Shown: in pieces, positions 1-64,000 of the stretch | Layout of the letters: each line of letters opens with the position of its first letter | Numbering within the stretch: the first letter of the stretch is position 1 | DNA from: Candidatus Poribacteria bacterium | Lineage (GTDB): Bacteria > Poribacteria > WGA-4E > PCPOR2b | Assembly (NCBI GenBank): GCA_965208325.1 | Contig: OZ242326.1 | Location: 3,392,001-3,456,000 of the forward strand | DNA length: 64,000 nt | Direction: 5' to 3' | Made by a program: the position numbers and the translations under genes | Notes under the pieces: generated by a model | What the model was told of the DNA's origin: nothing | Seen by the model: the letters and a program-made list of their open reading frames with translations, nothing else | The model's database searches: none

Positions 1-289
1 CGTTCCGCACCACGACGGCTGGGGACGCGGCATTATCGCGCATACGTCCCCGATTTACATCGCCGTTGGCGGTGAATGGTGGATGTTCGATTCCGATGCG
101 GCGAACTATATGTTAACGCTAATCGAAGGCGGATTGTCTTATATCCGTAGAACGGCGCACCACCATCGACCGGGCAGCGTTACCCACCATCACGGGGAGG
201 AGGACCATCTCGCTTTCCTCGAACGTCCGTTTCAAGAAGCAAAAGAGGCGATTCACCGGCGGATGCACCGGATGGGGATCCCGCACTAA
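1..289 (+). CDS. 3' part of a probable CehA/McbA-like metallohydrolase (truncated by window edge)
   Basis: Frame 2 is open from base 2 (VPHHDGWGRGIIAHTSPIYIAVGG...) to TAA 289; the AHTSPIY motif is typical of the C-terminal part of this family. Confidence 0.5.
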   Translation, partial: VPHHDGWGRGIIAHTSPIYIAVGGEWWMFDSDAANYMLTLIEGGLSYIRRTAHHHRPGSVTHHHGEEDHLAFLERPFQEAKEAIHRRMHRMGIPH

Positions 290-435
290 GCATTAGGGAT
301 AAGCCCCCATGCCTCCGTTTGAATGTGCGTCTTACTCACCCAGCAGACAGCGATTTCCAGTGAACGAGGCACATCACAGCGCCGTTAAGGTTTAACGGTT
401 GAGCGCACACCGTTAAATCTACCACCCCATTTTCC

Positions 436-464
436 TTGACTTTAGCCACAAAATTACATATAAT
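436..464 (+). promoter_or_regulatory. sigma70-type promoter of the tro operon
   Basis: TTGACT(436-441)-17 bp-TATAAT(459-464). Confidence 0.75.
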
Positions 465-502
465 TTAGTCATGCCTAAATTTTATTCGTGGGCATGCCTA
501 AT
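462..502. promoter_or_regulatory. tandem DtxR/MntR/TroR-like operators
   Basis: Palindrome AATTTAG-TCATGC-CTAAATT (462-481) overlaps the -10; second related site TGGGCATGCCTAAT (489-502); both resemble the TTAGG-N-CCTAA DtxR-family box and lie upstream of a metal ABC operon. Confidence 0.7.
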
Positions 503-604
503 AGTTTTTTTAGACTGCGCAGTGAATTGACATAGCGTCCAAATCATGACTATCAATTCGCACGGAGCGCGGTTTGAATCTTGACAGAAAGTGAAGTTGG
601 TACA

Positions 605-1534
605 ATGCGTATCTTTGCATCTCTGCTGATAGTCGCCTCCATCGTGTTTTTACCGGCTTGCGGGCAACAGGATAAAGGGAAAAGTGCGGACCGGGTAGAT
701 ATTGTCGCAACAATCGGCATGATTGCCGACATCGCGCACATTTTGGGCGGCGATCATGCCAAAGTGACTGCACTCATGGGACCCGGTATTGATCCGCACC
801 TGTACAAAGCGAGCGCGGGCGATGTCGCCCGCCTGTCAAACGCGGACATTATTTTCTACAACGGCTTACATCTTGAAGCCAAACTGTCGGAGGTGTTAGC
901 GCAAATGCCGGGCCGTGCCAAAACCGTCGCCGTCACAGACGGAATCGACCGGTCGGCGCTGCTCACGCCTCCGGAGTTTAAGGGCGCCTACGACCCACAC
1001 GTCTGGTTTGATGTTACGCTCTGGAAAAAGGCGGTTGAGGCGGTGCGTGACACGCTTGTTGAAGCGGACGCCGATCACGCTGAAGACTACCGGCGAAATT
1101 CGGACGATTATCTCGCTAAGCTGGATGAACTCCACCAATACGTACAGGCGCAAGCATCGCGTTTGACGCAAAATCAACGCGTATTGGTTACGGCTCATGA
1201 CGCATTCAACTACTTTGGCAAGGCGTACGGCTTCGAGGTGCGCGGACTTCAAGGCATCAGCACAGCCTCAGAAGCCGGCACCGCAGATATACAGGAGTTG
1301 GCTGAATTCATTGCGCAAGCCCGTATCCCGGCGATGTTTGTTGAAACGTCGGTGTCGCCGCGCAACATTGAAGCTGTACAGGCGGCAGTCAAATCGAGGG
1401 GGTTCGACGTAAAAATTGGCGGTCAACTTTTCTCCGATGCCATGGGGGAAGCAGGCACGCCAGAAGGCACGTACATCGGTATGATTCGCCACAATATTGA
1501 TACGATTGTGGAATCCCTCATGCCAGTTGAATAG
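605..1534 (+). CDS. troA: Mn/Zn/Fe ABC transporter substrate-binding lipoprotein
   Basis: Lipobox LPAC; GIDPHLY, DPHVW, HDAF and FSDAMG metal-site motifs of the TroA/PsaA family; ATG 605 preferred over TTG 581. Confidence 0.93.
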   Translation: MRIFASLLIVASIVFLPACGQQDKGKSADRVDIVATIGMIADIAHILGGDHAKVTALMGPGIDPHLYKASAGDVARLSNADIIFYNGLHLEAKLSEVLAQMPGRAKTVAVTDGIDRSALLTPPEFKGAYDPHVWFDVTLWKKAVEAVRDTLVEADADHAEDYRRNSDDYLAKLDELHQYVQAQASRLTQNQRVLVTAHDAFNYFGKAYGFEVRGLQGISTASEAGTADIQELAEFIAQARIPAMFVETSVSPRNIEAVQAAVKSRGFDVKIGGQLFSDAMGEAGTPEGTYIGMIRHNIDTIVESLMPVE

Positions 1535-1599
1535 GATATGGGTGCAACGATTCCTGACGCCTCCGTTCCGTAGCCGTGGACATCTTCATAGAGGGAAAA

Positions 1600-2421
1600 A
1601 TGGCAAATTATCCTGGTTCTCTAGCAATTGAAGTCGAAGATCTTACAGTGGCTTACCGTGATGAACCGGTGCTCTGGGATGTCGATTTGAACGTACCCAC
1701 CGGGGTTTTGATGGCGATAGTCGGACCCAACGGAGCGGGGAAAACAACGCTTATTAAGGTAATTTTGGGGTTAGTGGGGTCGGCAGCCGGGCGAGTCTCG
1801 ATTTACGGGCAGTCTTACGCCGCGCAGCGCCGGCTCGTGGGTTACGTGCCGCAGCGAGGCAGCGTGGATTGGGATTTCCCCACGAACGTGCTGGACGTGG
1901 TAATGATGGGGCGGTACGGCGCGCTGGGTTGGATTCGCCGACCGAAATCTAAAGAACGAAAACTAGCCTTGGAAGCGCTTGAAAAAGTTGGTATGGAAGC
2001 GTTTGCATCGCGACAGATTAGCCAGCTCTCCGGCGGACAACAGCAGCGTGTTTTTCTCGCACGCGCACTCATTCAAGACGCACAGATTTATCTTATGGAC
2101 GAGCCGTTTCAGGGAGTAGACGCAACGACTGAACGCGCAATAGTCTCCTTGCTGCAGGCACTGCGGGCGGCGGGGAAAACGTTGGTTGTCGTTCACCACG
2201 ACTTGCAAACCGTCGAAGACTACTTCGACTGGGTGACGCTGCTTAATGTACGGCGCATTGCCGGCGGGCCGGTCAATGAGGTATTTAATGAAAAGAATCT
2301 GCGGCTGACCTACGGCGGACGTGTGGCTTTCCTCAATCGAAATGGGAATGCGCACGACGAGACACAAACTGCGATAAAGCGGCCGAATAGCGAGGAACCT
2401 AACCGACAGGTGCGTGGCTGA
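1600..2421 (+). CDS. troB: metal ABC transporter ATPase
   Basis: [34 protein letters not shown] 1600 follows GAGGG. Confidence 0.93.
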
Positions 2422-2427
2422 CGGAGA

Positions 2428-3561
2428 TTGGAAATGCCCTTTCTGGAACTAGGCAGAGACCTGTTCTACGATTATACCCTTCGCACAGTGGCAATGGGTT
2501 CGGCGGTGCTCGGCGTGGTGAGCGGCGCACTCGGTGCTTACGCGGTGCTGCGGAAACAGAGTTTGTTGGGAGACGCGATTTCGCATGCGGCGCTGCCCGG
2601 TATAGCCCTGGCGTTCCTCCTGACGCAGAGCAAAGCCCCTCTTGTACTTGTGTTCGGCGCGGCGATAGCCGGATGGATTGGAACACTCCTTGTGATAAGC
2701 ATTGTCAACCAAACGCGAATCAAAGAGGACACCGCACTCGGTTTGGTGTTATCGGTATTCTTCGGTACGGGTTTGGTCTTGCTTACCTTCATTCAGAAGA
2801 TGCCGACCGCGAAGCAGTCCGGATTGGATACTTTCCTGTTCGGACAAGCGGCTGCGCTCATGGAGCATGATGTGATTACGATGGTTACTCTGGGAGGAAT
2901 CAGCCTTTTCGTTATGCAACTCTTTTGGAAGGAGTTTAAGCTGCTGTGCTTCGATTCCAATTTTGGCGCAAGCCTCGGCTTCCCGATGCGAATCCTTGAT
3001 GTTCTTTTGATTACGCTCCTCGTTGCAGCGATTGTAATAGGACTGCAAACGGTTGGCGTGGTATTGATGAGCGCCATGATTGTTGCGCCCGCCGCCGCCG
3101 CGCGGCAGTGGACAGATCGGCTCGGCGCCATGGTTGCACTCTCAGCCACATTTGGCGCAATTGCCGGTGTGTGCGGCGCGGTCATCAGCAGCAGTATGGC
3201 TCGTATGCCGACAGGCCCCACCATCGTGCTATGTATCAGTGCTATCGTGGTGGCGTCAATCACCATCGCACCCAATCGCGGGCTTGTGTGGAATTGGATA
3301 CGCAATCAACGTGAACGCCGAAAACTACAGATTGAAGTCGTGTTGAACAATCTCTACGCACTCGCTTCGCAGCATGCTGACCTCCGACATAGCCACTCGA
3401 TTGCTGCATTGGGTACGATGAGCGCAAACCGCAGCAACGTCCGTAACAGCCTCAAAGAGTTATCATCACGGGGATGGGTTGAGCGGGTTAGTTCCGATGA
3501 ATGGGCGTTAACACCGGAAGGGATTGTTCAAGCGCAACAGATTGCCGATCGGGGGAGGTGA
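2428..3561 (+). CDS. troC: metal ABC permease with C-terminal winged-helix extension
   Basis: GDAISHAALPG ABC-3 motif, multiple TMs; C-terminus ...LKELSSRGWV...WALTPEG is wHTH-like. Confidence 0.88.
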   Translation: MEMPFLELGRDLFYDYTLRTVAMGSAVLGVVSGALGAYAVLRKQSLLGDAISHAALPGIALAFLLTQSKAPLVLVFGAAIAGWIGTLLVISIVNQTRIKEDTALGLVLSVFFGTGLVLLTFIQKMPTAKQSGLDTFLFGQAAALMEHDVITMVTLGGISLFVMQLFWKEFKLLCFDSNFGASLGFPMRILDVLLITLLVAAIVIGLQTVGVVLMSAMIVAPAAAARQWTDRLGAMVALSATFGAIAGVCGAVISSSMARMPTGPTIVLCISAIVVASITIAPNRGLVWNWIRNQRERRKLQIEVVLNNLYALASQHADLRHSHSIAALGTMSANRSNVRNSLKELSSRGWVERVSSDEWALTPEGIVQAQQIADRGR

Positions 3562-3571
3562 TCTTGTTCAT

Positions 3572-4681
3572 ATGTCCCTCGAAGGGTTACAGATTCAACT
3601 GATTGCGGCTGTCGTTGCGGCGGCATGCGCCTTGCCGGGTGTGTTTCTCGTATTGCGCCGTATGGCGATGATGAGCGATGCAATTAGCCACGCTATTCTT
3701 CCCGGGATTGTTCTTGCTTTCTTCATTACTAAAAATCTTTCATCACCAATCTTAATTATTGCGGCGGCGGCTACCGGCGTGCTAACCGTAAGTTTGGTTG
3801 AGCTGCTTAACCGCACGAGACTTGTCAATGTAGATGCCGCTATCGGCATCACATTTCCCGCCCTGTTCAGTATTGGCGTGATTCTCATCGCCCGCTACGC
3901 GGAAAATGTGCATCTTGACACCGACGCCGTGCTATTGGGTGAACTGGCTTTCGCGGCGTTTCACCGGGTAGCGCTCTTTGGGCTGGACATCGGACCTCGT
4001 GCGTTTTGGGCAATGGCGGCAATTCTCATCATCAACATCGCCTTCATCAAGTTTTTCTATAAAGAACTGAAGTTGGCGACCTTCGATGCGGGCCTAGCTG
4101 CAACGCTCGGTTTCTCTCCCGGACTGATTCACTACGGTTTAATGACACTGGTTTCAATTACAATCGTCGGCGCGTTCGACGCTGTCGGGTCAATTTTGGT
4201 GGTTGCGTTGATGATTGCGCCGCCCGCAACGGCTTATCTGCTCACTGACCGGTTATCTCGCATGATATGGCTTAGCGGTGCATTTGGTATTGCCAGTGGG
4301 ATATCCGGATACTGGCTTGCACACTATCTGGATGCCTCCATCGCGGGTTCTATGGCGATGGTGACGGGCGTCTTCTTTAGTTTGGCGTTTCTGTTTGCGC
4401 CCCGCCGCGGCATCGTTGCCATCGCACACCGCCGGGTAAGCCAACGGTGGGAATTTGCGCAGACAATGCTCGCGATACACCTTTTTAGCCACGAAGGACT
4501 GCCCGAAGCAGAACGGGAATCGCACGTTAATCACCTCAGCAGCCATCTCCACTGGGAACCGGATTTTGCCCGTCAGGTGGTCAGGAACGCCGAACGCCGC
4601 GGCTTTATTCGCAATCACGGCGGCCGATTGGATTTAACCGACGAGGGACGCGAGATGGCGCAGTTAGCACTCGTGGAATAG
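3572..4681 (+). CDS. troD: metal ABC permease with C-terminal winged-helix extension
   Basis: SDAISHAILPG motif; C-terminus ...AERRGFI...LDLTDEG is wHTH-like; start placed after GGAGGTG (approximate). Confidence 0.88.
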   Translation: MSLEGLQIQLIAAVVAAACALPGVFLVLRRMAMMSDAISHAILPGIVLAFFITKNLSSPILIIAAAATGVLTVSLVELLNRTRLVNVDAAIGITFPALFSIGVILIARYAENVHLDTDAVLLGELAFAAFHRVALFGLDIGPRAFWAMAAILIINIAFIKFFYKELKLATFDAGLAATLGFSPGLIHYGLMTLVSITIVGAFDAVGSILVVALMIAPPATAYLLTDRLSRMIWLSGAFGIASGISGYWLAHYLDASIAGSMAMVTGVFFSLAFLFAPRRGIVAIAHRRVSQRWEFAQTMLAIHLFSHEGLPEAERESHVNHLSSHLHWEPDFARQVVRNAERRGFIRNHGGRLDLTDEGREMAQLALVE

Positions 4682-4704
4682 ACCGTATCATCCGGATTTT
4701 TTGC

Positions 4705-4733
4705 TTGATCTTAGTATTCTCATCACCTATAAT
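4705..4733 (+). promoter_or_regulatory. sigma70-type promoter
   Basis: TTGATC-17 bp-TATAAT upstream of the 4860 CDS. Confidence 0.55.
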
Positions 4734-4859
4734 CTTCACGCATTCTTCAAATTTATAAACCTGCTTCATACGCGTACAAGCCCTCTGGCGGCAAGAAAGG
4801 ACGCATGAAGATTTACGGCGGGGATAACGACGAATAAAATCTGAACCCTCCATCAGGCG

Positions 4860-6098
4860 ATGCTTTTAGATTATCCCAAACTCCGTCCCATCGAAATTTT
4901 CCCGGTAGAAGCCGAAGGGCGCCAGCTATTGTGTCTTCGGGACGCTTTTCAGTACGTTTCTGAACCCATCTTTGTTCCCCGTGAAGTGCTTCCGATTCTG
5001 CAATATTTTGATGGACAACACTCCATCGTAGATATACAGGCGGAGTATGCCCGTAAGACCGGCGAAATATTGTTCAGCAATGTGATTACAAAAATTGCTG
5101 AAGAATTGGATGCTCACTTGATGATGGATAGTGAGAAATTCCGTGAATATCGACAAGAATTGGAAAGGGAGGTTCGAGAACAGAAAACCCGTCCCGCCGC
5201 CCACGCGGGCAGTGCATATCCAAGCGATGCCGATGAACTCAAAGCGCAGTTGACGGGCTACTTTCAGCCGCCGGAAGGGCCTGGACTGCCAAATGCGCCC
5301 GCCGAACCAGATAATGCATTGGTAGGTGTTATCGCGCCGCACATTGATTTGAGGCGCGGCGGGTCGTGTTTCGCACACGCTTACAAGGAGATTGCCGAGC
5401 GGTCCGCTGCGGAAATTTTCGTCATCCTCGGCGTCAAGCACACCGGCGGGAACGGAATGTACACAGCGACGTATAAGGATTTCGAGACACCGTTAGGGGC
5501 AGTAAAGACGGATACCGATTTCATTGATCTGATTCGACAACATTACGGCGGAGATTTGTTGGAGGATGAGTTTTTTCATAGGAACGAGCACTCCATTGAG
5601 TTTCAGGCAGTGTTTCTGCAATCCCTTTTTGGCGAATCCCGGCGTTTCCAAATTGTCCCGATTATATGCAACTCCTTTGATTCGCTGCTGATTAACGGGA
5701 AACCCCCGCGTGATGAACCGCTGGTACAAGGATTTATCGAAGGATTAAAGCGCGCAATCGAGGCGTGCGACGCTTCTGTCTGCATTATCGCTAGCGTCGA
5801 TTTGAGCCATATTGGCAGTAGATTTGGGGACGGCTTTCGGCTTGATACGCCCGCGCTGCAGCGCATTCGAGCGTCGGACCTGGAAATGCTTGGTGCGGTA
5901 GAGCGCAGGGATTCTGGTGCCTTCTTGGAGACGATTCAACGCACGAAAAACCGGCAGCGGGTCGATGGCGTGTGTCCGATTTACACGCTGCTTGAAACGC
6001 TGAATCCGGCGGCGGGGAAGTTGCTCCGATATGAGCAGGGACTCGAACCGGAGGCGAACTCGGTTGTGACGTTTGCAAGTATGGGGTTTTTTGCGTGA
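4860..6098 (+). CDS. amrB: MEMO1-family protein (AmmeMemoRadiSam system protein B-like) with N-terminal extension
   Basis: RPAAHAGSAYP, APHID, EHSIEFQ and SVDLSH motifs. Confidence 0.85.
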   Translation: MLLDYPKLRPIEIFPVEAEGRQLLCLRDAFQYVSEPIFVPREVLPILQYFDGQHSIVDIQAEYARKTGEILFSNVITKIAEELDAHLMMDSEKFREYRQELEREVREQKTRPAAHAGSAYPSDADELKAQLTGYFQPPEGPGLPNAPAEPDNALVGVIAPHIDLRRGGSCFAHAYKEIAERSAAEIFVILGVKHTGGNGMYTATYKDFETPLGAVKTDTDFIDLIRQHYGGDLLEDEFFHRNEHSIEFQAVFLQSLFGESRRFQIVPIICNSFDSLLINGKPPRDEPLVQGFIEGLKRAIEACDASVCIIASVDLSHIGSRFGDGFRLDTPALQRIRASDLEMLGAVERRDSGAFLETIQRTKNRQRVDGVCPIYTLLETLNPAAGKLLRYEQGLEPEANSVVTFASMGFFA

Positions 6099-6193
6099 AA
6101 CGAGATTCGCCGCGCCTCTCTCGTGAATTGCGTACCCTTAAGACGCCGGATAACATACGACAATCTTATCCGCACCATGAATTTAGGAACATA

Positions 6194-8371
6194 ATGCTTA
6201 GTCTTCAAAATAATCATAAAACCTCAATTTACATACGTTTTGCACTGATTCTCTTTCTCACAGTTTTCATCACAAATACGCTTTGCGCCCAGACAGAGCT
6301 GTTGCTCAAGATTCCAGAAACATCCGACCATGAGATTCGTCCTCTGAAAGCGCGTTTCAACATTAAACTGCGCTACCGCACACAGGATTACTCCATTGTT
6401 CAAGCTTACCGTAGTACGCTGCCCGATTTGCCGTCCGCCGAAATCTTGGATTCGATCTCGCCCGGTTTCGATTACTACATCCTCATGCCAACGTCTACGC
6501 AGGAACGCACGAAGGTTGAGCGGTATGGAGAGATTATAGATGCGGCCGGCGGATTACTGCTTTTCAAATTGCGTACCGATTTCGAACCGGTTCTATTCGA
6601 CCTGCCGGTGCATCACCGCGCTAAATTGCCCGCTGATGTCGCCGTACCGGAGGTGGAATTTGTACCGTACGCACCAAGCGGCACAACACCGCCGCAACAG
6701 CAATCCGTAATTCGTGATTTGCTGAATCGGGTTGATTCCGATCAGTGGTTCAGGCAAATTATCGCGCTTGTCGAAAACGAAGATTTGAACCGGCCGGGGA
6801 GTTTTTTCAGGAGCCGATTCGCCCTACGGGTTCGCGAAGCGGTTCAACTCGACGGCAATCCCAAGCCGGACCACGCTTGCGACAATGCCGCAGACTACAT
6901 TGCCGAACAGTTCCGAAGTTACGGCTTACAAGTCGAATTTGATCCGTTTCCTCACCGCCGCCGCACAGCGCTTGGCGATCCGGTAGGAGAATATGTCATG
7001 CGGAATGTGGTGGCAACGCTGCCGGGCAAGGGGCCGAATAGAGACCTTATCTATCTAGTCACAGCACACTACGATAGCATCGCCTCCAAAACGCCGGGCT
7101 GGGAGCAGAGCTGGCACACATTGCCTGCACCGGGCGCATCGGACAATGCTTCAGGCGTCGCCGAAATAATCGAAACTGCGCGTATCCTTAGTAACACCGA
7201 TTTCGACCATACTATCAGGTTTATCGCCTTTACGGGTGAGGAATTGTTTCTCTTTGGAAGCAGACACTATCGAAATCTCGTAAAAGAGCGCGGCGATCAG
7301 ATTGCGGGCGTTCTGAACTTCGATTTGCTCGGACACGATCCGGACGGTATTCTGGACATCCATGTCCTTGGGAACGAGCAATCGCAATGGCTGGTGCACG
7401 CCTTCGCGAAGGCGGCAGAGAAATATGACATTCCGGTCGATTTGCGCATGAAGAACGATCCGAGTTTTATCTTCAGCGATCATTCCCCGTTTTGGGACAT
7501 TGGTATCCCTGCCGTGATGGTAGCGGAAGAATCTTCGCTTGATGCACCAGAGGAATCAATAGACTATATCCACAGCCAAGAAGACAGTCTGGCTAAAATC
7601 TCTCGTCCGTTGTTCGGGGAAATTGCCGTTAAATTGGGGGTGGCGACGCTTGCGGAACTTGCCCGCCCAATCAATCGTCCGGGCGAAGCGGACGAATTGC
7701 GTCCCGATATTTTCTGGGAATCCAGCGAGATTGAGTTTTCCAACCCGACGCCTACCGAAGGGGATGAGGTTATCCTGCACGCGAACGTTAAAAACGCGGG
7801 ACCTATCGCTGTAACGGGAATCAAGATTCGGTTTGTCGCCGAATCGCCCAACGGAGACTTTGAAGTTCTTTTGGATGAAGCGGTAAATCTCGACGTGGGT
7901 GAATCGAAAATGATTAGTGCGGCCTTCACCCCATCCGCATGGGGTGAATTTACGCTCCTCGCCACAGCGAACAGCGAGGTGCATTTCCTCGAGTCGGATT
8001 TCAGCAACAACCAGATAGAAACGCCGTTGCCGGTCACCGATCCCGGCGTAACGGTCGAAAACGTCTATACATATCCGAACCCGATTGACTTCAACAGAGA
8101 CGGGGCGTCCTTAAGGTTCGTATATACGCTTAGCCGCGATGCCGACATCACTATCGGCGTGTATAACGTATCCGGCGAAAAGGTTTTCGAAGAGCTGTTT
8201 TCGGCGGGGAGCAAAAACGGGAGATTAGGCGTTAATGATTCCTTTACTTGGTCCGGCCTGAAGACGTTCGGTGAGAAAGTTGCCCCGGGCATCTACGTCG
8301 GCCGAATCTCCGCGACGGCTCTAAACGGCGCATCCTCGCAAGAAGAAACAAAGTTTGCCGTGATTTGGTAG
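6194..8371 (+). CDS. secreted M28-family zinc peptidase with CARDB-like Ig domain and FlgD/T9SS-like C-terminal domain
   Basis: Signal peptide; AHYDS, GASDNASG, GEE, NFD and SDH M28 motifs; C-terminal YPNP...IYN..G...W.G....VAPGIY; start approximate (ORF is open from 6095). Confidence 0.85.
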   Translation: MLSLQNNHKTSIYIRFALILFLTVFITNTLCAQTELLLKIPETSDHEIRPLKARFNIKLRYRTQDYSIVQAYRSTLPDLPSAEILDSISPGFDYYILMPTSTQERTKVERYGEIIDAAGGLLLFKLRTDFEPVLFDLPVHHRAKLPADVAVPEVEFVPYAPSGTTPPQQQSVIRDLLNRVDSDQWFRQIIALVENEDLNRPGSFFRSRFALRVREAVQLDGNPKPDHACDNAADYIAEQFRSYGLQVEFDPFPHRRRTALGDPVGEYVMRNVVATLPGKGPNRDLIYLVTAHYDSIASKTPGWEQSWHTLPAPGASDNASGVAEIIETARILSNTDFDHTIRFIAFTGEELFLFGSRHYRNLVKERGDQIAGVLNFDLLGHDPDGILDIHVLGNEQSQWLVHAFAKAAEKYDIPVDLRMKNDPSFIFSDHSPFWDIGIPAVMVAEESSLDAPEESIDYIHSQEDSLAKISRPLFGEIAVKLGVATLAELARPINRPGEADELRPDIFWESSEIEFSNPTPTEGDEVILHANVKNAGPIAVTGIKIRFVAESPNGDFEVLLDEAVNLDVGESKMISAAFTPSAWGEFTLLATANSEVHFLESDFSNNQIETPLPVTDPGVTVENVYTYPNPIDFNRDGASLRFVYTLSRDADITIGVYNVSGEKVFEELFSAGSKNGRLGVNDSFTWSGLKTFGEKVAPGIYVGRISATALNGASSQEETKFAVIW

Positions 8372-8433
8372 AGGAGATATGTTTCACCGCGTGGGTTGAG
8401 CTTAGAAGAAATTCACCATAGAGAGGCAATTTA

Positions 8434-8793
8434 ATGAAGACTGCGATAAAACAGTGGCTGGATACCTGCCGCGAGAAACATCAAGAGGGTGAATTGACAG
8501 ATGGCGATTTCCTGCGATTGGAATCGCTTCTTGCCGAACGGAAACAGATGGTGCTTTACCTGTATTCGAAATCGACCAACATGCGTTCGCCCATCGCTAG
8601 CTGGGCTTTGTACGATCCCACAAAACCTGATGAACCCAGCCTTCCATCACAGGAGACACCATACGCCTCAGTCATCGAAGCGGTGTGCGACGGCTGGCGG
8701 ATCGTTCAATTTCCTATCTCGAAACTCTACCGGTTTTCGGATATCGATAACGCATACCTGGGTTATGAATTTATCTTGGAAAAATGGACGTGA
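8434..8793 (+). CDS. hypothetical protein upstream of PhyH
   Basis: 119-aa ORF with RBS GAGG; ends in YEFILEK. Confidence 0.65.
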   Translation: MKTAIKQWLDTCREKHQEGELTDGDFLRLESLLAERKQMVLYLYSKSTNMRSPIASWALYDPTKPDEPSLPSQETPYASVIEAVCDGWRIVQFPISKLYRFSDIDNAYLGYEFILEKWT

Positions 8794-8847
8794 GATGATT
8801 TTGGGCAGGACAGAACAGCGTTCCTATACCTCAACGGAAAGGAGTAG

Positions 8848-9642
8848 ATGATTATGGACGTTCAACCCACCATGGATGACAAGCGAGTGATGGAATTCGT
8901 TTCAAACGGTTATGTCGTTCTTGAGGGTATTGTTTCGGACGCATTTAACCGCTATTGTGAAACGCTGCCGGGCGGGCAGATCGACGAATTCTTCAATACA
9001 CCCGAGTTTTTCAAGGAAGTTATAATGACGCCGGAATCTGCCGGGGTTGCCCGTTCACTTTTGGGCAAAAATTTCCTCGTGCCCGTCACGGCTCATCATC
9101 ACCTGTTTGAAACACCGCATTCCGGCCAGTTTTGGCATTCCGACGGGATTTCAGAATATGGTTACGGCGTTCACCATCTCCAATGTTATTACTATCCCAA
9201 AGCGGTTAGTCTTGAGGACGGCCCCACAATGGTGCTTCCGGGCTCCCACTATCGATTAGTCGAACGAGAAGCCCTAGCGCATTACGGCAACATCATTGGG
9301 CAGCTCTCCTTGACCGTTCCCGCGGGTACAGTGGTTATGACCCACTACGGCATCTGGCACAAGGCGGGGCCGAAGTTGAACTCAACGCGGCGCGGGATGA
9401 TTAAATATTCCTATTTTCGCACCTCCCCGCCGACACGAGACTGGGTGACGGATTCGGATACAGTTCCGCCTTATGGCAACCAAGGCCGCCATGCCTACGC
9501 ATCCGAAGTGGAATGCTACCGAGACCTGATTCGATGCGAACGCACATGGGCGTGGCTGTGCGGTGTGGAACCGAATGATGATGTCTGCCGGGGCGCGAAA
9601 CTATTCATGGATGCCCGCCCGCTCGCAGACATCAGCTATTGA
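8848..9642 (+). CDS. phytanoyl-CoA dioxygenase (PhyH)-family Fe(II)/2OG dioxygenase
   Basis: NGYVVLEG, WHSD (HxD), GPTMVLPGSH, WH motifs; RBS AAGGAG. Confidence 0.85.
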   Translation: MIMDVQPTMDDKRVMEFVSNGYVVLEGIVSDAFNRYCETLPGGQIDEFFNTPEFFKEVIMTPESAGVARSLLGKNFLVPVTAHHHLFETPHSGQFWHSDGISEYGYGVHHLQCYYYPKAVSLEDGPTMVLPGSHYRLVEREALAHYGNIIGQLSLTVPAGTVVMTHYGIWHKAGPKLNSTRRGMIKYSYFRTSPPTRDWVTDSDTVPPYGNQGRHAYASEVECYRDLIRCERTWAWLCGVEPNDDVCRGAKLFMDARPLADISY

Positions 9643-9725
9643 GGCGGCATATCCGCCGACAATAAACCTTCTAATTCCCGAATTACTAAGGAGTGTTGAT
9701 ATTCATTAAAAGCTATCGGCAATCG

Positions 9726-9761
9726 TAGGGGATCAACCGAGTGAATAGCGAGGGCGATAGT
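9726..9761 (+). repeat. dispersed ~34-bp repeat, copy 1
   Basis: AGGGGATCAACCGAGTGAATAGCGAGGGCGATAGT; related copies at 11666-11699(+), 22965-22998(-), 38615-38649(+), 39477-39510(+), 39528-39561(-), partial 47944-47963. Confidence 0.8.
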
Positions 9762-9793
9762 AGACAGCTTTCCAGAATAATTCCACCGCCCGA

Positions 9794-9870
9794 TAGCCCC
9801 AGAGGGGCGACAGGTATATAGAAATCACTGTTACACATTAACATCTAGCCCCAGAGGGGCGGCAGGTGTA
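9794..9870 (+). repeat. two direct copies of REP-like TAGCCCCAGAGGGGCGRCAGGTRTA
   Basis: Copies at 9794-9818 and 9846-9870; a third copy is inverted at ~23042-23063. Confidence 0.75.
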
Positions 9871-9902
9871 AAACGACTACCCTCACATTGGGCTAATACG
9901 CT

Positions 9903-10194
9903 GTAGGGGCAACCCTTGTGGTTGCCATTAACGCTTCGGTTTTGTCAACCACATTGAGTTAATTAGGAAAGATGTCTAGTGTTTATCAGGTCACCTCGCC
10001 CATTGACCAATGCGGGCGGGGAACTCCTAACCATACAAGTAGGGTAAATTCTTAGGTAGAGATTTATGCCGTGGCAATAAAACCAGCGTATTGCGCTACA
10101 TTCTGAATTATTGTCGAATTTTGGACAATTGACCTACGGCAGTCCGTGTTCGTATCTGATGTGTGAACACAGGGTTGGGAGACCCAACCCCTAC
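9903..10194. repeat. GTAG-type REP palindromes
   Basis: GTAGGGGCAACCCTTGTGGTTGCC (9903-9926,+) and GTAGGGGTTGGGTCTCCCAACCCT (10171-10194,-). Confidence 0.65.
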
Positions 10195-10394
10195 GCAGGG
10201 GCAGGTCTTGCGCATGCCCAAGAACTCTCGGAACCGGTATGGGTACTATATGAAGGGTTAAAGCTTCGGCTGACTTCGATTCTAAACGCCCACGCGCTTC
10301 CATGAATTTGCCTTTCAATTTTGAGTTCTTCCGACCGGTTGACAATCGACAACTTAGGGAGAATCAATGCAATATCGAAGTGATGTTTTTTTGT

Positions 10395-10423
10395 TTGGAT
10401 CACAACAGCATTCAAGGTATAAT
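10395..10423 (+). promoter_or_regulatory. possible sigma70 promoter of the YceI gene
   Basis: TTGGAT-17 bp-TATAAT. Confidence 0.45.
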
Positions 10424-10555
10424 CATAAGAGTCAAGTTGCCGAAGCGGATAATCGAGTGGAAGAGACACGTTGCTGCTGCGAAGTTCTCAACATATTGAA
10501 ATAGACACCTGTTTCCCAATACCAAAACAAACATATCGTCGAAAGGAAGAACATC

Positions 10556-11464
10556 TTGCGTAAATTAACCTTTAGTGCCTTTTTCTTAGTTCTGATTGGA
10601 TCTCTAATACTGCCAACCGTGAGTTTAGCCAGCGAAAACCCCTGCAATCCTTGTGCGGAGGCAGGCGAGGAGCAGGCAAATCCCTGTAACCCGTGCGCGG
10701 CGAATCCGTGCAACCCTTGTAACCCGTGTGCGGCGAATCCATGCAATCCGTGCGCCGCAGGGGCAACGCTGTTCACAATTGACGATGACAGAAACACATT
10801 CACATTTGAATCCAAGGCGCCGTTGGAAAAAATTATCGGCATGAGCAACAAAATTGCAGGGCATGTTCATGTGAACCTCAATGATGTCACCAGCGGCTCA
10901 ATGGCGAAATTTGAGTTGGATCTCGCAAGCATGTCGACAGGGATTGGCCTTCGAGATGAGCACATGCGTGACCAGTTTTTGGAAACGGACAAGTACCCTA
11001 AAGCGGTGCTCACAATAGATAAGGTTACGAAAGCGTCCAGCGATACGTTTATGGATCAAAAGCCGGTAATCCTAGATGCAAAAGGAACGCTAGAGCTGCA
11101 CGGCGTAAAGAATGAGGTGCGCCTCGAAGGTATCTCCGTGACCTTTCTCAAGGAAAATGAACAAACCAATATGAGGCTGCCCGGCGATCTTATACATATT
11201 GACGGCAGCTTTGTATTGAAGCTTTCCGATTTCAATATCAAAAGGCCGCAGTTAGTCCTTCTCAAGTTGGACGACAACATCAAAGTCAGTGTCGATCTTT
11301 TTGGTACAACCGCCAAGATGTCGACGGAAAATCCGTGCAACCCCTGTAACCCGTGCGCGGCGAATCCCTGCAATCCTTGCAACCCATGTGCGGCAAATCC
11401 GTGTAACCCGTGCAATCCTTGCGCGGAAAATCCCTGCAATCCGTGTAACCCGTGCGGCAAATAG
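10556..11464 (+). CDS. secreted YceI-family protein flanked by Cys-rich (NPC)n repeats
   Basis: Signal peptide; YceI motifs [19 protein letters not shown] and LELHGV; 9 N-terminal and 12 C-terminal NPC triplets; RBS AAAGGA. Confidence 0.85.
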
Positions 11465-11524
11465 ATAGCAGGCAGCAATCGTGAGAGGCATTAACGCTCT
11501 ACGATTATTACAGTATCGTGTACT

Positions 11525-11597
11525 GGTAACCGTTCAGAACTTTACGGCTATATCCTGACTGAACAGCATCAGCCCCTGAACGGTTACCTATTTTTTT
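11525..11597 (+). terminator. long inverted repeat followed by a T-run
   Basis: GGTAACCGTTCAG (11525-11537) / CTGAACGGTTACC (11576-11588), then TATTTTTTT. Confidence 0.45.
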
Positions 11598-11852
11598 GCC
11601 CTTTCGATTTGCAGATTATAGCCGTTTACATTCATATTTACACACATTCAGATACCACCCTGATAAGGGATCAACTGAGTGGATAGCGAAGGCGATAGTT
11701 TTGGGGGTTGACACCTCTTTTTGATCGGATTGAAGGTAATGTGTAATTTTGAGTTGCGGTGACTATAAGAGCAATCGTCCTGCGCTGCTCAAGATCATTG
11801 CAGCCGGAAGGTGAACTTTAAACTAAAGCGCGTAACACAAACAAGCAAACCA

Positions 11853-12602
11853 ATGGAAACGGAAAAATTCTGGTATTTGAAGCACACTAACATCTTTGCC
11901 GGCATGACGGATGTAGACTTTGGCGATCTAAATCGAATTGCGGACATGGTGCGCTACACTCGCCACGAGCAGGTCCACGGCCGAGACGATTCGGACGATG
12001 TCATCTATCTGATTAAGGAGGGGCGGGTCAAAATCTACAAGCCTTTGCCGGAAGAAAAAGAGCTAACGCTAGCGGTTCTTGAACCGGGGGAAATCTTCGG
12101 GGAGATGGCGATGTTTGAGGAGGAACCGCATGGCACAATCGCAGAGACATTGGATGACACGCTGCTTTGCGTCATACGCCGGCGAGACTTTGGAATCCTG
12201 CTGCGCAAAAGACCGGAGTTGGCAATGCGTACCGCGATTATCGTTGGGGTGAAAAGACGATTTATCGAAAACCGGCTTGAAAATTTGGTGTTTCGGAGTG
12301 TGTCCTCGCGGCTGGCACTGCTGTTGATTGCCTTAGCGGAAAAAGACGGCATCCGCGAAAGCCGGGGAATCACGTTGAACGTAAAACTTTCAGAACAGAA
12401 ACTGGCGCGTTTAACTGCAACTCCACGCGAGACAACCAGCCCGCTTCTCAATGAAATTGAACGCTTGGGGTATATCAAAATTCGGCGTCGCCGAATCAAA
12501 ATTCTTAACCAGTGGGCATTAAAAAAGATTGCAGATGATAGAATGAGAGAATTATCGATTCCGGAAGATCCAGAACCAACAGATGATTTTGCGGGCCTTT
12601 AA
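11853..12602 (+). CDS. Crp/Fnr-family transcriptional regulator
   Basis: cNMP-type domain (IYLIKEGRVK...GEIFGEMA) plus HTH LSEQKLARLTATPRETTS; no Fnr Cys cluster; start approximate. Confidence 0.9.
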   Translation: METEKFWYLKHTNIFAGMTDVDFGDLNRIADMVRYTRHEQVHGRDDSDDVIYLIKEGRVKIYKPLPEEKELTLAVLEPGEIFGEMAMFEEEPHGTIAETLDDTLLCVIRRRDFGILLRKRPELAMRTAIIVGVKRRFIENRLENLVFRSVSSRLALLLIALAEKDGIRESRGITLNVKLSEQKLARLTATPRETTSPLLNEIERLGYIKIRRRRIKILNQWALKKIADDRMRELSIPEDPEPTDDFAGL

Positions 12603-12762
12603 GCCCACCGATGAGCTCTTTTATTCAAGAACCATTCGGAAAAATCCGTTACTGCCAGTTTTTCCTTTGAACTTGCGTTTGACTCGTGTAAGTGGAAGGT
12701 TATCGCGTGAATCCCAGTCTGTAAGTTTTGGGCTGCTTGCTGCGCTTTATTGTAAGACGCTC

Positions 12763-13379
12763 TTAACGCGACGGATCGCCCCCATACTTATTTATTAACG
12801 CGTCAACATAGTCAAGCTTCTGTTGCAGCTCTGCGTCCGAGAGTTGGTTCTCGTCTTCCCACGGAGGAATAATTCCATATTCCTCATTAAGCAAACGTTG
12901 CAGTTCTGGATCAGCTACTATCTCTTCCTCGGTAGCTCCTGCTTTTATGCGAGATCGAACATAATCGTAGAACGGACTAGGACCTGGTGGGGCGCCAGCT
13001 CGTCGGATTCAGTCAGCACAGAATTTATATATTCAAGTGTCCGGTCTATTTCTGGCAAAACGACCTCGTCGGTATGGACGCGTAACCGTTCAAGTTCGGC
13101 GATTTCGAGCGGACTTAATTTCGGCGCAGTTTCTCCCTCGGCGGACACAGATGAAATGGACTTCCGCGTTTCCGTTTTACCTTTCGAGTGTAGAGCAGTA
13201 ATTGGCCGGTTATCCCAATTTTCTGTTTCGGTGTTTGACGTTTGGACAGGCAAGGGTCGGTCATCTATTGACTGTTTAAATTTTAGTCAATCTCAACGAG
13301 TGTTAACGACAACCGCCGCAACTATTGTGATTGAGACTATTGCCGACAGAACCAAGGTAGTCCGTGTAGGTCTAATCAT
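12763..13379 (-). pseudogene. disrupted membrane-anchored hypothetical, paralog of 17892-18551
   Basis: ATG 13379 is in frame with ORF 12945-13253 through two TGA codons (…NTR*D*LKFK…); after a frameshift it continues PFYDYVRSRIKAGATEEEIVADPELQRL. Confidence 0.6.
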
Positions 13380-13405
13380 AATTATACATCTCACATTTGT
13401 GAAAA

Positions 13406-14509
13406 CTACGGGTTGACCGCGAGCCAAGGATCCGTATCACGCAGTAAACGAAGTAATTCTGCGTCTTCTTCGATTTCCTCCCACTGTCCCTCCGCAAGCA
13501 GGTGTTGATAAGCATAGTTAGATGCAGGATCCCGTTTTATAGCCGCCAATGTCGTAGTATATTGGTTGTCCAATTCGGAAGGAATCAACGCCAATACTTG
13601 CCGTATTTCCGAGCGCAATTCCGTCAGTTTGGGCAACGTCCGGTTTTCAATCGTTTGCACGGCCAGTGCATATGTGCGCAAAACTTCCGCATCGCTCATA
13701 CCATCGTTTTTCATTTCTTCATATGATTCTCTCGTCGTATCTAGAACTGCCGACATTGGCGGTATATCATCGAAGTTTAGAGCGAACGGTAAATCCCATA
13801 GACGCGATGCAATTGGGGGCTCCGATTCGGACAATTCTACCGGGACCGACTCCCTTGACAAGGCTTGCTTAATCTGATTAAGTTCTTGTATAGCATCCCC
13901 CGCGTGCACGTCAAGAACTTCCAATTCGCCCCTCCAATACCGAATGTGATTCTGGTAGTAATTGAGCATCAATCTATATTTTACCAGGTATTTGCGAATC
14001 CGTTCTATTGTCTCGCGTTGCCGAGAGATGTCGCCGCGTTTGTATTTAGCATCGTCGCGATAGTCTTGAAGTTGATCCGCCTGCATTTTCTCGATTGATG
14101 CCACCTTCCAATCCGGGGCGGTCTTCTTCAACTCTTTCAACTCCTTTTTGAATTCATCTCTCGTATTGACAATTGCGTTATTAATGTCGGTTAATTCGTT
14201 TTCCAATAAACTCAATTGTTCTAGGTTGCTAGCCATATCACTTTCTTCGGTTGTTACCGATTTTTGCTGGATTTTTATCGTACCCTCTGTCATATGGACA
14301 ATGAATTTCGCTATACGAAACTTTTCATCAATACTATCGTAAATTAATACGGCGTCAATTACATCTAGCATATCGTATTTGTCATGATTCGGAGGGTAAA
14401 ACCGAGACACAATCAAAAGAGCAACAATTATAAACGATACTCCTACGATCAGATAACGCGGTCGCTTGAGATTCGTTATCACACTTCGATTCCCATGCGT
14501 TTCATTCAT
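13406..14509 (-). CDS. membrane-anchored coiled-coil hypothetical protein
   Basis: 367-aa ORF, RBS AGGAGGAG, N-terminal TM, heptad-rich body. Confidence 0.7.
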   Translation of the reverse strand: MNETHGNRSVITNLKRPRYLIVGVSFIIVALLIVSRFYPPNHDKYDMLDVIDAVLIYDSIDEKFRIAKFIVHMTEGTIKIQQKSVTTEESDMASNLEQLSLLENELTDINNAIVNTRDEFKKELKELKKTAPDWKVASIEKMQADQLQDYRDDAKYKRGDISRQRETIERIRKYLVKYRLMLNYYQNHIRYWRGELEVLDVHAGDAIQELNQIKQALSRESVPVELSESEPPIASRLWDLPFALNFDDIPPMSAVLDTTRESYEEMKNDGMSDAEVLRTYALAVQTIENRTLPKLTELRSEIRQVLALIPSELDNQYTTTLAAIKRDPASNYAYQHLLAEGQWEEIEEDAELLRLLRDTDPWLAVNP

Positions 14510-14732
14510 TGATCTCTCCTCCTGTCATGTGTTAAACCGGTAATCCGCAAAAATGTTGAATGTCATTCCGATTGCCAATGTAGGCTCTCTTTTTGGCGAC
14601 CTATTCCCGCCGGTCTGTAGTACTGTCTTTGTCGCAATCCCTGTGGTACCGTCGAAACGCCGTCAAAGTTTGAAATGAGAACAACTACGACATTCGAAGG
14701 TATCGAAATCACGACTCTGGGATGTTCTCTCT

Positions 14733-14978
14733 CTAAAATAAACGGGAAAGTTGTTCCTTTAGGTATTGTTTGATGTTAATACGCCGATTCAACACTTCCT
14801 CCGGTTGATTAATCTTCCATGCCAAAAGCGCAAAATATCCGCACGTGACGAGAACAAAAACCCAAGTTATCAGGCGAGCAATTGGACTGTATTCGCCGCT
14901 GTTAGAACTTACAATCCAATCTATGCTGCAGAAACTCAGGAAAATTGCCACGAAAACTTCTAAAGGTTTCAAATTCAC
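14733..14978 (-). CDS. small two-TM hypothetical protein
   Basis: 81-aa ORF after AAGGAGG with two hydrophobic segments. Confidence 0.45.
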   Translation of the reverse strand: MNLKPLEVFVAIFLSFCSIDWIVSSNSGEYSPIARLITWVFVLVTCGYFALLAWKINQPEEVLNRRINIKQYLKEQLSRLF

Positions 14979-15157
14979 AGTTGCCTCCTTTGCTCTGCCA
15001 ACAGACGGTATGCTGTAGCGTTAGACTTACGACGCTTGGAATTAACCGCCATTTATTCTCATTGAAAACTGGAAAAAACTGCAAACTGCGATGCGTCGAA
15101 CATTGGCAACGTTATTCAGCGGTTTTTTTATTGGATTGTTCTCTTTTCGAGACGGGA

Positions 15158-15538
15158 TTAAAACCATGAGGCAATTTTTTCAAACTCACTAATGGACTCC
15201 TTGGTCTTCTCGTACGCCTCCTCGAGGATTTGGTACGCCTCCTTGAGACTGTTGTTTTCATTGATGTGCGGTTTAGTCTTATTCATCAATTTTTTTAATC
15301 TCTTAAGGTTCGACTTCTCAATCTTAATAATTTTGGCGTAAGTATCCCGTAGGCCCTTTAATTCTTTGCGTGATTGGCCCGCAAATGGCCCCTCTTTAAT
15401 TATCTCCCGATCAATTTCAGTGCGGACCGAGATTACCACAATTGCTCCCGCTAAAACTAAATTTAGCAGCACGGAACCGATAACGAGAATTGTTGGCGGC
15501 GTTATTGTGGTAATGGAGGCGGTCTTTCGGTTGTTCAT
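15158..15538 (-). CDS. membrane-anchored hypothetical protein
   Basis: ATG 15538 after GAGGAG; TM followed by a Lys/Glu-rich helix. Confidence 0.55.
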   Translation of the reverse strand: MNNRKTASITTITPPTILVIGSVLLNLVLAGAIVVISVRTEIDREIIKEGPFAGQSRKELKGLRDTYAKIIKIEKSNLKRLKKLMNKTKPHINENNSLKEAYQILEEAYEKTKESISEFEKIASWF

Positions 15539-15770
15539 AGGTAGGTCTCCTCTCCCCATTTCTTCCGGTGATAGCTTCTGGAACAGTATTTGCGGATACT
15601 GCATAAGATGCACATAATTAAACTCAATACGATTTTACCGATACTTAGCTAAATATCTGTCCGATTTGTTGTGCACACATCGTCCCAGAGTATTGATTCA
15701 TTCGGATAATACAGAGTGCGATAACGGCACCTTTAAGTTTCCGCATTAAGGCGTTAATGCTGTTCTGCCG

Positions 15771-16466
15771 TCATTGAAGCTTGCCGTTTTTGTCGAATGT
15801 GTCCACAACGCCGTCGCCCTGTGCGTTGATGCTCATCGAAACGACACCTTTGCTTTTGCCGGAAAAACTGACAATCCCTCCATTCTCACTCACGCCTAGA
15901 ACAGCCTTGGGTTTACCGTCGTTTCCCGCCAAGATAACGCGCCCGGCGTCTTCATCGACGCCAAACACCGCCGCCGAACGCCCATCTTTGCCAAAAGCAT
16001 GCACGAGTCCGCCGTCGTCACCGATGGAGAGCGCCGCTTGTGAACCCCCATCTTTACCGAATACTGTTGCATTTCCGCCATGGTCGCTGATTGACAGCGA
16101 TGCAGCTGATTCGCCGTCTTTACCATACGCGTCGACGCGACCGCCATGTTCAGTAATCAGAAGTATTGCGTTCGATTTGCTATCGTTGCCATAAGCGCGG
16201 ACAAATCCCCCATGCTCCATCGTTCCAATCGACGCTTTTACCTTTCCATCTTTTCCGTATGCGGAAATTCGTCCGACGTGATTGTCGACACTAAGCTGAA
16301 CTAACGTGTTGCCGTCTTCGTCTACCACGCGCAAATTGGTACACTCAATCTCGCCAACCTTATCCTTGTGTGCCGTTGCCGGCGACAGTACCATGCCGAG
16401 AGCCGCGAACATAAATCCGATTGCCGCATAAGCCAACTTAATTTGCCAGTTTTCCCGACTGAACAC
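15771..16466 (-). CDS. exported protein with ~22-aa beta-hairpin repeats
   Basis: N-terminal TM/signal; 7-8 repeats of GGxVxA(Y/F)GKDGxxxAxLxIxxx; GTG start inferred. Confidence 0.7.
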   Translation of the reverse strand: MFSRENWQIKLAYAAIGFMFAALGMVLSPATAHKDKVGEIECTNLRVVDEDGNTLVQLSVDNHVGRISAYGKDGKVKASIGTMEHGGFVRAYGNDSKSNAILLITEHGGRVDAYGKDGESAASLSISDHGGNATVFGKDGGSQAALSIGDDGGLVHAFGKDGRSAAVFGVDEDAGRVILAGNDGKPKAVLGVSENGGIVSFSGKSKGVVSMSINAQGDGVVDTFDKNGKLQ

Positions 16467-17435
16467 TTTGCCTTCCCCTTTCCGGTTAGGTTGATTACAA
16501 ATCATCGCGTTCATTGCATCGCCCATACACATCGGGTTTTCATATACATCAAGCCCGAAAACGTCCGAAATTTGTCCAATAATGCGAGGTCAATTCTTGA
16601 TCTCCGATTTTCAGTGATGACGAGCAAAATCATCAATATCGTCTCAAGCGGCCGATGTGTTCAAACGCAAAACGATGCAATCGATAGCGCTAACACATTG
16701 TACCCAAAACAACCTTTATTCGTCCAGATGCCACTGTTACTCATATGGCGGTGCCTACGCGTCTAATGCCGCTTTCAATGGTAACACAGAATGGGGTAGG
16801 TGTCGACCAGAATTCGCCAATCCGCGGGGAAATCATCGGTAGTTAGGCAGAGAGATGCGTATGGGATGAGTTTTTTGATTCGTGGCGCGATGCCATTTAC
16901 ATTTATGATACCGCGATATTGGACGGGAAAATCCTTGCGGTTGGTTACAATATGACAGCCTATCTTCCGGAGACTTAGGGTGTTTCCGGTAATCATACCA
17001 TATAAGTAATACCTAAGGGATGTTCCGATAGCCTTGGCTGATACTGCTTTGAATGACGCACACTCGCCCGCGTCCATAATTCAAAGATGATAATATTGCC
17101 CGAGAACGTGAGATTTACCGATTTGGGGAATGAGACCGGCATACCCGTAAATCCAGTGTCAATGTGTAGGCCAAGACAACGTTTCAAATGCACAATAGTA
17201 CTGCTTGAGGGATGGTTTTTCGCTTTGGCATTAAGGGCGAACGCCTAGGAGAGTATATCAAGCTGTCAGAGGGGGCGCGAATTGGAATTATATCAGGGCA
17301 GTGCTGGGACCTGACGCAGCTGTCAGGAATGAGATGGGAAGAATGCCATCAGATTTGCTCTAGGAGATTTTGGATTGAATTGGGGTGACCAAATTAACAC
17401 ATTTGAAACATACTGCGTACAACGACGGGTTATTG

Positions 17436-17805
17436 TTAACGTGTTTCGTGAATTGCCTGATGAATCAAGAGCCATGTATTGTCGGCTTTCCACTTCCTAA
17501 TATAGTAATAGACGGTTTGCCACGGTGGCATATCGTATGGTAGCATTCGCCACTGGCAACCGGACTTAACGACATAAAAGATGGCATTGACGATTAAGCA
17601 CATCTCCCATTTCAGACGTCTACCAAATAGTTGAAGGGTTCGCAGAAACGCGGACTGTTTCTGCCATTGTACATCGGTCAAATCACTAGGGTAACGCGTG
17701 CGGTTCATGTTTACTCCTTTCATTGGTGCGGAATCAACTACTCCAATGAGTAAACGTAAACCTCAACCGTCCAGACATCTTGTTTCTTTTTCAAACAAGC
17801 TCTAA
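17436..17805 (-). mobile_element. truncated IS5-family element (left end plus transposase N-terminus)
   Basis: YPSDLTDVQW...NAIFYVVKSGCQWRMLP..PPWQTVYYY (DUF4096-type); end sequence TTA|GAGCTTGTTTGAAA at 17805-17789; DDE part missing. Confidence 0.85.
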
Positions 17806-17836
17806 ATCAGCACACCATGTAAAGACAAAAATCACT

Positions 17837-17866
17837 AGCCGAGAGTGCATAATCACGCTCCCGGCT
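17837..17866 (-). terminator. possible intrinsic terminator for the 18592/17892 genes
   Basis: Imperfect hairpin AGCCGGGAGCGTG...CACTCTCGGCT with a T-rich tail on the minus strand. Confidence 0.4.
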
Positions 17867-17891
17867 TTAGATTAAATTGTGAATGACTATG

Positions 17892-18551
17892 CTAATCATC
17901 GCCACTATTAACTGACGCCGCACCAAACAACGATTCAGACTCACTAATCCGCTCTCTAGACAACCTGAAGCGTTCTTCTGAATCCTTGAGAACCTTATCG
18001 ACCCCTGTCTCTTGGTTAAGCATATCGTTAGAGAGTTGGATAAACCTTGAATCGTTCATTAACTGTTCAGCGCTCCAGCCTGCTTCGATTAGTGGACGTG
18101 CATAGTCGAATACTGGATGATTCATTGTGTGCGTTGTTGTGTCTGGGATACTAGATAGTAACGCTTTGATTTCGGATTTCATCTCAACGACCGCATCCTT
18201 ATCTATCTTAGCCATTAACGCATAAACCTCAGCTTTGGCTTGGTCAATGGTCAGACCATAAAGAGGATGGTCAAGGGGTACATTATCAATTACTTTACCT
18301 GATGCATTCTCTAATGTGTCTGTCTCCATTTCAGCATCCTGTGTTTGGGTTAGTATACCCTCGACAATAACACTTTGTGTTGTGGTGGATATAGGCGCAC
18401 TTTTTTGAGTTTCACGCTGAGTATTTGCCACAACGTTAAATTCGGACATCTCTTTATCGAATTGTTGTCTATCGAATTTAAAATAAACAACACAAGAGAC
18501 AACAAACACTAAACTAAACAACATTATCGCTAACAACCATCTTTTTGACAT
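17892..18551 (-). CDS. membrane-anchored hypothetical protein (AT-richer island)
   Basis: RBS AAAGGAG, N-terminal TM, motif VFDYARPLIEAGWSAEQLMND. Confidence 0.7.
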   Translation of the reverse strand: MSKRWLLAIMLFSLVFVVSCVVYFKFDRQQFDKEMSEFNVVANTQRETQKSAPISTTTQSVIVEGILTQTQDAEMETDTLENASGKVIDNVPLDHPLYGLTIDQAKAEVYALMAKIDKDAVVEMKSEIKALLSSIPDTTTHTMNHPVFDYARPLIEAGWSAEQLMNDSRFIQLSNDMLNQETGVDKVLKDSEERFRLSRERISESESLFGAASVNSGDD

Positions 18552-18591
18552 GACTAATCTCCTTTCGCTAATTGTAACAGAGTTAGTTAAG

Positions 18592-19242
18592 TTATGGCAA
18601 CCTACCTCTAGCGTCCTCTATATCTTCTATGAGTTGGTCAGCTTCGTCAAGCAAGCCGCTTAACTTTCCTTTGACGGCGTCAAGATGGCGCATCGCCATA
18701 TCGTGATTGAGTTGAGTAAAAATGTAATGGTTCTGTGCTACTCTTACTACTGTTTGCTGATGTGATATTTCCCAACGTTTATTGATCCCCCTTAGAATTT
18801 CAGCTTGGATTTGAGCATTTAAGGAGGCAATCTCAGCTTCTAGTCTCCACAATGTACTCGGTGAGACAGCATCCTTTAGCTCCTCAGCCTTTTGGTCTCT
18901 TGTAGCTTCAAGAGAATCCATTCTGTCTTCTATAGCGTTCAATTCAGCTATAAGCGTTGACAATTTACCTACAGCGTCTTGCCATGCTTCGTATGCGGTG
19001 TTACGTTGTGCACGTGCAGCCTGCTCTTGGGCGTTAGCACTATCCACATCGTCTTTAGCCTGCTTTATCTTGTCGGCTAATGTTTCTTGTTTTTTCAAAA
19101 GCTCACGTATTTCATTCCAAATAATCGGAATCCAAGTCAAAGGATTATTTGGTGTGGGTGGAGTTTGAGAGATTGCTATTAAAACAACACAAAACAATAA
19201 AATTAAACTAATCACGACCAATGTGCTACGCTTACTAATCAT
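18592..19242 (-). CDS. exported coiled-coil hypothetical protein
   Basis: ATG 19242 after AAGGAG; signal/TM then long heptads; TTGACC-17-TATCGT lies upstream. Confidence 0.7.
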   Translation of the reverse strand: MISKRSTLVVISLILLFCVVLIAISQTPPTPNNPLTWIPIIWNEIRELLKKQETLADKIKQAKDDVDSANAQEQAARAQRNTAYEAWQDAVGKLSTLIAELNAIEDRMDSLEATRDQKAEELKDAVSPSTLWRLEAEIASLNAQIQAEILRGINKRWEISHQQTVVRVAQNHYIFTQLNHDMAMRHLDAVKGKLSGLLDEADQLIEDIEDARGRLP

Positions 19243-19415
19243 GTCATTCTCCTTATTGTTTTTGTGGTGAATTGGTACATCAACGATATACAGAATTACG
19301 CCATAGGTCAATAAGAAAACAAAAAACTTTCAAAAAAATACAAAATCAGACATCTTTCCAAAATAGATTTATGTAGTTGAAGTAATCTTGGGGAATAGAA
19401 TAACTACCCTATTTG

Positions 19416-19690
19416 TCAACTTGTCGAGGCGTGTCTCAAGTTAACAATGGCAGCAATCACATTCCATGTTTTACCATAGTTGCGATGTTTGCCTTGATAG
19501 ATGTCTTTGGTGATGCGAAAAATCTTACACCATCTGACGATATGCTCAATGGCAATCCTGTGTGTTGCCAATTGTCGGTTGAATCGCTTTGCCTCCGGAG
19601 TCAAGGGCTTGCTCCGATATGCCTTGATAACCCCTGTCAGCAAACCTCTCGGTTTCAGGGGAAATTGCTAGACGGCTTTCGGCTAGCATA
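19416..19690 (-). mobile_element. IS5-family (ISL2/DDE_Tnp_4-like) transposase C-terminal remnant
   Basis: ADRGYQG then a frameshift into KPLTPEAKRFNRQLATHRIAIEHIVRWCKIFRI. Confidence 0.75.
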
Positions 19691-20329
19691 TGGTGTCAAG
19701 GAAAAATGAATGCATGGTGCAACTATATCCAAAAATTTTTGCATCGTGTGACCTAGCGCAAGATAAATTTCAGCCAAGAAAGTCTACGGGAAGCAGTCAA
19801 ATCGGGGCAAGCGACTTCTTGTATTGTTTCGCTAGCCCCGTATTCGCGGAAATGCAATTAAGAGTTATTAGTGGTGTAGAAAAGGTTGGCAACAATCTGG
19901 TGCGATAGGCGATTCGGACGGTTACAACAAAAGGCGGGTACTGTTATTTCTCACTGGGGAATAAGTCGCGACTCCAGTGGAAATTGAGTGAGAGATAGAC
20001 GGAATGAATGCTGAACGACGGTGGTGCTGGTGCAATGGAGGAATGATAACGCCAGGGTTGGATATGTTTTGGGCAAATTACCGTAACGGCGCGATGATTT
20101 GCGCGATGGTTTGAATGAGTGGCTCGGTGGGTGGCAATAATTATTGTCTTGCCCGTTGTCGGCAGCGAGTAGAACTGTGCCTTCCAACATAGCGAGTATG
20201 GGGTGGGATCGAATCCCGAAGCAATTCAGGGTTTACTGCTCCGGGATTCGTTTTCGAGGAACCCGAAAACGACGCTTCAAAGCCTTCTGAGACTTTATCC
20301 TGAAGCATGCTCTCTCTAAACATCTCGGT

Positions 20330-20515
20330 TTACCGCTCTAATACCTTCTCAAGCAATAGATGTAGCTCAAGACTCAGCGAATTTCTGTTCTTCGTGGCTC
20401 TTGCCCGAAGCCGGTCGTAAAGTCTTGGCTCCAGGCGGCACCGAAATGGAACAGGTTCCTCCTCAAAAATCTTTTGACGCGAGGTTCTCCTTGCGCCGGT
20501 TGTTCGTTTTTTCAT
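20330..20515 (-). CDS. Arc-like ribbon-helix-helix DNA-binding protein
   Basis: FRCRLEPRLYDRLRARATKNRNSLSLELHLLLE; RBS AAGGAG. Confidence 0.7.
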   Translation of the reverse strand: MKKRTTGARRTSRQKIFEEEPVPFRCRLEPRLYDRLRARATKNRNSLSLELHLLLEKVLER

Positions 20516-20558
20516 TTGCTCTCCTTTTGGCAAATGTGATTGGTACAACTATAACCAA

Positions 20559-20587
20559 ATTATACTGAAATTAGTACATTATGTCAA
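20559..20587 (-). promoter_or_regulatory. consensus sigma70 promoter of the Arc-like gene
   Basis: Minus-strand TTGACA-17 bp-TATAAT. Confidence 0.7.
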
Positions 20588-20879
20588 GTGAAAATGGCGT
20601 CATGATTTTACATTACTGAGGGTTCATTTAATTGATTGGGTTACCGGTAACTCAATATTAGTCATCGAATGTAATCTAGATATTTACCACGGCAGCCGCA
20701 AAAAGTAAAACGCGCTAGTTTGATCGCTGTTGGAACAACTTTTGGTATTGATGTAGATTTGGTTTCCTTCTAATTTTAGCTGGGACAACGGCTCAAGACA
20801 ATACTACGAACAGATTTGCAGTTACGACTCATCAGCAAGGCCTGAAAATATGCCGAAGGAAAGTCTCACTCGACAATTC

Positions 20880-21158
20880 TATACGCTAAATAATAGTGGG
20901 CCGATGGTTGTAACCGCTCGTTATTTGACAGCTTCATTTTAGCTGCACCGAATAACTCTATACGAGTTAAACTCGAAGGTGCTCACTTACTAGACGTGGC
21001 GCCCACACTTCTTGAGTTGGGTGGATTATGATATACCCTCATCAATGCAAGGCAAATCTCTCGTGACAGGTTTCGGCGCAAAAGATAGTTTGAATAACCC
21101 GCTCGAAGAGGAGACGCTGATTTCAGTGCGGCTCAAGGCGTTGGGATACATGTCGTAG
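20880..21158 (+). pseudogene. alkaline phosphatase/nucleotide pyrophosphatase-superfamily C-terminal remnant
   Basis: Frameshifted segments LEGAHLLDVAPTLLELGG / YDIPSSMQGKSL...RLKALGYMS*. Confidence 0.7.
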
Positions 21159-21542
21159 AATATGTTTCCCGCCTTATGCAGCATATTGGTCCTGTTTCTT
21201 CGTTGGTTTAAAATCGTCCTTCATAATCCTGCGCTATTACTCTTCCTAAAAAATGGACATGCCATAAAGGCGAACCCCCGACTGCGTATTGCTCAGTTTG
21301 TGGACAGCCCTGTTCATTTATTGGACAGTTTTTCAAGCAATGTTCGCCATCACGCCTTATTTTAAAACATTTCAAATTGGCACCATACTTGCTATATTTA
21401 AACATTACTATTTCTATCTTCGAATTTCTCGCTGCCTCGCGTCCTGCCTTCGGATTTCAGGATCCAGGACCACGCGGTGTAAAACCGGTCAGACGAAAGC
21501 GCTGAATTTCTGGGATTAAATCCTAATCTTAGCTAAAAAGTA

Positions 21543-22682
21543 ATGGAGGACACGTCAATGACATCGAAAAATCGACGCAAATACGCAACTATTGTATTGG
21601 GACTCATCATTTTTATCAGCCAGCCTTTTTATGGGGCAAGCCAAGCCGCGGATGCTTCAGATTACCGTGAGTTGAATCAGCAAGTGATAGAAGCGATTGA
21701 TCGGGGGCTTAATTGGCTGAAATTACAGCAAGGGGAGGACGGACTCTTTCATGATCACCCCGGGTTAACCGCTCTGGCAATATCTGCGTTCTTGCGGCAC
21801 CCGGAAAATAGGTTTAAGGAAGCCGAACATCCGTTTATCCAAAAGTCAATTGAGGCATTGCTCAAATTGCAGCAACCCAATGGCGGGATTTATGATGTAG
21901 AGAAACAGCCCGCGCTGCCGAACTACAATACCTCCGTCGCGTTACTAGCGCTGTCAGATACGGACAATCCCGAATACAAAGACGCCATTGAGAATGCGCA
22001 GAAGTTTGTCAAGGGGCTTCAAGTTCAAGATACGGAAAGCGTGTATTACGGCGGTATCGGTTATGGGAGCCGCGAGACCGTGCACGACCTCTCCAATTTG
22101 AACTTTGCGCTCCAATCCTTAAAAGAGAGCGGTGTTGAAGATCAGGCTGTATGGGACAAAGCCATCAAGTTTCTCGAAAGGTGCCAAAATAACAGCGAAA
22201 CCAACGATCAGCGTTGGGCTGGGAACGACGGCGGTTTTATTTATGCCCCTGACGGCGAGAGCAAAGCAGGGAGCAACAAATCCTATGCGAGCATGACGTA
22301 TGCGGGGTTGTTGAGTTTTATCTACGCCAATGTTGACAAAAACGACCCGCGTGTGCAGGCTGCCGTCGGTTGGATTAAGCAGCACTTCACCGTTGAAGAA
22401 AACTACGGTATGGGTAAACAGGGACTATACTATAATTACCATACAATGGCAAAAGCGCTCAAAATCTACGATGAAGCGGTTATTGTCGATGCTAAGGGTA
22501 TCTCTCACGATTGGTACAAGGAGCTAGCCGAGAAGCTTATCTCCGAGCAGATTGTTTTAGATACGGAGCAATCCCAAGGATATTGGCAGAACGCGGAAGC
22601 GAGATGGTGGGAACGTGATCCCGTACTCGTAACCTCGTATTCGGTATTGGCTCTTGCGACAGCGTACCGACCGTCGTCATAG
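21543..22682 (+). CDS. exported prenyltransferase/squalene-cyclase repeat (alpha/alpha barrel) protein
   Basis: Signal peptide; repeats LKLQQGEDG, LQQPNGG, FLERCQ, DGGFIY, SMTYAGL. Confidence 0.75.
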   Translation: MEDTSMTSKNRRKYATIVLGLIIFISQPFYGASQAADASDYRELNQQVIEAIDRGLNWLKLQQGEDGLFHDHPGLTALAISAFLRHPENRFKEAEHPFIQKSIEALLKLQQPNGGIYDVEKQPALPNYNTSVALLALSDTDNPEYKDAIENAQKFVKGLQVQDTESVYYGGIGYGSRETVHDLSNLNFALQSLKESGVEDQAVWDKAIKFLERCQNNSETNDQRWAGNDGGFIYAPDGESKAGSNKSYASMTYAGLLSFIYANVDKNDPRVQAAVGWIKQHFTVEENYGMGKQGLYYNYHTMAKALKIYDEAVIVDAKGISHDWYKELAEKLISEQIVLDTEQSQGYWQNAEARWWERDPVLVTSYSVLALATAYRPSS

Positions 22683-22711
22683 CCAGCATATTTAATTGAT
22701 TGTGCTAACAT

Positions 22712-22740
22712 AGCCCAAGCTGTGCGCTTGGGCTTTTTTT
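22712..22740 (+). terminator. intrinsic terminator
   Basis: AGCCCAAGC-TGTGC-GCTTGGGCT followed by a T-run. Confidence 0.8.
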
Positions 22741-22750
22741 ATGTCAACTC

Positions 22751-23095
22751 CTAGAGCCTGTTTGAAAATTAGGCGGCAAACCCATTTTTGGGCGGTTGAG
22801 TCGTTATATTCGGTGGCTTGATTCCACGAAATACGTTACTCCAACATTGAGCGGGGCAAGATGCCCCGCCTACAAGGTGTAATGGTGTACGCGGGTCAAG
22901 ATGCCCCGCCTACAAGGCGTAGTGGTGGACGCGGGGCAAGGAAGATGTCTATTGCGCGGGATTTACTATCGCGTTTGCTATTCGTTCAGTTGATTCTATT
23001 CAGTCGCTTGATCCCCGCCTACGGAAGGTAGTGAGTTACTATACACCTGCCGCCCCTCTGGGCCTGTATAAAATGAATCTACAAACAGGTTCTTA
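22751..23095. mobile_element. probable non-autonomous IS5-type MITE containing REP arrays
   Basis: TIRs GAGCCTGTTTG (22754-22764) / CAAACAGGTTC (23082-23092) flanked by CTA/TTA; left end matches the IS5 end at 17789-17802 at 13/14 nt; internal 40-bp tandem units start at 22851, 22891, 22931. Confidence 0.55.
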
Positions 23096-23235
23096 AAAAT
23101 CTCAGCCTATTTAAAAATCCATTAGATTTATTAATCGACACACGGATTAAAGCGCGAATGGGCATCCTTGTGGAATTACGTCAAATAGCTATGGAAATCA
23201 TCTCAGGGTACAATCTGGGCAACACAGTTAGAGGA

Positions 23236-23299
23236 GTCACGGATATCCGTGACCAGCTTTATTTTAACGCTTGATCTCTATTTGCGGGAATGCTATAAT
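23236..23299 (+). promoter_or_regulatory. palindromic operator plus extended -10 promoter of the Rieske/cyt b operon
   Basis: GTCACGGATATCCGTGAC (23236-23253); TTGATC-17-TATAAT with TG extension. Confidence 0.7.
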
Positions 23300-23340
23300 A
23301 CGCGCCGTAAATTCAATCTTTGAAGTGTGAGGTGGCAAAA

Positions 23341-23829
23341 GTGTTATCTCGACGCCAGTTTTTTCAATCGTCAGGCTGGGCGATTTTTACGGCTGCTTTA
23401 GGTTTTGCCTTCGGTCCCGGATTAGTTAGGTATTTATATCCGCGCGTCCTTTTTGAGCCGTCGTCCGTCTTTAAGGCGGGATTTCCGGCTGAATATCCCC
23501 CCGGCACTGTGAGCGAACGGTGGAAAAAAACGCCGTATGGGGTTTGGATTGCTCGAAAAGAAGATGGCGAGTTTTATGCGTTGTTAGCAATCTGCACTCA
23601 TCTAGGCTGTACGCCGCGATGGTTCGGGTCGGAGAACAAGTTCAAGTGCCCCTGCCACGGGAGCGGTTTTGACCGGGAAGGCATTAACTATGAAGGGCCT
23701 GCGCCGCGTCCGCTTGAACGCGTAAAAATTTCTCTGGCAGAGGACGGGCAACTGCTTATTGACAAGTCCATCAAATTCCTATATGAGAAGGATCAGTGGG
23801 ACAATCCGGGAGCGTCGTTAAAGGCTTAG
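23341..23829 (+). CDS. petC: Rieske [2Fe-2S] subunit of a Rieske/cyt b complex
   Basis: Tat motif SRRQFF; CTHLGC and CPCHGS boxes; GPAPRPL; GTG start after GAGGTGG. Confidence 0.93.
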   Translation: MLSRRQFFQSSGWAIFTAALGFAFGPGLVRYLYPRVLFEPSSVFKAGFPAEYPPGTVSERWKKTPYGVWIARKEDGEFYALLAICTHLGCTPRWFGSENKFKCPCHGSGFDREGINYEGPAPRPLERVKISLAEDGQLLIDKSIKFLYEKDQWDNPGASLKA

Positions 23830-23938
23830 TTGAAATTGTTGTTCCAAAAGCATATTTCTGATGAAAGAAAGGGGTTATCCAGTTTCGCTAGACAGGACGG
23901 CAGTAGGGTTCTGTACAGGCATGGGCTGTTGATTTCTA

Positions 23939-24709
23939 ATGGACGAAAAACGTAACGGACTCAAGGAAAAGATAACAAACTCCCAGATTTGGCGATCCAT
24001 GTTTCGGCATGGTTACGAAAAGACCGGGAGGCGGTATACCCTCCAAATTCTCCAGAACGTCTGGCTGCATTTGCACCCGCCTCGTGTGCCGCGGCACGGC
24101 ATCAACTTCCGGTTTACATGGTGCATGGGCGGAATTACCTTCTTGATGTTTCTTGTCACTGCGGTGACGGGTGTATTGCTTATGTTTTACTACCGCCCCA
24201 CGGCTGAATACGCCTTTCGAGATATCCAGTATCTTGAATTTGATATTCCTTTCGGAATGCTGCTTCGGAATATGCACCGCTGGGCAGCGCACGGTATGGT
24301 CATCGCTGTGATGCTTCACATGTTCCGGGTTTTCCTGACGGGTTCTTACAAAAAACCGCGCGAGTTCAATTGGGCGGTTGGCGTTATCCTGCTGGTTGTC
24401 ACCCTCTTTCTCAGCTTTACCGGTTATCTGCTGCCGTGGGACCAGCTCGCATTATGGGCGGTAACCGTCGGCACAAATATGGCGAGCGCCACGCCGGTCC
24501 TGGGGTACGAAGGTCCGTTCGTTCCGCAAGCTATCACGCAGTCCAATGATGTCCGATTTGCGCTGCTCGGCGGGACAATTGTTGGCCCTTCGACGCTATT
24601 GCGGTTTTATATTTTACACTGCGTGGCGGTCCCGATTTTAGCCAGCGTATTGATGGCATTGCACTTTTGGCGCGTCCGCAAAGACGGCGGAATTTCCGGT
24701 CCTCTGTAA
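23939..24709 (+). CDS. petB: cytochrome b6-type subunit
   Basis: RNMHRWAAH, LHMFRVF, GYLLPWDQ, LHC...LHF; Cys in FTWCMGG at the heme ci position. Confidence 0.93.
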   Translation: MDEKRNGLKEKITNSQIWRSMFRHGYEKTGRRYTLQILQNVWLHLHPPRVPRHGINFRFTWCMGGITFLMFLVTAVTGVLLMFYYRPTAEYAFRDIQYLEFDIPFGMLLRNMHRWAAHGMVIAVMLHMFRVFLTGSYKKPREFNWAVGVILLVVTLFLSFTGYLLPWDQLALWAVTVGTNMASATPVLGYEGPFVPQAITQSNDVRFALLGGTIVGPSTLLRFYILHCVAVPILASVLMALHFWRVRKDGGISGPL

Positions 24710-24757
24710 GCATTCAATTGTCTCATTCCAGTCGAAAAAGTAGAGGGGTAAAAGACT

Positions 24758-25624
24758 ATGGAACCTTTCCTTGCGCTTGTTAGTAAGCCTGATAATGTCC
24801 CAATTATTGCAATCATATTTCTCCTGCCATTTTTTACATGGCTTGCATTTAGCCAAGGGCGAAGAAACGATAAAGCCGGGACACCGGCTGAGGCGGCGCT
24901 TAAAGACAAGGTCTATGTGTGGCCTTACCTTTGCCGCGCCGAATTCCTTTGCGCAATTATTGTGATGTTGATTCTCGGTATATGGTCGATTGCGCTGGAC
25001 GCGCCGTTGGAGGAAATGAGCGACCCGGCAAAGACCCCAAATCCTTCCAAAGCGCCGTGGTATTTTTTGGCGCTGCAAGAGATGTTAGTGTATTACGATC
25101 CATGGATTGCGGGGGTGGTGCTGCCAGGCTTGATTATCGCAGGCCTTATCGCTATTCCTTACATAGATATCAATCCCAAGGGAAAAGGGTATTACACGCT
25201 GAAGGAGCGTCCATTTGCGATTGCCACGTTCTGTTTCGGATTTTTTATGCTCTGGATTGTCATGATGGTTGTCGGTACATTCCTGAGGGGGCCTGGATGG
25301 AACTTCTTCGCACCGTGGACAGAATGGGACCCGCACAAAGTTGTACCGTTAACCAACGTCAACCTGTCTTATAAATTTGGCATCCGCGGCGACCTGACGG
25401 CAAACATATTCGGATTCATTGTTGTCGCCGGCTACTTTTCGTTAGGTCCGCTCCTCTATTTCTGGAAGCGAAAGACAAGCCGATTCTTGCAGGAACTCGG
25501 GTTGATTCGGTATATAATCGTCTCGTTTTTATTTCTGACCATGATGGCATTGCCGATTAAAATGATTCTCCGCTGGGTTTGGAACATTAAATATATCTGG
25601 GTATCTCCATGGTTCAATGTATAG
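24758..25624 (+). CDS. petD: cytochrome b subunit IV-like protein with extra TMs
   Basis: APLEE..DP..TPNPSKAPWYF (PEWY-equivalent), PYID. Confidence 0.85.
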   Translation: MEPFLALVSKPDNVPIIAIIFLLPFFTWLAFSQGRRNDKAGTPAEAALKDKVYVWPYLCRAEFLCAIIVMLILGIWSIALDAPLEEMSDPAKTPNPSKAPWYFLALQEMLVYYDPWIAGVVLPGLIIAGLIAIPYIDINPKGKGYYTLKERPFAIATFCFGFFMLWIVMMVVGTFLRGPGWNFFAPWTEWDPHKVVPLTNVNLSYKFGIRGDLTANIFGFIVVAGYFSLGPLLYFWKRKTSRFLQELGLIRYIIVSFLFLTMMALPIKMILRWVWNIKYIWVSPWFNV

Positions 25625-25654
25625 GCGAAAAAGGATAAGGAGGTCTACTGGTTC

Positions 25655-28600
25655 GTGAGAAGCAAAAAGGAAATCCCGGTCGAAGAAAAATCTTACGCTG
25701 CTCTGTTCTTTATCCTTTCCGCGCTATTGGGGTTTGTGACCTTGTGGGGATTCTGGAATGAAGCCATTACGAGACGGCCGTGGAAAGCGATTCAGCAACG
25801 GTTTTACCAATATGAATACGAGAAAACGAAAATTGCACTCGAAGGAGCTAAACAGGAGCTGCCAGAAATAGAAACACCGGAACTTCTTGACGCTAAGCGC
25901 CTGAACAAACTTGAACAAAACATCAACGATGCAACAATAAAACGTGATGAAGCCATACAAGAACGTAAGTTTCTTCAGAGCGAGGCGGACGCGATAAACT
26001 ACAAATATCAATTTGCTTTGCACCATTCAAAAGCAATTCATGAGAAAGGCGACAAGAGCGATCCGGAGGTTGACAAATGGAAGAGTCGGCTAGACGACTA
26101 TGACAGGCAAATCGAGGGCAAACTGACACAAGATGTGGTAGCAGCGGAACGTACGCTGGCTGACGCCTATCGCGAGTCGGCTTCATTTTATGAAACCGGC
26201 GGACACATTGAGGATGCGTTGAGCCAGTTCTTACTCGTCCAGAAATACGACCCCACGTCCGAAGCCTTGCCGGCGAAAATAAGAGACCTCCGCTTACAGG
26301 TCGAATCCATTCGAGCAGATAGAACTGCAAAGGCAGAAGTTGACAAACTCGAAGAGAAGCTTTCCTCATTGTCCCCCTTAAAGCGGAGTTTCTTGGGAAG
26401 TCTGTTGGAAAGTCCATTTCATAAGACACGATCATTAGTGCAATACTATCTGGAGGACTTTGAGTATACGGCTGACCGGTGTGCCACATGCCATTTTTCA
26501 GTGGACCGAAGCGGTTACGACCGTTTCGCCGCGGAATCATTTGAGGTTGAAGGCGGCGAGGACGGGCAGACGCCTTCTAAACAATTGATGCATCCGCTTG
26601 TAAAGGTAGGCAGCGAGAGCGTCTTGATTGATGATGAGGAGGCGGAAAGCGATCAGTACGTCCTGAACGAAAACGGCTTACTTACTTTTGTAGACCCCGA
26701 TATTGCCGATTTTGGCGCGGAAGTGGAAATCGAATACGAAACCGGTTACGACGCTGTACTGCGAACCCATCCTTACCGGGACGTGCTGCTCGGCAACCAT
26801 CCTGTGGAGAGATTTGGCTGTACACCGTGCCACGGCGGGCAAGGGCAAGCCCTTACGGCGCAATCCGCTCACGCTTTGACGCACGCCGAGTTCTGGCTGG
26901 AACCCGTATTGGGATTGGATGAACATACGAGCGAGCTGTCGGGGCAGTTGTCGCGGGAAAGAAAGAAAGGCAAACGCGCCGACCAACACAAAATCGCGGA
27001 TCTTGAGAATGAGTTGGAAGAGAAGCGATCTGAGCTTCGCGGCTATCTGTATACCAACTGCCGCCGCTGCCACAGCGAAGTAATGATGTTGGACTATCCT
27101 TCGCCTCCACCTGAAACGGCGGACGCGCGAGATTATGCGCCCGATCTCTCAAAAGGGATGGCGCTGTTCGAAGATTTGGGTTGCCAAGGTTGCCACGCTG
27201 TCGACGGCTATCCTGCGCTCGAAAATTTGGCGAATGTCGGCCCTTCGCTCGCCAAAATTGGCAGTAAGGTGAACGGCACGGAGTGGCTCGTAGGCTGGCT
27301 TAAAGACCCGCCGTCGTATCTGCCTGACACCAAGATGCCCGTATTCTTCCCGACCGAAGACATGTCGAAATTGGTTTATCTGAAAAATGGGATGAAGCGC
27401 GAAGGCACAGTCAGAAGTGAAGCGGGGGCGATTATTGTACGCACGGATGATGGGACAGAATACCCCTACCGAGAGGACGAAGTTGACCGCATTGTCGATA
27501 TCGTTAAGTCTATCGCAGCCTACCTAGAGCAGCAGACGGACGCCGCCATTGATGGAAATGAACCAAACTATTCGACATCGCCGAAAGCAATTGCCGCGGG
27601 CGAGGAGACCGTCAAATCGGTCGGCTGTATTGCGTGCCACGCCGTTGACGGACTAGGCAGCGATTTCGCGCCCAAGTTGGATGATGTCGGCAATAAGCTC
27701 ACCCCCAATTTCCTCCGCCAGTGGGTTGACAATCCGAAATCCTATGACCCTGATACCGTCATGCCGGACATGCGCCTTAGCGATACGGAGGTTGACAACG
27801 TCGTCGCCTATTTGATGAGCCTGAAATCGCCGGAGCCTCCTGCTGTGAAAGTGACTGCTGATTCTTATGGAAATATTGTCGAGGAGATTGACTCCGAAGA
27901 AGGCGAGACGTTAGTTCGGCTATACGGGTGTTTTGGTTGCCATACTATCCCGGGATTCGAAGACGAACCGAAGGTTGGCGCAGAGCTTAGTGCATTCGGA
28001 TCCAAGACCGTTGACGAATTCGATTTTGGCGATACCGTGGGTATTGAGCACAGTTGGCACGGCTGGACTATCGGCAAACTCACCGACCCCAGGCGGTATC
28101 AAACACGCCGCATTATACAACGTATGCCGGTGTTTCCGATTAGCCAAGAAGACGCATATGCACTCGCGGTTTTGCTTAAGAGTTTCCAAGCCAAAAAGTA
28201 CCCGTTGAGTTATATCCACCAGCCAAGCGACACGCTTCGATCGGTGGATGCCGGGCGCCGATTGGTCAAGAAATACAATTGCCAAGGGTGCCACGAGATT
28301 GAAGCGAAGGGCGGGGAATATGTCGAGTTCATCGACAGTCAACGCGATGACCTGGATTTGAATCAAGCGAAACAGTTTGCACCGCCGACGCTGCGTGCCG
28401 AAGGGGCAAAGGTTCATCCGGACTGGCTGTTTAGTTTCTTGAAGGAGCCGACGCTGATTCGCTACGGTCTTGATGTCCGCATGCCGACGTTTGGATTCTC
28501 GGACGAAGAAACCACCGCGCTTGTTCAGTATTTCTCGGCGCTTTCGGACGAACCGTTCCCCTATGAGACCATTCCATTGCCGCCAACGGCGCAAGCAGAT

Positions 28601-28909
28601 CTCAGAGTTGGCAAACAGATTTTTGACGCGCTGCAGTGTATATCCTGCCACCCGGAGCAAGGTGAGGTTATCCCGGCAGGAAGCGATAAGACCGGCCGCC
28701 CCGACCTCTCTCTGGCTAAAGGCCGTCTCAAGGAAGATTGGCTGATTGACTGGATGAAAGATCCGGCATTTTTCCAACCGGGTACCGCGATGCCTCAAGC
28801 TTGGCCGAAAATCGGCGGCGTGTATCAACCTGTCGACGGTTTCGCCATCCAAGACGCCGAGGAACAGATTCGGTTAGTCAGAGATTATCTCCTCTCGCTG
28901 AGCAAGTGA
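25655..28909 (+). CDS. membrane-anchored octaheme cytochrome c
   Basis: Eight CxxCH: CATCH, CTPCH, CRRCH, CQGCH, CIACH, CFGCH, CQGCH, CISCH; N-terminal TM plus coiled coil. Confidence 0.9.
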   Translation: MRSKKEIPVEEKSYAALFFILSALLGFVTLWGFWNEAITRRPWKAIQQRFYQYEYEKTKIALEGAKQELPEIETPELLDAKRLNKLEQNINDATIKRDEAIQERKFLQSEADAINYKYQFALHHSKAIHEKGDKSDPEVDKWKSRLDDYDRQIEGKLTQDVVAAERTLADAYRESASFYETGGHIEDALSQFLLVQKYDPTSEALPAKIRDLRLQVESIRADRTAKAEVDKLEEKLSSLSPLKRSFLGSLLESPFHKTRSLVQYYLEDFEYTADRCATCHFSVDRSGYDRFAAESFEVEGGEDGQTPSKQLMHPLVKVGSESVLIDDEEAESDQYVLNENGLLTFVDPDIADFGAEVEIEYETGYDAVLRTHPYRDVLLGNHPVERFGCTPCHGGQGQALTAQSAHALTHAEFWLEPVLGLDEHTSELSGQLSRERKKGKRADQHKIADLENELEEKRSELRGYLYTNCRRCHSEVMMLDYPSPPPETADARDYAPDLSKGMALFEDLGCQGCHAVDGYPALENLANVGPSLAKIGSKVNGTEWLVGWLKDPPSYLPDTKMPVFFPTEDMSKLVYLKNGMKREGTVRSEAGAIIVRTDDGTEYPYREDEVDRIVDIVKSIAAYLEQQTDAAIDGNEPNYSTSPKAIAAGEETVKSVGCIACHAVDGLGSDFAPKLDDVGNKLTPNFLRQWVDNPKSYDPDTVMPDMRLSDTEVDNVVAYLMSLKSPEPPAVKVTADSYGNIVEEIDSEEGETLVRLYGCFGCHTIPGFEDEPKVGAELSAFGSKTVDEFDFGDTVGIEHSWHGWTIGKLTDPRRYQTRRIIQRMPVFPISQEDAYALAVLLKSFQAKKYPLSYIHQPSDTLRSVDAGRRLVKKYNCQGCHEIEAKGGEYVEFIDSQRDDLDLNQAKQFAPPTLRAEGAKVHPDWLFSFLKEPTLIRYGLDVRMPTFGFSDEETTALVQYFSALSDEPFPYETIPLPPTAQADLRVGKQIFDALQCISCHPEQGEVIPAGSDKTGRPDLSLAKGRLKEDWLIDWMKDPAFFQPGTAMPQAWPKIGGVYQPVDGFAIQDAEEQIRLVRDYLLSLSK

Positions 28910-28922
28910 CACTGAGGCAATT

Positions 28923-29294
28923 ATGCGACACCTACTCATCGTCGTTGGGATATTCGCTGCCAGCGTGAGTGGTTTGATTTGGTTGTGCCGCGCAGTGGAT
29001 CCAAGTACGCGATACAGCTCCAAAGTCGAGTTCAATTACGCGAGATATTGTGCGGGCTGCCATGGCGCCAACGGTGAAGGCAACGGACGGATCGGGCGGT
29101 TCAAAAAGTTAGAACCTGCAAACTTGACGGCAGCCGATTTTTGGGACGGCAGCAGCGACGAAAAACTTATTCACAGTATTGACGCCGGCAAGGATGACAT
29201 GCCGGCGTTTTTCTACTATCTGACACATGGTGAACAGCGGGAACTTCTCGATTTCATCAAAGAGAATTTTCGACCAACGCCGGCACACGATTGA
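28923..29294 (+). CDS. small monoheme cytochrome c
   Basis: Signal/TM, CAGCH, distal MPAF. Confidence 0.88.
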   Translation: MRHLLIVVGIFAASVSGLIWLCRAVDPSTRYSSKVEFNYARYCAGCHGANGEGNGRIGRFKKLEPANLTAADFWDGSSDEKLIHSIDAGKDDMPAFFYYLTHGEQRELLDFIKENFRPTPAHD

Positions 29295-29327
29295 ATCAAT
29301 AGCACACATTGGCACAGAGGCGGCATA

Positions 29328-29531
29328 ATGAGACAAGTGGTTGTTTATCCGGGTGAAGATAGCTACTGGGTTGCTGAATGCCCTAGCTTGCTAGGTTGCA
29401 TAAGCCAAGGGAGATCGAAGCAAGAAGCTATCGCGAACATCAGAGAGGCAATTGAAGGATACATTGCGACTCTTGAGGACGATGGGCTGCCGGTGCCGGG
29501 CAAAAAGAATTTGGAGCGGACGAGATTCTGA
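29328..29531 (+). CDS. hicB: HicB-like antitoxin (orphan)
   Basis: YWVAECPSL.GCISQG.S..EAIANIREAI. Confidence 0.8.
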   Translation: MRQVVVYPGEDSYWVAECPSLLGCISQGRSKQEAIANIREAIEGYIATLEDDGLPVPGKKNLERTRF

Positions 29532-29567
29532 ACTAAGATTGCGGTCGGCCTAAGGCGCACTCATCCA

Positions 29568-29631
29568 GTCACGGATATCCGTGAGTTCTTCCTATTCAAC
29601 CTTGATTCTTAGTGTCGTATACTGCTATCAT
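29568..29631 (+). promoter_or_regulatory. palindromic operator plus promoter of the bd-like module
   Basis: GTCACGGATATCCGTGA (29568-29584); TTGATT-18-TATCAT with TG extension. Confidence 0.65.
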
Positions 29632-29687
29632 TGATGATTAATACGTTCCATAATCGCATTTTAATAAAGAAAGGATTGGCCAAAACC

Positions 29688-30449
29688 ATGAAAACTGTAA
29701 CGACCCTGACCGTATTCAGCTTCATCCTCATCGCAAGCCTCACTTATGCCGCCAACATCACAGGAACAGTTATGTATGACGGAGATGCGCCGGCGCGTCC
29801 AGCGATGAAAGCCACTAAAGACCAGCACTGCATTGATAAGCTTGCAAATGGAAAGTCCGAAGCGCTTGTCGTCTCTAAAGGTAAAGGAATTAAGAACGTT
29901 GTTGTCTATTTGCGTGCGCGAGGCGCGACGCCCACGCTGCCTGCCAAAAATCCGGTAATGGATCAGGTGGACTGTAGGTATTATCCGCATGTGCTCGTTG
30001 TAACTGAAGGCACCACGGTGGATGTGACCTCCAGCGATCCGGTTGCGCATAACGTCCATTCTCACGCCAAGAAGAATGAGGCGGTGAATTGGCAGATACC
30101 TGTTGCCGGGAAGGTGCTGCCACTGAAGTTAGAAAAGCGAGAGGCAATCAAATTTACTTGCGATATTCACAACTGGATGACGGGATATATCTTTGTGGTA
30201 GACAATGACTACTATACCGTTACGGGGTATAAGGACAGCAAGGAAAACTGGATTAGTTCGGACAGTTATGAGGCTTCGAGCGATAAGGGAGCATACACCA
30301 TTAAAGATGTTCCCGCGGGGAAATACCGCATCCAGGCGTGGCACGAGGAGCTTGGAACGACGAAAGCCAAGACGATAGAAGTTTCTGACGGCGAAGACCT
30401 TCAAGTCAACTTTACGAACGCTGATTTCAGGAAGAAAGCCGCGAAATAA
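29688..30449 (+). CDS. exported cupredoxin-like / carboxypeptidase-regulatory-like domain protein
   Basis: Signal peptide; MDQ..C.Y.PHV, HNVH, CDIHNWM, WHEELG. Confidence 0.8.
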   Translation: MKTVTTLTVFSFILIASLTYAANITGTVMYDGDAPARPAMKATKDQHCIDKLANGKSEALVVSKGKGIKNVVVYLRARGATPTLPAKNPVMDQVDCRYYPHVLVVTEGTTVDVTSSDPVAHNVHSHAKKNEAVNWQIPVAGKVLPLKLEKREAIKFTCDIHNWMTGYIFVVDNDYYTVTGYKDSKENWISSDSYEASSDKGAYTIKDVPAGKYRIQAWHEELGTTKAKTIEVSDGEDLQVNFTNADFRKKAAK

Positions 30450-30524
30450 ACCACTGCATTGACGCTTGACGAGACGCTATAAACATTGCTCGTTTCGCCC
30501 GTCATGATTTTGAGACGCAAGATT

Positions 30525-32336
30525 ATGCGACCCATTCGGAATAGTTCCAAAAACAGGCTAGTTCTATTATTCGGGCTGCTTGTCATCTATCTATTCTTGG
30601 CGGTTGTACCTGCCGCCTTTACCCAAGATGCGACCGACACGGAATACCGCGCCTTCCCGAAAATTGGCAGCCGCAACGCCGCGTGGATAGCTGCACAGTT
30701 GCATCTCTTGTTCGGGTCCTTTATCTTGGGTGTGCCGATGTTCGCGGTTGTCATTGAATATGTCGGCATGCGGACGAAGGACAAACGATACGACAAGATG
30801 GCGCAGGAGTTCATCAAGCTCTGCATGGGTGCGTTCTCGACGACGGCACTGATGGGCGGTGTGTTGGTTTTCGTTCTCATTTGGTGCTACCCCAAGGTGA
30901 TGAACAAAATGACGGGAATCTTCGGGCCGACGATGATTTTCTACGTCTTTTTGTTCTTCGGAGAGACATTTACGCTCTATCTCTACTCCTACGGATGGGA
31001 TCGGATGCAGGGCAAGGTATCAAAGATGTGGCACCTATTCCTCGGTGTGCTCTTGAACGTGTTCGGTACGGCAATTATGTTCGTGTCTAACGCTTGGTTG
31101 ACTTACCAGACAAGTCCAGCAACAATGGATCCCGACCATAAGCCAATTCCGCTTCATAACGAAGAAACGGGCGAATTTATCGGTACGCTGTGGCAGGCGG
31201 TCAACAACTTCACGTGGATGCCCGTGAACATCCACCGCCTCATTGGGAATGTGGCTTTCGGCGGAGCAATCGTCGGCGCCTACGCCGCCTTTCGATTTTT
31301 GGTCGCCAAATCGAAAGAGGATAAGGCGCACTACGACTGGATGGGATATACGGGCAATTTCATCGCGTTATGCGGCTTAATTCCGCTGCCGTTCGCCGGA
31401 TATTGGTTGGGACGCGACATCTACAAGTTCAACCAGACAATGGGCATCAACATGATGGGGAGCCTCTTTTCGTGGTTGTTCATCATTCAGGCGGTGATGA
31501 TTGGGGTGTTGTTCATCGGCGCGAACTACTATCTCTGGTCCGGCATGACTCGCATCAAAGGCGGTGAAGTTTACGCGCGTTTACGCCCCTATATGGTGGC
31601 AATCATTGTTATCTGCGTCGCGGTGTGGATGACGCCGCGCACATTGATTGCTACTGCCGGTGAGAAAGCCGCAATGGGCGGTCCGAACCATCCACTAATC
31701 GGATATTTCGGTTTGATGACGGCGAAAAATACGGTCGTCAATCTCATCATTTTGACGACTTTTCTGAGTTTTCTGTTTTACCGCCGTTCAGGCAAAACAC
31801 CGGCGGTGGGTTGGAGGAAAGCAGGAAATATCATCATCTCGGGAATTTTTGGCCTTGCTGTCGCCGCGATTGTCACGATTGGTCTCATAGGTTTCAAAGT
31901 TGAGACCGATTTTCGCGTCGAAGTTCTAACGCCGGTTCAAGTGTTGATTGCGTTAGCTGTTTTGATTTTGGTTACGGCGATTGATTTAATCATGTATCGA
32001 AAAGCGATGCGTTCTAGCGACATCAACTGGGGGCAGATGTCCGACCGGTCGCAGTACGTGCTAATTCTTCTCGCCATTACCTTTACCTCCCTGATGGGAT
32101 TGATGGGGTATGCGCGGTCTGGCCTCCGCGAGAATTGGCACATTTTTGGTGTGATGCCCGACACCTCTCCGGATGCGTTCACACCTCTTCTTGCGGATGC
32201 CGTCAATGTCATCGCCGTTATCATAGTGATATTCTTCGCCTTGGTCGGCTTTATCTTCTGGATCGGTTTATGGGGCGACAAGAAGAAAGCAAAACTTGCA
32301 AGTCTTGAAGCAGAAAATGCCGTGGGAGACGACTAA
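30525..32336 (+). CDS. cytochrome bd-like (CydA-superfamily) subunit, non-canonical
   Basis: QLHLLFGSFILG, FFGETF, SNAW, NIHRL; MGYARSGLRENW in place of GWxxxExGRQPW; many TMs; start approximate. Confidence 0.8.
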   Translation: MRPIRNSSKNRLVLLFGLLVIYLFLAVVPAAFTQDATDTEYRAFPKIGSRNAAWIAAQLHLLFGSFILGVPMFAVVIEYVGMRTKDKRYDKMAQEFIKLCMGAFSTTALMGGVLVFVLIWCYPKVMNKMTGIFGPTMIFYVFLFFGETFTLYLYSYGWDRMQGKVSKMWHLFLGVLLNVFGTAIMFVSNAWLTYQTSPATMDPDHKPIPLHNEETGEFIGTLWQAVNNFTWMPVNIHRLIGNVAFGGAIVGAYAAFRFLVAKSKEDKAHYDWMGYTGNFIALCGLIPLPFAGYWLGRDIYKFNQTMGINMMGSLFSWLFIIQAVMIGVLFIGANYYLWSGMTRIKGGEVYARLRPYMVAIIVICVAVWMTPRTLIATAGEKAAMGGPNHPLIGYFGLMTAKNTVVNLIILTTFLSFLFYRRSGKTPAVGWRKAGNIIISGIFGLAVAAIVTIGLIGFKVETDFRVEVLTPVQVLIALAVLILVTAIDLIMYRKAMRSSDINWGQMSDRSQYVLILLAITFTSLMGLMGYARSGLRENWHIFGVMPDTSPDAFTPLLADAVNVIAVIIVIFFALVGFIFWIGLWGDKKKAKLASLEAENAVGDD

Positions 32337-32360
32337 GAACCGCGCAGTTGGGATGAAACG

Positions 32361-33881
32361 ATGCAAAAACCGCATATTAGAATTGCCACCTTAATTTTAA
32401 TGATTGTGAGTTTTATCGCCTACGTCGCGAAATTTCCTGCTTTTCCGATCGCGTCGGAAAACTTGCTGCCGTGGTCGGTGTGGTTTTTTATCCTTGCCTT
32501 GTCAAATGTTATACTTTGGCAGAGCGTGATAAAACTGCTGTCATTCTCATTGATGGTCATCTGGTTCTATGCGTTTGCTGCCAGTGTTGTTCCAGACACA
32601 TCGACTGCGACGGTGGATTTGTCAAGCATTGAGCGAACACCGGAGGCATTTGTTGAGGCAGGGGAGATAATTTTTAACGGAAAAGGAAAGTGCAACACCT
32701 GCCACACGCTCGATCCGTCCGCGCCAAAAGGCCGCTGTCCCGATTTATCGGTTATCGGCTCCCAAGCCGGGACGCGCAAACCCGGCGTTTCGGCAAAGGA
32801 TTATCTAATCGAATCTACGTATGAACCGCATAAATTCCTCGTCACCGGCTACGGCAACATTATGCCGCCGGTTTGGAAACCGCCAATCAGTTTATCCGAA
32901 TTGGAGATTGAAACGGTAATTGCCTTCCTCCAAAATCAAGGCGGTGACGTGGACTTGACGCCCTTTGATCCGCCTGTTGATATTGAAAGCGCGGCAGATG
33001 CAGTTGAGGAATTGCCGCCCCTCCTCAGCGGCGACGTTGAGCGCGGCAAACGGGTTTTTGTAGACGGTGCGAAATGTATCGCGTGCCACGCTGTTGCCGG
33101 AGTAGAGCAACCTGCCGGCCAAACGCTTGATGACGGCGTTGAAGTGGTCGCCGCCCCCGATTTGTCAGAGATTGCCGCATTAAACAGTCTCCGGTACATT
33201 GAAGAGTCCATCCTGTTACCAAATGCCCTAATTGTGAGCGGATACGGTTCCGTCACGGTGAAAACCGGGGGCGCCTCAATTCAGGGGACGCTCGTATCCC
33301 AAGACAACGAGAATATTACCCTGCGGGTGAAAGATTCCGCCGGCGTTGAAACCGAACAGCAAATACGCTTGAGCGAACTCGATCCGGAACCGATTGAAGC
33401 GCTTACCGATTTGAATGCAAACGGATACTTTTGGATCCAAGCGGCGCTCGCCGATACCGGAGAAACTATAAGCGGTGACCTTCTCGAAGAGGATGAGGAA
33501 AACATTACACTGCAGGATGGTGGAGAAACGCTGACAGTTTCTAAATCGAAAGTGAAGGTTCAGGCGACCATCATTGATTTTGATGAGAACGTCATCGTCG
33601 GGGAGTTGGTAGCGGAAAATGAAGACGAAATTACGTTAAATGTTGACGGCGAAGAACAGACGATTGACAAGTTCGATATTGACGAAGGGCCGACCTACAG
33701 CCGCGCCTTTGGGAAACGACTTTATGTGACCTCCCCGATGCCGAACAACTTTCCGCTGTTGCTGTCGGTTGGGGACATGAGCGATCTGCTCGCATATTTA
33801 TCAACCCTAACGGGCACAGTGGAGGCGGCAGTGGCTGAAGGTGAATCCCAAGACGAAGCGGTGGAAGAAACCGCCGAATAA
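32361..33881 (+). CDS. membrane-bound diheme cytochrome c with repeated Sm/SH3-like inserts
   Basis: N-terminal TMs; CNTCH and CIACH; three GxLxxExxExITL repeats. Confidence 0.85.
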   Translation: MQKPHIRIATLILMIVSFIAYVAKFPAFPIASENLLPWSVWFFILALSNVILWQSVIKLLSFSLMVIWFYAFAASVVPDTSTATVDLSSIERTPEAFVEAGEIIFNGKGKCNTCHTLDPSAPKGRCPDLSVIGSQAGTRKPGVSAKDYLIESTYEPHKFLVTGYGNIMPPVWKPPISLSELEIETVIAFLQNQGGDVDLTPFDPPVDIESAADAVEELPPLLSGDVERGKRVFVDGAKCIACHAVAGVEQPAGQTLDDGVEVVAAPDLSEIAALNSLRYIEESILLPNALIVSGYGSVTVKTGGASIQGTLVSQDNENITLRVKDSAGVETEQQIRLSELDPEPIEALTDLNANGYFWIQAALADTGETISGDLLEEDEENITLQDGGETLTVSKSKVKVQATIIDFDENVIVGELVAENEDEITLNVDGEEQTIDKFDIDEGPTYSRAFGKRLYVTSPMPNNFPLLLSVGDMSDLLAYLSTLTGTVEAAVAEGESQDEAVEETAE

Positions 33882-33897
33882 GGAGCGTTGAGCCGAT

Positions 33898-34677
33898 ATG
33901 CCAAAATTATCGCTTTTCACCAAATGCGTTATCCTATTTGCCGCGGTTTGGCTCTTCTTAGAGTTTTTCATCGGCGGCGTATGGTCCGTGCCGCTGCCCG
34001 CCAGCGTAATTGGCATGTATCTCGGTCTCATACTAGTGGCGATTCTGGTTCACGTATCCGTTGAAGATGACAGGTTTCGAGAATTTCTGCGCCCCATCAA
34101 AGAGACTTTGGCTGATGATAAAAGAAGGACAAGATGTACTGTATTGTTCGTCCTTGTTCCGCTGGTTATGCTCGTTTTCACCTTTTCAAAGGTATCGACG
34201 AAAGCAGAAGCGCCAGCATCGGTGCGCATTGCCCATCCAGCGCCACCTGATGAACTGACTTACGGTGACAAGGTAATCGGTCCCATACAAGAGGTGGAGA
34301 ACCCTTTCCGGCACCTTGAAAAAGACGACAAAGATGCGTTCCGGGCGCATGCAGAGAATGGACGCCGAGTCTACTATCAAAACTGCTTTTATTGCCACGG
34401 CGACGATCTTGACGGTGAAGGACATTTCGCCCACGGATTGAACCCACTGCCTGCCAACTTTCAAGACCCTGGCATCATCCCAAATTTCCAAGAGTCATTC
34501 TTTTTCTGGCGTATCAGTAAAGGGGGACCAGGCTTGCCGCCATCCGCTACGCCATGGGACTCCGCCATGCCGGTCTGGGAAGACTACTTGACTGAAGAAG
34601 AGATATGGGACGTCATTATCTTTTTGTCGGAATACACCGGCTATAAGCCGAGGACGTTTGGCGAGGCAGCCCACTAA
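33898..34677 (+). CDS. membrane-bound monoheme cytochrome c
   Basis: Three N-terminal TMs, CFYCH, SAMPVW. Confidence 0.88.
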   Translation: MPKLSLFTKCVILFAAVWLFLEFFIGGVWSVPLPASVIGMYLGLILVAILVHVSVEDDRFREFLRPIKETLADDKRRTRCTVLFVLVPLVMLVFTFSKVSTKAEAPASVRIAHPAPPDELTYGDKVIGPIQEVENPFRHLEKDDKDAFRAHAENGRRVYYQNCFYCHGDDLDGEGHFAHGLNPLPANFQDPGIIPNFQESFFFWRISKGGPGLPPSATPWDSAMPVWEDYLTEEEIWDVIIFLSEYTGYKPRTFGEAAH

Positions 34678-34707
34678 ACGCTGGTGAAGAGCGGATGAAG
34701 TGCTAAA

Positions 34708-34953
34708 ATGCAATCAGTTACCTGCTTGGTAAAACGAGAAAGCAATCAATATGTTTCTCTATGTGTTGAATTAGATGTCGCCTCGTGCGGTAAAACGAAA
34801 AGGGAAGCCATTGAAGGGTTAAAAAACGCAATTGAGGCCTATATCGAGTATATGTCCTCCGAAATGCGTGACAAAGAGATTTACAGGCCAGTGCCTTTGC
34901 ATGAGTTGCGAAATTTCCTTTTTTCTGTGAAAAATGAACCGATTATTTGCTAA
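34708..34953 (+). CDS. hicB: HicB-like antitoxin (orphan)
   Basis: YVSLCVELDVASCGKT..EAIEGLKNAIE. Confidence 0.75.
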   Translation: MQSVTCLVKRESNQYVSLCVELDVASCGKTKREAIEGLKNAIEAYIEYMSSEMRDKEIYRPVPLHELRNFLFSVKNEPIIC

Positions 34954-36664
34954 GAAATCATTCATAATACATATTGCAAGTTTCCTGCTGCTTCCTGCAA
35001 TCATAACATGTCCGCTATTTGCACAGGGCAAATCTGCCCCGGCTGCTTCCGAGGCGGGAAATTTGCTCTATATAGATAAGTGTGGGCATTGCCACGGAAT
35101 TGAAGGAGCCGGGGACGGGGATGCTGCTGAGAACCTGTTGCCAAGGCCGAGGGATTTCACGTCAGGGCTTTACAAGATTCGGTCCACAGAGAGCGGTAAC
35201 TTACCAACCGACCAGGACCTATTTGAGGTAATCTCAAACGGTATGCCGGGATCGTCTATGCCAGCGTGGAAAGGGCTCCTCAGTGAGGACGAACGATGGA
35301 GCCTCGTCGCCCAAATCAAGACATACTTCGACGGTTTTGAAGAGGCGTCAAGGCGAGTAATTGACCTGTCAGGGAAAATACCCTATTCTGAGGAAAGCGT
35401 GGCTAAAGGGAAAACGTTCTATGCCGAACTCGGGTGCGTCGAATGTCACGGCGTACTTGGACGGGGAGACGGCACGTCTGCGCCAGACCTCACCGATGAA
35501 TCGGGATTTCGCTCGTGGCCCGCGAATATGGAGCACAGTTGGAACTTCAGGGGCGGTTCAGCGACGGAGGAAATTTTTAAGCGGTTTATAGGCGGAATTG
35601 CCGGTTCGCCGATGCCGGCATTCGTGTCCTCATTCCGACTCGGTTTAACCGACGCCGAGTCAGCCCGGATAATCGCGCTTGAAGATCAAGACGAAATGAC
35701 TGAGGAGGAGGAAGCCGAGTATACGCAGTTAGAGGAAAAAGCCTACGAGTATGAAGACATCATGCTCAGAATCGAGGAAGGCGAAGAAATCACACACGAA
35801 GAGCAGAACAAACTCGACGAAGCCATGAAGCCAATATTTGAGAAAAGTTGGCACTTGGCAAACTATGTCAAATCGTTGGGGCGCGAAGGCCGCCCCCCAG
35901 CTGCGGTCGGTGATAAGGTCCTACGCTCCCAATATTTTGTCGGTGACCTGCCGGGGTTGAATGATGCCGCCTGGAGTGAAATCAAGGAGGCTAGTTACTT
36001 TCCGCTTGTGGGTCAGGTTGTTATTGAACCGCGGCAGTTCAACCCTTCAATCGATTCCGTAACCGCCAAGTCTTACTATAACGATAATGAAGCCGCGTTT
36101 CTCTTTGAGTGGGACGATCGGACGAAAACCCTTCCGCAAGCGGACGATGAGACGGGAGAAACTGTTGAGGACGCCATTGCGATTCAGTTCCCTGTAAAGG
36201 TGCCGAAGAGTCCGTCTGATCCCAAACCGTACTTTATCTGGGGCGGACGCCGCCCCGTTTACCTCTGGCACTGGAAGGTTTCCGAACCAAACAAAATCAC
36301 GGAGATGAACGCCAAGGGAATTGATAAAGCCACTGTTCAGGCGTCACAAAGCCAGATGCAGGTTGAAGGTGTTTACGAAGACGGACGATACCGCCTGTGG
36401 GTTAAGCGAGCGTTGAAGACAGATGACAGGAACGACCTTAAGTTTGAACCTGAAACTTTCATCCCCATCGCTTTTTCCGCTTGGGACGGTGCCAACGGCG
36501 ACGTGAAAACGAAGCGAGCCATTTCGACGTGGTATTCTTTCGTTCTAGATCCTGTTCCTTCAAACAAGCGTTTCGTGTATCCGCCGGTTGTAGCGCTTAT
36601 CTCCGCCGGGTTGCTTTTTGGCTTGAGAAAAAGCGTAAGAAATCGTGAGAAACTGAATCAATAG
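34934..36664 (+). CDS. diheme cytochrome c fused to an ethylbenzene-dehydrogenase-gamma (EB_dh/DOMON)-like domain with C-terminal TM
   Basis: CGHCH, CVECH; EWDDRT, DAIAIQFP, LWHWK, IAFSAWDG. Confidence 0.8.
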   Translation: MNRLFAKKSFIIHIASFLLLPAIITCPLFAQGKSAPAASEAGNLLYIDKCGHCHGIEGAGDGDAAENLLPRPRDFTSGLYKIRSTESGNLPTDQDLFEVISNGMPGSSMPAWKGLLSEDERWSLVAQIKTYFDGFEEASRRVIDLSGKIPYSEESVAKGKTFYAELGCVECHGVLGRGDGTSAPDLTDESGFRSWPANMEHSWNFRGGSATEEIFKRFIGGIAGSPMPAFVSSFRLGLTDAESARIIALEDQDEMTEEEEAEYTQLEEKAYEYEDIMLRIEEGEEITHEEQNKLDEAMKPIFEKSWHLANYVKSLGREGRPPAAVGDKVLRSQYFVGDLPGLNDAAWSEIKEASYFPLVGQVVIEPRQFNPSIDSVTAKSYYNDNEAAFLFEWDDRTKTLPQADDETGETVEDAIAIQFPVKVPKSPSDPKPYFIWGGRRPVYLWHWKVSEPNKITEMNAKGIDKATVQASQSQMQVEGVYEDGRYRLWVKRALKTDDRNDLKFEPETFIPIAFSAWDGANGDVKTKRAISTWYSFVLDPVPSNKRFVYPPVVALISAGLLFGLRKSVRNREKLNQ

Positions 36665-36794
36665 ACTGTGGAAATGGCAACAGGCGGATGTGAACCGCTA
36701 ATCCCTAGGTAGTTGGCAATTGAGCAATTATAGTTTGGAAACATCACAATGCATCGAAATAACTTTAAAAAAAATCTATAAAAGGAGTTCAATC

Positions 36795-37583
36795 ATGAAA
36801 ACCCATGTTTTTACAATGTTAACTTTAGTCATCACGGGTATGTTTGCCGCGAGTGCCGCCGCCGCGGGTGATGATGAAGCCGCCGAATCGCTTGTGTTCC
36901 CCGAAAGTTATAAAGCCGGAAGCGTTTCAAATGGGGGCACTATCACCGGTACGGTGACGTTTGAGGGTGAAGCCCCCGCAATGAAAAAACTTGAAATCAC
37001 GAAGAACCCGGAAGTCTGCGGTGTAACCGATAAGTTTGATGAGTCGGTAGTGGTCGGCGAAGGAAACGGTTTGAAAAACACCATCATTTATCTGATGGAT
37101 ATCTCGTCAGGCGCAGGTTTTCCGAAAGGCGCAAAGGTCAAACACCAGATTGATCAAAAAGGATGTCAATTTAACCCGCATGTCAATTTGATTCCAGTGG
37201 GGAAGCGATTAACCATGCTCAACCCTGACAAAATCATGCACAACGTCCATATTTTTAGCAAAGAGAACCCACCCTACAACAAATCGCAGCCGGGCAGCAG
37301 GAGGAAGATGCCGGTTAAAGCCGTCAAAAAGGCGGAAGGGCCTGTGGCTGTCAAATGCGATGTGCACGGTTGGATGAAAGCCTGGATTGCTTACATACCA
37401 CATCCATACTTTGCCGTCAGCGATGAGAACGGGCAATACAAACTGGAAAACGTGCCGCCGGGAACGTATAAGCTTGGCTACTGGCACGAAGCCTGCGGGA
37501 CGAATACGGAATCACCCGAGTCTGTAACCGTTGACGCCGGCGGTGCAGCCACAAAAGACTTCACGCTTTCACTCAAAAACTGA
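36795..37583 (+). CDS. exported cupredoxin-like / carboxypeptidase-regulatory-like protein (paralog of 29688)
   Basis: Signal peptide; IDQKGCQFNPHV, HNVH, CDVHGWM, WHE; RBS AAGGAG. Confidence 0.8.
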   Translation: MKTHVFTMLTLVITGMFAASAAAAGDDEAAESLVFPESYKAGSVSNGGTITGTVTFEGEAPAMKKLEITKNPEVCGVTDKFDESVVVGEGNGLKNTIIYLMDISSGAGFPKGAKVKHQIDQKGCQFNPHVNLIPVGKRLTMLNPDKIMHNVHIFSKENPPYNKSQPGSRRKMPVKAVKKAEGPVAVKCDVHGWMKAWIAYIPHPYFAVSDENGQYKLENVPPGTYKLGYWHEACGTNTESPESVTVDAGGAATKDFTLSLKN

Positions 37584-37673
37584 AGCACCCTATTCGGTTT
37601 TGCCATATAGTCGCCGTTTTAGGCGACTTATGGAAATCTTGGATTTGTGTGGTGATTGCGGGTCATCAAGTGG

Positions 37674-38636
37674 ATGAAAAAAATGCATCCGATTGAAGTC
37701 GAGAATCTCCACCACGCTTATGGTGATCGACAAGCGCTGGTTGGCGTGACTCTTGATGTGCCGCAAGGTGAAATTTTTGGCGTCCTTGGACCGAATGGCG
37801 GTGGCAAAACTACACTTTTTAAGATTCTTTCGACACTAATCACCGCTAACAACGGAACGGTGCGATTGTTCGGTTATGATCAGACCGACAAACCGCACGA
37901 AGTTAGAAAACACTTGGGGGTGGTTTTTCAGCATCCTAGTTTGGATTTGAAGCTTACGGCGGTTGAAAATCTTCGTCATCACGGGCACCTCTACGGACTG
38001 TGGGGTAAAGCGCTCAACCGTAGAATCCAAGTTGTGATTGACCAACTGGGACTTTCCGAGCGCGGGGCGGATTTGGTAGAAGCGCTCTCCGGCGGTTTGC
38101 GAAGGCGGGTTGAACTCGCGAAGGCAATCCTCCATCAACCCAACTTACTGTTGCTTGATGAACCGAGCACCGGCCTCGATCCTGGGATTCGTCAACAGTT
38201 TAGATTGCATCTTCAATATCTGCGAAAACAAGATGGTACGACCATCGTGCTGACAACCCACATTCTGGACGAAGCCGAGTGGTGCGATCGTGTTGGTATT
38301 CTTGATGAGGGTAGGTTGGTTGCCATAGGAACGCCAGCGGCGTTGAAAGAACAGGTGGGCGCGGACGTTGTCATTATTGATGCGTCGAATCCAGAAGCGT
38401 TAGCCGATAGAATCAAACAGCGCTTTGGGTACGGTTTTACCTTGGTTGACCGATCGCTGCGCGTAGAATGCGCTCAAGGGCATGAATTTGCTCGAGACGT
38501 TGTCGCTGCGTTTCCGCAAGAGATTCAATCGGTGCGATTTGGAAAACCGACGTTAGAAGATGTATTTGTAAAAGCGACCGGGCATCGCTTCGCGGAATCA
38601 GCCATCAACGAAAATAGGGATCAACTGAGCGGATAG
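37674..38636 (+). CDS. ABC exporter ATPase (DrrA/NodI-like)
   Basis: GPNGGGKTT, LSGGLRRR, LDEPSTGLD, PTLEDVF; start approximate. Confidence 0.88.
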   Translation: MKKMHPIEVENLHHAYGDRQALVGVTLDVPQGEIFGVLGPNGGGKTTLFKILSTLITANNGTVRLFGYDQTDKPHEVRKHLGVVFQHPSLDLKLTAVENLRHHGHLYGLWGKALNRRIQVVIDQLGLSERGADLVEALSGGLRRRVELAKAILHQPNLLLLDEPSTGLDPGIRQQFRLHLQYLRKQDGTTIVLTTHILDEAEWCDRVGILDEGRLVAIGTPAALKEQVGADVVIIDASNPEALADRIKQRFGYGFTLVDRSLRVECAQGHEFARDVVAAFPQEIQSVRFGKPTLEDVFVKATGHRFAESAINENRDQLSG

Positions 38637-38705
38637 CGAAGGCGATAGTCTTTTCCGACATTGAAAACTGTCGCGCTCACTACCCATTAGCCAGATTTTA
38701 CCCTC

Positions 38706-39479
38706 ATGAGAAGATTATTACTTCCCGTGATGACCTTATGGCGGCGTGAGGTCATAAGGTTTATCCGTCAGCGAAGCCGCTTAATCAGTGCATTTGCGCA
38801 GCCCTTAGTCTTCTGGCTGCTGTTGGGAGCGGGATTAGGACAATCGTTTCACCCATCTGGTGCGGCAGAGACAACACGGTATTTTGAATATCTGTTCGCC
38901 GGCATAATTGTGCTGGTACTCTTGTTTACCGCAATTTTCGCAACCATTTCGATTGTTCAAGACCGGCGCGAGGGGTTTCTTCAGGGTGTACTTGTCGCGC
39001 CGGTTTCAAGAGGTTCTATCGTTCTCGGGCAAGCGCTTGGCGGTACGACACTAGCCCTGCTGCAGGGTGTTCTATTTCTTTGCCTGGCGCCCGTAGTGGG
39101 AGTGAGCTTGAGCATCTCCTCCACCGCCGCAACAATAGGGATAATTGCTTTACTTGCGTTTGGGTTGACAAACCTCGGCTTGATGATTGCTTGGCGCATG
39201 GATTCGCCGCAAGGTTTTCACGCAATAATGAATTTAATTCTATTCCCAATTTGGATTCTCTCCGGCGCTTTTTTCCCTATCTCCGGAGTACCCGCGTTTT
39301 TTGAATGGGTGATGAAACTCAATCCGTTAACCTACGGCGTTGCAGCGCTGCGCCGATGTTTGTATTTACATGACGCTGCAGGAGTCGGGGAGATACCTCA
39401 ACTAACACTGTCTTTGTTAATAACTAGCTTGTTCTGTATTTTGACCTATGTAGGCGCCGCTCGAACAGCGGCAAGTTAG
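38706..39479 (+). CDS. ABC-2 type permease
   Basis: DRREGFLQGVLVAP, SGAFFP, NPLTY. Confidence 0.88.
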   Translation: MRRLLLPVMTLWRREVIRFIRQRSRLISAFAQPLVFWLLLGAGLGQSFHPSGAAETTRYFEYLFAGIIVLVLLFTAIFATISIVQDRREGFLQGVLVAPVSRGSIVLGQALGGTTLALLQGVLFLCLAPVVGVSLSISSTAATIGIIALLAFGLTNLGLMIAWRMDSPQGFHAIMNLILFPIWILSGAFFPISGVPAFFEWVMKLNPLTYGVAALRRCLYLHDAAGVGEIPQLTLSLLITSLFCILTYVGAARTAAS

Positions 39480-39580
39480 GATCGGGCGAACGAATATTTA
39501 GCGCAATAGTCATCACCGTCGGTTAGAACTATTGCCATCGTAATTCACTCGGTTGATCCTATAAATAAAGAAAGGAGATT

Positions 39581-40294
39581 TTGATGCTTAAATGGCTGAA
39601 TTTTCCTGAGTGGCTTCCAGAAAACGTATCAACGTTCGGTAAAGGGGTTGACAACTTGTTTGTCGCTATTTACTGGATAACTTCAATTGCGTTTCTGGGT
39701 GTGATGATTACTTTGATTGTGTTTCTCATCAAATACCGCTATCAGGAAGGCCGTAGTGCAGGGTACATCCACGGCAATACGACGCTAGAATATGTGTGGA
39801 CGATTGCGACCGCAGTAATTGTGTTCGGACTCGCGATGTTCAGCTTGCCGCAATGGAACAAAATTAAATTCCCTTCCCAGTTTCCCGGCGACCCTGGTGC
39901 TGTCGTTCAAGTGAACGGAAAGCAGTTCAACTGGGATATGACCTATCCGGGCCCTGATGGTGAATGGGAAACTGACGATGACCTGCAACTCGAGAACCAG
40001 CTTCATGTACCTGTTAACGAGGTGGTGCATATCAGGCTGACGTCGGACGATGTTATTCATAGCTTCTTTGTGCCGCAACTCCGTCTCAAACAGGACGCCC
40101 TTCCCGGTAGGTTTATCAACGTTTGGTTCGAAGCAACGAAGCCCGGCACATATGAGATTCCGTGTGCGGAACTTTGCGGTTTTGGGCACTCCGGGATGCT
40201 CGGATACCTTACTGTCCACACGGAAGAAGATTACGAAGCGTGGAAGAGTGAGCGGTGGCCAGATACTGACACGAAAGGAGTCAACGTAGAATGA
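39581..40294 (+). CDS. coxB: cytochrome c oxidase subunit II (CuA)
   Basis: DVIHSF, CAELCGFGHSGM; no fused cyt c. Confidence 0.93.
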   Translation: MMLKWLNFPEWLPENVSTFGKGVDNLFVAIYWITSIAFLGVMITLIVFLIKYRYQEGRSAGYIHGNTTLEYVWTIATAVIVFGLAMFSLPQWNKIKFPSQFPGDPGAVVQVNGKQFNWDMTYPGPDGEWETDDDLQLENQLHVPVNEVVHIRLTSDDVIHSFFVPQLRLKQDALPGRFINVWFEATKPGTYEIPCAELCGFGHSGMLGYLTVHTEEDYEAWKSERWPDTDTKGVNVE

Positions 40295-42138
40295 ACGAAC
40301 ACACACAGGAATCACATGATCATCACCATGAAGAGAGTTTTGTCCGCAAATATATCTTTTCGCTCGATCATAAAACAATAGGCAAGCAGTTCCTCATCTT
40401 CGGCCTGATTATGTTCATTGTCGGGGGCGGGCTGGCGCTGCTTTTCCGTTGGCAACTCGCCTGGCCCGACAGGCCGCTGCCGATAATCGGGGCTTCCCAA
40501 ACCTATTTGGAGGAGGGCGAAGTTGAAACTGCTGCAGACCGGAAGTGGGAAGAACGTTACGATGACGATAAAGACTCTTGGTTAGAGACGAACATGCCCA
40601 GCGGGATTATAGACCCGAACTTTTATAATTCGCTGTTTACAATGCACGCCACCATTATGGTTTTCTTCGTGGTTGTACCGCTGCTTGTTGGTGCGTTTGG
40701 CAATTTCCTCATCCCGCTGATGATTGGGACCAGAGATATGGCGTTCCCGGTGCTGAATATGCTTTCTTTCTGGTCCAACATGCTCGGGACGATTATAATG
40801 ATTGCGGGGTTCTTTGTGCCCGGCGGGCACGCTGCGGCGGGCTGGACCGGCTACGCGCCGCTGTCTTCAGTCCCAGAGCTTAGCGGTGTAGATTGGGGAC
40901 AGAATCTCTGGTGCATCAGCCTTATTGTCATGGGTATCTCCTCGCTGATGGGGTCTATCAACTATATCACCACAATCATCAACATGCGTGCGCCGGGGAT
41001 GACATGGTTCCGTCTCCCGCTGGCGATTTGGGCGCTGTTTATCGTGGCGATTCTTCTGCTGCTCGCATTTCCTGTCGTGGCTTCTGCGCTCGGGCTAATC
41101 CTCTTCGACCGGTTGGCGGGAACGTCCTTCTTTTCCGCCGAAGGCGGCGGCGATGCCTTATTATGGCAGCACCTTTTCTGGTTCTTCGCGCATCCGGAGG
41201 TTTATATCCTCATTTTGCCCGGCATGGGTATGGCATCTGAAATGTTGCCTGTCTTTTCCAGAAAGCCCATCTTTGGCTATAAGTCAATGGTCTATGCCAT
41301 GATAGCAATTGCCTTTCTCAGCTGGATTGTATGGGGACACCACATGTTCCAGAGTGGGATGAACCCCGCATTGGGGATGGCGTTCATGACCACCACCATG
41401 CTAATTGCTGTACCTTCGGCAATTAAGACGTTTAACTGGCTCGGTACGCTATACCGGGCATCAATTCGATTCACCGTGCCGATGTTAAACACGCTTGCCT
41501 TTGTCTCAATGTTCGTCATTGGCGGTCTGAGCGGCATATACATGGCAAATTCGCCGGTTGACATCTACATCCACGATACATACTATATCGTGGCGCATAT
41601 TCATTATGTCGTCTTCGGCGGCAGCGTCTTCGCCATTTTTGGAGGTGTCTTCTACTGGTTCCCCAAAATGTTTGGGCGGCACATGAATGAGATTCTTGGA
41701 AAAATTCATTTTTGGATTTCGTTCATCGCCTTTAACGGCGTCTTTTTCCCGATGCACATCATCGGTGTTGGGGGGCACATGCGGCGAATCTCCAACCCGA
41801 CACAGTATGAATTTTTGCAACATATGCAATGGATAAATGTATTGATTACGATGTTTGCATTTGTTTTGGGCGCGGCTCAAATTCTGTTGCTCATCAATGT
41901 ATTTTGGAGCATGTTCCGCGGGAAGGTGGCTGAGCAGAATCCGTGGCAGGCAACCACCTTGGAATGGCAAGCACCGACGCCTGTCCCCCATGGCAATTTC
42001 GGAGCCATTCCGCACGTATATCACGGCCCCTATGAGTATAGCGTCCCTGGAGCTGAATCGGACTGGATCCCGCAGACGCAGCCGAACGGCGAATCGCTGC
42101 CCGACGAACCGGTACCGGCCGGAGCCGCCGCGGATTAA
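40291..42138 (+). CDS. coxA: cytochrome c oxidase subunit I, A-family
   Basis: DHKTIG, AHPEVY, WGHH, HIH; K-channel Lys in SAIK. Confidence 0.95.
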   Translation: MNEHTQESHDHHHEESFVRKYIFSLDHKTIGKQFLIFGLIMFIVGGGLALLFRWQLAWPDRPLPIIGASQTYLEEGEVETAADRKWEERYDDDKDSWLETNMPSGIIDPNFYNSLFTMHATIMVFFVVVPLLVGAFGNFLIPLMIGTRDMAFPVLNMLSFWSNMLGTIIMIAGFFVPGGHAAAGWTGYAPLSSVPELSGVDWGQNLWCISLIVMGISSLMGSINYITTIINMRAPGMTWFRLPLAIWALFIVAILLLLAFPVVASALGLILFDRLAGTSFFSAEGGGDALLWQHLFWFFAHPEVYILILPGMGMASEMLPVFSRKPIFGYKSMVYAMIAIAFLSWIVWGHHMFQSGMNPALGMAFMTTTMLIAVPSAIKTFNWLGTLYRASIRFTVPMLNTLAFVSMFVIGGLSGIYMANSPVDIYIHDTYYIVAHIHYVVFGGSVFAIFGGVFYWFPKMFGRHMNEILGKIHFWISFIAFNGVFFPMHIIGVGGHMRRISNPTQYEFLQHMQWINVLITMFAFVLGAAQILLLINVFWSMFRGKVAEQNPWQATTLEWQAPTPVPHGNFGAIPHVYHGPYEYSVPGAESDWIPQTQPNGESLPDEPVPAGAAAD

Positions 42139-42192
42139 AGGTCTGCCGAACGCTCTAAACACCACCGAAACGGTTGGAAGGAAACCGATTCA

Positions 42193-43335
42193 ATGTATCG
42201 TCGATGGCTCTATGGACTCGCTGTCCTCACTGCTGTGATGACGTTTATCCTGATTTGCATGGGCGGACTTGTGACGAGTACGGACTCAGGGCTGGCTGTC
42301 CCCGATTGGCCGACGACCTTCGGATACAACATGTTTCTCTATCCGCTATCGAAAACGGTCAGCGGTTTTCTCTTCAGCATTGACTCAAACCTCCAAGCTA
42401 GTTTGGATGACAGTAATCCTTCGGTAGAGTTGCGGACGGCGCTTGAAAATGATGAGAATTCGGTGTCGGAGGATGTTAGAATTACTGTTATTGCGCCAGG
42501 CAGCAGATGGCGGCTAACAGATGACGAGAACGGGCGCACCTATTCGGTGATTAAAACGGGGGATCGGCTCGATGTTTACGTTCACGGCGTTCTGTACGAA
42601 CACAGCCATCGCTTGATTGGGTCGGTCGTCGGACTGCTGACGATTGGGTTGATGGTCTCAATATTGGCGAAGGACAATCGGAATTGGATGAAATGGCTTG
42701 GCGTTGTTGCACTCGCCGCGGTGGTTTTGCAGGGAGTGATGGGCGGGATGCGTGTCACAAACCTTAGTAGAATACTCGCTATCATTCACGCCTGTTTTGC
42801 CCAAGCATTTTTCGCACTGGCGGCAAGCCTCGCGTTATTTACGTCACGCGGATGGTTGGGGGCATCGGAGCAAATTGAAGCCGCAAATACTTCTCGCTTG
42901 AGAAATTTGACCATCATCACGGTATGTCTCATCTATGTCCAATTCATCTTCGGCGCCGTGTTGAGGCATACCGGGAATCGGCTGGACGCCCATCTGCTTT
43001 TCGCAGGTTTAGTATCAATTCACATATTTTTGCTCTTGAGGCGTATCTTGCTAGATTATCTGGAGAACCGGCTTCTTGTTCGCCTTATTCTGCTATTGAG
43101 CGGTCTGCTCGCCGTACAATTGGTGTTGGGATTTGGGGCATTCGTCACCGAGTTCACCGCTCTTGGAAAAGGCGTGTCCCCTGTGGCAGGCGTAGCAATC
43201 ACCACCGCCCATGTTGCGATAGGTGCGTTAATGATGGTCAGTTCTGTCCTACTGGCTTTGAATGTGTTTCGTTTCACAATGGGATCAGAACCTGTTGCGA
43301 ATCGAGGGCTTGTTTCCGACGAGGTATCCGCATGA
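42193..43335 (+). CDS. ctaA: heme A synthase (COX15/CtaA) with inserted soluble domain
   Basis: SGLAVPDWP, EHSHRL, IHACFAQ, conserved His residues in the C-terminal half. Confidence 0.88.
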   Translation: MYRRWLYGLAVLTAVMTFILICMGGLVTSTDSGLAVPDWPTTFGYNMFLYPLSKTVSGFLFSIDSNLQASLDDSNPSVELRTALENDENSVSEDVRITVIAPGSRWRLTDDENGRTYSVIKTGDRLDVYVHGVLYEHSHRLIGSVVGLLTIGLMVSILAKDNRNWMKWLGVVALAAVVLQGVMGGMRVTNLSRILAIIHACFAQAFFALAASLALFTSRGWLGASEQIEAANTSRLRNLTIITVCLIYVQFIFGAVLRHTGNRLDAHLLFAGLVSIHIFLLLRRILLDYLENRLLVRLILLLSGLLAVQLVLGFGAFVTEFTALGKGVSPVAGVAITTAHVAIGALMMVSSVLLALNVFRFTMGSEPVANRGLVSDEVSA

Positions 43336-44234
43336 TGCCAACAACACACACGCTAGACATCGGCTTATCCCAGATGAGCCGCCGCTTATCCATCTTTGTT
43401 GAGTTGACTAAACCGCGGCTGGTTTCGATGATACTAGTTACAACTTCAGCCGGCTTCTACCTCGCCTCTCCCCAGGTGCTAAATTGGCTGCAGTTCATTC
43501 ACGCCATTATCGGCACGGGTCTATCGGCAGCGGGAGTGTTAGCCCTTAATCAGTACCTTGAACGCGACTTAGATGCCCAGATGGTGCGGACATGCCACCG
43601 GCCGTTGCCGGATCGTCGGCTTCAACCGACGACAGCGCTGTCCTTCGGGGTTTTGTTGACGGCTGGCGGCTTGCTCTACATGGCGTTTGCCGTAAACGCC
43701 TTGAGCGCACTAGTCACGTCAGCCATTGTTGTGACTTATCTGTTCGTCTATACTCCGCTAAAGCAGAAAACATCGCTCTGTACTGTGGTGGGCGCGGTAC
43801 CCGGGGCATTACCGCCTGTAATCGGTTGGGTTGCGGCGCGGGGTACGCTCAATATTGAGGCGTGTGTGCTTTTCGCAATTCTGTTCCTCTGGCAACTGCC
43901 GCATTCGCTGTCGATTGCGTATATCTACCGAGACGAATACGCAAAGGCAGGTTTCCGCTTGCTTCCGGTAATTCACCCGGACGGCAAGAGCACCGGAAGG
44001 CAGATTGTCAGCAACTGTCTAGGCCTTCTCTTTGCGGCGCTGCTGCCCACGTTAATCGGCATAGCGGGTATAGTCTATTTTTTCGTTGCGTTGGCGTTGA
44101 GCATCGGGTTTCTTGGGTTCGGCATCAGCCTCTCAATTTCTCGATCGACTGCGGCAGCAAAACGGCTGCTGTACGCTTCATTGATATACTTGCCGCTTGT
44201 ATTTCTAGTGATGGCACTTGACAAGATGGCGTAA
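43332..44234 (+). CDS. ctaB: protoheme IX farnesyltransferase (heme O synthase)
   Basis: LTKPRL, ERDLDAQM.RT..RPLP, YTPLK, WQLPH; ATGA overlap with ctaA. Confidence 0.93.
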   Translation: MMPTTHTLDIGLSQMSRRLSIFVELTKPRLVSMILVTTSAGFYLASPQVLNWLQFIHAIIGTGLSAAGVLALNQYLERDLDAQMVRTCHRPLPDRRLQPTTALSFGVLLTAGGLLYMAFAVNALSALVTSAIVVTYLFVYTPLKQKTSLCTVVGAVPGALPPVIGWVAARGTLNIEACVLFAILFLWQLPHSLSIAYIYRDEYAKAGFRLLPVIHPDGKSTGRQIVSNCLGLLFAALLPTLIGIAGIVYFFVALALSIGFLGFGISLSISRSTAAAKRLLYASLIYLPLVFLVMALDKMA

Positions 44235-44257
44235 CGGACTGGGAGAATAAAACTCGA

Positions 44258-44368
44258 GTGAACAACGGCGAAAAGCGGCGGCGCAACCGACGTGTCGGCT
44301 GGTTCTTATTCGGAATATTTATCGTCTTGTTTTTTCTGGCAACGCTGCTCGCACTCTTTAAAAACTGA
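44258..44368 (+). CDS. 36-aa single-TM small protein (absent from ORF track)
   Basis: GTG...TGA encoding MNNGEKRRRNRRVGWFLFGIFIVLFFLATLLALFKN; GGGAG upstream; lies inside the cox operon. Confidence 0.6.
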   Translation: MNNGEKRRRNRRVGWFLFGIFIVLFFLATLLALFKN

Positions 44369-44458
44369 TGAATAACGTCTTGTAGGCGAGGTTTCCTAGT
44401 CTCGATTGTTCGGTAATGGGGCTTTTCTTCTTTAACTGCGTTTCAAATAAAATCTTCG

Positions 44459-45064
44459 ATGAATGAATTAGAACACACGTCATACACAAGCACCGAAGGC
44501 GAAAACAGGCCGATAAGCAATGCGCGTTTAGCCGTATTGGTACTATTGGGCGCAGAAATCATGTTTTTCGCAGGGCTGATAGGGACATTCCTTGTGTTCC
44601 GCCTGGGCAGTACAACATGGCCCCCTGCTTCTCAGGTAGACGTTCGTTTGCCCGTGGGTGTGACAGGACTGAACACAATCGTACTGCTCTTGAGCGGTTT
44701 TACGATGTTTAAAGCGCAGCAAGCCATTCGGCAAGGCCTTCAGAATGCGCTTAGAAACAGGCTTTTCCTGACGGGGCTGCTCGGCGTCATCTTCCTCGCT
44801 GTGCAGGGTTACGAATGGGTGCGCTTGGTGCATCACGGATTCACGCTTTCATCGGGAGTATACGGCTCAATATTTTATGTGCTTATCGGTTGCCATGCCC
44901 TGCACGTACTGGTGGCAGTATTTTGGCTGTTAGCCGTTTTCATTGGGGCGACGGCCGGACGGTTTTCCGTTGATCGCCACGTGGGTGTTGAGGTCTGCGC
45001 TATTTACTGGGCGTTTGTTGTGTTGTTGTGGCCCATTCTTTATGTCCTTGTATATTTGATCTAA
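44459..45064 (+). CDS. coxC: cytochrome c oxidase subunit III (paralog 1)
   Basis: AEIMFFAGL, NTIVLLLSG, QGYEW, GCHALHV, YWAFV. Confidence 0.88.
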   Translation: MNELEHTSYTSTEGENRPISNARLAVLVLLGAEIMFFAGLIGTFLVFRLGSTTWPPASQVDVRLPVGVTGLNTIVLLLSGFTMFKAQQAIRQGLQNALRNRLFLTGLLGVIFLAVQGYEWVRLVHHGFTLSSGVYGSIFYVLIGCHALHVLVAVFWLLAVFIGATAGRFSVDRHVGVEVCAIYWAFVVLLWPILYVLVYLI

Positions 45065-45123
45065 ATGGAGGACGTTCAAAACAGCCGCGAGATGTCCATG
45101 CCTCGACTTTCGGAGGTTGAGAA

Positions 45124-45345
45124 ATGACCGCAATTTCCAAAAAAAGGTACCAATCAAGAAAGAAAAAATGCCTCGACTCGAAAAACGAAGAAACTGTTAT
45201 GCAATGTCAGTCACAAGAACCGATATGGAAAATTGTTGCTGGCATTGGGTCACAGATTCCCTTGGCATCGTGGGAGAATGTGCCCGATGATGCCTCAATA
45301 AACTTCAAGCATTATCTTTACGGGGAACCCAAAAGGACCGTATGA
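45124..45345 (+). CDS. antitoxin-like remnant upstream of a vapC pseudogene
   Basis: WENVPDDASINFKHYLYGEPK C-terminus; ATGA overlap with the PIN gene. Confidence 0.55.
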   Translation: MTAISKKRYQSRKKKCLDSKNEETVMQCQSQEPIWKIVAGIGSQIPLASWENVPDDASINFKHYLYGEPKRTV

Positions 45346-45525
45346 ATGCCGTTTTTGCCGATGCAGGATATTGGATAGCGTTGTTCAATCCGGGCGATCG
45401 GCTGCATGGGGCTCATCGACTGTGCTTCATTTCTCATTATGCAGCAACGGCGCATCATAGACGCACTAGCTTTTGATGAACATTTCAGGCAAGCGGGTTT
45501 CAATCCTTTATTGCGCGCGAATTAA
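45342..45525 (+). pseudogene. vapC: VapC/PIN toxin pseudogene with internal deletion and frameshift
   Basis: MNAVFADAGYWIALFNPGDRLH joined out of frame to LIDCASFLIM...AFDEHFRQAGF. Confidence 0.75.
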
Positions 45526-45641
45526 ATAAAGGAAATGTTCATGAATTCCTGTGCATCTAGACGTTTTCCCGTTGAATATTGGGTTGCACTGGAATGCGCG
45601 ATTTGCTCCTGTCGTTATTTTGCAAATGAGGGGATTTATTA

Positions 45642-45896
45642 ATGATGTGGCGATATTTTTCACTAATAGTTGGGATGATGGTCCTTTCAACGTTGATACC
45701 AACGGTTGTGGACGCGTGCCCTTCATGTAAAACGATTGATGACCCAATTGTTCAAGGATTTAAGTGGAGTATTTTATTCCTTATGGCGATGCCTTATATT
45801 GTTTCCGGTCTGATTGGTGGCAGTGTATTCTATATTTACAAACACTCACATCGGACCAATAATCATAAACCATCTTCAAATGTGAAAGGAGTGTGA
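45642..45896 (+). CDS. small CxxC membrane protein of the cox operon
   Basis: Signal-like N-terminus, ACPSC, then TM SILFLMAMPY. Confidence 0.7.
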   Translation: MMWRYFSLIVGMMVLSTLIPTVVDACPSCKTIDDPIVQGFKWSILFLMAMPYIVSGLIGGSVFYIYKHSHRTNNHKPSSNVKGV

Positions 45897-45899
45897 AAA

Positions 45900-46544
45900 T
45901 TGGAAGACACTGCAACACTCGATCATTCCGCAGATGTCTATGAACCATCCCTCACGCCTGACAGTCTGGGAAAGTTGGGGATGTGGCTCTTTCTTATTAG
46001 CGATGCGATGTCGTTTGGCGCGCTGTTGGCTGCCTACGGCGCTATCCGTGCTGGCGCAGCCGAGTGGGCGCCGCCATCCGAAGTACTCGGCATTGAACTC
46101 ACGGCGTTTATGACCTTTCTGTTAATCTGTAGTAGTGTCACGATGGTCAAAGCCCTCGAAGCCATCCAGAACGGCAATCAGAGGAGGATGTGTACCTTCC
46201 TCGGTTTGACTATCCTAGGCGGCGTAATCTTCTTGGGATTGCAAGCCTACGAATGGACACACCTAATTACACACGGGCTCACCCTAACCACAATTCCTCA
46301 TCACGGGTTGTCTGGGGCTGAGATTTCAGGTTCTGTGCTTTTTGGTCCCACTTTCTACACAATTACAGGTTTCCACGGTGCCCACGTCACTGGCGGAGTC
46401 ATTTACCTCATCGTTATCTTGATACAAGGACTGCGGGGAAATTACACAGCCGAGTATAACCACAAGGTCGAGATTTTGGGGTTGTATTGGCACTTCGTAG
46501 ACCTTATCTGGATTATGGTCTTTACGTTTGTCTATCTATTGTAA
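45900..46544 (+). CDS. coxC: cytochrome c oxidase subunit III (paralog 2)
   Basis: KLGMWLFL.SD, SSVTM, GFHGAHV, GLYWHFVD. Confidence 0.9.
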   Translation: MEDTATLDHSADVYEPSLTPDSLGKLGMWLFLISDAMSFGALLAAYGAIRAGAAEWAPPSEVLGIELTAFMTFLLICSSVTMVKALEAIQNGNQRRMCTFLGLTILGGVIFLGLQAYEWTHLITHGLTLTTIPHHGLSGAEISGSVLFGPTFYTITGFHGAHVTGGVIYLIVILIQGLRGNYTAEYNHKVEILGLYWHFVDLIWIMVFTFVYLL

Positions 46545-46563
46545 ACTCTAATGGAGAATCGAG

Positions 46564-46908
46564 ATGGAACACGCTCATAAAGAACATCCGAGATACATGA
46601 GAATATTTTGGATACTTTTGGTGCTCACAATCCTTGAAGTCCTAGTTGCTTTGCCTTTTTTAAAGCAGATGTTGGGGACAGCTATAACCGCAATCTTGCT
46701 AATCGGTATGGCATGTTCTAAAGCAGCTTACGTTGCGCTCTATTTCATGCACTTGAAATTTGAGAAGAAAACCTTGACAGCCATCGCATTAACACCGTTT
46801 ATCATCTGTGTTTTTCTCGTGTTTATGCTGCTTCCGGATTTGATGGAAGACGCTCGTCACGCAGGAATGGAAACATCCGCATCTCAAACTGTTGAATCCT
46901 CTCATTGA
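46564..46908 (+). CDS. cytochrome c oxidase subunit IV
   Basis: LTILEV, KAAYVALYFMHLKFE. Confidence 0.85.
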   Translation: MEHAHKEHPRYMRIFWILLVLTILEVLVALPFLKQMLGTAITAILLIGMACSKAAYVALYFMHLKFEKKTLTAIALTPFIICVFLVFMLLPDLMEDARHAGMETSASQTVESSH

Positions 46909-46949
46909 TGCGCAATGATTGGTATTCTACCTAAAATCTAATTACGTTT

Positions 46950-47597
46950 ATGGAAACAGAAACACCGGCACAGAATCCTAAACCGAGGGAACGCCTGCGG
47001 CATGGACTGTTGTGGGGGGTGTTGATTGTCGTCATCGTCGGTATTGTTGGCGCCAATATTTGGTCGCCGCATCATCAAGATTCAGGCGACGACACCGAAC
47101 CGGATCTTTCCGTCCATCATCAGGTGCCTGATTTCTCTTTGATTGATCAGCGCGGTGCTTTAGTTACTCCGTCGGATCTACGCGGCAAGATTTGGGTTGT
47201 GGATTTTATCTTCACCCGCTGCGTTGCGGCATGTCCACTAATGACGGACAAGATGAAGAAACTTCAGGAAGAATTCGCGGAGTCAGGTGTTTACTTCGTC
47301 TCGGTTTCTGTCGATCCGGAATATGACACGCCGGACGTTCTCTTTCAGTACGCTAATCGCTTCGGCGTGGATGGAAGCACATGGTTGTTTCTAACAGGAG
47401 AAAAGGAAACTATCTATCACCTCACACAAGAAGGCTTCGGCTTAGCTGTCGGGCAGCAAGAATCCGAAGTTCTTCATAGCGCTCGGTTTGTCTTGGTTGA
47501 TCGCCGCGGGCAAATACGCGGATTCTACGACAGCAACGAAGATGAGGCGCTTCAAAAACTTCGCCGAGATATACCGCAATTACTCATCGAATCGTGA
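46950..47597 (+). CDS. SCO1/SenC copper chaperone
   Basis: FTRCVAACP (CxxxCP), SVDPEYD, LHS. Confidence 0.92.
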   Translation: METETPAQNPKPRERLRHGLLWGVLIVVIVGIVGANIWSPHHQDSGDDTEPDLSVHHQVPDFSLIDQRGALVTPSDLRGKIWVVDFIFTRCVAACPLMTDKMKKLQEEFAESGVYFVSVSVDPEYDTPDVLFQYANRFGVDGSTWLFLTGEKETIYHLTQEGFGLAVGQQESEVLHSARFVLVDRRGQIRGFYDSNEDEALQKLRRDIPQLLIES

Positions 47598-47884
47598 ACC
47601 TTGATGCAGTGCGACTCGGCGTTTCGCTGGCAGTTCTCATCATCAATCTGCCTTTTGGATATTTTCGTGTTCGCTACAAAAGGTTTACCCGCCCTTGGGG
47701 GCGGTGTATCTACATCCCCATTCTTATTAACATAGTCCTCCGCCGCTTTATCCTGCACTGGGAGTGGGACGGAGCGCTCTTTCTCTTTTCAGCCGCGATT
47801 CTTGGACACATTTTAGGCGGACTCTGGGGTAGGCGCCAGCAGAAAAAGCGGGAAGCGATGTCGGAATTAAACCTTGAGAGTTGA
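47594..47884 (+). CDS. small membrane hypothetical protein
   Basis: Three hydrophobic segments, INLPFGY; GTGA overlap with SCO. Confidence 0.6.
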   Translation: MNLDAVRLGVSLAVLIINLPFGYFRVRYKRFTRPWGRCIYIPILINIVLRRFILHWEWDGALFLFSAAILGHILGGLWGRRQQKKREAMSELNLES

Positions 47885-47975
47885 AGATAAAATTCGTCAG
47901 TTTGCCGGTTGTTGATTGGAGATGGGTCAATCGACCCATTACGCGAATAGCGAAGGCAACAGTCTTAGTAATTCG

Positions 47976-48038
47976 TTACGCATTACGCATTACGTGTTAC
48001 GTATTACGCATTAAGCATTACTCATCACGCATCACTAA
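47976..48038 (+). repeat. heptanucleotide tandem repeat (TTACGCA)x9, degenerate
   Basis: TTACGCA TTACGCA TTACGTG TTACGTA TTACGCA TTAAGCA TTACTCA TCACGCA TCACTAA. Confidence 0.8.
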
Positions 48039-48088
48039 ATCCGTTCGCTTGATTGATAGTTTTAACTGACAGTCAAGGAAAAGCAACG

Positions 48089-50017
48089 ATGTTCAAAAAA
48101 ATCCACGTGCCTGTTGACAATTCGGATTATTCTGACGCGAGCGTCAATCTTGCTGTCGCGTTTGCCAAGAAATTCGCTTCGCAACTAGTTGGCTCTCATG
48201 TCTACGCGGCGAAGATGCACGACGTTCGTTTCAAACAGATGGAATACACCCTGCCGGAGGAGTATCAGGACGAAGTCGAACTCGAAAAACAGCGCCGTAT
48301 CCATGACACCTTGATTACGATGGGGCTCCAACTTATTTCGGATTCGTATCTTGATGTCATGCAGAAAATATGTGTGAAAGAGAATATCCCTTTTGAAGCA
48401 AAAATGCCGGAGGGCAAGCATTTCATCAAGATGGTGGAGGATATTCAATCTAGCGGTTACGATCTGGTAATTATGGGCGCTCTTGGTATGGGAGCCGTCA
48501 AAGACAGCCTGCTCGGCGGTGTGTGCGAACGGGTTGTCCGCCGAATCCAAACCGATGTACTCGTGGTCAGAAACATTCGGCCCATCGAAGAGCAGCACGG
48601 CCACATTCTCGTAGGCATTGACGGCAGCCCTGAATCATTCGCCGGCTTGAAAACGGCGATTCAGATCGGTAAAGCATTTAATCGGCACGTCGAGGCGGTT
48701 GGTGTCTACGATCCATATCTCCATTATGTGGTATTTAATTCAGTCGTCAATGTGCTGACGGAACGCGCATCTAAAACCTTTCGATTCAAAGAGCAGGAAC
48801 AGTTGCACGAGGAGGTAATCGACACTGGGCTCGCAAAGATTTATCAGTCCCATTTAGAGGTGGCGCGTACAATCGCGAAAGAAGACCACAACTACGACCT
48901 CAAAATAACCTTGCTCGACGGCAAAGCCTTTGAAAAAATCTTGCAATACACGCGTAAGACCCAGCCGTGGCTGCTGGTGCTTGGTCGAATTGGCGTGCAC
49001 AGCGAATCCGATATGGACATCGGAAGCAACACCGAAAATCTGCTGCGGCTCGCGCCTTGCAACCTTCTACTATCGAGCCAACGGTATGTCCCCAAGGTTG
49101 ATGTCAAGGCAGAAGAGACTGTCGTTTGGACGCAGGAAGCCTTAGACCGTATGGAGAAAGCGCCGCCGCTAATCAAAGGAATTGCCAGGACGGCAGTCCA
49201 CCGCTTTGCGCTTGAGCGCGGGCACTCGGTCATTACCGAAAGCGTCATTGAGGGCGCTATGGAGACCTTTATGCCGGGGCGCTCTGCCGAACGGATGACG
49301 AGAGTCGCCAAAGAGGTCGCGGCACAGACGGTTCTTGAGGCAAATGCCGTCCAGACATACATCTGTGAAGATTGCGGCTATGCCGCCCGTGAACAGCAAC
49401 CGGTGAAATGTCCGGTCTGCGGCGTCGGCAGCGACCGCTTCCAGATGGTTGATAAAGACTCGCTGCAGAAAATTGCGGCTCAAGAGGGCGGCGTCAGCGA
49501 AGAACGTACCTTTGACGGCGTCCGCCTCCAGTGGTCGGATCAGGCAAAGAAGGCGTTGCGGAATGTTCCGCGCGGTTATATGCGGCGTAATGTCAAGGCG
49601 CGAATCGAAAAATCGGCGCGGACGCAGAAAATCGACACTATCACGAATGAATTTGCCATGCAGATTGTCAACGAGAGCATCGATGACGCTTCCGCTATCC
49701 GAGAAGACGCGCCTGAACTAAGGGCTGTGTCTCAATCGCGCGGCAACGCCGACACCGCCCAAGGGGAGGCATTTGAAAGTCGGTTTGAATGGACAACAGA
49801 CGCCCGTGAGCGATTGAATCTCGTACCCGCAGGATTTATGAGGAACATCACGCAGTCTCGCGTCGAGCAGCGGGCACAGGAAGCCGACCTTGAAACAATC
49901 AACCTCGATTTTGCGGCACAGGTAATTGAAGACGGACGGAGTCTGGCTAACGAGGTGCTTGGCAGCTATTATCAACAGGATGAACAGGCTAGCGAGGTAG
50001 GCGCACAGGCAAAATGA
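48089..50017 (+). CDS. tandem-USP protein with rubredoxin-like domain and three PCP_red-like domains
   Basis: VPVDNS..DLVIMG..G and VGIDGS..IGS USP domains; CEDCG...CPVCG; three W(T/S)xxAxxxL..(V/A)P..(M/I)R repeats. Confidence 0.8.
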   Translation: MFKKIHVPVDNSDYSDASVNLAVAFAKKFASQLVGSHVYAAKMHDVRFKQMEYTLPEEYQDEVELEKQRRIHDTLITMGLQLISDSYLDVMQKICVKENIPFEAKMPEGKHFIKMVEDIQSSGYDLVIMGALGMGAVKDSLLGGVCERVVRRIQTDVLVVRNIRPIEEQHGHILVGIDGSPESFAGLKTAIQIGKAFNRHVEAVGVYDPYLHYVVFNSVVNVLTERASKTFRFKEQEQLHEEVIDTGLAKIYQSHLEVARTIAKEDHNYDLKITLLDGKAFEKILQYTRKTQPWLLVLGRIGVHSESDMDIGSNTENLLRLAPCNLLLSSQRYVPKVDVKAEETVVWTQEALDRMEKAPPLIKGIARTAVHRFALERGHSVITESVIEGAMETFMPGRSAERMTRVAKEVAAQTVLEANAVQTYICEDCGYAAREQQPVKCPVCGVGSDRFQMVDKDSLQKIAAQEGGVSEERTFDGVRLQWSDQAKKALRNVPRGYMRRNVKARIEKSARTQKIDTITNEFAMQIVNESIDDASAIREDAPELRAVSQSRGNADTAQGEAFESRFEWTTDARERLNLVPAGFMRNITQSRVEQRAQEADLETINLDFAAQVIEDGRSLANEVLGSYYQQDEQASEVGAQAK

Positions 50018-50181
50018 CTTAATTGGCTCAGAACGATCAAATGAGCGGAAAGTGAAGGGATGGTTTACTGCGAATCCCAACGCATTTGAAAACTTCGTCA
50101 ATCCAAATACAAAAAACTGTCGCGATTACTATCTTGTCTCTAATTTGGCGGATTGTTTAGGAATTTGGGAGGCTTTATCCC

Positions 50182-51465
50182 ATGGGCTACGCGCGGAAAA
50201 AACAGTGGACAATTGTAATACTTTCCGTAATTTTGCTTTCGGCTGTGGGCGTTGCCGCAGCGGAAAACTGGCCGCATTGGCGCGGACCGCGCAACGATGG
50301 CACCAGTCTCGAAACCGGCCTTCCAATCCAATGGAGTAGCACTGAAAACGTCCTGTGGCGGCTTCCGCTACCGGGCGCCGCCGGTGCAACACCGGTCGTG
50401 TGGGATGACCGCATCTTCCTGACTTCGGCAGAGGGCAGCGATCTGGTACTGTTGTGCATCGGAACAGATGGCGAGTTACTCTGGAAACGCACCTTGGGAA
50501 CCGGCAATCGCAACGTCCACGGCGGAGAGGGAAACGCCGCCTCCCCTTCCCCATCCACCGACGGCAAACATGTCTGGGCATTCATCAGCACTGGAGACTT
50601 AGCCTGCTATGACTTCGACGGCAACGAGGTCTGGAAGACTAATCTGGAAGACCGGTACGGCGGCTTCAATCTCTACTTCGTCATGGCATCCACTCCGCTC
50701 CTTGACGGTGACCGGCTTTATCTCCAGTTAATTCACAGCAATGCATGGCTCGTGCTGGCATTGGACAAATCGACCGGCCGTGAGATTTGGAAACACAATC
50801 GTATAAGCGACGCATACGCGGAGTGCGAACATTCTTACGCCTCCCCTTCGCTCTATCGAGACGATAAACGTGAATTCTTGCTCGTTCACGGTGCGGACTA
50901 CATCACCGCCCACCATCTCACGGACGGAAGCGAGATTTGGCGCTGCGGAAACCTTAATCCGAAGAATAGCTACAACACCTCCCTGCGGTTGGTTGCCTCC
51001 CCTGTAGCCGTTCCCGGACTCGTCGTCGTTCCTTCCGCGAAGAATGGGCCGGTCATCGGCCTGCGTCCCGGCGGCAAGGGGGATATAACCGGCTCAAAGC
51101 GATGGCAGCACTGGCGGCGAGCGGATGGCACGCCGGATGTTCCGTCTCCACTCATCCATGAAGGACTTGTTTATCTATGCCGGGAAAACGGCGATCTAAT
51201 TTGTATGGACGCCGAATCCGGCAAGCAAGTGTACAAAGAGCGGACGCACCGTCACAGGCACCGTGCATCCCCCGTTTCCGGTGGCGGCAACATCTACTTG
51301 ACTTCGAGGGACGGACGTGTAACCGTTGTAAAATCTGGGCGGAATTTTGAGATTCTTGCCTCCAACGACATTGAAGAGACGATCTCCGCGTCCCCCGTCA
51401 TCTCGAACGGCAAGTTCTATCTACGGAGCTACAAAGCGCTGTATGCCATCGGTGTTGCGGAGTGA
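50182..51465 (+). CDS. PQQ-binding-like beta-propeller exported protein
   Basis: Signal peptide, NWPHWRGP, repeated W/SP blades. Confidence 0.85.
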   Translation: MGYARKKQWTIVILSVILLSAVGVAAAENWPHWRGPRNDGTSLETGLPIQWSSTENVLWRLPLPGAAGATPVVWDDRIFLTSAEGSDLVLLCIGTDGELLWKRTLGTGNRNVHGGEGNAASPSPSTDGKHVWAFISTGDLACYDFDGNEVWKTNLEDRYGGFNLYFVMASTPLLDGDRLYLQLIHSNAWLVLALDKSTGREIWKHNRISDAYAECEHSYASPSLYRDDKREFLLVHGADYITAHHLTDGSEIWRCGNLNPKNSYNTSLRLVASPVAVPGLVVVPSAKNGPVIGLRPGGKGDITGSKRWQHWRRADGTPDVPSPLIHEGLVYLCRENGDLICMDAESGKQVYKERTHRHRHRASPVSGGGNIYLTSRDGRVTVVKSGRNFEILASNDIEETISASPVISNGKFYLRSYKALYAIGVAE

Positions 51466-51504
51466 ATTGCCAAGCACGGAGAATTGTGAAGTCGGGTGCC
51501 GCTC

Positions 51505-52422
51505 ATGAAAACCTACAAAGACCTACCCTCCGATGGCGGTTCTGATATCGTCGGGCAGGTGACTCAACAGGTCAACCGCCTGCAGAAACGGCTTGCATCG
51601 GTGCGTCATACCGTCGCTATCATGAGCGGAAAGGGCGGGGTAGGTAAGAGTTTGTTGACGGCAAATCTTGCTTCAGCGCTTAGATTGCGCGGATACGATG
51701 TTGGGATAGTTGACGCTGATATCAATGGCCCGTCAATCGCCAAAATGACGGGGGTGAGGTCGGTACAGATTATTTACGACGCTGCCGGTGTGAAACCTGC
51801 GGTGAGTCCATCGGGCGTCAAGGTGATGTCGATGGATCTGTTCCTCAAGAACGACGAATCCCCGGTGCTTTGGGAAGCCCAAACGCAGAAGGACGCTTTC
51901 ACTTGGCGCGGGACGATGGAGGTGACCGCACTCCGCGAATTCCTATCTGATACCGAATGGGGCGCACTTGACTATCTGCTAATCGATCTGCCGCCCGGTT
52001 CGGACCGGCTGCCGAATCTCGCCGATTTGCTGCCGACGCTCGGCGGCGCCATCGTGGTCACCATTCCTTCCGGCGTCTCACAGCTTGTCGTAAAGAAATC
52101 GTTGACGATGGCAAAGGCAGCACTCAACATACCGGTGATTGGTATCGTCGAAAACATGAGCGCATACATCTGCGCCAGTTGCGGCAAGACGGAAGGCTTG
52201 TTCCCGACTGGGAATACGGAGGAGACGGCGCATCAATTCAACATTCCGTTACTCCCCAAAATTCCGTTCGATCCACGTCTTTCAATCGCCGCTGACGACG
52301 GTGAGAACTTTTTAGAACACAACGCCGAAACACCAGCCGCAAAGGCGATAATCGAAGTTGGCAAAAAAATCGAGACGTTTTTTGAGAACAACACTGCAAG
52401 TGTGCCACGGAGCGACTCATGA
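51505..52422 (+). CDS. apbC: Mrp/NBP35 (ApbC) Fe-S cluster carrier ATPase
   Basis: SGKGGVGKS, DADINGPS, DLPPG, ENMS.Y.CASC. Confidence 0.9.
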   Translation: MKTYKDLPSDGGSDIVGQVTQQVNRLQKRLASVRHTVAIMSGKGGVGKSLLTANLASALRLRGYDVGIVDADINGPSIAKMTGVRSVQIIYDAAGVKPAVSPSGVKVMSMDLFLKNDESPVLWEAQTQKDAFTWRGTMEVTALREFLSDTEWGALDYLLIDLPPGSDRLPNLADLLPTLGGAIVVTIPSGVSQLVVKKSLTMAKAALNIPVIGIVENMSAYICASCGKTEGLFPTGNTEETAHQFNIPLLPKIPFDPRLSIAADDGENFLEHNAETPAAKAIIEVGKKIETFFENNTASVPRSDS

Positions 52423-52934
52423 AATTTCTATGCCTCGAATGTAACACGGCTATGCAATTTAAGGAAGCCGCAAAACCCGATCAAGGTTCATTAACGGCAA
52501 TCTTCGAGTGTCCGGACTGTTTTGCCGAGTTTGCAATGCACATGAACCCGTGGGAAACCCAAATGCTGAAGTCCCTCAACGTTCAGCTCGGCGGCAAAAG
52601 CGAAGCGGCGCAGCCGATGCAGATGGTACGCTCCTTTTTAAGCGAGCAAGGCGGCGCAACCGCCGCAACAGATCAGAACACGCAGACAACAACCATGACG
52701 CCTGAGTCGGAAGGCGGCAAGTGTCCGTTTACATCAGTTGTCGCAGAAGCATTTCAAGAACCGGATTCGTCCGGACCGGTATGGACGCCGGAAGCCTTAG
52801 CGCGTTTGGAGCGTGTGCCTAGCTTCGTCCGTCCGATGGCAAAGACTAGCATTGAAGAGTTCGCACGTGAAAATGGGCACACCGAAATCACCACCGACAT
52901 CATGGATTCTGCACGCGGCAGTTTTGGGATGTAG
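52419..52934 (+). CDS. Zn-ribbon plus PCP_red-like domain protein
   Basis: CLEC...CPDC, GKCPF, WTPEALARLERVPSFVRPMAK..IEEFA; ATGA-coupled to Mrp. Confidence 0.75.
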   Translation: MKFLCLECNTAMQFKEAAKPDQGSLTAIFECPDCFAEFAMHMNPWETQMLKSLNVQLGGKSEAAQPMQMVRSFLSEQGGATAATDQNTQTTTMTPESEGGKCPFTSVVAEAFQEPDSSGPVWTPEALARLERVPSFVRPMAKTSIEEFARENGHTEITTDIMDSARGSFGM

Positions 52935-53080
52935 GAGTATGTCGCAGCAATTACGGAAGAAATCTTCTTACACAAGTATTGGCAGACCAGTGTGAGGCGT
53001 TAATGTAGAACATTTCATTCTGCAGATTGTATTTACTTTTCTCGGCGGGACCGCTTCTATGTTTCACGGTACACTTATCC

Positions 53081-53578
53081 ATGCGCCAATTCGTCGAACT
53101 TGTCATTCGTTGGATACACCTAATCGCCGCAATCGTCTGGTTCGGCAGCGTCTTTTTTTCAGTCAGCATCGCTACACCGGTATTGAGGAAGCATTTCCAA
53201 ATCGTTGAAAGTGTCCGGCATACCGCCGAGATTCTGGAGCGCTTACGGCATATTATCCGTTTCACGATTCACGTGCTTCTAATCACTGGTGCGATGAACG
53301 TGTTCATCGTTGGATTGAACACGCAGATGCGCTTTTCTCAGGACTACGGCTATTTTGTTGTTTTTATCGCGAAACTCGCTTTTGTTGGATTGATGACGCT
53401 GTTCCATAGCCTGCATATCGCCGTTTTCAACCGAAGATTGGAATCAGCAGCGGCAAACCCAGATTTTGACGCTTCAGAGGTCTCCAAGCTCCAAAAGCGG
53501 GTGGACCTATTTGGAATTTTTACGATACTCACCGGGCTTGTTGTCTTTGCGTTATCGTTGCGTTTGAGAGTGGATTGA
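53081..53578 (+). CDS. CopD/DUF4149-like four-TM protein
   Basis: RWIHLIAAIVWFG, LLITG, KL...H. Confidence 0.65.
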   Translation: MRQFVELVIRWIHLIAAIVWFGSVFFSVSIATPVLRKHFQIVESVRHTAEILERLRHIIRFTIHVLLITGAMNVFIVGLNTQMRFSQDYGYFVVFIAKLAFVGLMTLFHSLHIAVFNRRLESAAANPDFDASEVSKLQKRVDLFGIFTILTGLVVFALSLRLRVD

Positions 53579-53615
53579 TAAACTAAGTGAAGCGTGTCAT
53601 TAGGGAAGTAAATAC

Positions 53616-54917
53616 ATGGAAACGAAAATCCAAGCCGTCTCATGGAATATCACACGGTTATGCAATCTCAAATGCACACACTGTTATCTCCCCGCCGGCT
53701 TTGTGGATACGAACGAGTTTCCAAACGGGTATTATCGAGACGCGGAATTGACGCAGCCCGAGTGTTTCCGCGTGATAGATGAGATTGCCGAAGTCAATCC
53801 CAACATCCTCCTGATACTCACAGGCGGCGAACCGTTGCTGCGGCCTGACATTTTGAAAATCTCGGATTATGCGGCTCAAACCGGATTCTTAGTGGTGATG
53901 GGTACGAACGGCGTCCTGCTGAACGATGAAACGGTTCGGCGGATGAGCGATCACGGTGTTGCCGGCGCAGGCATCAGTTTGGATGCTGTGGACGCGGTTA
54001 ATCACGACAAGTTCCGGGGGATGGAGGGCGCCTGGGAGAGTACGATGAACGGGGTCGAAGCCCTTAAACGGGCAAACCTCGATTTCCTTGTGCAGACCTC
54101 TGTGACACAGTGGAATTACGATGAGGTCCCGCAAATCGTCGATTTTGCCTATGAACTCGGCGCGAAGGTCTTTAACCTCTATTTCCTTGTGAGAACCGGC
54201 AGGGGGAAAACGGTGATGGATATCACACCGGCTCAATATGAACAGATGCTCTCGACACTCTTTGAGTTGCAGTCGAAATATCGCGGCAAGATGTTGGTTG
54301 CAGCGAAATGCGCGCCGCACTACAAACGGGTCATTTTTGAACAGCAATCAGATTCGCCCTTCCTGCAAGCCTATCCGAGCGGTACGTGTCCCTGCGGCAT
54401 CTATTACTGCCGCATTACGCCGGAAGGCGATTTGACGCCGTGCCCCTACATGCCGGTGAGCGTCGGCAATCTGAAGACGGATAGTTTCCAGACACTCTGG
54501 AACCAGTCGAAAGTCTTTCGCGAACTGCGAAATCGGGAACTGCTGGAAGGCAAGTGCGGCGCCTGCGAATTTCGCGACGTGTGCGGCGGTTGCCGCGCCC
54601 GCGCCTATGCCCAAACCGGTAACTATCTCGCTGAAGATGCGTCTTGCGAATACCAACCCGGACAGGTTGGCGGCCAAAACGTTCGGTTCGAAAAGACTAC
54701 CCCCTTTGCGGCCGAAACCGACTACGAGTTACAGTGGACGGATGCTGCGCAGAAAAGATTGCAGCGCGTGCCCTCCTTTGCTCGCGGGATGGTTACCAAA
54801 AGTATCGAGAATTACGCCCGCGAACACGGTTGCCATGAAATTACACCGGAAATCATGAAAACAGTCAAGGATCGGTTTGACAAAACGGGAATCCCGTCGT
54901 TTAGACCTCGGCGGTAA
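53616..54917 (+). CDS. radical SAM/SPASM protein (AhbD/NirJ-like) with C-terminal PCP_red-like domain
   Basis: WNIT..CNLKCTHC, GGEP, CAPHY, SPASM C..G...PCPY...GKC..C.....CGGCRARA; WTDAAQKRLQRVPSFARGM. Confidence 0.85.
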   Translation: METKIQAVSWNITRLCNLKCTHCYLPAGFVDTNEFPNGYYRDAELTQPECFRVIDEIAEVNPNILLILTGGEPLLRPDILKISDYAAQTGFLVVMGTNGVLLNDETVRRMSDHGVAGAGISLDAVDAVNHDKFRGMEGAWESTMNGVEALKRANLDFLVQTSVTQWNYDEVPQIVDFAYELGAKVFNLYFLVRTGRGKTVMDITPAQYEQMLSTLFELQSKYRGKMLVAAKCAPHYKRVIFEQQSDSPFLQAYPSGTCPCGIYYCRITPEGDLTPCPYMPVSVGNLKTDSFQTLWNQSKVFRELRNRELLEGKCGACEFRDVCGGCRARAYAQTGNYLAEDASCEYQPGQVGGQNVRFEKTTPFAAETDYELQWTDAAQKRLQRVPSFARGMVTKSIENYAREHGCHEITPEIMKTVKDRFDKTGIPSFRPRR

Positions 54918-54978
54918 AACACGGTTAACAAAGGTAAATTTCACGCATGACGCCCGCACACTTTGAGGAGAAAAAACT

Positions 54979-55392
54979 ATGAATAGTGAAAACCGAGTTG
55001 AAGACAGGCTATCAGCCGTTGAAGACCGGTTAAACCGCTTGGAAGTTTTATTGGTCGGCATCAGCCAGAAACTGGATCAGAAACCCCAGCCGACTGCGAT
55101 TGACGAGGAGAAAGGCGAAGCGTTCAAAGAGTGGGTGACCGATTACGTTTCAATGCGCTTGCAGCAGCTTGTGCCCGAAACATGCGATCATCCGGCAGAC
55201 ACGAATTCGCACGAAGGTCCGTTCTTGGATAACACCTCAGTCCGTTGCACAGAGGAAGTTGTTCATCGCGTCAAACGCATCCCGATTCCGTTTGTTCGGG
55301 AGATGGTGGTTCAACGTGTGGCGGAAAATGCCCGCCGTGCAGAGGTTGATGTGGTTGACGTGGAATTCTTTGAAAGTGCGGCGACCTTTTGA
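54979..55392 (+). CDS. coiled-coil plus PCP_red-like domain protein
   Basis: RLSAVEDRLNRLE; CTEEVVHRVKRIPIPFVREMV..RVAENAR; RBS GAGGAG. Confidence 0.7.
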   Translation: MNSENRVEDRLSAVEDRLNRLEVLLVGISQKLDQKPQPTAIDEEKGEAFKEWVTDYVSMRLQQLVPETCDHPADTNSHEGPFLDNTSVRCTEEVVHRVKRIPIPFVREMVVQRVAENARRAEVDVVDVEFFESAATF

Positions 55393-55868
55393 CAGTGCAA
55401 AGCCACGGAGGAGTTTCCTCTGCCGCATTTCCATTGGGAGGATTTTTTAACCACTCCGCTCTGAACCAAGACTCCAAAATCTTCAACCAAAATATGGATT
55501 GGGTGTTTAATCTTTTCTCCGAATATCTTGAGAACGACTTCAAGAAGCGGCTAGGCATTCCCAAGCCGACAGTGGACCAACTCTGGGACGCCTTCAAAAT
55601 CATGTTCCCGGCAACTTCGGCGAGACTCCTGGTGCAAGAGCCGGTTGGAAACACGGTCCGATTCAAACCGCTCGCCTTTTATTATGCGGACGAAATGGGG
55701 CCGTTGATTGAAGATGCGATGGGCTATATCAAGCAAAATTTCGGCGGCGGCAAATTCAAAATCAATTTCTACCAAGGAATGCAGTTCATCGCAACAATCA
55801 ACTTTAAGCCTGAAGGACCAGAAATCTGGCGCGATTTGCCGGAACTTGATGGGGCGGGGGTATCATGA
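55389..55868 (+). CDS. hypothetical protein
   Basis: ORF overlaps both neighbours; true start may be ATG 55494. Confidence 0.6.
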   Translation: MTVQSHGGVSSAAFPLGGFFNHSALNQDSKIFNQNMDWVFNLFSEYLENDFKKRLGIPKPTVDQLWDAFKIMFPATSARLLVQEPVGNTVRFKPLAFYYADEMGPLIEDAMGYIKQNFGGGKFKINFYQGMQFIATINFKPEGPEIWRDLPELDGAGVS

Positions 55869-56287
55869 CACTTCAGCAGACCGTAACGGTATGCCCCGCG
55901 TGCAACAGCAAAAACGTGGAGGCAGTTGACCAAAATTCGTCGTTCTGCCTCGATTGCGATTGGGACAATTTACCGTTCGTCTCGAAAAGAACTGACGCAC
56001 TGATTTCTGCGCTGCGTCACGGCGATCCAGAGGCGCGGCGGGAGGCGGCGCAGACGCTAATCAATATCGGAGATGCCAACCGGCACGTCGCAACGCCCGA
56101 CGACCTCAATCCCCTGCTCGAAGCCCTTGATGACACAGATGACGATGTCCGCTATTTTGCTGCCGTGGCGCTGGGAAAGCTTCGAGATACACGCGCACGG
56201 GCAAGGCTTGAGCACATTGTGCATAACGATCCCTCTGGACTCGTGCGCGAAGGCGCTAGAAGCGCAATCGAATGGATTGAAGATTGA
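55865..56287 (+). CDS. Zn-ribbon plus HEAT-repeat protein
   Basis: CPAC...CLDC; LLEALDD.D.DVR..AA.ALG. Confidence 0.75.
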   Translation: MTLQQTVTVCPACNSKNVEAVDQNSSFCLDCDWDNLPFVSKRTDALISALRHGDPEARREAAQTLINIGDANRHVATPDDLNPLLEALDDTDDDVRYFAAVALGKLRDTRARARLEHIVHNDPSGLVREGARSAIEWIED

Positions 56288-56349
56288 TTCGGCGGCTTAA
56301 TCCTTTCTGGCGCATCAACCTCAAAATCCTGCGTTAAGAAAAAATCCCT

Positions 56350-56769
56350 GTGATTGCCATTTCTAACCTACCCATGATTAATGCCGTCCTAAACTCGATT
56401 AGCGCGGCTCTGCTGACTGCTGGATATTTGATGGTCCGGGGGCGGAGGATTGAAGCCCATAGAAAGTGCATGATTGCGGCTTTCGCGGTCTCCGCGCTAT
56501 TTCTTACCAGTTATCTCGTCTACCACTACCACGCCGGATCCAAGAATTTTACCCTGTACGGCTGGATTCGCCCGGTTTACTTTACGATTCTCATTTCCCA
56601 TATTATCCTCGCCGCGCTTATCATCCCGCTCGCCTTAAGAACCCTCTACCTTGCCTGGCGCAAACAGTTTGCTAAACACCGCCGTATCGCGCGTCTGACG
56701 CTACCGTTGTGGCTATATGTTTCTGTCACCGGTGTAATCATCTATTTCATGCTATACCATCTCCAATGA
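56350..56769 (+). CDS. DUF420 (CtaM-like) oxidase assembly membrane protein
   Basis: LPMINAVLN, HRKCM, FL.SY..YH, SHI.LA, HRRIAR, WLYVSVTG. Confidence 0.88.
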   Translation: MIAISNLPMINAVLNSISAALLTAGYLMVRGRRIEAHRKCMIAAFAVSALFLTSYLVYHYHAGSKNFTLYGWIRPVYFTILISHIILAALIIPLALRTLYLAWRKQFAKHRRIARLTLPLWLYVSVTGVIIYFMLYHLQ

Positions 56770-57018
56770 TGGGTTGGTATGCTGCCGTTATTCAGGGGCA
56801 ATTTGGTTTGAAATTGCCGACAGCGGTGTAGTATACTGTCTTTTATAATCATTGCGCATAAAAATCATACATTTACTCATTGGTTTTTGGGAGAGGCTTC
56901 TTAGCCTCGATTAATAATCAGTCAATTCCTCCTTGTGTAAATATGAAACGAAACGACCATTAAATCAAACCCTGTCCCGAAATAGCGCAATCCTAAAAAG
57001 GAGTAACGTAAATCAACC

Positions 57019-57774
57019 ATGCCTGCCCAAAGTTCAACGCGCGCCGAGAAAAATTCACAAAGCCCGGATACTTTAGACCTATCTGAAATTGGTGCAACCA
57101 AAGATGGCGTACCTCAAGTCAGTGAGCGGCGGTTGTTTGTGCAACTTCAGGTGTTCGATGGGTGTGCTCAACCGCAAGAACTGGTTGTAGCTTTAGAAGG
57201 CAGCGGTCTAGAGGGTGTCCTGTATCAAGATGTGCACGATTCGTCCGGCGTGGGGCTGCTCTATATGACGGAAAACCCTAACGATCTGGTGACCGAACTC
57301 GAGCTGCTACTAAGGCGGGGTCCGTTTGCATCGCTGCGTCGAAAACCTGAATATACTATGATTGGCAGGACATATTCTTCCGGACGCGAGCCAAATTTAG
57401 AGGAATGGCTGCTGCGAAAGCCGCGCCGGAACATGCTGAACCCAGAATTTTCATGGGCGATTTGGTATCCGCTCCGACGGAAACCCGAGTTTTATCTGCT
57501 TCCAAGATCGGATCAGGGCAAGATTCTAGGCGAACACGCCATGATTGGCCGAGCCTACGCACAAGCGGGATATGCGCAGGATATCCGACTGGCGTGTTTC
57601 GGACTCGATCCGCATGATAATGAGTTTGTGATTGGATTAGTGGGGCCAGACCTGTACCCGCTGTCGCGGCTTGTGCAAGACATGCGGAAAACTCAGCAAA
57701 CCGCCAAATACATCGACTCGCTTGGGCCATTTTTTGTGGGCAAAGTCTGCTGGCAAAAACCGTTGGCGTTGTGA
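57019..57774 (+). CDS. chlorite dismutase / coproheme decarboxylase (ChdC/HemQ)-family protein
   Basis: WYPLRR..FY.L...ILGEH..IGR, FGLD..DNEFV, MR.T. Confidence 0.8.
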   Translation: MPAQSSTRAEKNSQSPDTLDLSEIGATKDGVPQVSERRLFVQLQVFDGCAQPQELVVALEGSGLEGVLYQDVHDSSGVGLLYMTENPNDLVTELELLLRRGPFASLRRKPEYTMIGRTYSSGREPNLEEWLLRKPRRNMLNPEFSWAIWYPLRRKPEFYLLPRSDQGKILGEHAMIGRAYAQAGYAQDIRLACFGLDPHDNEFVIGLVGPDLYPLSRLVQDMRKTQQTAKYIDSLGPFFVGKVCWQKPLAL

Positions 57775-57940
57775 GATTAGAAGCGAAGTGCGTGAAACCA
57801 CGCGTCGGTTCGCCGAGCGATTTCTAATCGCATCGACAATGAGTGCCGTGAAATACCGGCGTCTCGAACCGTCTGGCGGCCATGCCTCCATTCCAATTGG
57901 CCTCCGGCTTTTGATAATTTTCCAAACTCAAAGGCACATT

Positions 57941-58666
57941 ATGAAGAACATCGCTGCAATTGCGTTGAAAGAGTTGTACACCTATTTTGTTTCCCCGGTT
58001 GCTTACTTCGTGTTTTTTATCTTCACGGCGGTCTCTGGCGTTTTCTTTATTTTCATCTTTTACCATGTGTTTCGTTCCCAAATGCCAATCGACGAAGTTA
58101 TGGGGAGTTTATTCCCGACTATGAGCGTTATTCTGCTCTTCTTCACGCCCGCCCTGACCATGAAACTCTTCGCGGAAGAGCGGAAAAGCGGAACCATTGA
58201 ACTGATGTCGACTTCGCCCGTGAGAGACACGGAGATGGTGTTCGGAAAGTTTTTGGCAAGTTTCGTGCTGACGCTATTCATGTTGGTGCTGACTCTGCTG
58301 TTTCCAATCCTCATTGCCGCATTCGGCGACATCGATACGGGCAAAATCGCCAGCGGGTATTTCGGTCTTATCCTGCTGGCATCCACATTTCTCGCGCTCG
58401 GTCTCCTCATCTCCTCAATGAGCAAGAATCAAATTGTCGCGGCGTTGACCAGTTTCGGGATTCTGTTAGCCCTCTGGATAATTGGTTTTCTATCAAATTT
58501 TGCGGGACAGTTAGGTGAATTTTTGGCGTATTTCTCGCTCAATGAGCACTCCCAGGGCTTCGCGCGCGGGGTGGTCGGCGTCAAACATGTTGTCTATTTT
58601 CTGAGTTTCACAACCGTCTGCCTGTTCGCGACTGTTAAATCCGTGGAATCAACAAAATGGAGGTAA
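57941..58666 (+). CDS. GldF-like ABC permease
   Basis: KELYTYFVSPVAY, EERKSGTIELM.T.P, GKFLA. Confidence 0.85.
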   Translation: MKNIAAIALKELYTYFVSPVAYFVFFIFTAVSGVFFIFIFYHVFRSQMPIDEVMGSLFPTMSVILLFFTPALTMKLFAEERKSGTIELMSTSPVRDTEMVFGKFLASFVLTLFMLVLTLLFPILIAAFGDIDTGKIASGYFGLILLASTFLALGLLISSMSKNQIVAALTSFGILLALWIIGFLSNFAGQLGEFLAYFSLNEHSQGFARGVVGVKHVVYFLSFTTVCLFATVKSVESTKWR

Positions 58667-58669
58667 TCC

Positions 58670-60334
58670 TTGATGCCAGTTGAACCGAGCGGACTCCCAA
58701 AACACAAACCGGTGAATGGCGCAAACACCCAAACGAGCGACAAGCTGGGACCGCTGTTCGGCTTTTTCAGCCTCATTTTTCTATTCGCAACACTCGTTAT
58801 CCTGTTTCTCTCCAATAACCGTACATCCACTGTCTTCTGGATCTCCCTCGTGCTTGGAATCGCTGCATTTAGCGTTTTCGCTGCCAAGCGTTTTCAGGCA
58901 ATATTGCGCTTCTTTGTTAGCCGCCAAACGCGCTACGGCGCAAACGTTGCAATTAGCATACTGGCAACCCTTGGAATTGCAATCATCCTAAATGTTGTCG
59001 TTGCGCAACGATTCGATAAGGCTGCCGATTGGACAGCCGATAAAACCTTCACCCTATCGGATCAGACGAAGAACATCCTGCACGGATTGGTCCGCGAGGT
59101 TAAGGTGATAGCCTTTTTCAGTAACTCTCCAAACAATCCACGGTCGCAACAGCAATATGGACTCGCTAAAGATATGTTGGAAAGGTACAAGCGAGAAACG
59201 GACAAACTCACGGTTGAATTCGTTGATCCCTACGCAGATCCGCTGAAGAAAGAGGAGCATGGTGTTCGACTCGATGAAACAACAGTCTTTGAGAGCAGCG
59301 GTGAACGGGAGCGGGTAACAGCCGTTGATGAACAGATGTATACAAGCGCAATCATGAAGGTGGTTCGCGATGAGATTAAGAAAATTTACTTTCTGACAGG
59401 CCATGAAGAGCAGTCAATTGACGACTTTGAGCAGGGCGGCTATTCCCAAGCCAAAGAGGAATTAGAGACGCAGAACTATCTTGTTAAAACACTGGTTTTG
59501 ACAACCGTGCCGCAAGTCCCCGCCGATTGCGCGCTGCTCGTTATTCCCGGTCCAAAATCCCCGCTCGCATTACACGAGATTAACGCGATTTCAAAATACC
59601 TAGATAATAACGGCAAATTACTTGTCATGTTTGAACCTTCGATAACACGATCGGAAGATCCGAATTGGAACCTGGTTCGCTTAATGGACCGGTGGGGATT
59701 TTCGGTTGGCAATAACCTCGTGGTAGATTTATCCGATTTCCTGTTTATTGGCGGCATTACTGCACCCGCTGTCACTAGATTTGAATTCCATCAGATAGTG
59801 CGCCACATGCGTCAACCTGTTTCGTTTTTGACCGCCCGTTCCGTGGCGCCAAAGGAAGGCGCAAGACCACAACTCAACGCCAAATCGCTTGCCAAGACGA
59901 CGGATGCGGTTGGCAATAGTTGGGGGGAAACTGCGCGGAAAGAAGACGGCACTTTCGCCGAACCTGAATACACACCGAACGAGGATGCGCCGCCGCCGGT
60001 CTCGCTCGCCGCCGCGGTCGAATTGATGAACGATGAGGAAATATCCGTCAATGAACCAAAGAAAACGAACACTCGTATCGTTGCTGTAGGCGACGCCGAC
60101 TTCGCCTCAAATTTCTTATTTGAAAGAACCGGCGGCGGCGATCTATTTCTGAATGCGGTGAACTGGCTCACGCAGGAAGAAGACCTGATTGCCATCCGCC
60201 CGAGAGACCCAAACGAGCGAACCCTGCGCTTTATGACACCCGGCGAATTTGCATTCGTGCAGATTGCATCGATTTTTCTTATCCCCTTAATTATCTTCTT
60301 TGTCGGGTTGGTCGTCTGGTGGCGGCGGCGGTAG
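58670..60334 (+). CDS. GldG-like ABC transporter auxiliary protein
   Basis: D.T..K.FTLS.QT, YFLTGHEE, GDADF, NAVNWL, C-terminal TM-WWRRR. Confidence 0.85.
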   Translation: MMPVEPSGLPKHKPVNGANTQTSDKLGPLFGFFSLIFLFATLVILFLSNNRTSTVFWISLVLGIAAFSVFAAKRFQAILRFFVSRQTRYGANVAISILATLGIAIILNVVVAQRFDKAADWTADKTFTLSDQTKNILHGLVREVKVIAFFSNSPNNPRSQQQYGLAKDMLERYKRETDKLTVEFVDPYADPLKKEEHGVRLDETTVFESSGERERVTAVDEQMYTSAIMKVVRDEIKKIYFLTGHEEQSIDDFEQGGYSQAKEELETQNYLVKTLVLTTVPQVPADCALLVIPGPKSPLALHEINAISKYLDNNGKLLVMFEPSITRSEDPNWNLVRLMDRWGFSVGNNLVVDLSDFLFIGGITAPAVTRFEFHQIVRHMRQPVSFLTARSVAPKEGARPQLNAKSLAKTTDAVGNSWGETARKEDGTFAEPEYTPNEDAPPPVSLAAAVELMNDEEISVNEPKKTNTRIVAVGDADFASNFLFERTGGGDLFLNAVNWLTQEEDLIAIRPRDPNERTLRFMTPGEFAFVQIASIFLIPLIIFFVGLVVWWRRR

Positions 60335-60411
60335 CGCAATAAATGCAGTCTGAACCGCGCCGCGCTGGAAACGCCAAACGCACCCGGATTGGACTGAGAT
60401 GAGACAAACTC

Positions 60412-62187
60412 ATGAACTTCAAAACTACGCTGATAATACTCCTAATATTCATCGTTTTTGGCGGGTTGTACCTGCTGTTTTTTCAGGACAAACCTGCTGA
60501 TGATTCGGACGCCGACCAACCGAAAATCGGCGACGCCTACGCACTGGCCAAAGACGACATCCGTCGAGTGCGCATCTCATTCAACGATACCGCCTATGCC
60601 CCGCTTTCACTTACAAAAGACGTTGACAGCGCTTGGCAGTTAACAGAACCAATTATCGCCGACGCACAGGGCGCAAAGATTAACGAGATGCTTAGCGACC
60701 TGCTAAACAAGAAAATCAAGCGCACCCTTGAAGTAGCCACACTGGCGGAGTACGAACTCGATCCGCCCAAGATACAGATTCAACTCTGGACGACAGGCGA
60801 ATCACCCGCAAAGACCTTTCTCATCGGCAAGAGGACAGTCAACTACTCCGTCTACGCAAAGGAGGGATCCGAGCCTCACATCTTCCTAATCGAATCGAGC
60901 GCGCTCGAAGATTTCACGAAATCGGCGTCAGATCTCCGGGATCGGTCGGCTTTAAAATTCGATCCGGAAGAAGTTACGGCGTTGACGGTGCGGGTCATGG
61001 GCGAGAGTGAGATTCGTTGCCATAAACGTGACACGAACCTCTGGCAGATGGACGAACCTGTGGAGACAGCGGCGGACGCTAAAGAGATCGAGTCAATCCT
61101 GTCGGCGCTGGACGCCTTGAAGGCCGTCGTCTTTGTGGAGGATGGCGCGGAGGATGTCACCCCGTATGGACTCGATACGCCGCGAATCCAAGTCCGCCTC
61201 GACCTATCAGACGGCGACACTCAGACGCTGCTAATCGGCGGCGACGATAAGGCAACCGGCCGCATCTACACAAAACGTGCGGACCTCGACGCAGTCTACG
61301 CTGTCAACAGCGAAATTTACGCCAATCTCAATAAGTCTGTTTTCGATCTCCGAAGCAAGCGCGTTATCGACTTCCAGCGAACCGCGGCAATCCGATTTGA
61401 GATTGAACGGCTGGGTCATGAAAAGATTGTTTGCGAGAAAAACAGCGATGGCGAATGGGAAATCATAGCGCCGGTTGTGTTGAAGGCGGATGCATCCGCA
61501 GTCGACGATCTGCTGTTCGGCGTCGATTCGCTCAAGGCAGTCGAATTTGCCGCCGATTTACCCAGAAGCCTTCAGCCGTATGGACTAGATGCCCCGTCAA
61601 TCAAAGTTTCATTCACAACCACGGACGAGGGTACAGCGGCTCTCCTAATCGGGAATTTAAAGGGTGAGACCGTCTACGTAAAATCTCAAAACGCCGAACC
61701 TGTCTACGGGATGAAGAAAAATCTCATTGACCTCGTTGGGGTAGGCGTTGCAGCGTTGCGCGACAAACAGATTCTCGACTTCGAAAGCGATTCCGCGGTT
61801 AAGCTGTCGCTTCGGCATGGCGACACCACCATAACCTGCCAGAAACAGGGGACGAACTGGCGGCTAATTCATCCGGTGCAGGAGGATGCAAAAAATGGAA
61901 CAGTCAACACTATCCTTTATCAGCTTGGCGAGTTGAAAGTCGAGGAGTTTTTAGCGGATATACCCGATGCAGCCAGAGCCGGATTGGATGCGCCGGCAAT
62001 TCAGGTCAACGTCACGTTGAAGGATGGAACCGAGCATGTGCTGCAAATCGGCAAACCTGCAGAATCCGAACACCTCCACGCCCGGTTGTGGCGTTCGCCG
62101 GACACAGTTTTTTTGCTCAAAGCGGAGGTTGCCGAAACGCTCAAGAAAACAGTGGAGGATTTCAGAGCGATCCCTGATGAGGCTTAA
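60412..62187 (+). CDS. DUF4340-repeat protein
   Basis: N-terminal TM; repeated W....P...AD / YGLD.P / LRD.. units. Confidence 0.8.
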   Translation: MNFKTTLIILLIFIVFGGLYLLFFQDKPADDSDADQPKIGDAYALAKDDIRRVRISFNDTAYAPLSLTKDVDSAWQLTEPIIADAQGAKINEMLSDLLNKKIKRTLEVATLAEYELDPPKIQIQLWTTGESPAKTFLIGKRTVNYSVYAKEGSEPHIFLIESSALEDFTKSASDLRDRSALKFDPEEVTALTVRVMGESEIRCHKRDTNLWQMDEPVETAADAKEIESILSALDALKAVVFVEDGAEDVTPYGLDTPRIQVRLDLSDGDTQTLLIGGDDKATGRIYTKRADLDAVYAVNSEIYANLNKSVFDLRSKRVIDFQRTAAIRFEIERLGHEKIVCEKNSDGEWEIIAPVVLKADASAVDDLLFGVDSLKAVEFAADLPRSLQPYGLDAPSIKVSFTTTDEGTAALLIGNLKGETVYVKSQNAEPVYGMKKNLIDLVGVGVAALRDKQILDFESDSAVKLSLRHGDTTITCQKQGTNWRLIHPVQEDAKNGTVNTILYQLGELKVEEFLADIPDAARAGLDAPAIQVNVTLKDGTEHVLQIGKPAESEHLHARLWRSPDTVFLLKAEVAETLKKTVEDFRAIPDEA

Positions 62188-62367
62188 CCCGATATTGGGT
62201 CGGTGCTTTCGGCTGGCGACAACCCATCGCTTCATGCATCTTTGGCGCAACGGAACCCGATATCGCCTTCAACCTCCGTTGCGCTGACCCGCTCGCGGTA
62301 CGAATCCCGCAACGGCGGCCCAAACCCCTCGCCGCCATCCACCTTCAAACCATTAGGCACAAATTAC

Positions 62368-62387
62368 GGCACACGGAGTGTGCCTAC
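62368..62387 (-). repeat. GTAG-type REP palindrome
   Basis: GTAGGCACACTCCGTGTGCC on the minus strand; a similar unit lies at 44382-44404. Confidence 0.55.
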
Positions 62388-62393
62388 TACTTT

Positions 62394-62432
62394 AAAAAAT
62401 AGAGGGGGTAGCTAAACTAGCAACCCCCTCTA
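62394..62432 (-). terminator. intrinsic terminator downstream of the tRNA
   Basis: TAGAGGGGGT...ACCCCCTCTA hairpin followed by TTTTT on the minus strand. Confidence 0.75.
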
Positions 62433-62443
62433 CCGTTCCTTCA

Positions 62444-62526
62444 TGCCCCCGACTGGACTCGAACCAGCATGCCCGTTAAGGCACAGGCCCTCAACCTGCC
62501 GTGTATACCAATTCCACCACAGGGGC
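62444..62526 (-). tRNA. tRNA-Leu(GAG)
   Basis: GCCCCTG acceptor, GGAATTGGTA D-loop, GCAGG-TTGAGGG-CCTGT anticodon arm, long variable arm, GGTTCGAGTCC; CCA not encoded. Confidence 0.95.
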
Positions 62527-62552
62527 GCATTGACTTGCAAACATCAAAAAAA

Positions 62553-62582
62553 ATTATATCATCGGCAATCTGGGAATGTCAA
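62553..62582 (-). promoter_or_regulatory. tRNA promoter
   Basis: Minus-strand TTGACA-18-TATAAT with TG extension. Confidence 0.65.
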
Positions 62583-62628
62583 GTAGAATCAATCGGCTGA
62601 CAAAGCGGAATTGAAGGCTGGGAAGGGT

Positions 62629-63114
62629 CTACTTTCTCCGCAGGAAGAGAAAGCTGTACGAGTACGGGTTGTTTTCATCAGGCTGACAGTCGACGCGCTT
62701 GTCCTCTTGCCAGTCTTCCAAATTAAACGCTGGAAAATAGGTGTTGCCTTCAAAGCAGTGATGTATCAGCGTCATATAGATACGTTCTGCCCGCGGCAAG
62801 AACTGCGCGTAGATTGGTGCGCCGCCGCATATCATCACCTCTTCGTGTGTCTTGACGACGTTCAAAGCCTCTTCGACGGAATTCACCACGACGCAGCCTT
62901 CCGCCCGATAACCGCGGTTGCGCGTCAACACAATATTGATACGGTTCTTTAGCGGTTCCCCAACGGTTTCATAAGTCCTACGCCCCATCACCACAGGCTT
63001 GCGCAAGGTCATTCGGAAGAAATGTTTCAAATCGGCGGGCAGATTCCAAGGCAGCCCTTCGCCCGTGCCAATCAGGCGGTTTTTATCCATTGCTGTGATG
63101 ATGGAGATAATCAT
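62629..63114 (-). CDS. folA: dihydrofolate reductase
   Basis: LPWNLPADLKHF, VMGRRT, GGA.IY. Confidence 0.95.
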   Translation of the reverse strand: MIISIITAMDKNRLIGTGEGLPWNLPADLKHFFRMTLRKPVVMGRRTYETVGEPLKNRINIVLTRNRGYRAEGCVVVNSVEEALNVVKTHEEVMICGGAPIYAQFLPRAERIYMTLIHHCFEGNTYFPAFNLEDWQEDKRVDCQPDENNPYSYSFLFLRRK

Positions 63115-63126
63115 CGGCGCGCCCCT

Positions 63127-63948
63127 TCACACCACCATCGGCGCTTTTATAACGCCGTGAGCTTTATAATTGCGCAGCTCGATATCCTGCATCTTGAAGT
63201 CGTCAATCGAAGTTATCGTCGGGTTCAGGTAGAGTTCCGGCAGTTGGTGCGGTTGGCGTCCCAACTGCATCTCTACCTGTTCGAAATGGAGGTGGTAGAT
63301 GTGGGCATCGCCCAAAGTGTGGATGAACTCGCCCGGCGCCAGGTCCGTTATTTGTGCGACCATGTGCAGCAGCAAGGCGTATGAGGCGATATTGAACGGC
63401 ACACCAAGAAACATATCACAGCTCCGCTGATACAACTGCAGCGACAATTTTCCGTCAGCCACGAAGAACTGGAAAAGTGTGTGGCAGGGTTCAAGAGCCA
63501 TCTGATCCAATTCCCCCGGATTCCAAGCCGACACCACATGGCGGCGGCTGTAGGGTTGAGATTTAATGCCTTCGATAACATTGGAAAGCTGGTCTATGGA
63601 TTGCCCGTCGCCAGTTTTCCAAGACCGCCACTGCACACCGTAAATTCGCCCGAGATCGCCTTCAAAACGCGCCTTGGGTTTCCAATAATCCGCATCGGCA
63701 TTTGCGTCCCAGATGCGGCAACCTAGCTTCTGGAAATCTTTTACATCGGAGTAGCCTCTCAAGAAGCCCAGCAGTTCTGCCTTCACGCCGGTTTTGAACG
63801 CAAGTTTTTTGGTCGTGACGGCTGGAAAACCGTCCGCCATATCGTATCGCATCTGCATGCCGAACAGTGCGCGTGAGAGGCCGTTGCGGCCGTCGCGATC
63901 CACGCCGTTATCCATAATCTGTTTCAGCGCATCTAAATACTGCTTCAT
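63127..63948 (-). CDS. thyA: thymidylate synthase
   Basis: TTKK, LGRIYG.QWR, PCH, YQRSCD..LGVPFN, GDAHIY. Confidence 0.97.
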   Translation of the reverse strand: MKQYLDALKQIMDNGVDRDGRNGLSRALFGMQMRYDMADGFPAVTTKKLAFKTGVKAELLGFLRGYSDVKDFQKLGCRIWDANADADYWKPKARFEGDLGRIYGVQWRSWKTGDGQSIDQLSNVIEGIKSQPYSRRHVVSAWNPGELDQMALEPCHTLFQFFVADGKLSLQLYQRSCDMFLGVPFNIASYALLLHMVAQITDLAPGEFIHTLGDAHIYHLHFEQVEMQLGRQPHQLPELYLNPTITSIDDFKMQDIELRNYKAHGVIKAPMVV

Positions 63949-64000
63949 CGTCTCCCGTTCGTGTGTGCGTGGGTTTGAAAATTACGCTACGAACTGCTCG

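Follow-up and report, generated by a model that had tools for sequence, protein, structure and literature searches.

A gene cluster in a Candidatus Poribacteria genome very probably encodes an accessory module of a cytochrome bd-like (OR-N-like) oxidase. Among the functions considered for this cytoplasmic module, cofactor maturation is the leading one, which we put forward tentatively. The core of the system is a radical SAM/SPASM enzyme that carries a PCP_red domain. No published description of this gene system was found in the literature.

Organization of the PCP_red gene cluster

The cluster occupies positions 48053..56287 of the window, the whole 64,000-nucleotide stretch analyzed here, with the following features:

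48053..50017, +: USP-USP-PCP_red-rubredoxin-like-PCP_red-PCP_red protein, 654 aa from TTG (Pfam)
49127-49255, 49532-49654, 49790-49912, +: PCP_red copies in the USP protein (genome scan)
about 49358-49441, +: rubredoxin-like CxxC...CxxC of the USP protein
50182..51465, +: PQQ_2/BamB-like beta-propeller, 427 aa (Pfam PQQ_2, 86.3 bits)
51496..52422, +: Mrp/ApbC/NUBPL-type P-loop Fe-S carrier ATPase, 308 aa, with CxxC (CASC) (PF10609, 247.7 bits)
52419..52934, +: Zn-ribbon, disordered linker and PCP_red protein, 171 aa (Pfam)
52722-52730 and 52782-52916, +: KCPF motif in the linker and PCP_red of the Zn-ribbon protein (alignment and Pfam)
53027..53578, +: CopD-like membrane protein, 183 aa (PF05425, 32.9 bits, cut-off 32.1)
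53616..54917, +: radical SAM/SPASM enzyme of the AhbD/NirJ group, 433 aa, PCP_red at 54735-54869
54979..55392, +: coiled-coil protein with a divergent PCP_red (55252-55380), 137 aa (Pfam, hhalign, Foldseek)
55389..55868, +: conserved protein without known family, conserved core of 124 aa from ATG 55494
55865..56287, +: Zn-ribbon and HEAT (PBS-lyase-like) repeat protein, 140 aa (HEAT_2 60.3, HEAT_PBS 26 bits)

The first-pass annotation had counted six copies of one helical module in four adjacent genes and likened them to the C-terminal domain of BchB. Both proposals hold: Pfam, hhalign profile and Foldseek fold comparisons agree on PCP_red (PF08369, cut-off 32.5 bits), with five modules above the Pfam cut-off and the sixth identified by profile and fold. 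The USP-USP-rubredoxin protein harbors three stretches (E 8e-28, 96.7 bits), the Zn-ribbon protein one (E 4.7e-19, 68.6 bits), the radical SAM/SPASM protein one (E 3.2e-15, 56.3 bits) and the coiled-coil protein one below the cut-off (E 4e-4, 20.8 bits). This weak sixth copy is real. The profile of the coiled-coil family aligns with the PCP_red of the Zn-ribbon protein (hhalign probability 92.7%, E 4.2e-7, 52 columns), and the AlphaFold model of the copy (mean pLDDT 75.8) has as its top two PDB folds 2L09 (rmsd 1.8 Å, 49 columns) and 2KRU (rmsd 1.2 Å, 47 columns), each with a Foldseek probability of 1.00 and E values of only 0.02-0.06. Both entries are stand-alone PCP_red domains, the two with solved structures. 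By sequence, the Zn-ribbon protein matched BchB 2XDQ (E 1.9e-6) and 2L09 (E 1.9e-5). A six-frame scan of the whole 4.7-Mb genome returned six PCP_red matches, all inside the cluster and none outside it.

PCP_red copy number varies: the enzyme has one copy in the window, three in Brocadia and two in Anammoxibacter, and USP homologues hold up to four. A domain serving purely as a protein-protein docking tag, joining the USP-rubredoxin, Mrp-linked and radical SAM proteins but not itself binding tetrapyrrole, would account for its presence on every soluble partner, for copy numbers that shift between proteins as for interchangeable tethers, and for the confinement of the genome's copies to one cluster. 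A variable copy number suits a ligand-carrier domain equally well, however, and the usual setting of PCP_red in database matches is a tetrapyrrole enzyme, BchB. In DPOR subunit B, PCP_red helps enclose the pigment, the BchB C-terminal domain forming a lid and part of the substrate pocket, which argues against a mere tag; we consider this reading unlikely.

The other parts of the cluster (CopD-like protein, Zn-ribbon-HEAT protein, rubredoxin and ATGA coupling) were found by Pfam and coordinates as first described. The USP protein likely starts at ATG 48089, 12 codons inside the TTG-started ORF, since relatives align from about there; its architecture is retained in all seven diverse homologues, and the four Cys of its rubredoxin-like domain (RUBY_RBDX, 28.6 bits, cut-off 26.5, Pfam) show almost no variation across 18 aligned sequences. 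Between the Mrp and Zn-ribbon genes there is a 4-base overlap (stop 52422, start 52419). Among the 40 loci holding both, Mrp lies immediately upstream in 35, 14 of which share the 4-base overlap, nine of these outside Poribacteria. Mrp scores 253.7 bits against MrpORP, under the NCBIfam cut-off of 450. Across 25 Zn-ribbon proteins, C5, C31, C34, P103, W122, R129 and P134 are invariant, C8, C102 and F104 reach at least 90%, and KCPF is retained in 24; CPFS appears again in the tails of some USP homologues.

Several members are of narrower distribution. The beta-propeller gene is a lineage-specific insert outside the core; 6 of 11 related loci have it, as do 9 of 80 loci, each of these nine labelled Poribacteria. 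The genes for the coiled-coil protein, whose CxHP and C90 are invariant, and for the Zn-ribbon-HEAT protein are present in 23 and 19 of the 80 loci, respectively, all Poribacteria-type. The latter protein resembles CpcF weakly (28.7 bits, NCBIfam cut-off 220) and, being of the PBS-lyase HEAT type, fits the tetrapyrrole theme of the cluster. In 25 of 80 loci (Poribacteria, Latescibacterota) the CopD-like gene is a neighbor of the radical SAM gene; a profile search of its product gave no HemJ-type family even at E 10. Identity of the 55389..55868 protein is 74-97% among Poribacteria-labelled loci, falling to 41-46% in those of Latescibacterota and Rhodothermales; the protein matched no Pfam or NCBIfam family, and its AlphaFold model (pLDDT 93.6) had no clear PDB fold match.

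Conservation of the gene set and association with a bd-like oxidase

Within an order the gene set keeps its synteny, and it turns up in many phyla, which supports the first-pass annotation on this point. The USP-USP-rubredoxin protein, Mrp, the Zn-ribbon protein and the AhbD/NirJ-like enzyme are found as a set under eight or more phylum-level labels, and all of these proteins except Mrp carry PCP_red. Thirty-five of 41 related genomes across the order have the enzyme at 77-100% identity. PCP_red matches, one to nine per genome, were detected in 69 of 71 Nitrospinota genomes; in one Nitrospinaceae genome, four separate places house the Mrp and Zn-ribbon-PCP_red pair, the USP protein, a bd-like four-gene block and the radical SAM gene. 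As the genes are dispersed in Nitrospinota and Brocadia, operon logic does not apply there.

The partner module lies 21 kb from the radical SAM gene in the window and is flanked by two CarboxypepD_reg proteins:

29631..37583, +: bd-like (OR-N-like) oxidase block (Pfam)
30486-32336, +: bd-like CydA (Pfam)
32361-33881 and 33898-34677, +: cytochrome c proteins (Pfam)
34934-36664, +: dihaem c and EB_dh haem b protein (Pfam)

The block thus comprises a CydA-like protein and three cytochrome c proteins, one with an EB_dh haem b domain. The same four-gene block adjoins the radical SAM system in other phyla: 17 of 80 loci have it no more than 10 kb from the radical SAM gene, under labels that include Anammoxibacter, Scalindua, Gemmatimonadota, Vicinamibacterales, Multivorans, Bdellovibrionales, Latescibacterota, Rhodothermales and a Deltaproteobacteria MAG. 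The proposed co-occurrence with a bd-like CydA module was clearly positive. In one comparison, bd-like CydA and PCP_red were concordant in 28 of 28 genomes: each of the 17 with PCP_red or radical SAM-PCP_red (5 Poribacteria and 12 diverse genomes with other labels, these 12 selected for possession of the enzyme) encodes a strong bd-like CydA homologue (45-89% identity), and the 11 Poribacteria-phylum genomes without PCP_red also lack it. Agreement was likewise complete (91 of 91) in Acidobacteriota, where the same three genomes hold both, each on one contig, and 88 hold neither; G136 is the centre of that sample, which leaves G218 and the unpublished G261 as the only independent positives. These samples are small and phylogenetically clustered, and cover only genomes outside Nitrospira proper, the group in which bd-like oxidases originally came to notice.

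The window also contains an aa3-type oxidase and further neighbors:

39581..47597, +: aa3-type oxidase (COX2, COX1, two COX3, COX4), CtaA, CtaB and SCO1 (Pfam)
56350-56769, +: DUF420 protein (Pfam)
57019-57774, +: Chlor_dismutase/ChdC-like protein, the sole one in the genome (Pfam)

The DUF420 and ChdC-like genes are downstream neighbors in 5 of 11 related loci, and aa3, CtaB or DUF420 genes adjoin the system in 11 of 80. The system does not follow haem A and is not specific to aa3. Of five Poribacteria-phylum genomes without the system, four have CtaA, as do four of five such Acidobacteriota genomes. Both CtaA and CtaB are missing from three holders, and Nitrospinota and anammox genomes have the system without either. 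The first-pass picture of a maturation complex serving the neighboring oxidases is supported in part: the enzyme belongs to the AhbD/NirJ group, and co-occurrence points to the bd-like oxidase alone as the one that would be served.

Family placement of the radical SAM enzyme

The enzyme had been proposed to modify tetrapyrroles, and its top NCBIfam models bear out membership of the AhbD/NirJ group. The four best are, in order, AhbD (TIGR04545; 330.5 bits, cut-off 500), NirJ2 (307.3 bits, cut-off 500), TIGR04053 and NirJ, and six of the best seven are haem or haem d1 enzymes (AhbD, NirJ2, NirJ, NirJ1, a pseudo-SAM relative and AhbC). TIGR04053 is an uncharacterized radical SAM/SPASM family. A CX3CX2C motif and eight more Cys are invariant in 34 sequences. 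From these family matches, a tetrapyrrole appears, on balance, the likelier substrate. Against it, AhbD homologues can act on non-tetrapyrroles, as described for Gms, a lipid-bridging enzyme 36% identical to AhbD (PMC11214058).

SPASM enzymes are often peptide maturases, and here such an enzyme might install a cross-link or other modification in a bd-like subunit or a small neighboring peptide, PCP_red recognizing the substrate or partner. The closest solved relative by sequence is indeed PqqE (6C8V, E 3.4e-21), the mycofactocin (129.5 bits), PqqE (122.2 bits) and sactipeptide maturase models also match, and within the cluster lie short conserved ORFs (84 and 96 aa) for which Pfam gave no family above E 0.1. 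We nevertheless judge this improbable: the haem and haem d1 models outscore every peptide maturase model two to three times, no precursor-like peptide is conserved alongside the enzyme outside Poribacteria among the loci compared, and the sole known setting of PCP_red is a tetrapyrrole enzyme.

Equating the enzyme with the haem b synthase AhbD would be too simple. Its score lies far below the equivalog cut-off of 500 here and in all 12 other holders, and Brocadia and Anammoxibacter encode near-canonical AhbDs (498 and 489 bits) beside separate PCP_red paralogues (335 and 329 bits). A quick tree groups the 39 PCP_red-type enzymes in a single clade (SH-aLRT 97), with the anammox AhbDs outside it. 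The same data weigh against an oxygen-independent coprohaem decarboxylase (AhbD function) completing haem b in a coproporphyrin-dependent pathway, with partners that keep Fe-S clusters working in an aerobe. In its favor, AhbD is the top model, a ferrochelatase and a CgoX/HemY-type oxidase lie 2 kb apart in this genome, HemF is absent and HemN reaches only 144 bits (cut-off 325), and the only other decarboxylase candidate is the divergent ChdC-like protein 2 kb downstream; AhbD is also described in coproporphyrin-pathway organisms without other AHB enzymes (Chem Rev 2026, PMC13564367). However, 6 of the 12 holders have HemF or HemN above cut-off, hence a protoporphyrin route in which no coprohaem is made, 5 of these 6 lack a ChdC family member, and the enzyme's presence tracks the bd-like oxidase rather than the haem pathway type. 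Such a role seems distinctly unlikely.

A proposed role in cofactor maturation

The cluster could instead be a cytoplasmic ATP/redox-sensing or electron-feeding unit for the bd-like complex, with Mrp as a NifH/BchL-like ATP-driven Fe-S protein. The second USP half contains a G-x2-G-x9-G-S stretch, read from the sequence, which we take to be the ATP-binding USP signature; the near-invariant rubredoxin-like Cys and the P-loop fold class that Mrp shares with BchL, BchX and NifH (weak NCBIfam matches) point the same way. But Mrp fits the Fe-S carrier family ten-fold better than NifH-like models, and the best-conserved member is the radical SAM enzyme with its two predicted auxiliary clusters, which points to chemistry and not signalling. 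This possibility is the least probable of those weighed.

In the favored cofactor maturation model, the enzyme would be a distinct paralogue of AhbD and NirJ equipped with a single SAM cluster plus two auxiliary [4Fe-4S] clusters, modifying a haem-type tetrapyrrole bound for the bd-like complex. A special haem is not required by precedent, since a bd-superfamily CydAA' with only haem b reduces O2 (preprint 10.1101/2021.01.16.426971). PCP_red may be a portable tetrapyrrole-binding hand-over module common to the enzyme and its partners, much as NifB's NifX domain and free NifX are described to traffic FeMo-co (Chem Rev 2026, PMC13474568). The Zn-ribbon protein, through translation coupled to Mrp and an invariant Cys-Pro-Phe of the CP type, a motif whose Cys is reported to coordinate Fe(III)-haem (PMC10377097), would link Fe-S supply to the tetrapyrrole network. 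The USP protein may use its rubredoxin-like site to take up the electron from an oxidative radical reaction, or to gate that reaction. On this model, the gene set would prepare or deliver the cofactor of the bd-like oxidase.

Organization of the gene cluster

The genes between 48053 and 56287 all lie on the plus strand and are separated by short gaps or joined by 4-base overlaps.

Gene cluster and its surroundings, in order along the window
29631-37583, further upstream: bd-like CydA and three cytochrome c proteins, one with an EB_dh haem b domain
Upstream of the cluster: aa3-type oxidase genes with CtaA, CtaB and SCO1
Gene 1, +, 654 aa: two USP domains, PCP_red, rubrerythrin-type rubredoxin-like CxxC...CxxC site, two further PCP_red
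Gene 2, +: PQQ_2/BamB-like propeller protein, secreted-looking
Gene 3, +, 308 aa: Mrp/NUBPL Fe-S carrier ATPase
Gene 4, +, 171 aa: Zn-ribbon protein with PCP_red at its end; its ATG overlaps the Mrp stop codon
Gene 5, +: CopD-like membrane protein
Gene 6, +, 433 aa: radical SAM/SPASM enzyme with PCP_red at its end
Gene 7, 54979-55392, +, 137 aa: coiled-coil protein with a weak PCP_red
Gene 8, +: protein matching no known family, with a 124-aa core
Gene 9, +: Zn-ribbon-HEAT protein
Downstream of the cluster: DUF420 protein and ChdC-like protein

Upstream of the bd-like block (23320-29294) are genes for a Rieske protein, a split cytochrome b and a multihaem cytochrome c of 1084 aa, and an ABC-2 type transporter lies between this block and the aa3 genes (37656-39479). 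The stretch 13406-19311 is low in G+C (0.41-0.47, against about 0.50-0.53 around it), carries minus-strand ORFs without a Pfam match and is possibly foreign DNA. The ChdC-like gene (57019-57774), kept downstream of the cluster in several Poribacteria, is the sole Chlor_dismutase-family gene of the genome; it scores about 44 bits against HemQ model cut-offs of 235-253, and its product may be an aerobic coprohaem decarboxylase or a haem-binding relative. Scanning 47400-57900 for promoters and terminators revealed no excess over shuffled sequence (7 versus 8.0 and 11 versus 11.9). The stretch 48053-56287 occurs in five runs of DNA or unknown type, from two studies, with no RNA run among those listed.

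For the 124-aa protein a confident model was predicted (pLDDT 93.6), and no family could be assigned to it: the best Foldseek match had an E-value of 9e-3, with TM-scores of 0.38-0.44, and the wide VIA-align search gave a best Z of 5.0, none reaching 8. Its matches in the ESM Atlas were unnamed clusters alone, mostly from Nitrospirota, with scores of 0.80-0.85. The CopD-like protein was considered as a HemJ-type porphyrinogen oxidase and rejected, no such Pfam family being matched even at E 10.

Six PCP_red modules in four adjacent genes

The six PCP_red modules counted by the first-pass annotation in four adjacent genes were recovered. With the PF08369 gathering score of 32.5 bits as the membership threshold, the Pfam profile search of the four proteins, which that annotation had called for, placed five of the six copies at or above this value, and the sixth, in the coiled-coil protein, below it (20.8-22.5 bits). 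We take the sixth copy as genuine because three further comparisons agree: its family profile aligned to the PCP_red of the Zn-ribbon protein with an hhalign probability of 92.7%; the best two PDB matches of the predicted model were 2L09 and 2KRU, both solved stand-alone PCP_red domains; and a six-frame scan of the 4.7-Mb genome returned six PCP_red matches, all inside the cluster.

After these NMR structures, the next folds resembling the predicted model of the coiled-coil protein were AAA+ ATPase lid subdomains (FtsH, RuvB, RuvBL), with E-values of at least 0.45. The number of PCP_red copies shifts among proteins, the radical SAM enzyme having three in its Brocadia-type form and two in Anammoxibacter.

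By sequence, the C-terminal domain of BchB/ChlB, 2L09 (Asr4154 of Nostoc) and 2KRU represent the same helical module of about 45 residues, while for the divergent sixth copy the likeness to 2L09 and 2KRU is by predicted fold. Unlike BchB/ChlB, the cluster proteins have no nitrogenase-like body: BchB models matched at positions 442-535 only, and scores against the DPOR subunit B model (TIGR01278) were 42-54 bits, where membership demands more than 490 bits and a nitrogenase-like body of about 450 residues. The genome has no further PCP_red outside the cluster and therefore no BchB. In contrast to BchB, PCP_red is here fused to USP, Zn-ribbon, coiled-coil and radical SAM proteins in respiratory surroundings.

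Conservation and distribution of the system

The radical SAM-PCP_red protein is present at 77-100% identity in 35 of 41 related genomes and as a fragment in one more; it was found in none of the five genomes among them that belong to family f4 of the same phylum. Eleven related loci, two of which show it only partly, share the order USP protein, (propeller), Mrp, Zn-ribbon-PCP_red, CopD-like, radical SAM, coiled-coil-PCP_red, unknown protein and Zn-ribbon-HEAT. Across the phylum, PCP_red occurs in every sampled genome of three families (f1, 18/18; f2, 82/82; f3, 9/9) and in none of 11 genomes from families f4-f8.

A scan of one genome per species yielded 572 relatives of the enzyme; the best 80 loci were kept for analysis. 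Labels among these best 80 include Nitrospinota, Brocadiales and other Planctomycetota, Gemmatimonadota, Acidobacteriota, Latescibacterota, Rhodothermales, Rokubacteria, Anaerolineales, Myxococcota and Bdellovibrionales. According to blastp, the Zn-ribbon-PCP_red protein is encoded in 35 of the best 80 of 572 loci, the USP protein in 34 and Mrp in 32, high-G+C loci being scored solely by blastp against the window's proteins. In loci from Nitrospinota, Brocadia and Planctomycetota, no conserved partner was found next to the enzyme, except for a USP-PCP_red gene in Anammoxibacter. PCP_red is present in 69 of 71 Nitrospinota genomes. Contrary to its record label, L098, a locus from a 'Nitrospirota' MAG, shares its phylum sample with a Nitrospinaceae genome.

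Co-occurrence with a bd-like oxidase

Beside the system in other phyla, a recurrent block encodes a CydA-like protein (610-670 aa), a pair of cytochrome c proteins (about 265-275 aa) and a dihaem c-EB_dh protein (510-580 aa), the same block as at 30486-36664 of the window. By blastp, 17 of the best 80 of 572 loci include bd-like CydA in the fetched stretch, none of them from Poribacteria, where the block is 17-23 kb off and outside the flank, and none from Nitrospinota.

At the genome level, 17 of 28 genomes hold both bd-like CydA and the PCP_red system and 11 hold neither. The 17 comprise five PCP_red Poribacteria and 12 diverse holders, chosen because they carry the enzyme, with bd-like CydA identities of 45-89%; the protein was found in none of the 11 Poribacteria-phylum genomes without PCP_red. 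Among 91 Acidobacteriota genomes, three have both, each on a single contig, and 88 have neither; one of the three is the center of the sample and another, genome G261, is unpublished. In one Nitrospinaceae genome the genes are spread over four separate places, one for the Mrp and Zn-ribbon pair and one each for the USP protein, the bd-like block and the enzyme. The survey of co-occurrence with bd-like CydA proposed in the first-pass annotation was thus concordant in all 28 genomes and all 91 Acidobacteriota. By co-occurrence and neighborhood with the bd-like CydA/cytochrome c block, the system behaves as a putative accessory module of the bd-like (OR-N-like) oxidase, a proposal for which no curated family exists.

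The aa3 genes, CtaB or DUF420 are also frequent neighbors (11 of the best 80 of 572 loci). CtaA is present in genomes without the system (4/5 of the Poribacteria phylum and 4/5 Acidobacteriota), and the holders from Nitrospinaceae, Brocadia and Anammoxibacter have neither CtaA nor CtaB. The system and haem A are not tied to each other. The suggestion that the system serves the neighboring oxidases is supported for the bd-like oxidase, through co-occurrence and the 17 of 80 loci, and falls for the haem A tie, CtaA occurring without the system. The related idea that the enzyme is an O2-independent substitute for haem A synthase was rejected, since 9 of 12 holders have CtaA and the other three lack CtaB as well.

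As in the OR-N/OR-C families described in the main text of the preprint of Murali, Gennis and Hemp (10.1101/2021.01.16.426971), the window's CydA-like protein has no canonical CydB neighbor and is accompanied by cytochrome c and periplasmic haem b proteins; 'OR-N-like' denotes here this likeness in gene company and not a subfamily assignment. In contrast to that description, a radical SAM enzyme accompanies the oxidase here, a term with 0 occurrences in the main text of the preprint.

The radical SAM enzyme and its relationship to AhbD

The cysteines C16, C20 and C23 (radical SAM), together with C232, C258, C276, C314, C317, C323, C326 and C344, are invariant in 34 sequences of the enzyme, and the eight extra ones would, from their number, be enough for two auxiliary [4Fe-4S] clusters. 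The enzyme shares the CX3CX2C motif and a full SPASM region with AhbD (haem b synthase), NirJ2, NirJ and AhbC, which act in sirohaem-dependent haem and haem d1 synthesis, and the AhbD of M. barkeri is reported to carry two auxiliary clusters (PMC10452713). The AhbD model (TIGR04545) aligned with the enzyme end to end (model positions 2-339 of 339), leaving the C-terminal PCP_red outside its coverage.

The enzyme could be read as AhbD, the coprohaem decarboxylase of the coprohaem-making pathway. For this genome taken alone that context fits: it encodes ferrochelatase and an oxidase of the CgoX type, lacks HemF and has no HemN that passes the cut-off, and its only two candidate coprohaem decarboxylases, the enzyme and the divergent ChdC-like protein, are both in the cluster. 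As a conserved role, however, AhbD activity is argued against by the scores, 330.5 bits for the window's enzyme and 283-335 bits for those of the other holders, 0 of 12 of which reach the equivalog cut-off of 500 bits. Moreover, in Brocadia and Anammoxibacter the PCP_red paralogue is accompanied by a distinct AhbD that is near-canonical (498 and 489 bits). When the first 365 residues were used for a quick maximum-likelihood tree, all 39 of 39 PCP_red-type enzymes formed a single clade (SH-aLRT 97), separate from these two AhbDs and from three other anammox paralogues. Finally, HemF or HemN above cut-off, indicating the protoporphyrin route, is found in 6 of 12 holders, five of these six having no ChdC-family protein at all; unlike AhbD, the enzyme tracks the bd-like oxidase and not any haem pathway type.

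In the same tree, the enzyme of L076, a locus from a 'Nitrospiraceae' MAG, was placed within the Poribacteria clade, against its record label. A conserved '(I/M)PSF' tail follows the PCP_red of the enzyme (54870-54917) and echoes the 'VPSFxR' of the domain itself (alignment A1); the 629-aa anammox forms have it too, at their very C-terminal end.

Identity with Gms (GMGT synthase) was rejected. Gms is marked by about 100 additional N-terminal aa (COG4001) and by a genomic context of tes/mss lipid genes (PMC11214058); the AhbD model aligns from residue 8 of our enzyme, which therefore has no N-terminal extension, and its neighbors are respiratory, not tes/mss lipid genes. A complex prediction for the enzyme and the Zn-ribbon-PCP_red protein, each supplied as an alignment, was uninformative either way (score 0.00, mark 0.32).

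Mrp, Zn-ribbon-PCP_red and USP proteins

Mrp matched PF10609 with 247.7 bits (cut-off 27.1), its CxxC motif reading 'CASC' in translation, and stayed below the equivalog cut-offs of MrpORP (253.7 versus 450 bits) and ApbC (175.7 versus 348 bits). It shares the P-loop NUBPL family and the CxxC motif with Mrp/ApbC/NBP35 carriers that have dedicated targeting partners, such as MrpORP, and like them is encoded beside a putative client, here one predicted to hold several [4Fe-4S] clusters. Unlike MrpORP and ApbC, it is a minimal form translationally coupled to the Zn-ribbon-PCP_red protein, a pairing of which we found no description. Of 40 loci having both genes, 35 place Mrp directly 5' of the Zn-ribbon gene; with start sites as called in this analysis, 14 of those loci, nine of them outside Poribacteria, show the 4-base overlap.

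The Zn-ribbon protein retained its four Zn-ribbon cysteines in a 25-sequence alignment, and 24 of the 25 sequences harbor, within a linker of variable length, a 'KCPF' island that is a candidate haem-binding motif. Cys-Pro motifs have been described as transient Fe(III)-haem ligands, binding via the Cys (PMC10377097), and the recurrent 'CPF[ST]' motif resembles them in sequence. It is common to disordered stretches of two proteins, as 'KCPFT' in the Zn-ribbon protein (52722-52730) and as 'CPFS' in the C-terminal extensions of some USP-rubredoxin homologues, those of loci L082 and L103.

The USP-USP-PCP_red(2-4) architecture was retained in 7 of 7 diverse homologues, and the four rubredoxin-like cysteines are conserved in at least 90% of 18 aligned sequences. 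Both USP halves (48089-49090) bear long, nearly invariant His-rich insertions across phyla, 'RFK[QE]xE' included; their invariant histidines (H37, H44, H72, H212 and H240 in alignment A6) are unusual among USP domains. At the Anammoxibacter locus L056 (8855-12103), a 442-aa USP-USP-PCP_red protein without the rubredoxin-like site is encoded directly upstream of the two-PCP_red radical SAM enzyme, this pair forming part of an anaerobe's bd-like/cytochrome c cluster.

Proposed function and significance

We propose that the proteins would form a tetrapyrrole-handling relay built around the radical SAM enzyme, which Mrp would supply with Fe-S clusters. The relay is suggested because of the enzyme's cysteines, the 'KCPF' and 'CPFS' motifs in their likeness to known Cys-Pro haem ligands, the USP insertions with the rubredoxin-like cysteines, and a parallel with NifB. 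According to PMC13474568, NifB's C-terminal NifX domain binds cofactor, and both this domain and the NifX protein in its free form transfer FeMo-co precursors from one protein to another, separate carriers handing the cofactor on. NifB with NifX/NafY would thus offer a radical SAM enzyme whose small C-terminal domain recurs on separate pathway proteins, as here; the parallel is an analogy with no sequence relationship, and the cargo here would be a tetrapyrrole.

It is conceivable, if rather doubtful, that the system produces or installs a modified haem not described before, or carries out some other radical transformation of a tetrapyrrole, specific to OR-N-type bd-like complexes, and that PCP_red is a portable domain of general use in tetrapyrrole hand-over, the DPOR C-terminus being the sole known case. 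A bd-family oxidase with haem b alone is active according to the preprint 10.1101/2021.01.16.426971, and a special haem is therefore a hypothesis, not an expectation.

The earlier remark that no functional characterization was known agrees with our literature search, which found no paper on the system. Queries on PCP_red, PF08369 and PCP reductase family protein returned none, nor was any paper found that joins a bd-like oxidase with a radical SAM enzyme; literature on AhbD, Planctomycetes and coprohaem, on anammox haem biosynthesis and on bd-like oxidases and Nitrospira did not describe it.

Bd-like oxidases have been proposed as the main O2-reducing enzymes of environmentally dominant nitrite oxidizers and also occur in anammox bacteria; the OR-N-type complexes are poorly understood 'terminal oxidases' of Nitrospina-type nitrite oxidizers, anammox bacteria and many uncultured phyla. 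To our knowledge, bd-like oxidases have no established cofactors or catalytic chemistry. A dedicated, tightly co-occurring gene set around a haem-enzyme-like radical SAM protein provides a concrete handle on their cofactor. For annotation, reconstructions of the haem pathway should not treat AhbD/NirJ-like genes with PCP_red as haem b synthases, and the orphan PCP_red domain gains a second biological setting, beyond chlorophyll synthesis.
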